Under the pieces are notes generated by a model, which made no database searches, was not told the DNA's origin, and saw nothing but the letters and a program-made list of their open reading frames with translations. The translations under genes and the position numbers were made by a program. A DNA stretch of 40,891 bases from the NCBI GenBank assembly GCA_003501835.1, contig DNOU01000031.1:13033-53923 (forward strand), in the 5' to 3' direction. Positions 1 through 40,891 of this stretch are shown piece by piece. Source of the DNA: Anaerolineaceae bacterium (GTDB lineage Bacteria > Chloroflexota > Anaerolineae > Anaerolineales > Anaerolineaceae). Within the stretch, counting starts at the first letter, position 1, and each line of letters begins with the position of its first letter.

Positions 1-49
1 ACTCTTGAATTTTGATTTCATCCCGCTAAACTGGATGTAGGAGGGCAGT

Positions 50-1237
50 GTGAGCACAAGAAAGATCATCCACCTCGATCTCGACGCATTTTTCTGCGCC
101 GTGGAAGAGTTGGATCATCCGGAACTGGCAGGCAAGGCATTTGCCGTGGGCGGCAGATCAGGGGAACGGGGAGTGATTGCTTCCTGCTCCTATCCTGCAC
201 GCCGCAAGGGAGTGCATTCCGCCATGCCCACCACCCAGGCGCTGCGGTTGTGCCCGGAGCTCATCCTTGTTTCAGGCAGACACGGCAGATACGGTGAAAA
301 ATCAGACCAGGTGATGGAGATCCTCAAGCGCTATACGCCGCTGATGGAACAGGTCTCCATTGATGAAGCCTTTCTGGATGTCACCGATTTGCCCCAGGAC
401 GGGGAAACCCTGGCCCGCGAGATCCAATCACGGGTGGCAGTGGAGACCAGCCTGCCGTGTTCGCTGGGGGTGGCGACCAACAAACTGGTTGCCAAGATCG
501 CCACAGATACCGGAAAGGCACGCAGTCAAACTGGAAGTTATCCAAAGGCAATCCTGGTGGTGCCCGCCGGAAAAGAAGCTGAGTTTTTGGCACCCCTGCC
601 CACCAAAGCCATGTGGGGGGTGGGACCCAAGACTGAGGAAACGTTGGCAAAGTTGGGGATCAAAACCCTGGGTCAACTGGCAGCCTGCAGCGACGAGTTC
701 ATGATCAAGCATTTTGGCAAACATGGTCCTGAGCTTTCTCAGAGCGCCAGGGGCATCAGCAACAGCCCCGTGGTGGTGGAATACGAAGCCAAGTCCATCA
801 GCCAGGAAACCACCTTTGACCGCGATACCAGCGACCTGGTTTACCTGCGACAGGTACTGCGTAAACTTTCAACGCAGGTGGGATTTCGGCTGCGGCAGAG
901 CGGAGTCCTTGCAGGAGTGGTGCGCATCAAGCTGCGCTGGTCTGATTTTTCCACCCACACCCGCCAGATCAGTATCCATCCGCCCACCGACCAGGACGGG
1001 GTGATCTACAAGGCGGCAGATGAATTGATGATGACACTCTGGGAAAACGGCAGGCAGGTGCGTCTTTTGGGTGTGGGTACGGCGGGCCTGCAGAAGCCTG
1101 TTCGGCAGATGAACCTCTGGGAAACACCTTCAGACAAGGAAAGACGCCTGTTAACGGCTCTGGATGAATTACGGGAACGATACGGCCGAAATGCAGTGCA
1201 GCGGGGGGATTCACTTGACAGGAAAGACCGGCAATAA
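50..1237 (+). CDS. dinB: DNA polymerase IV (Y-family translesion polymerase)
   Basis: 395-aa ORF with GTG start. N-terminal IIHLDLDAFFCAVE and SIDEAFLDVT acidic catalytic motifs are typical of DinB/Y-family polymerases. Host flank. Confidence 0.9.
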   Translation: MSTRKIIHLDLDAFFCAVEELDHPELAGKAFAVGGRSGERGVIASCSYPARRKGVHSAMPTTQALRLCPELILVSGRHGRYGEKSDQVMEILKRYTPLMEQVSIDEAFLDVTDLPQDGETLAREIQSRVAVETSLPCSLGVATNKLVAKIATDTGKARSQTGSYPKAILVVPAGKEAEFLAPLPTKAMWGVGPKTEETLAKLGIKTLGQLAACSDEFMIKHFGKHGPELSQSARGISNSPVVVEYEAKSISQETTFDRDTSDLVYLRQVLRKLSTQVGFRLRQSGVLAGVVRIKLRWSDFSTHTRQISIHPPTDQDGVIYKAADELMMTLWENGRQVRLLGVGTAGLQKPVRQMNLWETPSDKERRLLTALDELRERYGRNAVQRGDSLDRKDRQ

Positions 1238-1241
1238 ACGT

Positions 1242-2504
1242 CTAGGAAATTGGAGCAGACTGTTCAGGGAGAAGCAGCCTGTTGTAGACTTCCACAATCT
1301 GATCAGTGATGATCTCCCAGCGGTAATTCAGCGCATACTCGGCGGCGTTAATGCCCATCTGCCTGCGTAATTCCGGCTCCTTGATGAGCAGGGTGAGTTT
1401 TTCCGCCAGCAGATCAGCTTCGCCGTAGGGAACCACATAACCGGTCAGGCCATCCTGAACCAGGAAAGCAAGACCGCCGATTTGCGATGCCACCACCGGG
1501 GTACCGCAGGCCATGGCTTCAAGCGCGACCATGCCAAAAGATTCGTAATGCGAAGGCATGATCAGCGCCTCGGCAGCTGAATAATAATACGGCAATGTTT
1601 CCTGATCGCGCTTTCCCAGGAAGATGACCAGGTCGCCGATGCCCAGCTCCTTGCTCAATGCCTTGATGCGTGCCATTTCCGCGGTGGGCGGAAGCGAGAT
1701 CCCATCGGGGTCACCACCGATAATCACCAGGTGATGCGGATGGCGTTCAAACGTGCCCTGCTGCTTCATCAGCGCAATTGCCTGGAGGAGAATATCAATA
1801 CCCTTCAATGCTTCGATCCTGCCGACAAACAGCAACATTGCATTGTCTCGAGGCACTCCGATCACATCTTTGGCTTCATCTGGGGGGATGGGATAGAAGC
1901 GTGAGGCATTCACTCCAGGCGGAATGACAGTGATCTTTTGCGGTTTGACGCCGTAAAGAAATTCCAGCTGGGATTTCTCAGCCTGCGTCGCAGCGATGAT
2001 TTGATCCACACGGCTCATCACCCGGGTTTCACCCTGAATGCGGTAATCACCTTCCATCTCATCTGGAAATTGGGCAATGCGGTTCTTCATTTTCCCCAGG
2101 GTGTGGAACATTTGCAGAACAGGAACCCGCCATGCTTGCTTCAACGCTTCCGCAGCCACACCGCTCATCCAATAGTGCGAATGGATCAAATCGTAGGTGA
2201 TCTGCTTCTCGTGGGCAAAACGCTCAATGCCTTCAACAAAGCGGGGAATGTAAACGGGGAGATCGGGTTTGGGCAGGGGTACCTCGGGGCCTGCCTGGAC
2301 GTGCACCACCCGGTTGCCGTAACCCAGGTTGTGCATCACATGCGGCACATGGTCATCCTGCGAGCGGGTGAAGACATCCACATGAATTCCCCTCATCCCC
2401 AAATAGCGGGTGAGTTCCGCGACGTAGACGTTCATCCCGCCGGTATCCTTACCGCCAAGCGTGGCGAGAGGGCAGGTGTGGTAGCTGATCATGGCGATAT
2501 TCAT
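1242..2504 (-). CDS. GT4-family glycosyltransferase (MshA-like retaining glycosyltransferase)
   Basis: MNIAMISYHTCPLATLGGKDTGGMNVYV N-terminus and C-terminal E-x7-E-like region (PSHYESFGMVALEAMACGTPVV). I prefer the internal ATG at 2504 (AAGGAA RBS upstream) over the track start at 2567. Convergent with dinB, 4 nt apart. Confidence 0.85.
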   Translation of the reverse strand: MNIAMISYHTCPLATLGGKDTGGMNVYVAELTRYLGMRGIHVDVFTRSQDDHVPHVMHNLGYGNRVVHVQAGPEVPLPKPDLPVYIPRFVEGIERFAHEKQITYDLIHSHYWMSGVAAEALKQAWRVPVLQMFHTLGKMKNRIAQFPDEMEGDYRIQGETRVMSRVDQIIAATQAEKSQLEFLYGVKPQKITVIPPGVNASRFYPIPPDEAKDVIGVPRDNAMLLFVGRIEALKGIDILLQAIALMKQQGTFERHPHHLVIIGGDPDGISLPPTAEMARIKALSKELGIGDLVIFLGKRDQETLPYYYSAAEALIMPSHYESFGMVALEAMACGTPVVASQIGGLAFLVQDGLTGYVVPYGEADLLAEKLTLLIKEPELRRQMGINAAEYALNYRWEIITDQIVEVYNRLLLPEQSAPIS

Positions 2505-2579
2505 GAAGGTTCCTTGCCGAATCTTGAGGGGTGCTGATATAATTCGGGTGCCTTGATTATAATTCAAGAGTTAAAGCAA

Positions 2580-2652
2580 GCCACCGTAGCTCAGTTGGCA
2601 GAGCAGTCGCTTCGTAAGCGACGGGTCAAGGGTTCGACTCCCTTCGGTGGCT
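2580..2652 (+). tRNA. tRNA-Thr: tRNA-Thr, anticodon CGT (reads ACG)
   Basis: 73-nt cloverleaf folded by hand. Acceptor GCCACCG/CGGTGGC, D stem GCTC/GAGC, anticodon stem GTCGC/GCGAC with loop TTCGTAA, T stem AAGGG/CCCTT with loop TTCGACT, discriminator T. No encoded CCA. Confidence 0.9.
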
Positions 2653-2714
2653 CAAGGAAAATCCACCACAGGTGCTATGCCAGAGAGATTTAGGATAGTA
2701 CAGGTGGTGGTTCT

Positions 2715-3644
2715 GTGTTCTATAAACACATAGAAAATAAAGACCCGTTGCTTCTTTCAACGGATTCGATCACCTTCTACCAGGTGGCGCAGGGTTTCCT
2801 CCTGGACCGCCAAAGTCAGAACATCTCACGCAATACCATCCGGGTATATCGGCACGAGCTTGAATGGTTTCAAAAGTATCTGGATGCTGCCGGCGTGTTG
2901 TATATCCACCAGGTGACCGGGGATGTGATCCGGCTGTACCTGGTTGAGCTGGAGAAGTCCAGGAATCCAGGGGGAATCAATGTGGCATACAGGGTGATCA
3001 AGACCTGCACCTATTGGTGGGAAGATGAAACAGATGACCAGTACCGTTCTCCTGTACACAAGATCAAGGCTCCCAAAGTTCCCAGGACTGCAATCCAGGG
3101 GGTGCAGCCGGACCAGGTGAAAGCCATGCTGGCTGCCTGTCATACCGGCATGGCGGTCAGGGATCGGGCTGTGATCCGCTGCTTGTTTGATACCGGGGTG
3201 CGGAAAGAAGAATTCTGCGATCTGAACGTGGGGGATGTGGATCTGATGGGTGGCCGGGTGTCTGTCATGGGCAAGGGAGCCAGGTTCCGGATGGTGTTCC
3301 TGGGTGTCGAATCACGCAAGGCATTGCGGAGTTACTTACGGACCCGGGGGCAGCTCGCCCAGGATTCGCCACTGTTTGCATCGGATGAAGGTGACCGCTT
3401 CGGTGAATCGGGGCTGCGGGAATTGCTTGAACGGAGGTGCAGGGATGCCGGCATTCCCATCCAATCCCCTCACGATTTCCGGCGTGGGTTTGCCCTGGAG
3501 TGCCTGCGAAATGGCATGGATATCTACACCCTGCAGCATTTGATGGGTCACGCCGATCTGACCGTCCTCATGCGTTACCTGCACCAGGTGGAAATGGATG
3601 TGTCCAGGGCATTCAACAAGTGGTCACCTGGGGATCGGCTGTGA
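2715..3644 (+). CDS. int: Tyrosine recombinase / phage integrase
   Basis: 309 aa, GTG start. C-terminal catalytic signature seen: GVRKEE (Arg I), HDFRRGFA (H-x-x-R) and LMGHADLTVLMRYLH (His and Tyr nucleophile). Adjacent to the tRNA. Confidence 0.9.
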   Translation: MFYKHIENKDPLLLSTDSITFYQVAQGFLLDRQSQNISRNTIRVYRHELEWFQKYLDAAGVLYIHQVTGDVIRLYLVELEKSRNPGGINVAYRVIKTCTYWWEDETDDQYRSPVHKIKAPKVPRTAIQGVQPDQVKAMLAACHTGMAVRDRAVIRCLFDTGVRKEEFCDLNVGDVDLMGGRVSVMGKGARFRMVFLGVESRKALRSYLRTRGQLAQDSPLFASDEGDRFGESGLRELLERRCRDAGIPIQSPHDFRRGFALECLRNGMDIYTLQHLMGHADLTVLMRYLHQVEMDVSRAFNKWSPGDRL

Positions 3645-3696
3645 TACACAGCTGCCCATGATTACTGGTAAAAGCAAGCGTGGTGACACGGTAAAG

Positions 3697-3731
3697 ATCA
3701 GCACCCGGTCCAGGGATGGCCGGGTGCTGAT
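3697..3731. terminator. Perfect 12-bp inverted repeat between convergent int and lysis genes (likely bidirectional terminator)
   Basis: ATCAGCACCCGG (3697-3708) pairs with CCGGGTGCTGAT (3720-3731), 11-nt loop. No strong U-tract on either side. Confidence 0.5.
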
Positions 3732-3755
3732 TACCATGAAACCAGAATCATAAAC

Positions 3756-4082
3756 CTATTCGGTCTTGATGGTCTTTCCGAATAACTTCTCGATGATCGC
3801 CTTCACAACATCGTATATTCCAGACGCGACCAAACCCATGGCAATTCCGTAAACGATGGCAGCAAACCAGTACGTGAAGATCGGGAACCAATCCCCAGCC
3901 GGTGGGCGCTGCTGCGACACCATGTAGGGTACACCAAACAGGATCCCGATCCCCATACTGATAAGCAAAAGGGTGTTCCCTTTTACTCCCAGCTTCTTGA
4001 AATATTCCACCAGCCCGATGATCACAAAGACCAGCGGAACGGCACCCACCGTGGCGGTGGTGATGAAAGTGGTAAAGTCCAT
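3756..4082 (-). CDS. Putative holin (three predicted TM helices)
   Basis: 108 aa with three hydrophobic segments and a charged C-terminus (KLFGKTIKTE). AAGGAGAG RBS. Last gene of the lysis cassette. Confidence 0.6.
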   Translation of the reverse strand: MDFTTFITTATVGAVPLVFVIIGLVEYFKKLGVKGNTLLLISMGIGILFGVPYMVSQQRPPAGDWFPIFTYWFAAIVYGIAMGLVASGIYDVVKAIIEKLFGKTIKTE

Positions 4083-4093
4083 TGCTCTCTCCT

Positions 4094-4396
4094 TTACTTC
4101 AAAAGTTCAACCAGCAGATTTGCCAGTTGAGTGACAATCACGGTCACCAGCAGGATGACCATGGATTTGCTCATCTCCCATTTCCGTTCATTCTTGGTCT
4201 GTTTTTCATTCATCATCAATGCCTCCTTTCGCTCTCGTTCTGTTCTCTCCTCTAGATAGTCATCCAGGTGTTGATTCAATTTTATTTCTATAGCCCGTAC
4301 CCGATCATCCAATCCTAATTTGCCATTGCCCTTGATCAGCTTCAATAACTCATTCATCTGTGTTCTAAGGACTGCGATGTCTGCCTCAACGCCCAT
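4094..4396 (-). CDS. XhlA-like lysis-associated protein (coiled coil plus C-terminal TM anchor)
   Basis: Coiled-coil IAVLRTQMNELLKLIKGN...RVRAIEIKL and C-terminal TM MVILLVTVIVTQLANLLVELL. I prefer ATG 4396 (AAGGTGGA RBS) over the TTG at 4450, which would overlap the endolysin. Confidence 0.5.
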   Translation of the reverse strand: MGVEADIAVLRTQMNELLKLIKGNGKLGLDDRVRAIEIKLNQHLDDYLEERTERERKEALMMNEKQTKNERKWEMSKSMVILLVTVIVTQLANLLVELLK

Positions 4397-4421
4397 AATT
4401 TCCACCTTTGATGCTTTATTT

Positions 4422-5375
4422 TTATTCGAGACTGGCATGGTATTGTTCAAAGAGCGCGCGCACTCCAGCGGTCAGCGGGTCAGGCGGTACCGGGGGTTTG
4501 AGCGGCAGCATGTAATTCGTGGAAGTCGTCACCCAGCGTTGAATCACCGGATCGATGCGCTGCATATCCCCTTTGATCTCGTACACAGAGACAATATCGC
4601 CAAAGTGCAAGTCCTGCTTGATGTCAACACCCACTTCGTTTCGGGTATCCACGCCCTCCTCCTTGATGCACACCGCCTTGAAAAGGAATGGCACTTCTAC
4701 AACAGGCTTTACTCCGCCGGTCAGCATGTTCCAATGTTCCTCTGTGGCGAATCCGCGTCCAAACATCAGGTAATCAAGATCAATGGCTGCCCCCTGCTCA
4801 CCGTAACCGTGACCGGCTGAGGTAAACTGCCAGAGCCAGATTTTGCGGATGTCTGGGACTTTTGGATCATCAAAGAGCCTGCCCCAGGGTGGGAGAATGG
4901 CGGGGCTGGATGTATAGTTGGCCAGCCATAAGCGATAATTGCCAAATTGTGGAAGGTTCTGCAGATAGACCTCGGTATACCAGGGTGAGGAGTATACCCA
5001 GCTTTCGAGGGTCGTCGGGTCTATTCGCTCCATGAAGCTCAAAGACTGGCCGGCTACACCCGGGATCATCGATGCTGTGGTTGGCTGTTCAAAATCCCCA
5101 GCCATCCCAAGAGCCGGGTCCAAACCCTGCTCCATACTGTTGAAGTTGATTGCCTGGTTCTCCACCGAGTAGCCAGGTCTGAAATAGTGGTACATGCCCC
5201 AGGGTAGTCCCAACCTCTGGCATTCCTTCCAGTTGCGCTCAAACTGTGGATCATGCCAGGTAACACCTTCACTGGCTTTGATCATGGCGCCCCTGACACC
5301 CATACTCACTGCCTTAGACCAATCCATGACCCCCTGCCAGTGTGACACGTCCACGAGTAAAATTTTGTCTGCCAT
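4422..5375 (-). CDS. Endolysin: N-terminal GH25 muramidase with C-terminal SH3-like wall-binding region
   Basis: LLVDVSHWQGVMDW and GMYHYFRP motifs are typical of GH25 lysozymes. C-terminal GDIVSVYEIKGDMQRI is SH3b-like. AAGGAGA RBS. Confidence 0.85.
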   Translation of the reverse strand: MADKILLVDVSHWQGVMDWSKAVSMGVRGAMIKASEGVTWHDPQFERNWKECQRLGLPWGMYHYFRPGYSVENQAINFNSMEQGLDPALGMAGDFEQPTTASMIPGVAGQSLSFMERIDPTTLESWVYSSPWYTEVYLQNLPQFGNYRLWLANYTSSPAILPPWGRLFDDPKVPDIRKIWLWQFTSAGHGYGEQGAAIDLDYLMFGRGFATEEHWNMLTGGVKPVVEVPFLFKAVCIKEEGVDTRNEVGVDIKQDLHFGDIVSVYEIKGDMQRIDPVIQRWVTTSTNYMLPLKPPVPPDPLTAGVRALFEQYHASLE

Positions 5376-5425
5376 TTCAGTCTCCTTTACATCACTCCAA
5401 AACAGGTACGCTCATCAAGTTCCTT

Positions 5426-6091
5426 CTAAACCGGGTTGAAAGCAGCCACGCTGAGCATGGCGTTCTGTGAAATCGACCATGAATAGTTATCCGTTTCCGT
5501 GCCGCCGACGGTACTCTTGTATCCTGATGTGATGATGTTATTGACTTTGGTCACGGTCTGCCCATTGTTGCCCTGCCCTCCGGTGCCGTTGGCAATCGAG
5601 ATCACGTCCACCAGTAATCCGTTGATCGCTGCGGATACTGGTGCCGTGACACTCGTACCTGGCTGCACGTTTACGCTACTGGCGTTCAGGACGGAGGAGA
5701 CCTGGTTCACTCCGGAAAGTTGATAGCACACCGCACGCCAGGCGACAGCGGCTGCGAGGGTGGCTGTCCAGTTTTGCGCCCCAGGGGTTGGATTCACCAG
5801 TCCAAAGAGTATTGCTCCAACCGGGATGGCTGAGCCTGCCAGAATGGGCGTGGTCACGCCACCCAATGTGTAGTTGGTGATGTTTTGTGCAGCATCGTAA
5901 GCCAGGGCACATACAAAGAATGAATTGGGTACGGCGATCAAGGACACGGGAACGGAAACAGCGGTTCCCGAACCGTATGCAGTCCAGATGTTTTCGACCT
6001 TGACCCCCCTTGGGGTGATGGTGAATTCGCCGGATTTTGAAAAGTGCCTGGCTAATTCATTTACTCCTGAATAGATTGCACCGATGGGCAT
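5426..6091 (-). CDS. Hypothetical virion/tail-distal protein (Gly/Ser/Thr/Asn-rich, beta-rich)
   Basis: 221 aa, GGAGGTG RBS, tightly packed in the tail operon. No recognisable motif. Confidence 0.5.
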   Translation of the reverse strand: MPIGAIYSGVNELARHFSKSGEFTITPRGVKVENIWTAYGSGTAVSVPVSLIAVPNSFFVCALAYDAAQNITNYTLGGVTTPILAGSAIPVGAILFGLVNPTPGAQNWTATLAAAVAWRAVCYQLSGVNQVSSVLNASSVNVQPGTSVTAPVSAAINGLLVDVISIANGTGGQGNNGQTVTKVNNIITSGYKSTVGGTETDNYSWSISQNAMLSVAAFNPV

Positions 6092-6093
6092 CC

Positions 6094-6972
6094 TTACACC
6101 TCCACGTAACTGGCTGCTGCACTGCCGGTGAGAGATGCTGATCCGTGCCTGACCTGCAATGACCAGCCGGCGGGCAGGGTCATTTTCAAATCCAGAAACC
6201 AGGCAGCCCCAGGACTCACATTTCGCTCTGTTAAAAACTGGGTGGCCAGGGCATCGTTGACCACCTGCAATCCCATCTTTTGTGTGGTGGTTGCGGTGTT
6301 CATTACCATGATGCCGGTCAGTGCATTTACCTTACTGGCAGCGGTGGTAAATATATTCGTCCAGGTGTTCCCGGTAAAGTTGGACAATACGGATATTCCG
6401 CTTCCATCTGCGTAACTGGCGATCACATGCCCTGTCACGGTGGCGGATACTTTGGTTTGGATTTCTGTGGATGCATCCAGGAAGAAAGGAAATTGCAGGA
6501 TCAGTTTTTCACCTGGTGCCAGGCTGAATGCAAATGGGAGGTAGGCCGTGGCGCTCTTGACCAGTTGAATGAAGAAGTCTGCGGTCACCGTGGTGCTTTC
6601 GTTTACCAGGGTGATCGCGGAAACCAACCTTGCGCCAGCCGCTGGGGGTGCCACCAGTTGAGCGTAGACTGTGGTCGGGGCAACCACGGCGGTCCATGTC
6701 GGAAGTGATTCGCCAGCTCCACCACTGACCACCTTTGCCCATTCGTACTGTTCCTGCAGATCCACATTTCTGCGGAGGTAAAGACCATTTGCCCCACCGG
6801 GTAACCGGCCTATTTGTCCATCCCCGTACTTCACCAGCAAATCGCCGGCTACCTGGAGAATGGATTCGGGAATCTTGCCCACACCCGTATCAAAAGGCTT
6901 CACTTCCAGAATGGTCTGGGAGATGCGCTTCTCGATAATGTTACTGATGGTTTGCTTGACCTCGATATACAC
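6094..6972 (-). CDS. Hypothetical tail fiber/spike-like protein
   Basis: 292 aa, GTG start 1 nt after the upstream stop. Position and composition suggest a receptor-binding module. Function not verifiable here. Confidence 0.45.
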   Translation of the reverse strand: MYIEVKQTISNIIEKRISQTILEVKPFDTGVGKIPESILQVAGDLLVKYGDGQIGRLPGGANGLYLRRNVDLQEQYEWAKVVSGGAGESLPTWTAVVAPTTVYAQLVAPPAAGARLVSAITLVNESTTVTADFFIQLVKSATAYLPFAFSLAPGEKLILQFPFFLDASTEIQTKVSATVTGHVIASYADGSGISVLSNFTGNTWTNIFTTAASKVNALTGIMVMNTATTTQKMGLQVVNDALATQFLTERNVSPGAAWFLDLKMTLPAGWSLQVRHGSASLTGSAAASYVEV

Positions 6973-6973
6973 G

Positions 6974-7327
6974 TCACACCGCCGTAATGCTGGGTTCTAC
7001 ATTTACGTTTCCGCTCATCAGGTAATTGGTCTTGGGTGTGGGGGTCACCACCTGAATGTCATACTGGTATCGGGTCAGGGAGAAATTCCTGGTAATGGCT
7101 GTGGGAATTGAGATATTGATCATTCCGTTGGGACCGTCCACCACAATGCCGCCAGATGGACTTGAAAGGTCTGCCACCATATCCCCACCGGGTTTGGTGC
7201 GGATTTGCATGTGGACCACCCAGCCAGTGATGGGTTGGATGGCGTAGTTTTGATCTTTGATCCCCAGCTCCAGGTCGTAATCCTCTCCCTGTTTGATGTC
7301 CAAATCCAAATGCGGTACCGCGCTCAT
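6974..7327 (-). CDS. Hypothetical small structural protein (beta-sandwich-like)
   Basis: 117 aa. ATGA start/stop overlap with the upstream gene. Confidence 0.5.
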   Translation of the reverse strand: MSAVPHLDLDIKQGEDYDLELGIKDQNYAIQPITGWVVHMQIRTKPGGDMVADLSSPSGGIVVDGPNGMINISIPTAITRNFSLTRYQYDIQVVTPTPKTNYLMSGNVNVEPSITAV

Positions 7328-7776
7328 GCAAGCCTCGCTTTCACCACCTGGTATGCCGCGTCCACGGTGGGAATCTCATAATCCCAAATCTCCACGGGGG
7401 TATTGCATTGTCCGTTGAAGATCCTTTGAATCTGTGCCAGCTTCAATTTGGTTTCGGCGGCTTTCGTTCCGGAGTGCCAGTATTCACCCTGAACAAACAA
7501 AGGGGTGGGGAGCGGCACGGTCATTACCCAAAAGTCCACCACCTGGCCACCCTTGGTAAATCGGCCACCTCCCACGCTGAACTGGTAGTAGTAATTCAAC
7601 CCCAGGCGATTCAGGGCAAGCGCAACCCGCCATTCTTCCTGGCTGTCCGGCTCCTGCCCATGGATCAATCCCATGGGGGGTTCTGCTGGAGCTTCAATAA
7701 AGTCTTTCAATCGCTGTTCGAGCTTTACCTTTTTGATCCCTCGTGATTTGAATTGGAAGATTTTTGGCTTTGCCAT
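7324..7776 (-). CDS. Vsr/DUF559-like PD-(D/E)xK-fold endonuclease candidate
   Basis: 150 aa. VVDFWV-(9 aa)-LFVQGEYWH-(about 30 aa)-VEIWDYE parallels the E. coli Vsr pattern PDFVV-(7)-IFTHGCFWH-...-VLIVWECA. Embedded in the tail operon. Confidence 0.35.
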   Translation of the reverse strand: MAKPKIFQFKSRGIKKVKLEQRLKDFIEAPAEPPMGLIHGQEPDSQEEWRVALALNRLGLNYYYQFSVGGGRFTKGGQVVDFWVMTVPLPTPLFVQGEYWHSGTKAAETKLKLAQIQRIFNGQCNTPVEIWDYEIPTVDAAYQVVKARLA

Positions 7777-7777
7777 C

Positions 7778-10399
7778 TCACACCTCCACGGCGGTCAAAC
7801 GCGAGGTATATCTTTCGGAAAATTCAGCATCCGGGGTCAATGGCTGGGGGTCGATATAGATTGTCTTTTGATCAAACTGCCGCTTATGACAGCGCATCAC
7901 CAGGGGGGTTACCCTGGTTGCCCATTCGTCCAGGATCGCCTGCTTTTCTTCGGCTGAGATCGTATCCTTTTCACCCGCCAGGTTTACGTCATTGTCCTCG
8001 AGCCGGTATGCCATGGCGTACGAGTATTTCACATCCACCCGGCTGATCGTATCCACAACCACACTCTTGATGATCGGGGTCTTGCTGTTGTCGTTGGTCT
8101 GCATCCGGATGCGATAGCGGAACCGCCTGCCGTTCACGCCGTATTCTTTTTTGAGTTTCTGTTCCGAGATCGGGGAGGTCTCAAAGGGGTCAGGGATGTT
8201 GTGCCAGGTGGTTTCATCATCAGTCTGGTAGTCGATCTCCACAAACTGCCCATCCTTTGCCATGCGTTCTGCAAAGAGGGTGATTGAATAACTGAATTTA
8301 TAGATGTTGTACAACCCGGCATACATGTAGCCACTGATGATCACCCCCTCATGTGTCCAGCGCATGTTGGCATCCTTGGTGGGGTCAAGGGTATCTGATG
8401 GGAAGGGCAGATAAACAATGTCGTCACCCACGGCTACCCACAACCGATCTGGTGAACTGCCTGGGGTGGTCTGGAAATTGAGATCGAGTATGCGATCCCC
8501 TTTCATGGGGGATTTGTAATACTCATGCCAGCCTGCGCCTGGTATTCCACTGTTGTTGTTTGCCAGCACGGTGGAGTAATTGGCAGCGCCACCATCATAG
8601 CCAATAAAATAGGCACCCGGGTAACCAATGATCGCGCTCACCACCCCCTGCTTTTCGGGTGTCATGCCCTCAAACCGGTTGGGTCCAATGTCCTCCAGGT
8701 TTCTGGAATAATAGCGTTCCATTCCAGATCCCAGGTTGAACAACAGATACACATTGTGAATGGTGGCTGCCCTGCCGTTGGTGGAGGATGCCACGGTGCG
8801 GAGTTCCGAAAGCGGGATCTCGTCAATCTTGCCACTGGTCACGGTGTAGATCGGACCTTCACGCATGATCCAGAGTTGCTTGCTGGTGGATTCGCCGTAC
8901 TCCACGATGTTGGTGATGTTTCCCCCATCATCCTTGAAGGTGGTATTGGTCGGGGCGGCAAAGACCAGGTTGGTTCCCCAATCCACCACCGGGGCTTTGC
9001 TCACGCTTTTCAATCCGGAGCCGTCAATATTGTTGGAGCGCCAGATTTCCAACCCATTGGTGATGTCTCGTACCGTGACCAGGTGTGTCGCCTTGTTGGT
9101 GCCATCGTCTGCATACTCGTAGGTGGACACCCCGGCATTGTTGTACCAGCGCATTCGGCGCAGGTTTATGCTGTCACCCTGCCCGAAGTAGCAGATGTTG
9201 TTCACGATCAGCACCGAGGTCACCGGGGCGGTCAGTCCATGCCCGGTCACCTCGGTGAAGGTGTTCTCCCCTTTGATCACATAATTGGTGGTGGTATTCT
9301 GGGTGAGCAGCCAGGGTACGTCCACCACCAGTTCTGTGGCTGTGTTGGAGACAATCTTTCGCCAGTTCACCACCTCGTTGGATCCAGCCCCCCCGATCAA
9401 CTGCACAATCGCACCTGCCCATTGATTGGCCGTCCAGTTCTTGGTGGCATCCATCAACCTGGTCAGGTTTCCGGCGTTTGAATCGGCACACCCCCGATCA
9501 CCGTTCATATAAAGTTTGGGCGCTCCGTTGGTCTGCATCAGGCAGTACAGGGAGTATTGGTACTGGAAGAATTTCTGGCTGTATCCTGCGCCGGCATCGG
9601 TGATCCGGTAATACAGATCCACAGCAGAGGCAATCCAGTTGGTGGCATCACTGCTTTCCATGGAGTTGCCCGGGGCATTATTCACCGCTACCTGCCAGTG
9701 GTGATCACTTTCCCCCAGGGCGGAGTACACCACGATCCAGTAATTGGTGGATTCAGTCAACGCCTGGGGAGGAATGGTCACCCGGTAAAATTCACTGATG
9801 ATGTCGGGAATATCGCTGGTGGTAATGGTCGCGCTTTGCAGGATCGCACCTGGAGCGTTCACGCCATGGGCGCGAAGTTCCACGGTCAGGGATGCCTTGG
9901 GCGTTCCCCTGCGCCGGACCCAAAGGCTGATCTTGTTGGCGGTGAATCCACCTCCTGGTGGAAGTACAAACCTGGCAGCCAGGTAATTTCTCGATCCGGG
10001 AATCAAGGCTGACCAGGTGACTGACCCAGGCAGGTTTGCTGCAGCCTTGCGGTAACCGGTTGCGTAGGATTCCTGCGGTGCCAGGAACAGCTTGCCAAAC
10101 ATGGAATTGATCCGGGTGGAATCGTAAAAGCGGGTGACGTCCCGGTCAAAGTCCAGTTCCCCCCTGCCCCCCGACCAATCATCCTGGGCAATCGGTGTGT
10201 ACGGCGGTTCAAAATCGCTGTACTTCTGGTTACCGGAGGTGGTCTTCATTGCGGTGCGCTGCACCGGGGCGCGGGCTATTCCCAATGGATTTGCCTGTCC
10301 CTTTGAATCTGAAAGGATCAGCCCGATGGTTCTTTCTCCATCCGACAGGCTGACATGATGGGTGTTGTTCTTTGATTCCGGCTCAACGATGACTGCCAT
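7778..10399 (-). CDS. Large tail protein (873 aa; nozzle, tail-tubular or receptor-binding candidate)
   Basis: Largest structural gene apart from the giant ORF. Follows the head-completion genes. No tape-measure features (not helical or repeat-rich). Confidence 0.45.
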   Translation of the reverse strand: MAVIVEPESKNNTHHVSLSDGERTIGLILSDSKGQANPLGIARAPVQRTAMKTTSGNQKYSDFEPPYTPIAQDDWSGGRGELDFDRDVTRFYDSTRINSMFGKLFLAPQESYATGYRKAAANLPGSVTWSALIPGSRNYLAARFVLPPGGGFTANKISLWVRRRGTPKASLTVELRAHGVNAPGAILQSATITTSDIPDIISEFYRVTIPPQALTESTNYWIVVYSALGESDHHWQVAVNNAPGNSMESSDATNWIASAVDLYYRITDAGAGYSQKFFQYQYSLYCLMQTNGAPKLYMNGDRGCADSNAGNLTRLMDATKNWTANQWAGAIVQLIGGAGSNEVVNWRKIVSNTATELVVDVPWLLTQNTTTNYVIKGENTFTEVTGHGLTAPVTSVLIVNNICYFGQGDSINLRRMRWYNNAGVSTYEYADDGTNKATHLVTVRDITNGLEIWRSNNIDGSGLKSVSKAPVVDWGTNLVFAAPTNTTFKDDGGNITNIVEYGESTSKQLWIMREGPIYTVTSGKIDEIPLSELRTVASSTNGRAATIHNVYLLFNLGSGMERYYSRNLEDIGPNRFEGMTPEKQGVVSAIIGYPGAYFIGYDGGAANYSTVLANNNSGIPGAGWHEYYKSPMKGDRILDLNFQTTPGSSPDRLWVAVGDDIVYLPFPSDTLDPTKDANMRWTHEGVIISGYMYAGLYNIYKFSYSITLFAERMAKDGQFVEIDYQTDDETTWHNIPDPFETSPISEQKLKKEYGVNGRRFRYRIRMQTNDNSKTPIIKSVVVDTISRVDVKYSYAMAYRLEDNDVNLAGEKDTISAEEKQAILDEWATRVTPLVMRCHKRQFDQKTIYIDPQPLTPDAEFSERYTSRLTAVEV

Positions 10400-10400
10400 T

Positions 10401-11180
10401 TCATCTGTACCTTACGTCCCTGGGGGGCAGGGCGGATTCTTTGTTGAACGCTCCCATGATCGCCTGGGCTTCCAGCATTTTGGCTTCGTTGAACAAATCC
10501 ATGGCTACCTGATTGTCCTTATGGGTGCGCTGGATCATGTTCCTCCAGAGAACAACGGAGGCTGCGGCTCGGAGATAGTTAGGGTTCACTGCATTGTTGA
10601 TCTCATCAGCATCGTTGATCTCGCCATGGTGACCCACATAAGTCAGCCGGATCTTCTTGCCGGCATCATCCCCACAATAATCACCGTAGTAGGTGATCTT
10701 CCCTGGGTATTCCCGCCAGCGGTGTACCACCTCAAAGGAATAAGGGGCGGTGTCATTGGATGCGATCTCCATCCGGCGCACATCGCTCACCCCCGTTGGC
10801 AGGGTGTAATCCTCAATCTGGACATTTGCCACCAGGGTTTCGTCAAACTTGGCAATGGGGTAGGTTGAAAGAATGGCATTGACCGCCATCCTCAACAATT
10901 TCAATGGGAAGTCCTTGACTGCTATGGCGTATTGATCCCCTGCCACAACTGCGCCTGGCAGGGCAACATCCAGGGTAACTGCGCCACCAGAAACATTCTT
11001 AATCGCTCCACATTTGCCAGCGTTTGCTCCGGAAAGAATCCAATACGACCCCCCGATATACTCATTGGGAATCGTGATGGTGGAATCTATGATCGTGGTG
11101 GTGGATCCCCCGGTGGCAACACTAGGGGTCACTTCCTCGATATGCTTTGCCAGATCCAGGGTCGCATCGGCCAGCTTCAT
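10401..11180 (-). CDS. Hypothetical head-tail connector/adaptor-region protein
   Basis: 259 aa. Positioned between the capsid genes and the large tail protein. Confidence 0.4.
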   Translation of the reverse strand: MKLADATLDLAKHIEEVTPSVATGGSTTTIIDSTITIPNEYIGGSYWILSGANAGKCGAIKNVSGGAVTLDVALPGAVVAGDQYAIAVKDFPLKLLRMAVNAILSTYPIAKFDETLVANVQIEDYTLPTGVSDVRRMEIASNDTAPYSFEVVHRWREYPGKITYYGDYCGDDAGKKIRLTYVGHHGEINDADEINNAVNPNYLRAAASVVLWRNMIQRTHKDNQVAMDLFNEAKMLEAQAIMGAFNKESALPPRDVRYR

Positions 11181-11183
11181 GGA

Positions 11184-11381
11184 TTATTCCCTGATAGGTC
11201 GCAAGAAGAACTGCCCACCCCACTGCTCATCCAGGTAATACAGGTTGCCAGCTTTGTCAGCAAAGCGCAACGTGCCGATCTTTTCCAAAGGGACGGCAGA
11301 GGGTTTCCTGGGTTGGCTTTTTTCGGTTGCGATTTTGTCTGCATCTGGTGCGTCCTGAGATTCAATTTTCTTTTCTGACAT
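11184..11381 (-). CDS. Small hypothetical protein (65 aa)
   Basis: I prefer ATG 11381 (GAGGTG RBS). The track start at 11417 would lie inside the upstream hairpin. Confidence 0.5.
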   Translation of the reverse strand: MSEKKIESQDAPDADKIATEKSQPRKPSAVPLEKIGTLRFADKAGNLYYLDEQWGGQFFLRPIRE

Positions 11382-11399
11382 GAGACACCTCGTTTGATT

Positions 11400-11431
11400 A
11401 AAGGGGCTGTCTGTCACCAGGCAGCCCCTTT
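11400..11431 (-). terminator. 14-bp stem-loop after the capsid/decoration genes (attenuator or mRNA-stabilising hairpin)
   Basis: AAAGGGGCTG(T)CTG ... CAG(G)CAGCCCCTTT with a 4-nt loop. Weak U-tract on the minus strand (UUUAAUC). Confidence 0.45.
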
Positions 11432-11445
11432 GCTATTCCCTGGGA

Positions 11446-11799
11446 TTACCAGTTGGTGTACCGGCCAGCCGGCACGAAGGCGATCAGCACCTTCCCAAAG
11501 TTCGGGGTTGTTCCACCAAGGGTGGAGATAGCCCGGCGGTAGGGGGCATTGGACTTCGTGCTAAGGAAATACTGCCCGGCAGCGTTGATCTGCGGAAATG
11601 CGGCATAGTCACGCCAGGTGGCGTTGTCATCACTTTCCTGGATCTTCACATCCAGGGTGGGGCTGGTGCCGGTGGGCGCGGTGGGTACGTGCACCATCAC
11701 CGTCCTGGGTTCGATATCCACGCCGACATTCACGCCGGCAGTGGCCAGCTCGCTTGCGGCGAGGTCTGCGGCGTTGGAACGAAGAACGTCATCGTACAT
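11446..11799 (-). CDS. Putative head decoration/auxiliary capsid protein
   Basis: 117 aa immediately downstream of the major capsid gene. Very strong AAGGAGGTGA RBS implies high expression. Function inferred from position only. Confidence 0.4.
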   Translation of the reverse strand: MYDDVLRSNAADLAASELATAGVNVGVDIEPRTVMVHVPTAPTGTSPTLDVKIQESDDNATWRDYAAFPQINAAGQYFLSTKSNAPYRRAISTLGGTTPNFGKVLIAFVPAGRYTNW

Positions 11800-11810
11800 G
11801 ATTCACCTCC

Positions 11811-12788
11811 TTATTTCGCCGTGATGCCGTACAACCGGGCAACGCTGCGCGGATGGGAAACTGCCAAACCGGTCACCCAATCGATGACCGATTTGTAGGT
11901 TACCTGGTCGTCCATCAGGGTGGGTTCGGAAACTTCCATGTCGTACTCCTGCCATCCGGTGAAGTATTCATCACCGATCCGGACCGCATACACGCTGGTC
12001 TGACCGCCACCCGTCAGAGCGGTGCCGTTCTCGACATCCGTGATCACCTGGGTGGTGTCGTCAAACTTGTAGCCCATGTCCACCAGTTTGGCTCCCTTGT
12101 ATTCCGTGAAGATCCTGCCCAGGGCATCTGTGGTGGTGGAAAGTTGGTTGGACTGGCGCATGATGGATTGGAAGCGAAGCAGGAAGGTGTCATTGCAGAG
12201 CAGGTACGCGTTCTTGCCACCTGCCTGAATGCTTCCGGTCACCGCATAAAGCAGGGCATCCAGGGCATCAAAGAATATCTGGATGTTTGCCGCAAGACCG
12301 GTGGCATCTGCGCTGATGTCGACGTTGGCATTAATGCGTTGGGATGCTCCCAGGTCATTTTGAGTGCGGTACCACAACCCCACCGGGTTATCCAGATCGG
12401 CGGGCAGTCCGTTGATCGCCTTGTCGGTGAAACCCCGGGCAAGGGCGCGGCTGATCATCTGCATCTGGTAAGTCTTGGGGTCATAGATGCGCGGCGTTTT
12501 ATCACGCATTAGGGCTTTATCGAAAAGCAATTCATTGCCAATCGAATAAGCCATTTCCTCCACCTCATTGGGCTTACCGGCTTTCACCGAACCATGTGGA
12601 GATCCCAGCTTGCGCCAGGGTACATTGGGCATCGCGCCTTCGCGGACCACCTTGATCGCAAGAGCGCTGGCGGTTACAAAGGGCAGGATGTCCATAAAAG
12701 TAGATTCCTCACGAGCTGTGCGCGCCACGCCGGAAACAAGCGGCTTTGGGGATTGCGCATAATCTGCGAGGGTCATTCTTTCGGCCAT
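11811..12788 (-). CDS. Major capsid protein (HK97-fold type expected)
   Basis: 325 aa, AAGGAG RBS. Directly follows the scaffold gene, with size typical of an MCP. Confidence 0.75.
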   Translation of the reverse strand: MAERMTLADYAQSPKPLVSGVARTAREESTFMDILPFVTASALAIKVVREGAMPNVPWRKLGSPHGSVKAGKPNEVEEMAYSIGNELLFDKALMRDKTPRIYDPKTYQMQMISRALARGFTDKAINGLPADLDNPVGLWYRTQNDLGASQRINANVDISADATGLAANIQIFFDALDALLYAVTGSIQAGGKNAYLLCNDTFLLRFQSIMRQSNQLSTTTDALGRIFTEYKGAKLVDMGYKFDDTTQVITDVENGTALTGGGQTSVYAVRIGDEYFTGWQEYDMEVSEPTLMDDQVTYKSVIDWVTGLAVSHPRSVARLYGITAK

Positions 12789-12814
12789 AGTGTTACTCCT
12801 TGCTGATCCCTAGA

Positions 12815-13528
12815 TCAGCCGAATTTTTTGAAGTAGTCATCCAGCACGTCTTTCCCTGGGACATTCAAGGGTACGGCGTTGCCGGACTGCCCACCCTGTG
12901 CCAGGGCGGGAATCCTTCCAGGACTGCCTGATCGTTCCTCGCGCGCTTTTTTGTCAGCAATTGCCTTTTCCACGGATTTCAAGAATTCAATGGGTGTCTT
13001 TCCCCCGATATTCTTGAGTTCAGGATCGTTCTCGGTGATGTGAACCCCGGCCTCTGCCATCATGCGATAGCTTTCTGCTGTGGTTCCATTGGGTTTATCA
13101 ATGCCATCCTCCTGCATCCAGGAAATTGCCTGGTTGATGACAGGATCGCCTTGTTGGGGAGCTGGCTGATTACCCGGCTGGGCTGCCTGGTTGGTCAGAA
13201 CTTCCCCGGATTGCCCACCCTGCGCTTGTTGATCCTCATGGGTAACAATCGCCTGGGCTTGCTCGCGTGTGACATTCACGCCAGCCGCTTGAAGGTCGAC
13301 AATTTTCTTGTTGATCCGCGCTTCCATTTTGCCGGTCATGGATTGTGCGTTACGGAGTGCTTCCGTAATCTTTTGCTCCATCTCGGCTTTGGTTACAAAC
13401 TCTCCATTACCAGTCTGCGCCTGCGTTTGTGCGGTCTGCTCCTGGGTCGGAGCAGGTGCCGGTGCAGGATTTGCAGGTTGCCCTCCCTGTGCTGGCTGGT
13501 TATTATTGGTTTGCGTACCCTGAAACAT
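12815..13528 (-). CDS. Scaffolding protein
   Basis: Gln/Ala/Pro-rich N-terminus then helical charged region. I prefer ATG 13528 (AGGAGGA RBS) because the track start at 13630 runs through the terminator hairpin. Immediately upstream of the MCP. Confidence 0.65.
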   Translation of the reverse strand: MFQGTQTNNNQPAQGGQPANPAPAPAPTQEQTAQTQAQTGNGEFVTKAEMEQKITEALRNAQSMTGKMEARINKKIVDLQAAGVNVTREQAQAIVTHEDQQAQGGQSGEVLTNQAAQPGNQPAPQQGDPVINQAISWMQEDGIDKPNGTTAESYRMMAEAGVHITENDPELKNIGGKTPIEFLKSVEKAIADKKAREERSGSPGRIPALAQGGQSGNAVPLNVPGKDVLDDYFKKFG

Positions 13529-13549
13529 TGGATTGATCCTCCTGGTGAC

Positions 13550-13587
13550 AAAATAAAAAACGGGACGCGATTTTGGTCGCGCCCCGT
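13550..13587 (-). terminator. Intrinsic terminator in the leader of the scaffold/capsid/tail block
   Basis: Minus-strand RNA ACGGGGCGCGA-CCAAAA-UCGCGUCCCGU (11 bp including one G:U) followed by UUUUUUAUUUU. The same position is an A:C mismatch on the plus strand. Confidence 0.75.
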
Positions 13588-13631
13588 TTTTGGCAGTCGG
13601 GCTTGTGAATCTATTTGGTCTTGTTATCAAT

Positions 13632-13660
13632 ATTCTAGCATATTCATTTTTGAATTACAA
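13632..13660 (-). promoter_or_regulatory. Sigma70-like promoter (TTGTAA-17 nt-TGcTAGAAT) overlapping the end of the giant gene
   Basis: -35 at 13660-13655, extended -10 at 13640-13632, 17-nt spacer. Read by eye, no experimental support. Confidence 0.5.
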
Positions 13661-13662
13661 CA

Positions 13663-16600
13663 TCATTGCACGAAAGATTGGGATACCACGGTGTCCAGGT
13701 ATTCATTGATGGTGGGTGATTTCTTGCCGCCCAATTCCCAAATGCGTTTGATCTCTGACCATGCCCCGGATGATAGGGGTTCGCCTGTCGTGTAATAGTC
13801 CAGTAATTGCCGGATCAGCGGGTTGGTCATTTGCTTTAACTCGGCTTCGCTCAGGCTCGGCGTGTTGTTCTGGTATTCCTGGGCTTGATCTTCAAAGTAG
13901 CCAGCCAGCTCCGGGTGTTGTGCTTTGAAATTCCTATTCCAGCTCCAGTAGTTTGCCAGCTCCGGATGCGATCTGAGGAATGCCCTGCGTTTATCCAGGG
14001 GTTGGGCATCCCAAAACTTGCTGTAGGCTTCCTTGTCGCCGGCGCGGTATGCCGCCTGCACGGTTTTGTAGGTGTCGGATAATTCAGGGTGGCTTCCCAG
14101 GTAGGCTTTCTTTTGCTCATCGGTCACCCTGGGCAGGGCATAATACTGCTGCTGCAATTCATACCAGTTGGGGAATCTGGCATTGCGCTCCTTCTGGTAA
14201 TTCTCTGCTGCGTTGGCAATCACGGCATTATAGTAGTCCACCTTCTGAATGTTTTCATCTTTCAAGCTGGACGGCACCATACCGCCGATCTGCTGCACCC
14301 ATTTGATCAGGGTCTTGTCGCTCACTGTGTCGGTGTTGCGGGTATTCTCATCCAGGAATGAATCAATGAATTCCTGCCCCAGGGCTTCACGCACTTTCTT
14401 TTTGTTCGGACCTGCCAGACTGGTGTATTTGCGCCACACCTGATCCACCAGGAATTCATGCAGCCGGGTGTCGGGATCCGCAAACAGGGCAAGGCGGGCT
14501 TCATACTCCGGATGATCTGCGAAGAAATCATTGATGGCAGATTCGTCACCTGTTTTGAATTTCTTCCAGGCGTTGTTGTACTCGTCCTGCAATCCTCTTA
14601 GTTTCAGCTCCCCGGTGGGGAACAGGCTGCCGCCAAAGATGCCTGAGAGGAATGCCGGCAGGATCTCATACCATTTGGCGTTGTTCTTCAAGGCTTCAAA
14701 ACCGACCACTCCCGGTGTGCGCATTGCGCTTTCGGTTGCCACTCTTTCCCTGGCCATGTCAAACGCTTCGCCCTGTCTTTCGATCATGGCAATCCTGGCT
14801 TCATCAGCAGTGATCAAACCCTCTCCGGCCATGTTCGCAAGCTGGCGGTCAATGTAGTAATCCCCCCATTGCCCAAACTCGGATAACTTATTGGCTTTGC
14901 GGATGGCTTCTTCGGGACCGGCAAGCAGCCCACCCACAATATCGGTCAGTCCCTCGGCAAAGGTATCCTTGCCAATTTCGCGCACCGCTTGACCGGTCCG
15001 GGTGATCGGCAGGACGCTGATCTTTTCGGGGGTGCCTTGGGCAATGTTCTTCGGGATGGTCCACCACAGAGCGGGGGATAGCATCATGGTCGCCAGGCTT
15101 GCAGGGCTGATGTTCTTATCCAGGCTTGCCTCTGCCTGTTTTACAGCGCGGTTCCAAATATTGCCAGAGTGATTCTGCTTGGCATCCTTCGCTTCCTGCG
15201 GGGTGATCAACCCGGCGTTCAGCATCTCATCCACCTGGCTTTCGGCTTCCGCACCCACCCTGGCAGAATCCCTGGTGTACTGGTCGATTGAATCTGTGAA
15301 TTGCTCGAATGGGAATAACTGTTTCATCGGATCGATCCAGTAACCACCACCCATCCAATCTGGCATCCATGGCATCGGGATCCTGGACTTGCCTTTCAGC
15401 CTGGTGGGCATTTTCTGATCCAGTTTTTCCTGCATCTGCTTCATTCTGGCATACATGGCATACCAGCCTGGGCGGTCCATCATGCGCTTTGCCCAATTGT
15501 AGTAGGACCGGGTGTACCAGAATTGATAGGGTGAAATAATATTCAAGAAATTATCCACCCCATATCTTCTTGAATAATTCAACAGGGCAGAATCACGCAT
15601 CTGCTCCCCGTAATTCATGGCTGATAGCTTCATTCCCGCCATGTCGTTTTTCACCGAGCCGTTGATATAGCGGGTGATCTCCTTGCGGGTATCCTCGTCC
15701 AGGCTGCCAATGCTGAACTTCCTGGCTTCACCCATTTGCTTTTTGTATTCCTGCCCAAATTTGTCCAGGATGGTGCGGAGGTATTCTGAATTGATCTCGT
15801 GCAAGACCTCGCCGTAGGGTTCTGTAGAGGGTGTTCCGTTCAATGGAACTTCACCCATGGGAGCTGTTGTATCTACTCTCCCTGGTTCTTCTGGCGCTCC
15901 TCCCCTTCCTTTTCCTTCCTCAACATATCCAGGTAAACCTGCCCCGGCACGTCCATATCCAGACCACTCTCCGGGTAATCCCGCTCCGGGAGTTTCAATT
16001 TGCCCTGGTTGTACAGCTCCACGTTGCGCAGGAGATTCTCCATAAACTCTTCCGATGTCTTTACCATACCGTTGTTGGAATTGTTGCCAGTGTTCTCTGT
16101 CATTGATGCTTTCTCCTTTCTGATTCTTGTTTAAGATCACCCGATAATTGTTATTGTCATTGTAAAAAAGAGTGGCTTTGTCTGCCAGGGGATATAACTC
16201 CATGAAGTTTTTAGGAACATTTTCGTTTGCCATCCACAGGAAGTCTTGTGGAATGTACCTTCCGTTGTTATTCGCCCTGGCTTTCATTCCCTCCCATGCT
16301 TGCTCGGGTTCGACATCCACCATAATCAAGGTGACATCATATCCAATGGTTTTTAGCCTGGTAAGTAAATTTCGGTATTTCTCCGGGCTGGACCCTACCC
16401 CGTCTATGATCACATTCTTTCCAGAGGTGATCGCTTTCTCTTGAAGGGCTTTTGCCATCTCACTGGATTCTTCATGCACTATTGCTGGCCCGCTTTTGTT
16501 TTTCCGTCTGGCTTCCACCTCAAATTCGGGGAGATAGGATTTTGCCATGTCGGGATCCACCACCACGTAGTTGGAGATTAAATCTCCCTGGGCGAAAGAC

Positions 16601-19600
16601 ATATCGCGGACTGATGTTTTACCACTTGCAGGTAAACCCATCAGGATGATGGCTCTGGGTTGTTGACCTTCCGGGGGTGGTTGAACGGAATCAAACTGAT
16701 CTCGGATGAATTTATCGTGCAATTCTGCGCGATCTGCTGTCCATTCATTATTAATTTTATACCGATCAATCGTCTGTGTCAAGCTGTCATCGTTGATCCA
16801 GCCCTCAATATCTGGCAATTCGTGCCGTTCTCGTAAACCCACCTGGAACAGGGATGGGCTGTAAATATCCTCTGGGTTGGTTCCCGAAGTAATCACTTTG
16901 CCACTCGCGTCCAGGATGCGGTAAGTGATCTGCTCTCCCTGGTGCAGTTTGAGGGTTTCTTCGATCTGCCTTAGCTTCTGGATGTCGATTCTGACATAGC
17001 TCGTGCCATCACTTCCCCTGATTGCAAGTTCCACAATCCGGGTGGGTTTTGCTTCCGGCACCAGGTCTTCAAACAGGGACATTTGAGGACTGGCTTCTTT
17101 CGGTCTGAAATCAACATCGTCCACCGGGATGGGGGTGCCGGAGAATAGCGGTAAATCCTCCTGTGATTCGCTGAACATATTGATTTGATTGCGATTGCTC
17201 TGGATCTTCCCTTGCTCCAGGCCTGGCGTGGGTTCTGCTTTTTCAATGGATGGATTATCCGGGTCAACCTTCTTGATCTCGCCATCAATCTCATACACCC
17301 AAAGAGCGGGGTTCTCGCGGTCAATCCCCAGCAGCCTGGCTTCACCACCATTGGCGTTGAACTCCTTGAACAATTCTGGATGGGCAGGATACAGGGCAAT
17401 GGGTTCACCGTCCCTGTATACCTCGGCCACCACGTCATATTGACCGTGTTTGAAGGCGTAAACCTTCTGGATGTAGGTGCCTTCCCCTGGTGGATAGGAC
17501 GCGTCTGAATCCACCAAGGGGATCGGTGTGGTGCGGTTGCGAGCTTCAACCCGAAGCAGAGATTCACGCGCCAGGTCAACCTGTTTTTTGACAAAGGCAA
17601 TTTCCGCTGCGCTGATCTTGCTGCTGGTGGGCGGTTCGCCGTGTTCGCCATCCAGAATCCAGTTGGCGTACTCACGTGCATATGCGCGCTGATCTTTGTC
17701 GGAGATCAGCTTGTTGATTCCATTCGACAGGTATTCAGTGACCTGATCCCATTGGGGTACTTTGTCTGTGTGATTCAGATCGATGTTTTTGATCTCGTCA
17801 ATCGGGACAGCTTCACCCTGGTCATACAGATCCTTATAGCTGTATTCCTTCTGGACCATGGCGAGCTTTGCCCTTTCCTCTTTGCTCAACGTGGAAAGGT
17901 AGGATGCTTCCCCCATAACGTACTTGTACAGCCAGATGCCTTCACCTTCGGTCATCCCGCCAGCTTCGAGACCGGCAAGTTTTTCCAGGGTGGCGCGGTC
18001 ATTGGTTTCAATTGCATCCTGCCGGGCTTGATCCAGCAGCCACTGGTCGGATCGGATTTGCGCTTCCCTGGCAGCTCTGCGGTTCTGCCGGCGTCGATTC
18101 AGGATTTCGATCTCGGCCTGCGTTTTGACCGGAGCTGGTGGCTCGACAGGTGGTGTTTCAACCGGCTGGGGTTGGGCTTCTATTTTTGGTTGTTCTGCTC
18201 CAGGTGGGGGAAGTTTTTCTTCCACCATTCCCGGTCCTGCTGTTTCTCCTCCTCGGTCATTTGGGGGTACGACCAATGCCGCTGGGGCGGTGGCTTGGGC
18301 ATCCACTTGTCCACCGTTGGCTTGTTCGTTTGAGAGGGCTGGTTCGTACTTTCCACCGGCTTGCTCGAATCTTGTTTGCGCGTCATACATCACCTCTTCT
18401 TTATTTCTGAATTTCTGATCTCCAAATAATGAAGCCTGGCGTGGATCAGGTTCTTTCAATGCTTCGTCCACATATGTGCGAATGAAGTCTCGCAAAGGTT
18501 TTTCGTTTTTCAACCCCGCCATCATACGTAATAGAAATTCCTGGGTACGGGTCAATGGCTCCACAAACATGGGTGGGGTATTGATCAATTCATCAATATT
18601 GCCAAGTTTATTTTGCTGTCTGAACCACCTCAATCGATCTGCAGCTACCGCAATATCATTTGAAAGCGATAGATCAGGGTTAATCCTACCCCGTGAAATA
18701 TCCCCGTCAAGCTCTGCCAGTTGTGGCAGGACTTTGTACATAACTGATTCGACTGTGCGCATTTGCGCTTTTGTATTGAAGGTGGTGAATTGATCCAGCA
18801 ATTGTTTGGCAGCATCATTGGTATAGATGTTGGCAAACATGGCATTCTTGATCCGGGTAATTGCCTTCTCGGTGAATTGACCTTTTACAATGTATTGCCC
18901 CTTCTCTGTGTCTGCCACCTTGTTCTGTAGGAAGGACGTGATAAAGTCTCGATTGGCAGCGCGCTTAAGCATCCCCTCCACAGTGTCATCATCGCCCACT
19001 TCCAGTTTTGCCAGGGCTTCTTTGGAGATCGAACCCACATCGTTGACGGCAATTTCCTGATCATTCATCGCCAGGTTTTCGCGGGTGTTGGCATCGTTCA
19101 CAAACTTTTTGATGGCATCCGCATCCATTGTGTCATCAAGAACCCTGACCAGTACCGGGTGTTTCATGGTCTTGAAGCTTTCAGGATCAATGCCGTGTTC
19201 CACCGCATAATCGTCCAGGGCAGATCGGTATTCCAGCCACCTGTTGGGGTAGGCGTCGATGGCTCTGGAGATGTACAGGATGCGACCATTGCCTGAAAGC
19301 ACCATGTTATCTTGATCCAGGATGGGTGCGCCCCGGTCTATGGCTTTGAATTCGTCCAGTAATTTCTCCGGATCAAGTTTGCTGGCGTTGTTTTCAATTT
19401 GCTCACGGCTAGCTTGCGCCTGGCGGTCACGTGGCTGCTTCGCCTGATCGTAAAGGGGATTTGGTTTGATGGCATCCCCTTCGAATCTGTCGCTTGAAAT
19501 GATGTCATCCAGCTCCATGACCGCGTAGGTCATCTTGTACCTGGTGTCGCCCTGGATGCTCTTGGCGCTGGTCTTGCCACCCATGATCCTGACCACTTCC

Positions 19601-22600
19601 GGCTTGTGCCATGGAGCAAGATCCGGATTTGTCTCCAGCTCCCGAAGTGCGTCATAAACAGCGGTATCGTGGATCAGCTTACCATCATCCCCCTGCAGGT
19701 AATTATCCACCGCGTCATCCACGAATTTGATGGCTTCTTCTTCGCTGCCAAACTTGCCCAGTACGTACCTGGCGGCTTCCTTCTTTGCCATCCGGGTGAT
19801 CTCATCATCGTTGAAGCGATAATTCCTGCCGCTGTTCTTGATATCCTCGAATCGCCTCCGGTAAATCTGATCCCAGGATTGTGGCCGGCTGGGCTGGTCC
19901 ACCAGCATTTTGTCAAAGATGTCTTTCAGGGATACGCCATTGATCTTCGCCTGAATGTCTACGGTCTTTCCACCCACCGTGAAATCCTGGGCGGTTTCAA
20001 AACCACTCACCCTGCCCCCCGTCTTGAATAGCTTGTGGTAAATATTCAGCATCCAGTCCGTGAATTTGCGGAAGACGGACTTGAGCGCCATGGTGGGAGC
20101 ATCCCCTTCTGCCAGGTATCTTTCCCATCCCCGGGCAAATGTTTCTTCCGCCTGAACGTACCGGGCTGCCTCCTCGGGTGTTGCAGTTGCGCTCCAATAC
20201 CTGGCTTCAAGGTTTTGCAATTCCGCCGCACCGGATAGACCGCCGTGCCTGGCAACGGTGTCCAGGTCTGCCGTGGAAAGATCGCGCCGGAAGATGTGAC
20301 CCACCTCGTGCATCATCGTGCTGAAATCGGGTGCGTTCAAACCCCTGACCAATGCCCGGCCATCTTCCAGGAAGTTGATGGATCCTCGTGCTTCGCCCTG
20401 GCGCAATTCCTGGGCAAGATTTTCAAATAATCCCTTATTGGTGATCTTACCGTTGTCGTCCAGTGCAAACCGGGTGGCGTACCAGTAATCCCGGTAGGCT
20501 TCACCAGGTGCGAATCCAGTCTGCAATGCCAGGGTATCCGCATGGGATTCCATCACCACCATGGCGGCATTGACCTCGGTTTCTGAGACGCCATATTGCC
20601 TGATCAGGTATTCCTTGATCTCTTCGCGGGTGGCATATCCCCGCTCCCGGATGGTTGCCATGCGTTTCTGCCTGTCGGCAATCAGGGCGATGTCCTCCGC
20701 CTGGGTCTTGGCGGTAATGGTTTCCCTGGCCTTGGTCACCTGGTGCGCCAGGTAGTGTTGATTGAAAGCGTATTCTGCCAGCTCCGGGGGCACATCCCCC
20801 AGGTTCTTGAAGTCTGATTCAAAGTATGGCTTCTCGCCATTGGCATCAATATAATCCTTACCATATTTGCGGATCACGTTGAGGGCATACCTGGCAACCG
20901 GGTTTCCCTTCTTATCGGTGATTCCAAATTTGGCGGCCAGGCTCATGATCTGTTCACGCTTTGCTTGGGCAGCCGCGCCGGCTGCTTCTGCTGCAGGTGC
21001 TTCCTCAATCCAATCCGGTTCTTCTGGAACCAGGGGTTTGGGTTGCCTGGCAGGTGGCACTTCCACCTTCTTTTCTGGTTCGGGAACTGGCTGCCTGGCC
21101 AACTCGAATGCTCCCCTGTTCTCCAGCTCCTTCATATCGGCGATCATGCGGTTGTAGATCGGGTTGAATTCGGCGTATGCCCGATCTTTTTCTTCACCCA
21201 CCATGTCCGCAGTTTTCTCACGGATGTCCAGTTGCGCCTGAACTGTCCTTTTGCGGACCTCCCGGATTGCCTTGCGCCACTCTTTGGCTTTTTCAATATC
21301 CCACCCGGTAAACTCGGCGTAGGATTGTGCAAATTCCTCATCCATCCCGGTTTGTAGTTTTTCTTCCAGGGCGGTGGCCTTGTTGTACAGATCGTTGATT
21401 TTCTGCTCGGTGGCTTTCCACTCGGCATTGGTTCTAGATTGCCAGGTGTCGTAGGTTTCCCCGTCTTTGCGGTGGGAATTCTCAAAGTATCTGTCGCGCA
21501 GCTTTCGGGTTTCCTCGTGGAACTGTTTCCAATTGTCGTGGTTCTGGTTCAGAAGATCGATGAACTTGCGTGATCTCTCGTTCTTGATGTCCAATCCATC
21601 AAAGATTCCGCTCAGGGTTTGGGTTTCGAACTCGTATACCCGACGCCACTCCTTGTCCTGGCTGGCAGACAGGGCTTTCCATTCCTTGTTCCATTGCTCG
21701 GAGCTGAATTCACCCTGTGATTTGCGGTAGTACAGATCGTCCACCGCCTTACGCGCATTTACCCAATGCTGCCCGATCATGATCTCGGTGTCGCCGTATA
21801 ACTGGAGGACCCCCACCAGCTTTTCCTTGTTCACAATGTTGACCACTTCCAATGACCGCTTGGCAATTTCCCTGCTAAATGCGGCATCCACAAAGGCATC
21901 CACCTGGTCACGGATCTCCCAAATGGCGGTATCCACCTGGGAGGGATCTGTCGCATCTTTCAGTTTGACGAATAACTGATCCATGATGCTGGTCTTGGTC
22001 AGCATATCTTCCACCATGCCGGGTTCGCCTGGATAAAGGGTATCGCTAACCTTCTGCGCCACCTGGGAAATCGAGGGCTTCATATACTCGCCAAAGATTG
22101 CCTTCTCGATCTCGTCAATGTTCATGCCGGCTTCGATTGCGCCGTAAAGCACATTCTTCATTCCGGGTGCACGTTGATCCAGGATGGCTTCGATGCTTGG
22201 GGACATCCTCTTAAATCCCTGCCCCTGCTTCCAATTGCGATTCCAGAAGGTGGTGATGCCAATGATGGTCGCCTGGCGCGATTCTGACCGCTCCACCGCT
22301 CCGGATAGCCTGGAGAAAACACCGGCACCCCGGTTGATCTTGTCGATGCGCTTCTGGCTCTTGGCAATCAGGTCGCTGGCCTCGGTGGCTTCTGCGATAA
22401 TCCCTTTGCCGCCGTAGATCGCGCCCTCATCTGCTGCGCCCACGCCCACATCCAGCCTGGGTGGAGTGATCCGCAGCCGTTCCAGTGTATTGTTGATCTG
22501 CCTGGGGGTCAGGAATCCGAACACGCCCACGGATGCACGGGTGACAATATTATTGATGGCATTATTCAGAAAGTAAGCAGGGTTCAGCCCCAGCAGGAGC

Positions 22601-24732
22601 AGGGATTGTACTCCCTTCAAGGTGTTGGATAACCGAAACACCCAGCTATTAGGCTTCAACCCCAGGGTATTCTGAAACCACCCATCCATCTTGTCTGCCA
22701 TGTTGATCAACAGGTGGGCTTGCATTTCAGTTTCGGACCATGGCAGGGCATCCTTGCCGGTGAATACACCCAGGGTATCCTTGATAAATTTGGCATCTCC
22801 GACCTGTGGAGCAACGTCATTGATGCGCCGGATCAGGGTATCCGGTTCGAGTTCCAGTTGTTCCAGGATGTTGGCCGGCTTTTCTTTCAGGGCATTGGCA
22901 ATCTTCATCAGGATCATGCGCCGATCTTTGCTGGCGTTCCAACTGATCAGCATGTTGTCCAGGGAATTATCCTTCGTGGCAGCATATTTGATCGCCTGTT
23001 GGATGGCTGTCATGGCCGGAGATTTCAATATCTGCTCGCCAACATCTCCCCTGGCAACCTTTTCCAATCCGGCTGCCTGTCTCCATAGTTTGCCCATCAG
23101 ATCCACATCCCCGTTTGCCGCGTCCATCAGGGTGGCCATGCTGGAATGGAATGTGTTCAGCATCAGGTGGGTTTGAGATTCGGGGGTCAGGCTGGAAAGC
23201 TTTTGATACCACTTCATCCCGGTGTTGGGTCGAAGCTCTTTGAAGCCATAGGTGTCATCCAGCCCACCAATAAACTTTTCAAAGTCGGTCAGGTCCCTGG
23301 CTTCTGGGATTTCCCTGGGGGCGCGGCTGGCCTTGTAGGTTTGCTCTTTGCCGTTAGCATCTTTCCAGATCACCCTGTCGCCTTCATAACGGATGGTGGC
23401 AGGATCGACACCGGACCTGGTCAGTTCTTCCACCTTGGCGCGGGTATCCGCCGGGTAGTCTGTATAATCACCAGCATAATGCCCAAAGCGGATCGAAGTT
23501 TTGTATTGATCCAGGGTCTCGAAGATGCCCGGGGTGGAGCGTTGTTTGGTTACGGCTTCCGCAAGCTGCTGAACACCAAAGGGAAGGGCATCAATTGCCA
23601 GGTTGCCACGGGTTTCCTTGAATGCGGTGGCCAATCGTTCATTGCCGCGGAACCTGGCAATCTTCTCGCCTGCCGCGTTCATTCCCCTGGGTAAAAGCTG
23701 CATGGGATCAAGCACGGATTGCAGCGCAAAATCATTGACGATGCCCGATGCGCCGTACTCCAGGGTGAATTCAGCATAGGTTTGATCCGATGCTTCCCTC
23801 AAGGTTGCGCCCTCATTCATCAATTCATTGATCCGCGCCTTGGCTGCGTCCATGGCTTTGACACCCTTGCCATATGCCGGCAAATACTGACCACTTTTAC
23901 CCTGTTCAAAACGGAACACGCCACCAGGAATGCCGCGGTATTCTTCGTTATAGGCAGACGCCAGCAGTTTAGCCAGCGGTTCAAGTACGCTAAAATCCCC
24001 GGTCTCATAGGCCAGTCTGGCGGCTTCCCAGTTGACCGGAAGATCCTTGAAGGATTGTTTTAGATTTTCAAAATTAAATACATCGATATTCTTAAAATCT
24101 TCTCGGACAGCAGCCATATTCCTGTCATCGATTATTTTCCAGGCTTCCTTTTCGGAAACATTGTATTGCTTCATCGTTTCTTGCAGTTCTTTGTCAAGCT
24201 GCTGACCAATCTGCTTTCTATCCAGGCTATACATCAGGTTGATGCCATAAGTCTGCTCCACGGCCTGTGCAGCAAAGTTAAAAGCCATCAAAACCTGACT
24301 TAATCCTGGCACTTCTTTCCCGGTCAGTCCTTGATAGAACGTGCCCCCACCCAATGCCAGCGCCCCCACCACCATACCTGGCAATTTCCCAACCGTCTGT
24401 CCGATTTTTCCGCCCAGTAGGAACATAGGCCAAGATTGAGAAAGGGTGCCAACGATCTTCGAGCCAAGAGGTCGGTCTGCCAGATTCTGTGTTTGTGCGC
24501 CGGACATCAGCAGGGTGTTCAGAGCTTGTTCGTATTTCAGCAGGTCGCCCCATCTACCCTGGGTGTCTTGCATTTGCTGCATCTGTTTGGCACGGAGCTC
24601 CCGAAGTGCATCTTCCCCCCATAGAACCTGGGAAGGTGGTTGCTTCATCTTGCGGAGGTAGTCAAGTCCGCTATCCCCTTCGGGCAGAGATTGCCATTCA
24701 TACCAGGGCTTGCCCTCGTTGCGTTCACTCAT
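13663..24732 (-). CDS. Giant multidomain virion-associated (polyvalent-type) protein, 3,689 aa
   Basis: Single uninterrupted 11,070-nt ORF, ATG with AGGAG RBS, TGA stop. Contains an HEVGH zincin motif, a QPRDR...SGNGR ParB-like motif and a GLPASGKT Zeta-like kinase, separated by Pro/Gly-rich linkers. Lies between the portal-proximal genes and the scaffold. Confidence 0.9.
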   Translation of the reverse strand: MSERNEGKPWYEWQSLPEGDSGLDYLRKMKQPPSQVLWGEDALRELRAKQMQQMQDTQGRWGDLLKYEQALNTLLMSGAQTQNLADRPLGSKIVGTLSQSWPMFLLGGKIGQTVGKLPGMVVGALALGGGTFYQGLTGKEVPGLSQVLMAFNFAAQAVEQTYGINLMYSLDRKQIGQQLDKELQETMKQYNVSEKEAWKIIDDRNMAAVREDFKNIDVFNFENLKQSFKDLPVNWEAARLAYETGDFSVLEPLAKLLASAYNEEYRGIPGGVFRFEQGKSGQYLPAYGKGVKAMDAAKARINELMNEGATLREASDQTYAEFTLEYGASGIVNDFALQSVLDPMQLLPRGMNAAGEKIARFRGNERLATAFKETRGNLAIDALPFGVQQLAEAVTKQRSTPGIFETLDQYKTSIRFGHYAGDYTDYPADTRAKVEELTRSGVDPATIRYEGDRVIWKDANGKEQTYKASRAPREIPEARDLTDFEKFIGGLDDTYGFKELRPNTGMKWYQKLSSLTPESQTHLMLNTFHSSMATLMDAANGDVDLMGKLWRQAAGLEKVARGDVGEQILKSPAMTAIQQAIKYAATKDNSLDNMLISWNASKDRRMILMKIANALKEKPANILEQLELEPDTLIRRINDVAPQVGDAKFIKDTLGVFTGKDALPWSETEMQAHLLINMADKMDGWFQNTLGLKPNSWVFRLSNTLKGVQSLLLLGLNPAYFLNNAINNIVTRASVGVFGFLTPRQINNTLERLRITPPRLDVGVGAADEGAIYGGKGIIAEATEASDLIAKSQKRIDKINRGAGVFSRLSGAVERSESRQATIIGITTFWNRNWKQGQGFKRMSPSIEAILDQRAPGMKNVLYGAIEAGMNIDEIEKAIFGEYMKPSISQVAQKVSDTLYPGEPGMVEDMLTKTSIMDQLFVKLKDATDPSQVDTAIWEIRDQVDAFVDAAFSREIAKRSLEVVNIVNKEKLVGVLQLYGDTEIMIGQHWVNARKAVDDLYYRKSQGEFSSEQWNKEWKALSASQDKEWRRVYEFETQTLSGIFDGLDIKNERSRKFIDLLNQNHDNWKQFHEETRKLRDRYFENSHRKDGETYDTWQSRTNAEWKATEQKINDLYNKATALEEKLQTGMDEEFAQSYAEFTGWDIEKAKEWRKAIREVRKRTVQAQLDIREKTADMVGEEKDRAYAEFNPIYNRMIADMKELENRGAFELARQPVPEPEKKVEVPPARQPKPLVPEEPDWIEEAPAAEAAGAAAQAKREQIMSLAAKFGITDKKGNPVARYALNVIRKYGKDYIDANGEKPYFESDFKNLGDVPPELAEYAFNQHYLAHQVTKARETITAKTQAEDIALIADRQKRMATIRERGYATREEIKEYLIRQYGVSETEVNAAMVVMESHADTLALQTGFAPGEAYRDYWYATRFALDDNGKITNKGLFENLAQELRQGEARGSINFLEDGRALVRGLNAPDFSTMMHEVGHIFRRDLSTADLDTVARHGGLSGAAELQNLEARYWSATATPEEAARYVQAEETFARGWERYLAEGDAPTMALKSVFRKFTDWMLNIYHKLFKTGGRVSGFETAQDFTVGGKTVDIQAKINGVSLKDIFDKMLVDQPSRPQSWDQIYRRRFEDIKNSGRNYRFNDDEITRMAKKEAARYVLGKFGSEEEAIKFVDDAVDNYLQGDDGKLIHDTAVYDALRELETNPDLAPWHKPEVVRIMGGKTSAKSIQGDTRYKMTYAVMELDDIISSDRFEGDAIKPNPLYDQAKQPRDRQAQASREQIENNASKLDPEKLLDEFKAIDRGAPILDQDNMVLSGNGRILYISRAIDAYPNRWLEYRSALDDYAVEHGIDPESFKTMKHPVLVRVLDDTMDADAIKKFVNDANTRENLAMNDQEIAVNDVGSISKEALAKLEVGDDDTVEGMLKRAANRDFITSFLQNKVADTEKGQYIVKGQFTEKAITRIKNAMFANIYTNDAAKQLLDQFTTFNTKAQMRTVESVMYKVLPQLAELDGDISRGRINPDLSLSNDIAVAADRLRWFRQQNKLGNIDELINTPPMFVEPLTRTQEFLLRMMAGLKNEKPLRDFIRTYVDEALKEPDPRQASLFGDQKFRNKEEVMYDAQTRFEQAGGKYEPALSNEQANGGQVDAQATAPAALVVPPNDRGGETAGPGMVEEKLPPPGAEQPKIEAQPQPVETPPVEPPAPVKTQAEIEILNRRRQNRRAAREAQIRSDQWLLDQARQDAIETNDRATLEKLAGLEAGGMTEGEGIWLYKYVMGEASYLSTLSKEERAKLAMVQKEYSYKDLYDQGEAVPIDEIKNIDLNHTDKVPQWDQVTEYLSNGINKLISDKDQRAYAREYANWILDGEHGEPPTSSKISAAEIAFVKKQVDLARESLLRVEARNRTTPIPLVDSDASYPPGEGTYIQKVYAFKHGQYDVVAEVYRDGEPIALYPAHPELFKEFNANGGEARLLGIDRENPALWVYEIDGEIKKVDPDNPSIEKAEPTPGLEQGKIQSNRNQINMFSESQEDLPLFSGTPIPVDDVDFRPKEASPQMSLFEDLVPEAKPTRIVELAIRGSDGTSYVRIDIQKLRQIEETLKLHQGEQITYRILDASGKVITSGTNPEDIYSPSLFQVGLRERHELPDIEGWINDDSLTQTIDRYKINNEWTADRAELHDKFIRDQFDSVQPPPEGQQPRAIILMGLPASGKTSVRDMSFAQGDLISNYVVVDPDMAKSYLPEFEVEARRKNKSGPAIVHEESSEMAKALQEKAITSGKNVIIDGVGSSPEKYRNLLTRLKTIGYDVTLIMVDVEPEQAWEGMKARANNNGRYIPQDFLWMANENVPKNFMELYPLADKATLFYNDNNNYRVILNKNQKGESINDREHWQQFQQRYGKDIGRVYGESPAQRGAVQPGQIETPGAGLPGEWSGYGRAGAGLPGYVEEGKGRGGAPEEPGRVDTTAPMGEVPLNGTPSTEPYGEVLHEINSEYLRTILDKFGQEYKKQMGEARKFSIGSLDEDTRKEITRYINGSVKNDMAGMKLSAMNYGEQMRDSALLNYSRRYGVDNFLNIISPYQFWYTRSYYNWAKRMMDRPGWYAMYARMKQMQEKLDQKMPTRLKGKSRIPMPWMPDWMGGGYWIDPMKQLFPFEQFTDSIDQYTRDSARVGAEAESQVDEMLNAGLITPQEAKDAKQNHSGNIWNRAVKQAEASLDKNISPASLATMMLSPALWWTIPKNIAQGTPEKISVLPITRTGQAVREIGKDTFAEGLTDIVGGLLAGPEEAIRKANKLSEFGQWGDYYIDRQLANMAGEGLITADEARIAMIERQGEAFDMARERVATESAMRTPGVVGFEALKNNAKWYEILPAFLSGIFGGSLFPTGELKLRGLQDEYNNAWKKFKTGDESAINDFFADHPEYEARLALFADPDTRLHEFLVDQVWRKYTSLAGPNKKKVREALGQEFIDSFLDENTRNTDTVSDKTLIKWVQQIGGMVPSSLKDENIQKVDYYNAVIANAAENYQKERNARFPNWYELQQQYYALPRVTDEQKKAYLGSHPELSDTYKTVQAAYRAGDKEAYSKFWDAQPLDKRRAFLRSHPELANYWSWNRNFKAQHPELAGYFEDQAQEYQNNTPSLSEAELKQMTNPLIRQLLDYYTTGEPLSSGAWSEIKRIWELGGKKSPTINEYLDTVVSQSFVQ
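16123..16659 (-). other. Zeta-toxin-like P-loop kinase module of the giant protein (aa about 2692-2870)
   Basis: Walker A GLPASGKT (16615-16638). VVVDPDMAKSYLPEF aligns to the zeta catalytic-Asp region (VIDNDTFKQQHP). NVIIDGVGSS and downstream Arg-rich KARANNNGRYIP also present. Confidence 0.6.
19183..19527 (-). other. ParB/sulfiredoxin-fold (ddrB-ParB-like) module of the giant protein (aa about 1736-1850)
   Basis: YAVMELDDIISS ... KQPRDRQ (P codon at 19432-19434) ... MVLSGNGRILYISRA (GNGR at 19282-19293). Confidence 0.5.
20053..20535 (-). other. Zincin-like metallopeptidase module (MPTase-PolyVal-like) of the giant protein (aa about 1400-1560)
   Basis: MMHEVGHIFRR (HEVGH at 20296-20310) with downstream EETFARGWERYLAEG, a plausible third-ligand Glu helix. 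Confidence 0.55.
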
Positions 24733-24738
24733 GTACTC

Positions 24739-25119
24739 CTAGGCGGCGGTGATCGCATCCGGGTCTATCCATTCAGGGGGTTGCCATCCGGGTGGTGCAG
24801 ACCGGATGATGTTGTAATTCATGGCAATATTGGTTGGATTCTGCCAATACGAATACTTGGGCGTGGATAGTGCTATGGTTTCTTTTCCGCCTGGTACTGT
24901 CGCATTATTGACAGTTACATCTTGTTGCTTAAGTAGATCCTGAAAATATGGATCGTTCAACCATCGCCTTGGGATGTTATGCCCTTCCCCATTGAGACCG
25001 ATCACCATCACGGCATCAGAACTATTACCAGGCATCTTCCCATGAGGTACTTGATATTCTTCCGGTTTGATCGTGGGGCTGCCCTCCCACGGATTGATCT
25101 TTTCAGGATCGTAACCCAT
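24739..25119 (-). CDS. Hypothetical head-region protein (126 aa)
   Basis: ORF between the portal-proximal genes and the giant gene. Its TAG lies 7 nt before the giant gene ATG. Confidence 0.55.
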   Translation of the reverse strand: MGYDPEKINPWEGSPTIKPEEYQVPHGKMPGNSSDAVMVIGLNGEGHNIPRRWLNDPYFQDLLKQQDVTVNNATVPGGKETIALSTPKYSYWQNPTNIAMNYNIIRSAPPGWQPPEWIDPDAITAA

Positions 25120-25153
25120 TGTCTTCCACCTTATTGAATTGAGAATGCTTTTA

Positions 25154-26026
25154 TTAAATCCGCCAGTTCATCAATGCGTTGTAGTAATTTTGGAGGGCAT
25201 CTGAGTAGGAAGCGCCGCTATAGCCGCCATAGCCGCCATAGCCGCCCCAGGGGTATTCATACGGCCACTCTTGATTCTGGTCTTGATTGGAATAAGTTAT
25301 AGTCTTTGGAGGGGTGGTTAATTGTTTCGCTGCCCGCTCTTTCCACAGGTCTCGTAATCCCCATCTGTATTCTGTATCGTCTGGATCTTGGGTCGGATCG
25401 TAGAATTTGTAAGCAGATGTCGCCAGTGGGTCTACCCCATTGATTAAACGCGTGCGGTAGTATTCATCAAGCACAGACGATTTGTCTTCGGGTTCAGCAA
25501 ACGGATTCTGTAATCCCTCCCAGGGGAATTTGACCTTTGGCTGATCTTCACCACCTGGTATGTTATCAGGATTACCCCAAAGATATAACTGCTTTACGAT
25601 GTCCAGAATGGTGGGTTGCTTGGGCGCGGTGGGTAGTTGTTTCACTACCGGGGTGGGATTTACAAATTTCACCGTGTCGGGAGTGTCTCCCACGCCAAAG
25701 GAGGGTATATCAATATTGCCAATTCCCAAACCTGAATTCCCGCCCCCCATATTGGGTGCCTGAATGAACCGCTCTTGATTTCTCGTGCGTCCACCAGGAA
25801 GATATTCTCTATCTTCCTCCCCCACGTTCTGGCGATTCAAGGACATTTGGTACAGGTACGAGTTGTACCAATCGTTCATTTGCGGACCGTACTTTGGATA
25901 CTTCCGCTGCTGCTGGGTGATCAGGTCAGAATCCTGCGCATCGCCATAGATCACACCCTTGGGTTTTGGTTTCGGTGTCGGTGTCTGCTTGGGTTGGGTT
26001 CTCGGATCATCGTATGAGATTGCCAT
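25154..26026 (-). CDS. Hypothetical low-complexity (Pro/Gly/Tyr/Gln-rich) protein, possible internal or ejected virion protein
   Basis: I prefer ATG 26026 (GGAGG RBS, 6-nt spacing) over the TTG at 26038. C-terminal GGYGGYGGYSG repeat. Largely disordered-looking. Confidence 0.55.
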   Translation of the reverse strand: MAISYDDPRTQPKQTPTPKPKPKGVIYGDAQDSDLITQQQRKYPKYGPQMNDWYNSYLYQMSLNRQNVGEEDREYLPGGRTRNQERFIQAPNMGGGNSGLGIGNIDIPSFGVGDTPDTVKFVNPTPVVKQLPTAPKQPTILDIVKQLYLWGNPDNIPGGEDQPKVKFPWEGLQNPFAEPEDKSSVLDEYYRTRLINGVDPLATSAYKFYDPTQDPDDTEYRWGLRDLWKERAAKQLTTPPKTITYSNQDQNQEWPYEYPWGGYGGYGGYSGASYSDALQNYYNALMNWRI

Positions 26027-26237
26027 TTGGACCTCCAATGAGTTGATCGATCTCGATTGCTTTATCTGGATTGGATTGCTTGATCAGGTCAATCACACCT
26101 GGCTGCATCTTCTCCAGCATCTTCAAAAACATTCGCGCCTGGGGAGCTTCCCATTGCTTTTTAAATTCGGTCTTTCATCCCTCGACCTCTGCCCTGGCTT
26201 CAAGAAAAATATCCTCGGCATCTGAAATATTAGCCAT
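26007..26237 (-). other. Small ORF after portal, interrupted by one in-frame TGA (20 codons, TGA, 56 codons)
   Basis: ATG 26237 with GGGAGGGA RBS, overlapping the portal stop. TGA at 26175-26177. The same frame stays open to the TGA at 26007-26009, just past the next gene's ATG. Confidence 0.4.
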
Positions 26238-28008
26238 TCGTCCCTCCCTGTGGCGTCTGACCCTGACCACCACCTGGGATCATGCCGGCCATCTGCGGTG
26301 GTAATCCACCCTGGATCCGCTGCCCCTGTCCAGCGGCCATCTGTGGATTGGCAAGCATGTCGGGGGTTGGCATCAGACCTGATTGCCCAGGTGGTGTTTG
26401 CCCCTGTCCTTGTGCCTGCGCTGCTGCCTGGGCTTCTGCCAGGGCTTTCTCCTGCGCGGCTTTCTGCTCGGCAGCCTGTTCCTGGGCTTGCCGTTGCATT
26501 TCGGTCTGGATGTAGGCGGCTACCATGGCCTGCTCTGCCTGTTGCGTCCAAACTTTCTTGCGCATTTCTTCCGTGTTCTGAATGTTCAGGATGTTTTCCT
26601 GGATCCATTCATCGTCTGCCAGTCCGGTGTTTTTGAGCATCACAGCAATGTTGGCAAGCTGCAACCGGTCCTGGGGCAGGGAGACATCGAGCTTCACTTC
26701 CACATCCAGATCATCCGGGATCTCCTCCGGTATCAATTCTGATCCGGCGAGTGCCAGAGCTTCTGCGCCATCCTTCTTTGCCATCATCAACATCAGCCTG
26801 GCGACCTCGGCAATTGCTGCCCCGCCCATGCGCTGCGGTCCAATGAGCGGCAAGCGTCCCGACTGGTTGAGCAAAGAGAATTCGCTGAACGTGGTCTGCC
26901 GGTTCATGGGTGCGCCAAATGCCTGGGCGTGGATCGTATTTTCTTCGAGCTTCTGACTGGCCAGGTTCATGCCCTCCATGAAAGCAGGGTCGATCAATCC
27001 CTTGTTGCCCATGGGTTCGAGCTTCTCATTCGCGGACAACTCCACCACACCACCCGGTACATCGAAATTCAATTCAAGTTTTTTGTCAGGGTTCTCCGCG
27101 CTGGAAGTGTGAATAAACATGGCACTGGCTCCCATGCCAAAGATCGTGGTGTACAGGATGGTCATGCTCAGGTTCTGCGCTTTCCAGATCCCGGATTTGT
27201 AAATGGAATAAAGCAAGGGCTGGGTCTGATCTTCTGGCTTGTCAAACAAACCTGATCCATCCACCTGGGTGCTGCTGATGGGAATTTCAGGGAATCCATG
27301 CGGCCCCATCCATATATCGTGACCCTCCACCCAATAAGCGGCGTAGTCCAGATCGTAAAATGTAGACAGGGTGAGCTGCCCGATTCCGTGCTTCTGTTTC
27401 AGTTCATTGGGCAGCAGGTCACCAAAGGTATTCAACAGGTAGCTGTGGCTGACCTTGGTTTCCCGGTAGTAGGCGGTCAAGCCGGCAATGTCAAATTCCG
27501 GATAGCCTGAATGTGGATTCCAGTTTTCCACCAGGTAGGGGGTCATCCTGGCAAGGCGCTCAATGCGTTCCTTGTGCTTGGTGGTTCGCTTGATCAGGTC
27601 TGCCATGGGAGTGATGGCGTTGTCGATCCTGCCATAAAGGACTGCGGATAATAGGGCGTCAAAGTGAATAGGTCGCTTCTTGATCTTGCCTGAGTTCGTC
27701 CACCACCGGGTCAGGTCCTTCTCAATCTTGTCTGTGTCCACGTTTTCATTGGTGGTGGTCACGCTGAATTGCGGATCTGTGGGCAGCATCAAGCGGGTGG
27801 CGTTCAATACTTTGTTCCTGGCATCCGGGGAGATGGTGATCACCGTGCCATCCCGTAGTTGTTTCTTTTCAGTCTCGCCCCATTTCAGATTGAAGATGTT
27901 TTCATATTCTGTGAAATCTTTATGCAGGTTCGAGTAGATAGATTTCAGGTCTGCCGCGTGTTCTTTGAGTTTCCTCATTTGCTCGGTGTCGATCTGGATT
28001 TCACTCAT
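26230..28008 (-). CDS. Portal protein
   Basis: 592 aa. ATGA overlap with the terL stop, with size and position typical of a portal. Gln/Ala/Gly-rich C-terminal tail. Confidence 0.7.
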   Translation of the reverse strand: MSEIQIDTEQMRKLKEHAADLKSIYSNLHKDFTEYENIFNLKWGETEKKQLRDGTVITISPDARNKVLNATRLMLPTDPQFSVTTTNENVDTDKIEKDLTRWWTNSGKIKKRPIHFDALLSAVLYGRIDNAITPMADLIKRTTKHKERIERLARMTPYLVENWNPHSGYPEFDIAGLTAYYRETKVSHSYLLNTFGDLLPNELKQKHGIGQLTLSTFYDLDYAAYWVEGHDIWMGPHGFPEIPISSTQVDGSGLFDKPEDQTQPLLYSIYKSGIWKAQNLSMTILYTTIFGMGASAMFIHTSSAENPDKKLELNFDVPGGVVELSANEKLEPMGNKGLIDPAFMEGMNLASQKLEENTIHAQAFGAPMNRQTTFSEFSLLNQSGRLPLIGPQRMGGAAIAEVARLMLMMAKKDGAEALALAGSELIPEEIPDDLDVEVKLDVSLPQDRLQLANIAVMLKNTGLADDEWIQENILNIQNTEEMRKKVWTQQAEQAMVAAYIQTEMQRQAQEQAAEQKAAQEKALAEAQAAAQAQGQGQTPPGQSGLMPTPDMLANPQMAAGQGQRIQGGLPPQMAGMIPGGGQGQTPQGGTNG

Positions 28009-29399
28009 CGGATCAGCTCCATCAGGCTGGATTGTCGTTGCTTGATTTCTCTCTTGGGTGTGACCACGGCAGTGCTTCGGGTGAATCCATAACGCCAGGC
28101 ATCGTAGGGATCATCACCGTCCACCTTCAATACATCCTCGGTGTTCTTGTCGTCGATCACCAGGGAAGGCATGATCTTGATCAGGTCCGCGCATTGCCGG
28201 AAGACCACCACGCCGGGCTTGCCATCGGGCAGGTTTGCCAGGAAGTTGTTGATCACGCGTTTACCGTTCACCCGGTCATTGGCCGCCTTTGTCAGGACAA
28301 TCCCCACCCTGGCAAACTCCTGGGGCGCAGTGGTGACAGCTCCATTCAGATTCTTTTCACGCCACATGTCGGGGGAGGCGTAAGTAAACAGAATGCGTTC
28401 ATTGGGCAGGGTGGCGGTCTTGATGGCATTGGCTATTTCAATGTCGGTCTGCAGCCTGCCGTGCAATTCCCGGATCGTGTAATGCCGGTTGGAGTTCGGG
28501 TCCATCTTCCACCAGTAGCAGTACCAGGGATGATCCCAGCCATAGTCCAGGCTGCGCCAGGTTGGCCAGTCATCGGGAAGATCCTGGTAGTCCACCGTGT
28601 GTCGGGTGTATGACCATGAAGCGAAAGCCTGACCAGCGAATACAGTCCAATCGCCTTCGAGTAACGCCTTGCCCACCAGGGCATCACGTGCCATCAACCG
28701 CGCTTCATAGTTCGGATCACGTGACACACCGATCTGATTGTCCTGGATGAACGCCGGGATGAAGATGGTTTTCTCTTTGGAACCATTGGGGTTGGTGACT
28801 TCCTTCACCTGCTGATGCTCACCCATGCCCCGGAGAAGATCAAATAACTGCAAGTACCAGGTGTGCCCCACGTTGCCAGGGTTGGTGGCAAATACCCTGA
28901 ATGGGTGCGGACCATCCTTGATGGTGGATCTGTTGCGGGTGATCAGGTAGTCCACAATCGACCAGGTGAAGTGGGTGGCTTCATCGATAAGCAGGATGTC
29001 AAATGCCTGGCTCTGATACTGGAACACATCTGATTCAAATTGACAGTGACAGAAGTGCAGCCGGCTGCCGGTGGGGAATACATGCACGTGCTTCTGCTCG
29101 TTGTATCTGGATACGCCGGCAAGCAACGCCTGACTGCGGAGGATCGCCCCATCCGCCCCTTCCAGCTCCGGGTAGGTGCGCCGGAAATAACCAATGCTGA
29201 TCCCTGGGTATGCAAACGCTGCGGCAATGGCAATCCCCAGCAGCCCATCACTCTTACCCCCAAATGCGGCGCCACCATAGCCGATGGTTTCACAGATCGC
29301 ATCCCTGGGATGACCGCCCTCGAATACCTGATCCAAACCACAGGCGGCCAGCACCTGGGCTTGTTTTGGTTGGGGGGTCCAATGAATGTCGTATCTCAT
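28005..29399 (-). CDS. terL: Terminase large subunit
   Basis: 464 aa. Walker A-like GGAAFGGKSDG, Walker B ILLIDEATHF, and a C-terminal nuclease-type region. Confidence 0.85.
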   Translation of the reverse strand: MRYDIHWTPQPKQAQVLAACGLDQVFEGGHPRDAICETIGYGGAAFGGKSDGLLGIAIAAAFAYPGISIGYFRRTYPELEGADGAILRSQALLAGVSRYNEQKHVHVFPTGSRLHFCHCQFESDVFQYQSQAFDILLIDEATHFTWSIVDYLITRNRSTIKDGPHPFRVFATNPGNVGHTWYLQLFDLLRGMGEHQQVKEVTNPNGSKEKTIFIPAFIQDNQIGVSRDPNYEARLMARDALVGKALLEGDWTVFAGQAFASWSYTRHTVDYQDLPDDWPTWRSLDYGWDHPWYCYWWKMDPNSNRHYTIRELHGRLQTDIEIANAIKTATLPNERILFTYASPDMWREKNLNGAVTTAPQEFARVGIVLTKAANDRVNGKRVINNFLANLPDGKPGVVVFRQCADLIKIMPSLVIDDKNTEDVLKVDGDDPYDAWRYGFTRSTAVVTPKREIKQRQSSLMELIR

Positions 29400-29400
29400 T

Positions 29401-29856
29401 TCATTCGCTCTTGATAAACCTGACCTCGATGGGTCCGGATGTGGTCACATCCACCCTGGCAGATCGCTCACCCAACTCCTTGGCAATATCGTCCAGGATG
29501 CCACGGTATTGATCGACCTCCCCGGCATTGAATGACTTACCGTACTTGCCCGCGATCCACAACTTATCTTCAGCAGTCAACAGGTCTTTCTCCAACCTTC
29601 TTGCCAGACGTTTGAGCTTACTGATCCGCATGGCTTTCAATGCCAGACCGGTTTCCATGGCGGTCTTGTGTTCGCGTTTGATGATCTCTTTCACGTCCAC
29701 CTGGCATTGCTTGCGGTAGTAGTTCACAGTCTCGCGCGATACGTCAAATGGTTTCTTGAATGCCCTTGCCCTGGTGTTGATCTCACCAGGTGTGATGCCC
29801 TCGCTGATCCAGGCAATCAATGCGGTCTTTTGGGTTTTCGTCAGTCGTTTCGTCAT
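29401..29856 (-). CDS. terS: Terminase small subunit (N-terminal HTH)
   Basis: 151 aa directly upstream of terL. N-terminal HTH-like LTKTQKTALIAWISEGITPGEINTRA followed by coiled coil. Confidence 0.6.
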   Translation of the reverse strand: MTKRLTKTQKTALIAWISEGITPGEINTRARAFKKPFDVSRETVNYYRKQCQVDVKEIIKREHKTAMETGLALKAMRISKLKRLARRLEKDLLTAEDKLWIAGKYGKSFNAGEVDQYRGILDDIAKELGERSARVDVTTSGPIEVRFIKSE

Positions 29857-29870
29857 AATGTGTCAGGTAA

Positions 29871-29906
29871 TAAATACAAAAAACGGATCCCAATAGTGGG
29901 ACCCGT
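29871..29906 (-). terminator. Intrinsic terminator in the leader of the terS/terL/portal block
   Basis: Minus-strand RNA ACGGGUCCCA-CUAU-UGGGAUCCGU (10 bp including one G:U) followed by UUUUUUGUAUUUAUU. A:C mismatch if read on the plus strand. Confidence 0.75.
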
Positions 29907-29932
29907 TTTTGGCAGTCGGTCTTTCTTAGATT

Positions 29933-29961
29933 ATTATACGGTAGTCAGGGTGGTTTTTCAA
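29933..29961 (-). promoter_or_regulatory. Near-consensus sigma70-like promoter (TTGAAA-17 nt-TATAAT)
   Basis: -35 at 29961-29956 overlapping the stop of the upstream ORF. Perfect TATAAT at 29938-29933. Confidence 0.55.
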
Positions 29962-30146
29962 TCAGATTCTAGTCGATCCTCTGATGGTTTTGGAAAGAAG
30001 ATTACCGGACCGGGAACAAGGGATCGTACGTGACCATTGCGAATGATGATCGTGATTTCACCCGCCCCGGATGGGCTGTTGCATATCTCCCTTATGTATT
30101 GGTCAAGCAAATCTCGTTGTTCACGGGTCAGTTCCACAGTGGGCAC
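29958..30146 (-). CDS. Small hypothetical protein (62 aa) immediately upstream of the late promoter
   Basis: GTG start with GAAGG nearby. No recognisable motif. Its position is analogous to late-regulator genes in lambdoid phages. Confidence 0.45.
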   Translation of the reverse strand: MPTVELTREQRDLLDQYIREICNSPSGAGEITIIIRNGHVRSLVPGPVIFFPKPSEDRLESD

Positions 30147-30155
30147 GCCTTCTGG

Positions 30156-30299
30156 CTAGATGTCGAGTTTGATGAGCAGATCCGAAATTGCGTCGGATAT
30201 TTCTTCGAGCTTGATTATAACAGTCCGAACATTCCCTGCGATTGGGGATTCAGCAGTTTGTGGATTGATTGGCTGGTCGCCTTTAGCCTCTGTAATCAT
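30156..30299 (-). CDS. Small ORF (47 aa from ATG; frame open from 30356)
   Basis: No SD before the ATG at 30299. The frame is the -1 frame relative to the upstream 32-codon ORF. Confidence 0.25.
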   Translation of the reverse strand: MITEAKGDQPINPQTAESPIAGNVRTVIIKLEEISDAISDLLIKLDI

Positions 30300-30337
30300 A
30301 CGCTTGGTAATTGGAGCGAGCCTGTCGATCAGGGTTT

Positions 30338-30436
30338 TTACCTCCCCTGGAGGGAATCACTCACTAAGGATATCTGATTTATTCGTTCCTCCACTCCCCC
30401 AATAGCTCGTGCTGGTGTTTCGCAAGATCCGTCCAT
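30338..30436 (-). CDS. Small ORF (32 aa)
   Basis: ATG 30436 with AAAGGAGAA RBS. Ends ...CAG GGG AGG TAA. Confidence 0.35.
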   Translation of the reverse strand: MDGSCETPARAIGGVEERINQISLVSDSLQGR

Positions 30437-30458
30437 TTGTTTTCTCCTTTGAATTTGA

Positions 30459-31742
30459 TTATGCCGGCTTTTCCATCGGCAGAATGACCTGAATATTTGA
30501 GGTGCGTTTTATTGCGATGTCGCGGATATACTGGTAGTTCAGTTCGGTTCCAATTGCCCTGCGTCCCAGCCGGATCGCCACACGTCCCACCGTACCGCTG
30601 CCCATGAATGGATCAAAGACAAGATCGCCAGGCCTGGAACCTGCCAGGATACACGGCTCAACCAATTTTTCCGGCATAACTGCATAATGCATTTCTTTGG
30701 TAGGCTGTGTGCTGATTGTCCAGACAGATCTCTTGTTTCTGGCTGGAACGCCATCCTTCTCAGATCCTAGCCACTCTCCAGTTTCCACATCATAGCCACC
30801 GCTCTGTTTCTTGAATCCTCCGCCAGCGCCTCCAGTGGACTTATCTGCATCTGCCATCTTCCTGGATGTCATTCGATTTGATGTAACGATATCACCACCA
30901 TGGTGCTGGGGTGTACCATCGATCTGCGCTTTGTCTTTATATCCGCGAATTTTGTTCGGCCAGCGTTCACGGCTTCTATTATATGTTTCATAATTCTTGT
31001 ATTTCCTTCCCCCATTGTATTTGGTATCTTTCCTACCATCATATGCTGCAGGTTCAAGGATTGCTTGGTAATTGTAGTAATAAGTTGGGGATTTTGTCAG
31101 CAGGAAGATGTATTCATGGTTCTTGGTTGGGCGGTCCTTAACGCTTTCTGGCATGGGGTTAGGCTTCGACCAGATGATTTCCGATCTTAAATACCAGCCG
31201 CCACGATTCGCATCAATATACTCCTGTTCCAGTCTTTCAACCTCGGCTCTGATTTTGTCCGGCCACTCCTCTATTGAATCATAGCTGTCCGTGATTGCAT
31301 TGATCATTCTTTGAATATCTCGCATGTGAGCGGGAGAGGCCGCACCATCATCCCGCAGGGCGAAGGCGACCATCCATGGAATGCCTAAGAGGTCCTTGGG
31401 CTTTGCAGTTCCCCGACCAAGTTTTATATCTCCACAATTCTCCTGCATTTTGGTTACCCGGTTAGTCCACCCTTCCCTGGCGTTGGTGTTGAATCCATTT
31501 CCGCGCTGCTGTCCATAAGAATCACCTATGTTTAGCCATAGGGTACCGTCATCTTTAAGCACTCTCTTGACTTCTCGAAAAGCCTCCACAAGTTTCATCA
31601 CATAATCTTCTGGAGATTCTTCCATGCCAATTTGACCAGATACCTGATAATCTCTCAGTCCGAAATAGGGCGGCGAACTCACCACGCACTGGACCGTATT
31701 GTCTGCCAGGGGGATGTGCATTGCGTCTGCGTTAATAATCAT
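30459..31742 (-). CDS. DNA N6-adenine/N4-cytosine methyltransferase (beta-class motif order)
   Basis: Motif IV VVSSPPYFG near the N-terminus and motif I FDPFMGSGTVG near the C-terminus. I prefer ATG 31742, which forms an ATGA overlap with the stop of the upstream C5-MTase. Confidence 0.85.
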   Translation of the reverse strand: MIINADAMHIPLADNTVQCVVSSPPYFGLRDYQVSGQIGMEESPEDYVMKLVEAFREVKRVLKDDGTLWLNIGDSYGQQRGNGFNTNAREGWTNRVTKMQENCGDIKLGRGTAKPKDLLGIPWMVAFALRDDGAASPAHMRDIQRMINAITDSYDSIEEWPDKIRAEVERLEQEYIDANRGGWYLRSEIIWSKPNPMPESVKDRPTKNHEYIFLLTKSPTYYYNYQAILEPAAYDGRKDTKYNGGRKYKNYETYNRSRERWPNKIRGYKDKAQIDGTPQHHGGDIVTSNRMTSRKMADADKSTGGAGGGFKKQSGGYDVETGEWLGSEKDGVPARNKRSVWTISTQPTKEMHYAVMPEKLVEPCILAGSRPGDLVFDPFMGSGTVGRVAIRLGRRAIGTELNYQYIRDIAIKRTSNIQVILPMEKPA

Positions 31743-32680
31743 TTGGCAATCTCCACGATCCTCTTCCCAATCCATTCAGCAACGGGGACACACACCGCAT
31801 TGCCATACTGCCTGTACCTCACGCTGTCTGCCAACCAATCATTCCAATCATCAGGAAAACCCTGCAGCCTGGCACATTCTACGGGAGATAATCTTCTCAC
31901 TCCGATTGATTCCAGACCTCCTCTGCCTCCACCTGATTTTTCCCCACGTTTGTTTACAATAATTGGAGCCTCATGATCATTACTCAATGTTGGAGATTTA
32001 TCGTTCTCAATCTCTGCGCCTCCCTGCCCCGTGGCTATTACGAAGTTCCAATTTTTGTCATCCCGCCCATTGATGCCACCTGGATGAGCTCCTCCCGCAA
32101 GAACTTCGGTAATTTCCTGCCCCGCCGGTTCACCCTGCGCAATATTCCCATACAGGCTCTCGGACTCAAATAATACCGTTGCGCTATCTCCCGTTCCAAG
32201 ACTACCGACAATGAACACACGTCTGCGCCTTTGGGGAACTCCGAAATATTGAGCGTCAAGAATCCTCCAGGAAACGCCATACCCGCATTTTGCCAGCCAT
32301 TGAATGATGACGGCAAAATCCCTTCCCCTGTTGCTGGATAAAAGACCGGGGACATTTTCAACGACCACCCACTTCGGACCAAGGAGCTCAATAATTCGCG
32401 CAAACTCGAACCATAATCCTGACCGCTTTCCAGCAAGGCCCGCCCTGTTTCCGGCAATGGAGACATCCTGACAGGGAAACCCTCCGCAAATAAGGTCAAC
32501 TGCTTCTGTGTTTTGTCTTGTGATTCTTTTGACGTCTTCATATATGGGCACATCCCAATGTCTTTTTAATACCTGTCTGGCTTTTGGATCGATCTCGCAT
32601 TGCCAGAAACATCCCATGCCTGCCCGCTCAAAGCCGAGGTCAAATCCGCCAATGCCAGAAAACAGGGAACCAAATTTCAT
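31739..32680 (-). CDS. DNA (cytosine-5)-methyltransferase
   Basis: All key motifs seen: FSGIGGFDLG (I), GGFPCQDVS (IV), ENVPGL (VI), QRRRRVFIVG (VIII) and GNAVCVPVAEWIG (X). Confidence 0.92.
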   Translation of the reverse strand: MKFGSLFSGIGGFDLGFERAGMGCFWQCEIDPKARQVLKRHWDVPIYEDVKRITRQNTEAVDLICGGFPCQDVSIAGNRAGLAGKRSGLWFEFARIIELLGPKWVVVENVPGLLSSNRGRDFAVIIQWLAKCGYGVSWRILDAQYFGVPQRRRRVFIVGSLGTGDSATVLFESESLYGNIAQGEPAGQEITEVLAGGAHPGGINGRDDKNWNFVIATGQGGAEIENDKSPTLSNDHEAPIIVNKRGEKSGGGRGGLESIGVRRLSPVECARLQGFPDDWNDWLADSVRYRQYGNAVCVPVAEWIGKRIVEIAK

Positions 32681-32838
32681 TCTTCCTCCATGAAAAATAC
32701 GTCATCGGCTTCTTCGCACCCATACTCGTAATCATCCTCCTGGCATATGTGTGGGCAATCGTCAGGAACGGGCAATCCGCCAGTGTCATCCAGATCGCAG
32801 TCACAGATCTGGCCGCAAATTGGGCATTCGTGCACCAT
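32677..32838 (-). CDS. 53-aa highly acidic Cys-rich protein, translationally coupled to the C5-MTase
   Basis: Not in the ORF track (under 60 aa). GAGGAGG RBS and ATG 32838. Sequence MVHECPICGQICDCDLDDTGGLPVPDDCPHICQEDDYEYGCEEADDVFFMEEE has 18 Asp/Glu, 7 Cys and no Lys/Arg. Its TGA overlaps the MTase ATG (ATGA). Confidence 0.55.
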   Translation of the reverse strand: MVHECPICGQICDCDLDDTGGLPVPDDCPHICQEDDYEYGCEEADDVFFMEEE

Positions 32839-32897
32839 TCGCCTCCTCTATTGGCATGGTGAAAAAATCAGGATTTGTTTTGTTCATATTTCACCCC

Positions 32898-33491
32898 CTA
32901 TTCGTAATCCACGCCTGGGATTGAATCATTGTTGGCGATTTTGATTTCTACATCAGCGTCAATCCGATCAAAGATTTCCTTAATCTCCTGATCGTGCTCG
33001 ATTACCCAGCCAGGTTTCGACCTGGGCTTAATCGATAGTCTGAATCTTATATCCTGGCGCATCACTTTTCTTGCGGCTTCCATCCGCTCACGGTTGGTGG
33101 AGTGATCACCACGTTTTGGCTTGGCGTTGTATGCCTTGATCTGTTCCTCAATGTATTCATCCCTCATACTTGCGGGAATCAGATCCAACCCCGACAGCTC
33201 GTACAATTCCTCGAATTTGCTGAGCCGCGATTCTGCCTGAATCCATTTTTTGTACAATGTGTCATTCCGTTCCTTTAGCAGATTGATTACCCGGTCATCA
33301 CTGCTGCGGCGGACAAATGTAAGAGTGATTGTTGATCCTGGGTTGAGTTGTTCGACTAACATCACTTCGCTGGGAGGCAATCCAGTTTCAGCAATAAATG
33401 CTTCCACGATTCTCTCCCGGTTGGCGTTGATGTTCTTGACTAACTCATCTGCCATCTGCGCAAAATCAATCCTGGCTGTGAATGATTCCAT
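32898..33491 (-). CDS. Hypothetical early protein (197 aa)
   Basis: I prefer ATG 33491 (GAGGAGGAGGGG RBS) over the track start at 33527. Confidence 0.6.
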   Translation of the reverse strand: MESFTARIDFAQMADELVKNINANRERIVEAFIAETGLPPSEVMLVEQLNPGSTITLTFVRRSSDDRVINLLKERNDTLYKKWIQAESRLSKFEELYELSGLDLIPASMRDEYIEEQIKAYNAKPKRGDHSTNRERMEAARKVMRQDIRFRLSIKPRSKPGWVIEHDQEIKEIFDRIDADVEIKIANNDSIPGVDYE

Positions 33492-33657
33492 TATTCCCCT
33501 CCTCCTCTTTCTGATTGTTTTCTCCAAGCTGCATCACCATAATCAGCAACCTGGTGGCGGTCTTTGGACCCACCTCGCCCATGGTCACGTGGTGCCTGGC
33601 GTGTTTTTCCACTTCGCGGAGATCCACAAAGCGATTGCAGATCGGACACCTGCCCAT
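33466..33657 (-). CDS. Small zinc-finger-like protein (CPIC...HARHH)
   Basis: 63 aa with an N-terminal C-x2-C ... H-x3-H-H pattern. Its 3' end overlaps the next gene by 26 nt. Confidence 0.45.
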   Translation of the reverse strand: MGRCPICNRFVDLREVEKHARHHVTMGEVGPKTATRLLIMVMQLGENNQKEEEGNNGIIHSQD

Positions 33658-33659
33658 GG

Positions 33660-34136
33660 TTATTTCGCTCTCTCCAGCAGGGGTACGCCCTGTACTTCCG
33701 GAAGCATCCCGGTCAACCCCGCCACGTCCAGCTCCGCGGCGGTCATGGGTGCTTGCCCTGGGTGAATGCCAGGCAGCTCCAGGAATCCAAACAGGGCTGC
33801 CGGGGTGGCTTCCGCTGCAATCAGGATTGCCTTGACAAAGTTCAGCGCAATCCTGCCCATCTGGAACCTGGCTTGATCCTGGTTGGAGCGCTCCACGCCG
33901 CTGCGCGTGAACGTCTTGTCAGGGAAGCGGCAGGTCAGGGGAGCAAACGTAAAGCGATAAACCCTGCCCTCCCATTGGAAGCGGATCATCCAGGCGTACC
34001 GTCCACCCGCAGATCCCTGGATAGTCTGAATACCATCTGCTTCAAACTTTTCCAGTAGATCCGCAATCTCGCCCTGGGAGATGGATGGGGATACGGCGGT
34101 ATCCCAATAATTGGCATCTTCCGCATAACGCAACAT
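33660..34136 (-). CDS. Hypothetical early protein (158 aa)
   Basis: Tightly packed ORF with no recognisable motif. Confidence 0.55.
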   Translation of the reverse strand: MLRYAEDANYWDTAVSPSISQGEIADLLEKFEADGIQTIQGSAGGRYAWMIRFQWEGRVYRFTFAPLTCRFPDKTFTRSGVERSNQDQARFQMGRIALNFVKAILIAAEATPAALFGFLELPGIHPGQAPMTAAELDVAGLTGMLPEVQGVPLLERAK

Positions 34137-34138
34137 GG

Positions 34139-34378
34139 TTATTTCACTTTCTCCAGATCATACAAAGACCACCACCCAATATGATTTTTGAATGCAACCT
34201 CAGCCAGACGACCATCCGGGTCAATTCTGACCACTGTTCCAATTCCATAATCCTGGTTGCCGATGATCTTGACATGGTTGCCGGCATTGATTTCTGGCTT
34301 TACCCTGGGGTTGGGGATGTGGATCATCGGGAGCAATTCTTCATCCATCTCTTTTTCTTCATCAATCAGTGTGGACAT
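34139..34378 (-). CDS. Small hypothetical protein (79 aa, SH3/KOW-like beta-barrel suspected)
   Basis: GNHVKIIGNQDYGIGTVVRIDPDGRLAEVAF pattern. Confidence 0.45.
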   Translation of the reverse strand: MSTLIDEEKEMDEELLPMIHIPNPRVKPEINAGNHVKIIGNQDYGIGTVVRIDPDGRLAEVAFKNHIGWWSLYDLEKVK

Positions 34379-34393
34379 GGCTTATTCTCCTTG

Positions 34394-35176
34394 TTAGTGT
34401 TGAATAAAATCTGCATATGGACCCTCGATATATTTACGCGCATCATCTTTGGGTACAGTCTGCCGTGCAGATGCCATTTCGATCTGCACTGCCTTGATAA
34501 TTGACCAGGGTCCGGCGATAACATAACCGCCCTTGGCTTTGAGTGCTGCAATCGATTTACTGATGATCTCTGGAGACACCCCGGTATGGGACAGCTTAAT
34601 CAGGGATTCATCCCATTTGGTTTTTTCTTTTTGGGTGCAATTGGCTCTGGATAAACCAGATGAAATTTCGAATTCTTGATTGATGATTTCGATGTCGTTG
34701 TGGTCAACATCTACGTCTTTCTCTACGTCTTTCTCTACGTCTACTTCTACGTCTACTTCTACGTCTCCGTTCTTTTTGCACGGTTCTGCGTGCGTTTCGC
34801 ACGGATTTTGTTGCGAATCGTACGCATCGGGTTCCGGCCATGCTTTAGGTTTATTGGTTCTTTCTCTGGATTGTCGTGCCCTTTCAGAACCCGATACTGC
34901 TCCCTGGCGCGTGGCGAATTGTCTAATAACCAGGTTGTTGTTTTCTTCGATCAAAAATTTTATACCTTTCAATTCCTCAATCACTGGCTGCCACCAATCC
35001 TCTGACCGGCGGGTATAAAATGCGATGTCTGACAGCGTTGGAAGATCGCCATCATTTCCCCGGTTCTTCCCAAGCAATAGCAGTTCGTACATGCCAAGCT
35101 TCGCTGTGTCAGAAAGCCGGTTGTATTTTGGATCGTCCAGGATTTCAGTAAAGAGTTTCAACCAGTATCCAGCCAT
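34394..35176 (-). CDS. Phage replisome organizer / replication initiator (DnaD-like N-terminal domain)
   Basis: MAGYWLKLFTEILDDPKYNRLSDTAKLGMYELLLL resembles replisome-organizer N-termini. Contains an internal iteron array encoding an acidic DVEVDVEVDVEKDVEKDVDVD linker. I prefer ATG 35176 over the TTG at 35191. Confidence 0.6.
   Translation of the reverse strand: MAGYWLKLFTEILDDPKYNRLSDTAKLGMYELLLLGKNRGNDGDLPTLSDIAFYTRRSEDWWQPVIEELKGIKFLIEENNNLVIRQFATRQGAVSGSERARQSRERTNKPKAWPEPDAYDSQQNPCETHAEPCKKNGDVEVDVEVDVEKDVEKDVDVDHNDIEIINQEFEISSGLSRANCTQKEKTKWDESLIKLSHTGVSPEIISKSIAALKAKGGYVIAGPWSIIKAVQIEMASARQTVPKDDARKYIEGPYADFIQH
34710..34765. repeat. Five tandem 12-bp iterons (TCTACGTC plus a 4-nt spacer); candidate replication origin
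   Basis: TCTACGTC starts at 34710, 34722, 34734, 34746 and 34758. Spacers are TTTC, TTTC, TACT, TACT. Lies inside the initiator gene. Confidence 0.6.
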
Positions 35177-35183
35177 GGCACCT

Positions 35184-35624
35184 CTACCCAAACAACTTCA
35201 TCTGATCCGGGTCATTATGGATGGTGACCTTCCTGATCTCTTTCTCGATCTCCACCCGGTTCTTGTAATCCAGGCTGGCGATCATCTGGTTCGTCTTGGT
35301 CAGGATGCTCACTCCCCGATTATGTTCGGCCTTGATGAATTCGAGGAAGAGATCCAGATCATTCACCGCCCAAAAGTAACCGCCACCTGTACGATCCGGG
35401 CAGATGGGATCCCCCCTGGCGTTGAGTAATGAGACGATCATTTGGAGTTTGCGATCTGCACTTACTCCGTTGGAATTGAACAGGTGGAATAGCAGTTCGT
35501 CCCGATCAATCTTGTGGGCAAGATCCACGTGCTGCCGGATGATGTACCGTGTTTCCTGCACAAGTTTTTCATCAATACTGGATTCGATCTTTACGAATTG
35601 TGAATTGAGGGTGTGCTTTCTCAT
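35184..35624 (-). CDS. Hypothetical early protein (146 aa)
   Basis: AAAGGAA RBS. No recognisable motif. Confidence 0.55.
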   Translation of the reverse strand: MRKHTLNSQFVKIESSIDEKLVQETRYIIRQHVDLAHKIDRDELLFHLFNSNGVSADRKLQMIVSLLNARGDPICPDRTGGGYFWAVNDLDLFLEFIKAEHNRGVSILTKTNQMIASLDYKNRVEIEKEIRKVTIHNDPDQMKLFG

Positions 35625-35641
35625 TCGATTCCTTTCCCTTC

Positions 35642-35670
35642 CCCTGGTGGGGTGAGCCGCCCCACCAGGG
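35642..35670 (-). other. Perfect 11-bp GC-rich hairpin in a 134-nt early intergenic gap
   Basis: CCCTGGTGGGG (35642-35652) pairs with CCCCACCAGGG (35660-35670), 7-nt loop. No U-tract. A second 5-bp GGGGC/GCCCC hairpin lies nearby. Confidence 0.5.
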
Positions 35671-35758
35671 TGAGAGGAGAAGGGGCTGGGTCTGCCCCGA
35701 TTTGTGCCGGCGACCCTGGAGGATCACAAGCACTATCGAGGCAGAACCGCCCCATGGG

Positions 35759-36256
35759 TTATTCCTGTCCTGGCAGCTTGGTGGCAATCGTTGCGGTGGG
35801 GGTTTCGATGATCTCAACACAGGGGATCGGCGCGGTGTCAGCCACCGCCAGCGCGTGGCGTTCAAACAGGCTGGTGTCTACCGTGATTGCATTTGGCAGG
35901 TTTGCCAGCGCCCAGTCCTTGGCAGCTTTCTTGTCGTATTCGAGTGTTCTGGTCACCCGGATGGATACACCCGGAAGAACAGATTTGTTGTGGTTCTGCC
36001 GATAGAGGCTCACGGCCAGTGAACGGACCTTTTCCATCTGGTCACGTTCCATATCCTTGAGTTCCACCACTTCCTGATCAATGGATTTCAGGTTGGCATA
36101 CTCGTAGGTGGCCTCCATTTTCATCCTGGCTTTGACGAGTTCCTCTTTGGCGCGTTGGATGCGATTGCGGATGCCTACCAGATATTGCAACTCGACTGGC
36201 AATCTTTGCGCAGAGTCCCTTTCAACTTCGGTCTGATACGCTATCTTTTCTTCCAT
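35759..36256 (-). CDS. Coiled-coil early protein, Gp157-like in size and architecture (tentative)
   Basis: 165 aa, GAGGAGAG RBS. Long N-terminal coiled coil. Family assignment not verified. Confidence 0.35.
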   Translation of the reverse strand: MEEKIAYQTEVERDSAQRLPVELQYLVGIRNRIQRAKEELVKARMKMEATYEYANLKSIDQEVVELKDMERDQMEKVRSLAVSLYRQNHNKSVLPGVSIRVTRTLEYDKKAAKDWALANLPNAITVDTSLFERHALAVADTAPIPCVEIIETPTATIATKLPGQE

Positions 36257-36258
36257 GA

Positions 36259-37602
36259 CTACTCTCCTCGTGGTGCATCAAAAATATCCAGCTGTCCCTT
36301 GCTTTTTTGATATGCTTCCCAGGCTGCCTCAGCCTCTTTCACCGCGGTTTCGCCTGGATAGTATTCGCCTGTGTTCTTGTTCCTGGTGATCCCCAACCAG
36401 TGTTTCAATGCCAGGATTTGCGCGCTTGTCAGTTCGTCAATGCTGCGTTTTCCGGTCAGGTACTCGGTGACATCATGCCGGCGTTCTGATGGGTTCTTGA
36501 TCTTTCCCGCCCAGCAAAGCTCCATGTTTACCCTAACCGCAAACTTATCCCCGTCAGTGGCATTGGCGTTCTGATCTGCGTAGTAAGAAACCAACCCCGA
36601 GAATTTGGAGAGCAGGACATCAGCGCTATAAGGTCTGGAGTGTCCATTGTTGGCAATGGGGTCAATTCTCGTTTGTGGTTCATCCTGGGGTGCGGGTTCT
36701 TCGGGAATTTCCGGAGTGTATGAATCCACGAAATCCCCCTCGATGTCCGCATTGGGATCCCAATCCTCATCCGCTTCGTCTGGATTGCTTTGATCGATTC
36801 CCCGTTGTACCGATGGGGGAACCTCGGCAGTCTTGTCACCGGAGGGCAGCAGGGCAACCATGTCCTGTGGATAGGACAGGGCATTCATGCTGGCAACCTT
36901 GGCATTCACCCAGGCGGGATCTGCTTCGATGCTGATCAGCCATTTCTCGCGCCGGACCTTCTGCCCATCAGATGAAGGGCAGGAAATCATCCGGGGAACT
37001 CGTTTCAAAATCAACGGCACTCCGGTGATATGTCCGTTGGTGATAAACGAAATTGCATCCAACTGGGAACTGATGTTCAGGATGTCGTAGATCGAAGTGG
37101 TCTGAAGTGTCAGGTATGCCAGCCGGCGCAGCTCCGGCACGATCACCCTGAGACGCCCAATGGGCTTCGCGAAAATGGGTTTCTTTTCCTTTTTCTGGCT
37201 AAAGTAAAACCCCACCGGCTCTTCCTTCTTGAATTCCATTTGAGGTTCGCCGTTTGCCACCACCGTCTGGCCAGTCTGTGGATTCACCAGGAAAAGGTAC
37301 CGTTCACCGTCTGCCCTGGCGATCATGCGACCTGCGGTGTAGGCCTCGTAGTAGGCATCCCACATCCGGTGGATCTCGTTGAATGGGAGAAGTATGCGGA
37401 TGGCCTGCGGCTGTTCTCCATAAACCTCGTGAAAGGTTTTGATGGCATCCTCATTGCTGGGGTCGAATTCCACCCGGAAGTATTTGAGGTCCTTGCCCAT
37501 GACCTCCACGCCGCGTTCATTCTTTTGCTTGGGGGATCCCTTCTTGATCCTCCCGATCTCCGGAAACTGTTGTCCCCTGTCGGTCAAACCCTTGATAGAC
37601 AT
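36259..37602 (-). CDS. Conserved-looking early protein (447 aa), possibly DNA-binding or recombination-related; function unknown
   Basis: N-terminal FPEIGRIKKGSPKQKN...DLKYFRVEF, an acidic Pro-rich linker, then a C-terminal helical domain. GAGAGGAGAG RBS. Confidence 0.5.
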   Translation of the reverse strand: MSIKGLTDRGQQFPEIGRIKKGSPKQKNERGVEVMGKDLKYFRVEFDPSNEDAIKTFHEVYGEQPQAIRILLPFNEIHRMWDAYYEAYTAGRMIARADGERYLFLVNPQTGQTVVANGEPQMEFKKEEPVGFYFSQKKEKKPIFAKPIGRLRVIVPELRRLAYLTLQTTSIYDILNISSQLDAISFITNGHITGVPLILKRVPRMISCPSSDGQKVRREKWLISIEADPAWVNAKVASMNALSYPQDMVALLPSGDKTAEVPPSVQRGIDQSNPDEADEDWDPNADIEGDFVDSYTPEIPEEPAPQDEPQTRIDPIANNGHSRPYSADVLLSKFSGLVSYYADQNANATDGDKFAVRVNMELCWAGKIKNPSERRHDVTEYLTGKRSIDELTSAQILALKHWLGITRNKNTGEYYPGETAVKEAEAAWEAYQKSKGQLDIFDAPRGE

Positions 37603-37616
37603 GGCTGCTCTCCTCT

Positions 37617-37904
37617 CTAAAATCCCAGGTCTTTCATGGCCTGCTCTGCTGAAATGGGCTTGGTCAAGCCCAATTGCTCTCCGTACTTCTTTTTAACTTC
37701 CATGTATTCGAAAGTCGCCTCGTCTCTGCGTTTTTCGGCATAGCGTTTGGTGACAAAACCAGACCCTGCGCAGTCAGGATTCACACAATGCAGATCGCTG
37801 GTCACCTCATCCACATGGCTGGCTTCCAATCTGCCCCAGCAAACGGCGCATACGTAATCGCGCTCCATCTTCATTGCAATGTCGTATCTCATGCGAGTAC
37901 CCAT
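37617..37904 (-). CDS. Zinc-ribbon protein (95 aa)
   Basis: CAVCWG ... CVNPDC cysteine pairs. AGAGGAGAA RBS. Confidence 0.55.
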   Translation of the reverse strand: MGTRMRYDIAMKMERDYVCAVCWGRLEASHVDEVTSDLHCVNPDCAGSGFVTKRYAEKRRDEATFEYMEVKKKYGEQLGLTKPISAEQAMKDLGF

Positions 37905-37940
37905 TCTGTTTCTCCTCTGAACACTTGGGCAACGGTGGCC

Positions 37941-38174
37941 CTATTCCGTTGCTTGCTTTTCTATCCTGCCAATCGCTTCAGCTTCCTTCAGCGTTTGAAT
38001 GGCTGTGTTCGCTTTGGCAAGGCTCAATCCAACACGACGAAAAATTTCCGAATCTGATTTCCCTCCTTCCAAAATTTCCACCAGGTATTTCTGCTGCTCG
38101 GCAATGTCCATGATCGCCTCATCAACTAAGGCTCTGGCTGCTGGTGGAATGGGTAACCTTTTATCTATGGGCAT
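37941..38174 (-). CDS. Small HTH regulator (sigma-70 region 4 / LuxR-like helix-turn-helix)
   Basis: I prefer ATG 38174 because the longer track ORF overlaps the Cro-like gene in another frame. KSDSEIFRRVGLSLAKANTAIQTLKEA is HTH-like. Confidence 0.5.
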   Translation of the reverse strand: MPIDKRLPIPPAARALVDEAIMDIAEQQKYLVEILEGGKSDSEIFRRVGLSLAKANTAIQTLKEAEAIGRIEKQATE

Positions 38175-38247
38175 TTCTGGTGATTCCTGGGTGAATATCG
38201 GGTGAGATATGGGTGATGTTTCCACGATGATGTAATCTCGAAATGAA

Positions 38248-38499
38248 TCAGTTAGAGGGCACGACAGTGATCTTTCCAGTTTCAGCGTCACGAGTGACCA
38301 TCGCATGAACGACCTGCTCCTTACCATCTGTGATGATGGTGACCAGGGCAGGGGAGGGGTTGTTCCGGCGCTCAATTTCTGCAGCCACCAGATAATCAAT
38401 CACATCGCTCTTTGGTCGAAACATGGCAATGGATAATTCATCAAGGTAATCAACGGTTTTGGGAAGTAAGGCAAAATTCACTTTTTTGTTGATAGACAT
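38248..38499 (-). CDS. Ribbon-helix-helix (Arc/CopG-like) protein; Cro-analogous first gene of the early lytic operon
   Basis: MSINKKVNFALLPKTVDYLDELS...SDVIDYLVAAEIERR fits strand-helix-helix. I prefer ATG 38499 (AAGGGA RBS). Divergent from the repressor. Confidence 0.6.
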   Translation of the reverse strand: MSINKKVNFALLPKTVDYLDELSIAMFRPKSDVIDYLVAAEIERRNNPSPALVTIITDGKEQVVHAMVTRDAETGKITVVPSN

Positions 38500-38626
38500 T
38501 TTGCATCCCTTCAAAATAAACATATGGCTAAACCATAAACATAAGTTTACAGTAAAGCCAAGTCGTAGATATTTGTCAAGAGGTATCTTGAATATGGTTG
38601 ATATTTGTTACAATAGCTTTGTGGTT
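38500..38626. promoter_or_regulatory. Lysis/lysogeny switch region with divergent promoters and two pairs of direct-repeat boxes
   Basis: Minus strand: TTGACA (38579-38574)-17 nt-TTTACT (38556-38551). Plus-strand candidates: TTTACA (38546-51)-16 nt-GATATT (38568-73), or TTGAAT (38588-93)-15 nt-TGtTACAAT (38609-14). Boxes: GATATTTGT at 38568-76 and 38600-08, ATAAACATA at 38516-24 and 38535-43. Confidence 0.5.
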
Positions 38627-39043
38627 ATGAATTGGCGGGAATTTATCACACAGAAATATTTAGACTGGCGGCAAGACAAACGCGGGAAGAAGGGCTCCGC
38701 GGCGCAATTTGCTCGCGAAATTGGAATTTCCCCCCAATTGTTAAGCGCATGGATGAACAAAGGGCAGACTGTTACTGATCAGGAGAACATCAATAAGCTT
38801 GTAAACACATTTGGGTTTGTGGTCTATGATGTTTTAGGTCTGCGGCGTCCCGATGCGGATGATCCGCGAGCTGTTCTTTTGGCTGCTGGATTACCCAGCG
38901 AGTTTGTTGATGAAGTCCTGGCTGCTCGCGATGAGTATTCAGAAGAATTAGCCAGGAGGGGGATTGATACGGATTCTCCAGAAGCCTGGGAAATTATCAA
39001 TTCCGCACTGGCCAGGCACGGCCTCCGCATGATGGACAAATAA
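38594..39043 (+). CDS. CI-like repressor (XRE-family HTH)
   Basis: GSAAQFAREIGISPQLLSAWMNKGQ is an HTH motif. Start uncertain: ATG 38594 (AGAGG SD 10 nt upstream) or ATG 38627 (no SD, near-leaderless from the TACAAT promoter). Confidence 0.7.
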   Translation: MVDICYNSFVVMNWREFITQKYLDWRQDKRGKKGSAAQFAREIGISPQLLSAWMNKGQTVTDQENINKLVNTFGFVVYDVLGLRRPDADDPRAVLLAAGLPSEFVDEVLAARDEYSEELARRGIDTDSPEAWEIINSALARHGLRMMDK

Positions 39044-39144
39044 TACTTCGCATTGTTGTTTTCTTCCATTTATTCCCCTTAAGTCTTTGACCAAGGAACA
39101 TTATAGAACATCAATTCTAAATTAGCAAGTGTCCAGAGATAATT

Positions 39145-40161
39145 ATGGTTGACAAAAATGAAAGGTCGGCATGGCCAGCAATTACAGGGATTTTCTTATT
39201 CCTTGTTATTGTTGGCTATTTGTGGGTAGTGGCTGATGTGGTTGGGAATCCTGGCATAAACCATGATGAATTTTTGAAGGCAATGATTACCTATACCTCA
39301 CTGCTGGCATATGTACTCATGTTCTTCTTTATTATAAAAAATGAGATTCGCAATTTTCAAATCAAGAAGGCTCACCCTGATTACAAGCCATCTTTTTCTT
39401 GGTGGCAACGTACAGGAATTTTTCTTGTAGTATTGGCTGTCGTAGGAAGGTCGCTTTCTTTCTTAACTTTCGTCATTGGCAATAATGGTTGGAACACAAT
39501 TACTTTATTCGTCGCCCTTTTTACCGATTCAATAATTGGCAAGCCAAGAATTGTTCCTCCCAAACCTGTTGATCAAACAGTTCTCGTTCAAATTAACGAC
39601 CAGTCATTAGTTTCTGCCAACCCGATAATCGATGGATCACCTCCCTCTAATCCTCTCCCTCAAGAATCAATTCAAAAAGCTCCAGTCAAACAATCAAATA
39701 GTGCCGCAATTATAGGACTGTCTATCGTTGTCGGCTTCACAATCCTGGGGATCATAATCGCCGGATCACGCCAAAATGAAATTACACCTTCTCAGTATGG
39801 AAACTGGACTGCCACACCTGTTCCACCCACCAATACCCCGATCCCCAATTTCACTCCACATTATGTAAATTCTGGATCGTCAGCAGGTTGTGTTCGTTGG
39901 TCTAATGTCACCCTGGCAGATGTTGGGAAAACCATGTGCGTTTATGGAACGGTTCGACGCACCTGGTTCAGTGAGCAGCAGTGGACGCAGTACTTTACTT
40001 TCTCCAGTGATCCGCAGGCAATATATTTCCAAAAGTTCAGTTATGTTTTTGATCCAGGCCTCGATGGTAGGTGCGTTAAATTTACTGGGGAGATACTCCA
40101 ATCCTATAGCACACCATATATGGATCTTCTTCCTGAAGATGTGATCTATCTATGCGATTAA
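39145..40161 (+). CDS. Polytopic membrane protein with a Cys-containing C-terminal extracytoplasmic domain (prophage moron; superinfection-exclusion candidate)
   Basis: 338 aa with about 5 hydrophobic helices, a Pro-rich linker, and a C-terminal domain of about 120 aa with 4 Cys. Visibly more AT-rich than its neighbours. Downstream of the repressor on the same strand. Confidence 0.55.
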   Translation: MVDKNERSAWPAITGIFLFLVIVGYLWVVADVVGNPGINHDEFLKAMITYTSLLAYVLMFFFIIKNEIRNFQIKKAHPDYKPSFSWWQRTGIFLVVLAVVGRSLSFLTFVIGNNGWNTITLFVALFTDSIIGKPRIVPPKPVDQTVLVQINDQSLVSANPIIDGSPPSNPLPQESIQKAPVKQSNSAAIIGLSIVVGFTILGIIIAGSRQNEITPSQYGNWTATPVPPTNTPIPNFTPHYVNSGSSAGCVRWSNVTLADVGKTMCVYGTVRRTWFSEQQWTQYFTFSSDPQAIYFQKFSYVFDPGLDGRCVKFTGEILQSYSTPYMDLLPEDVIYLCD

Positions 40162-40459
40162 TATTTTGATCTTACATTTTCGTATCCGGGAATTTTGTTC
40201 AGGATAATACGATGGGGGTTTGTACAACCAGGGTAGCAGCGCTGCAGGTAGGGCGTATGTTTATTGGGATTGAAATTGAAGAGGAGTATCATGGGATGGG
40301 AAAGGAAAGGATTTAGAAAATTGCCGTGCTGGTAATGAGAAGTCCAATTCACTTAGGGAATCCTTCTAATCAAGGAGGGCTTCTTCTGGATTTACCATTT
40401 GCCTTAAACATAATCACCAATCCCTAATCACCCGAAGCCTTTCCCTGTATAATACTCAT

Positions 40460-40891
40460 ATGCCCATTAAGAAAACTCCTCTTGTCATTGGTATCGCTGG
40501 AGGTTCCGGTTCCGGCAAAACGACCGTTGCCAGTATTGTTCTTGACCGTGTTGGACGCCACCGCATTGCATACCTGCCGCATGATGCCTATTATCGCGAC
40601 CTGACGCAGCTGCCCATGAATCAGCGCATGCAGGTCAACTTCGACCACCCGGACTCGCTGGAATCTGACCTGATGGCTCGGCATATTCAAATGCTCAAGA
40701 ACTGGGAAGCTATCGATATGCCGGTTTACGACTTCACCACCCATCACCGCACCGATAAAACAACCCACATCAATCCCCAGCGGGTCATCCTGGTGGAAGG
40801 GATCTTAATCTTCGCCGATCCGGTGCTGCGCCCCATGTTCGATGTCAAGATCTTTGTGGATACGGATTCAGATATCCGCTTCATCCGCCGC
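40460..40891 (+). CDS. udk: Uridine kinase, 3'-truncated by the window end
   Basis: Translated by hand: MPIKKTPLVIGIAGGSGSGKTTVASIV...NFDHPDSLE...VILVEGILIFAD...KIFVDTDSDIRFIRR. Absent from the ORF track, which instead lists an antisense shadow ORF at 40424-40768. Confidence 0.9.
   Translation, partial: MPIKKTPLVIGIAGGSGSGKTTVASIVLDRVGRHRIAYLPHDAYYRDLTQLPMNQRMQVNFDHPDSLESDLMARHIQMLKNWEAIDMPVYDFTTHHRTDKTTHINPQRVILVEGILIFADPVLRPMFDVKIFVDTDSDIRFIRR

Follow-up and report, generated by a model that had tools for sequence, protein, structure and literature searches.

In this prophage of a probable Anaerolineae bacterium a giant gene takes up about a third of the genome and probably codes for an internal virion protein of the ejected type, made by a short-tailed phage of the BPP-1/SU10 kind and built as a delivery chassis. 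By comparison with its homologues the protein consists of two conserved end modules, N (aa 1-1215) and C (aa 2966-3689), on either side of a variable 'cargo bay'. Phage proteins of this type are known, and this one is a large variant that has gone without annotation, similar in build to the N4 vRNAP and carrying other cargo. That such a protein is of the polyvalent sort, packaged in the virion and injected, is suggested by its two profile-confirmed hallmark domains, by the cargo of its relatives, by an HExxH module shared with Bbp10 of phage BPP-1 and by its avoidance of cysteine.

Results

Open reading frame and modules

The window (i.e., the whole stretch of 40,891 nucleotides analysed in this work) holds the giant ORF on the minus strand at 13663-24732, where it runs from ATG to TGA through 3,689 codons with 0 internal stops, as an earlier sequence-only reading had described, and encodes a protein of 417 kDa with a pI of 5.2. 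The motifs quoted in that reading are at the residues claimed for them (HEVGH at 1475, EETFARGWERYL at 1529, QPRDR at 1766 and SGNGR at 1813), its four HPE[LY] repeats of the C region were found at 3407, 3548, 3589 and 3606, and its three Pro/Ala/Gly-rich linkers are all visible in the composition, with low AlphaFold pLDDT at linker 1 and at the junction of linker 3 and the C module. Purifying selection, supposed there to be strong, is seen as well, dN/dS against an Anaerolineaceae relative being 0.11-0.13 in all four aligned blocks, and linker 3 (dN/dS ~0.37) is the single stretch of the giant where constraint is relaxed. The modules and the neighbouring genes are listed in Table 1.

Table 1. 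Modules of the giant protein, its start region and the neighbouring head genes (positions in the window; fractions refer to the best 150 of at least 378 family clusters).
Feature	Positions	Strand	Remarks
N1 module, aa 1-476	23305..24732	-	in 138/150 family representatives
Gly-zipper segment, aa 101-158	24259..24432	-	conserved; Kyte-Doolittle maximum 1.25 over 19 aa
N2 module, aa 477-1215	21088..23304	-	all-alpha, helices of <=76 residues; in 149/150, more conserved in the family than any other part
Linker 1, aa 1216-1262	20947..21087	-	Pro/Ala/Glu-rich, low pLDDT
Zpre helical region, aa 1263-1430	20443..20946	-	in 72/150 representatives
HExxH module, aa 1431-1612	19897..20442	-	HEVGH 1475-1479, conserved Glu 1530 in EETFARGWERYL; putative zincin
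ddrB-ParB domain, aa 1729-1865	19138..19548	-	Pfam
ParB C-terminal extension, aa 1866-2125	18358..19137	-	travels with the ParB domain; ends in QASLF (aa 2099)
Linker 2, aa 2126-2200	18133..18357	-	Pro/Ala/Gly/Glu-rich
U1 region, aa 2201-2418	17479..18132	-	unassigned; rare, 5/150
U2 region, aa 2419-2660	16753..17478	-	unassigned; 64/150, mostly right before the C module; DLPLFSG and PQMSLFED motifs
Zeta_toxin-family P-loop kinase, aa 2682-2870	16123..16689	-	Walker A intact; GTxR replaced by GVGS
Linker 3, aa 2896-2965	15838..16047	-	Gly/Pro/Glu-rich; sole stretch of relaxed constraint
C module, aa 2966-3689	13666..15837	-	all-alpha, internal HPEL-containing repeats; always C-terminal in the family
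orf126	24739..25119	-	homologue of the giants' first ~120 aa in all relatives ('N0' segment); in the giant's frame
In-frame TAG	24739..24741	-	conserved Tyr position in homologues; TAG+GAG gives 'AGGAG'
Portal candidate	26230-28008		weak phrog_64 match, E 3e-4
TerL	28005-29399		after the portal candidate; then two small ORFs
Scaffold-like ORF	12815-13630		on the giant's other side
Major capsid protein	11811-12788		phrog_212, E 8e-28

Cargo domains

Two Pfam domains and at least six further conserved regions share this one ORF. Both Pfam domains had been recognised in the sequence-only reading, and the profiles confirm them: ddrB-ParB (PF18763) with E 3.7e-28 and 98.5 bits (cut-off 27.6), over model positions 3-120 of 121, and Zeta_toxin (PF06414) with E 1.2e-30 and 106.9 bits (cut-off 22.3), over positions 6-197 of 199. 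A Pfam scan of eight separate segments of the giant at E <= 5 added no further domain, and MPTase-PolyVal, LPD, Phage_Mu_F, ART and SNF2, all proposed there for a profile search, were without a match.

The kinase-like domain resembles the Zeta/PezT toxins in its near-full Zeta_toxin match, in its Walker A (GLPASGKT at 2699) and, in alignment with zeta (1gvn) and PezT (2p5t), in an Asp that matches D67 of zeta. Unlike them it has no GTxR motif (EGTGR of zeta reads DGVGS here) and no antitoxin gene, and it is embedded in a 417-kDa protein; the NCBIfam scan returned just a weak PezT match. The GTxR motif of zeta and PezT is tied to the binding of UDP-GlcNAc, and since the motif is missing the substrate is probably not UDP-GlcNAc. 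This departure from the UNAG kinases, as it appears from the alignment, had been overlooked.

The HEVGH of the putative zincin is present and conserved. In nine diverged homologues, BPP-1 Bbp10 included, HExGH is invariant, as is a Glu that lies 50 residues downstream; HExxH is retained in 95 of the 102 HExxH modules of the family, and the module matches Bbp10 in a local HMM comparison (E 1e-31). The assignment to the zincins proposed earlier is based on this conservation of the motif only; neither MPTase-PolyVal nor any other zincin family of Pfam matched, even at E <= 5. Searches of the PDB sequences with the HExxH profile, the C-module profile, aa 2185-2680 and the N module gave nothing significant.

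Chassis family

More than half of the protein had been said to match nothing recognisable, which is true of curated libraries (the N and C end modules, half of the giant, are absent from Pfam and PHROGs) but not of metagenomes, where homologues of the N and C regions number in the hundreds. These 'unrecognisable' parts are the conserved chassis that the members of a large family share, and this too had been overlooked. The homology searches were run on pieces of the giant. Word-index searches returned almost no matches for the N and HExxH modules, which is why an exhaustive HMMER search was needed, and megablast gave 0 matches among the genomes of E. coli and of phages. With aa 1-1200 as query the exhaustive search returned 378 clusters at E <= 1e-3, a lower bound for clusters defined at 50% identity, and 192 at E <= 1e-30.

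Members of this family have a median length of ~3,080 aa, nearly all being between 2,000 and 5,500 aa and the longest reaching 5,564 aa. Among the best 150 of the at least 378 clusters, to which all module counts refer, the C module is found in 125, with its end a median 5 aa from the C terminus, and the cargo bay varies from 1 to 3,532 aa (median 1,143); the Zeta kinase is found in 0 of these 150. The cargo of 18 relatives with the same chassis included ddrB-ParB (four), ART-PolyVal (three), SLT (three) and Zeta (two), and more rarely an SNF2-like helicase and GGDEF (one each). The N and C modules bear no enzymatic signature, and in some phages the C module is a separate gene.

Foldseek searches with the AlphaFold model of the C module (pLDDT 78.9) against PDB and BFVD, and with that of aa 477-1640, i.e., N2 and the HExxH module (pLDDT 73.8), against PDB gave no match better than E 0.017, and neither model resembled the ejection proteins of T7, P22 or crAss. 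The structural comparison, which the sequence-only reading had recommended, thus did not confirm a zincin fold, and because such matches are absent the roles given below to N and C rest on analogy. The Gly-zipper helices, described in that reading as hydrophobic, are conserved as a segment, but their hydrophobicity is moderate and not that of a classical transmembrane helix. There is no strongly hydrophobic segment in the giant, the Gly-zipper reaching at most 1.25 over 19 aa on the Kyte-Doolittle scale, and the claim of membrane insertion is weak.

Comparison with known systems

N4 gp50 and DEV gp71 come from short-tailed phages, have 3,400-3,500 aa against the 3,689 aa of the giant, are likewise without cysteine and share its layout, i.e., a helical N part, an enzymatic middle and a large helical C part. 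In DEV gp71 an alpha-helical N part with membrane segments is followed by the cargo and by an alpha-helical C part with a zinc motif (PMC11445570). In both N4 gp50 and DEV gp71 the HExxH or zinc motif is found in the C region. N4 gp50 has an RNA polymerase domain, whereas the Pfam and NCBIfam scans found no RNAP family in the giant, whose cargo, unlike that of the N4 vRNAP, is ParB and a Zeta-family kinase. The settings differ also: a gp50-52-type operon in a 70-kb lytic phage for N4, the gap between portal and scaffold in a temperate phage of ~36 kb for the giant. Profiles of the N, HExxH, U2 and C regions found no matches in T7 gp14-16 and N4 gp50-52, hhalign comparisons with N4 gp50 and T7 gp16 were not significant, and the HExxH region reached a probability of 1.6% in hhalign against the MPTase region of N4 gp50.

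When the local profiles of the same four regions were compared with Bbp10-12 of BPP-1, the only match was that of the HExxH region to Bbp10. This protein is listed as a homologue of T7 IVP-D (Hardies et al. [quoted passage not shown] The Bbp10 gene adjoins those of the SLT protein Bbp11 and the internal virion protein Bbp12. Bbp10 is like the giant in its homologous HExxH module, its large size, its helical build and its very few cysteines, but it is without the N and C modules, and T7 gp16 has no detectable similarity to the giant. The internal virion genes of T7 and BPP-1 follow the tail genes, T7 IVP-D being accompanied by IVP-B and IVP-C after the tubular tail genes, whereas the giant lies between portal and scaffold and has no such company.

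Polyvalent proteins of the phage type were described by Iyer, Burroughs, Anand, de Souza and Aravind in 2017 (PMC5512222), with Zeta-like kinases named among their cargo and an HExxH module proposed to process the polyprotein (PMC5512222). The giant is like them in having many domains in one polypeptide, in its location among virion genes and in the hub domain ddrB-ParB; two other hub domains, ART-PolyVal (3 of 18) and an SNF2-type helicase, are found in its chassis relatives. Of the polyvalent Pfam families the giant has ddrB-ParB only, being without MPTase-PolyVal, the LPD families and Phage_Mu_F. The proteins of the MuF/SPP1 gp7 type are similar to it in that their gene follows the portal and a head protein bears fused effector domains, but the giant is ~10x larger, and neither the giant (at E <= 5) nor the two upstream ORFs (at E <= 0.01) matched Phage_Mu_F.

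Genomic neighbourhood and cysteine content

The host element is a temperate, short-tailed prophage of ~36 kb that resembles BPP-1 and SU10. One strand holds the genes for TerL, the portal candidate, the giant, the scaffold-like ORF, the capsid protein, and Bbp16-like and SU10-adaptor-like proteins, which agrees with the earlier placement of the giant between portal-side genes and a scaffold gene. The slot adjoining portal, scaffold and capsid genes is kept in distant relatives of the giant; in the environmental podovirus genome MW202608 the same slot holds a homologue of 2,156 aa. There are no large helical ORFs after the tail genes in the window, and exact matching revealed no att repeat of >=12 nt. 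As had been noted, no tape-measure gene is found in the window, and a tape-measure reading of the giant was ruled out by the podovirus adaptor and Bbp16-like genes and by tape-measure Foldseek matches with E > 0.2.

Cysteine is found 0 times in the 3,689 aa of the giant, as against 0.69% in the other genes of the window (P ~7e-12). It is nearly as scarce in the family (123 in 448,183 aa, or 0.027%), in N4 gp50-52 (0 in 4,294 aa) and in BPP-1 Bbp10-12 (1 in 3,003 aa), and its absence is a conserved feature of the ejection proteins of Schitoviridae, e.g., DEV gp71 (PMC11445570). Because the portal and scaffold ORFs of this prophage are also free of cysteine (0 in both), its avoidance here does not single out ejected proteins. 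It would also suit a protein that is packaged and not ejected, i.e., an internal core or scaffold-like assembly protein that stays or is degraded in the capsid, and whose enzymes would work on the packaged DNA or during assembly. The giant directly adjoins the scaffold gene, one relative has the C module as a gene of its own immediately preceding those for scaffold and capsid, and MPTase action within the phage head has been discussed (PMC5512222). However, the SLT, ART, SNF2 helicase, GGDEF and Zeta cargo is sensible only outside the capsid or in the host, and the closest analogues (N4 gp50, DEV gp71 and T7 gp16) are ejected; we consider retention in the capsid unlikely.

The enzymatic domains could also function inside the producing cell, as they would if the giant were a late protein foreign to the virion, a multi-enzyme of anti-defence or takeover for which the location in the head operon is incidental. 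This seems very unlikely, since the position by the portal, scaffold and capsid genes is conserved in distant relatives, the family-wide suppression of cysteine is a published signature of ejected proteins, SLT fusions exist in the family, the conserved end modules lack any enzymatic signature, and late expression would be poor timing for anti-defence.

Start of the gene

The start of the gene at the level of the family lies 387 nt upstream of the giant's ATG. Since orf126 is in the same frame and its counterpart is fused to the giant in all homologues, the family-level gene is 13663-25119 with one in-frame amber codon. The description of the gene as uninterrupted therefore applies to its 3,689 codons and not to the family-level gene, and the TAG that, judging by the homologues, separates the giant from its first 126 codons had gone unnoticed. 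What had been taken for an AGGAG ribosome-binding site is this TAG with the next codon GAG, merely 3 nt from the ATG. The ATG itself, two codons past the TAG, aligns with an internal Leu/Met of the homologues. The junction is found unchanged in at least 23 contigs drawn from several samples, near-identical sequences that may represent one clone, and a sequencing error was ruled out on this ground; reassignment of TAG was also ruled out, 9 of the 32 window ORFs ending in TAG and no suppressor tRNA being present. No close relatives spanning the junction were found in metagenome and viral contigs, and the sequence of the one close relative, L004 (JBDKSE010000012.1), ends before it.

A TAG that cuts off 126 codons could mean a damaged gene, and this is a point against the explanation preferred here, as are the position of the gene between portal and scaffold, the missing profile similarity of the N, C and HExxH modules to T7 gp14-16 and N4 gp50-52, the lack of Foldseek matches and the lack of a strongly hydrophobic segment. 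Decay in a defective prophage, with the TAG a nonsense mutation and the ORF not made or non-functional, would account for the replacement of a conserved Tyr codon, for an ATG two codons on that aligns with an internal Leu/Met, and for an SD-like AGGAG just 3 nt from that ATG, but the 3,689 remaining codons are stop-free, dN/dS against the relative is ~0.11 throughout, the junction recurs in those 23 or more contigs of several samples (though near-identical and maybe one clone), and a stop and restart 6 nt apart are a normal arrangement for coupled translation, all of which leaves decay highly improbable.

Discussion

If the giant is an ejected virion protein, as we think probable, it would be made late, alongside the portal, the scaffold and the capsid protein, and a few copies would enter the procapsid by means of the end modules, the part played by the C side being suggested by analogy with N4 gp50 and DEV gp71. 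At infection the protein would exit through the portal-tail channel, largely unfolded, which fits its absence of cysteine, its helical build and its flexible linkers. By similar analogy, the N module with its Gly-zipper probably aids in forming or crossing a conduit through the envelope. Once in the cell the cargo would become active: the HExxH module would cleave the polyprotein at the linkers, the ParB-like domain would act on DNA or protect it, as proposed for the Dar/DdrB proteins of P1, and the Zeta-like kinase would phosphorylate a nucleotide-type metabolite, probably other than UDP-GlcNAc.

It is tempting to go further and to speculate that the N...C giants are a separate and very widespread class of podovirus ejection machinery, missing from curated databases, in which one polypeptide free of cysteine merges the roles of an ejectosome of the T7 gp14-16 type with a freely exchangeable bay of up to 3,500 aa, and that in this lineage the TAG is functional, either as a split of the gene or as a site of read-through by which the proportion of two forms is set. 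Taken together these propositions are possible but rather doubtful; if the giants were such a class, they would be a natural programmable vehicle for the injection of proteins.

The chassis model preferred here, if right, has several implications. It would show how a small capsid can take up several hundred kDa of arbitrary enzymes and how these are pushed out through the tail channel, and would tell apart the parts for loading and exit (N and C) from the exchangeable payload. Absence of cysteine, helical ends and flexible linkers would then be simple predictors of ejected proteins, and the bay would offer a catalogue of payloads for host takeover and defence evasion (ParB, ART, SNF2, GGDEF, SLT and the Zeta-like kinase). 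In addition, the giant ejected-protein design of N4-like phages, which are lytic and infect Proteobacteria, would extend to small temperate phages whose hosts are Chloroflexota and other environmental bacteria, in a family that has been absent from curated annotation until now.

Two minor observations concern the middle of the protein and its closest kin. An additional, fifth HPEL is found at residue 2451, outside the C region, and a relative that is 82-88% identical to the giant carries two additional inserts.

Family architecture

The giant (the product of the longest minus-strand ORF of the prophage) belongs to a large family of proteins. An exhaustive search with its residues 1-1200 returned 378 cluster representatives at E <= 1e-3, 192 of them at E <= 1e-30, from a library that carries neither names nor genomic context. 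Profiles built from the window protein were run on the best 150 of the 378 (median 3,080 aa, maximum 5,564 aa). In these 150, N2 (aa 477-1215) is present in 149, N1 (aa 1-476) in 138, the C module (aa 2966-3689) in 125, the HExxH module (aa 1431-1612) in 104, U2 (aa 2419-2660) in 64, ddrB-ParB in 28 and Zeta in none. The C module stops close to the C terminus of the protein (median gap 5 aa), N2 and C are 1 to 3,532 aa apart (median 1,143), and the smallest members are N1-N2-C proteins of about 2,000 aa.

The C module itself found 39 relatives and one Zeta-domain-only match; these relatives are without Pfam annotation, apart from four fusion proteins in which C follows an SLT lytic transglycosylase (three) or an SNF2-type helicase (one). 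Pfam applied to 18 relatives gave ddrB-ParB in four, ART-PolyVal in three, SLT in three and Zeta in two, besides an SNF2-like helicase, GGDEF and DUF3990; both Zeta carriers are the window protein and its close relative, so that the Zeta-family kinase is a rare payload. In an environmental podovirus the slot after the portal-position gene is likewise taken by an N...C protein, of 2,156 aa and free of Pfam enzymatic domains; another phage encodes the protein in two parts, N-side (at least 3,313 aa) and C-side (1,234 aa), and a further one has the C module alone, directly before the scaffold and capsid genes. The closest relative, a prophage in an Anaerolineaceae genome (contig L004, JBDKSE010000012.1, 11-12220), is 82-88% identical with the same module order, and its giant reaches at least 4,069 aa (a full-length one would have about 4,370). 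Two segments that the window protein lacks are inserted in it, one of 156 aa ahead of the HExxH module and one of about 400 aa inside U2 (the latter with a weak DUF3560 match), which shows recent turnover of the cargo. The assignment of the window's host to Anaerolineaceae is based on this single related genome record and on the types of sample. The giant is thus built as a constant N...C chassis around an interchangeable middle.

Some members of the family or carriers of the HExxH module are recorded under methanogenic archaea, namely P0001 (a MAG labelled Methanothrix sp.) and H40 (BK063671, Caudoviricetes sp. vir555, host Methanomicrobiales); such records may stem from mis-binning of organisms that live together in methanogenic consortia, and not from archaeal hosts.

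Modules of the giant

The N region (aa 1-1215), Zpre (aa 1263-1430), U1 (aa 2201-2418), U2 and C have no match in Pfam, NCBIfam or PHROGs. The sequence-only reading, by which more than half of the protein resembled nothing recognisable, is therefore right for these databases, but not beyond them, given the homologues of the N region and the C module. Two of the enzymatic modules it had named were recovered by Pfam, the ParB/Srx-like one as ddrB-ParB (aa 1729-1865, E 3.7e-28) and the kinase as Zeta_toxin (aa 2682-2870, E 1.2e-30). The latter can be aligned to zeta and PezT and keeps Walker A (GLPASGKT) and the Asp equivalent to zeta D67; the zeta segment EGTGR reads DGVGS in the giant. The GTxR motif is part of the UDP-GlcNAc site, and since it is missing here the substrate of the domain is probably different.

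The proposed zincin has a conserved HExxH and downstream Glu, but the module has no Pfam zincin match even at E <= 5, and neither a PDB sequence search nor a fold search gave any. It matches phrog_9880 and, by tblastn, giant proteins of cultured short-tailed phages: BPP-1 Bbp10 (L006, 2,052 aa), Xanthomonas CP2, Pseudomonas AF, Caulobacter Jess A (L013, 2,039 aa), Acinetobacter Ab9 (L011, 2,839 aa) and Nostoc Nsp-JY18 (L012, about 4,012 aa). A nine-member alignment of diverged modules has H-E-x-G-H, an Asp, a Gly and the Glu of "EE.FA.G.E.Y" invariant, and HExxH is retained in 95 of 102 family modules. This pattern is that of a putative gluzincin of unconfirmed fold.

All three Pro/Ala/Gly-rich linkers described earlier are evident in composition: 11% Pro and 17% Ala in residues 1201-1300, 15% Pro, 13% Ala and 10% Gly in residues 2101-2200, and 19% Gly and 11% Pro in residues 2901-3000. 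Linker 1 and the junction of linker 3 with the C module are low-confidence stretches in the AlphaFold models, which are all-alpha (pLDDT 78.9 for the C module, 73.8 for aa 477-1640), with very long helices of up to 76 residues predicted in aa 930-1213. No significant match was obtained for the C-module model (PDB and BFVD) or for that of aa 477-1640 (PDB). The supposed Gly-zipper near the N terminus is a real and conserved segment (consensus GGxxxGxxxGxxAGxxxG...YQxYTG), although its hydrophobicity is only moderate.

Short QxxLF / DLPLF motifs occur in the linker regions (QASLF at aa 2099, DLPLF at aa 2528, QMSLF at aa 2550; about 17071-18438) and are kept among the closest relatives (L004 and contigs L007 and L008) as PQMSLF.D.VPE and EDLPLFSGT. 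Across the family they are enriched 1.5-fold (97 observed versus 64 +/- 8 in shuffles) and lie mostly in the variable middle; they look like beta-clamp-binding peptides but may instead serve as cleavage sites.

Gene boundary and selection

The start (ATG), 3,689 codons, stop (TGA) and every quoted motif of the earlier description were confirmed; its AGGAG ribosome-binding site was not, the string being a TAG and the following GAG, just 3 nt from the ATG. The junction reads ...GCC GCC TAG GAG TAC ATG... (A-A-stop-E-Y-M), and this TAG separates the giant from orf126, a 126-aa ORF directly upstream in the same frame. Both form a single continuous protein in every homologue covering the region, where the TAG site is a conserved tyrosine (A-Y-x-Y-[L/M]) and the residue aligned to the ATG is an internal Leu or Met. 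The family gene hence spans 13663-25119 (3,818 codons) and is broken in the window phage by one amber codon, so that 'uninterrupted' holds for the ORF but not for the gene of the family. A sequencing error can be rejected, as at least 23 contigs have the identical junction and come from several independent samples, among them metagenomes of hydrocarbon-degrading cultures; with 0-3 differences from the window in 4.4 kb, these may represent one clone. TAG is an ordinary stop in the element (it ends 9 of 32 ORFs), which has no tRNA besides the tRNA-Thr of the integration site. The codon may be a recent nonsense mutation or a leaky stop, or it may split the gene in two, with translation restarting by coupling.

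That the gene is a damaged one is the less likely reading. Compared with the Anaerolineaceae relative, dN/dS is 0.115, 0.126, 0.107 and 0.113 in the four aligned blocks (dS 0.6-0.8), and the third linker is the sole relaxed stretch (about 0.37); all modules, the unassigned included, are under the purifying selection previously claimed.

Prophage layout

The gene order is a short-tailed phage layout of the BPP-1/SU10 type, and the prophage has no tape measure gene, as had been stated. In one sample the host contig stops just past the integrase and the remainder lies on a separate 34.7-kb contig, which puts the prophage at ~36 kb and the giant ORF at ~31% of it, instead of the earlier estimate of about 29%.

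Features of the prophage and its flank
Feature	Position	Strand	Remark
GT4 glycosyltransferase	1242-2567	-	between dinB-like gene and tRNA-Thr; also matches Pfam 'GT4-conflict'
tRNA-Thr gene	2580-2653		integration site
Integrase	2715-3644		adjoins tRNA-Thr
Holin	3756-4082	-	
GH25 lysin	4422-5375	-	
Several small ORFs	between GH25 lysin and tail protein	-	
Tail protein	7778-10399	-	873 aa
SU10-adaptor-like gene	10401-11180	-	
Bbp16-like gene	11446-11799	-	
Major capsid protein	11811-12788	-	phrog_212, E 8e-28
Scaffold-like ORF	12815-13630	-	
Giant ORF	13663-24732	-	followed by two small ORFs (orf126, orf294)
In-frame TAG	24739-24741	-	separates orf126 from giant
orf126	24739-25119	-	
Portal candidate (weak)	26230-28008	-	phrog_64, E 3e-4
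Large terminase	28005-29399	-	
Two DNA methyltransferases	30459-32680	-	N6/N4 type (438 aa), C5 cytosine type (313 aa); adjacent, overlapping
Replication and regulation genes	beyond the methyltransferases	-	
447-aa ORF	36259-37602	-	Gp3-like recombination directionality factor (PF18897, E 2e-29)

The tail protein has a 'choice-of-anchor R' domain (aa 122-283; NCBIfam NF041539, E 1.6e-10) and, being kept in seven of the eight relatives' loci examined, is probably a nozzle or receptor-binding protein. No restriction enzyme is recognisable near the methyltransferase pair, which is probably for phage self-protection. The 447-aa ORF is unusually large for an excisionase-type protein. Several assemblies from other samples (contigs L027-L031, L028) break either 60-92 nt ahead of the integrase gene or directly behind it, which is compatible with a mixture of integrated and non-integrated copies, or with differences between strains, at the site; no attP junction was seen in L027-L031. 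The glycosyltransferase is missing at the same position in another strain's contig (L028).

Cysteine and the proposed role

The giant has no cysteine in 3,689 residues, compared with 0.69% in the other ORFs of the window (P about 7e-12). The same holds, nearly, for its family (123 in 448,183 residues of the best 150 of 378 N-module homologues, 102 of which have none; 5 in 35,207 of the C-module matches) and for N4 gp50-52 (0 in 4,294), BPP-1 Bbp10-12 (1 in 3,003) and T7 gp15 and gp16 (0 in 2,065), while the neighbouring genes of N4 and BPP-1 have 0.8-0.9%. According to Lokareddy et al. 2024 (PMC11445570), N4 gp50 and DEV gp71 are without cysteine, and in the Schitoviridae its suppression is a conserved trait of the ejection operon. 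Cysteine is also absent from the scaffold-like ORF, orf126, orf294 and the portal candidate of the window; it occurs in the capsid protein, the tail protein, the adaptor and the terminase. The run from the scaffold-like ORF to the portal candidate (12815-28008, minus strand) amounts to 4,972 residues with zero cysteine.

The best-supported reading is that the giant is an internal virion protein ejected together with the DNA, its packaging and ejection being inferred by analogy; a packaged core protein that is retained, or a late protein outside the virion, is less likely. DEV gp71 and N4 gp50 have a helical N part with membrane-type segments, then cargo, then a helical C part with a zinc motif (PMC11445570), and the giant has a similar design of helical N, middle cargo and helical C. 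Encapsidation of N4 gp50 needs its region containing the MPTase domain (PMC5512222); podovirus internal virion proteins host lysozyme and cytoplasm-destined domains, and Bbp10 is listed as a T7 gp16 homologue (PMC4819975). By the same analogy, the giant would be docked in the procapsid by its C module, perhaps with the HExxH region; the N module would go first on exit and take part in building or crossing an envelope conduit, and the cargo would act inside the cell. The protein would pass the tail channel unfolded, which its lack of cysteine, helical build and flexible linkers fit.

Proteins of this kind are already known, as phage polyvalent proteins (2017, PMC5512222) and as cargo-bearing internal virion proteins (2016, PMC4819975; 2024, PMC11445570), and cultured phages already carry comparable, unstudied giants, both of which moderate the novelty. 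In the sources consulted we found no description of the N...C chassis (its modules are in neither Pfam nor PHROGs despite the large family), its slot between portal and scaffold genes, the clear cargo-bay architecture, or a Zeta-family payload without GTxR. Among the giants of cultured short-tailed phages, those of Nsp-JY18, Ab9, Jess A and BPP-1, which share the HExxH module, are nearly cysteine-free and carry the annotations 'lysin', 'lysis protein' or 'crystallin motif protein'; they would be practical experimental models.
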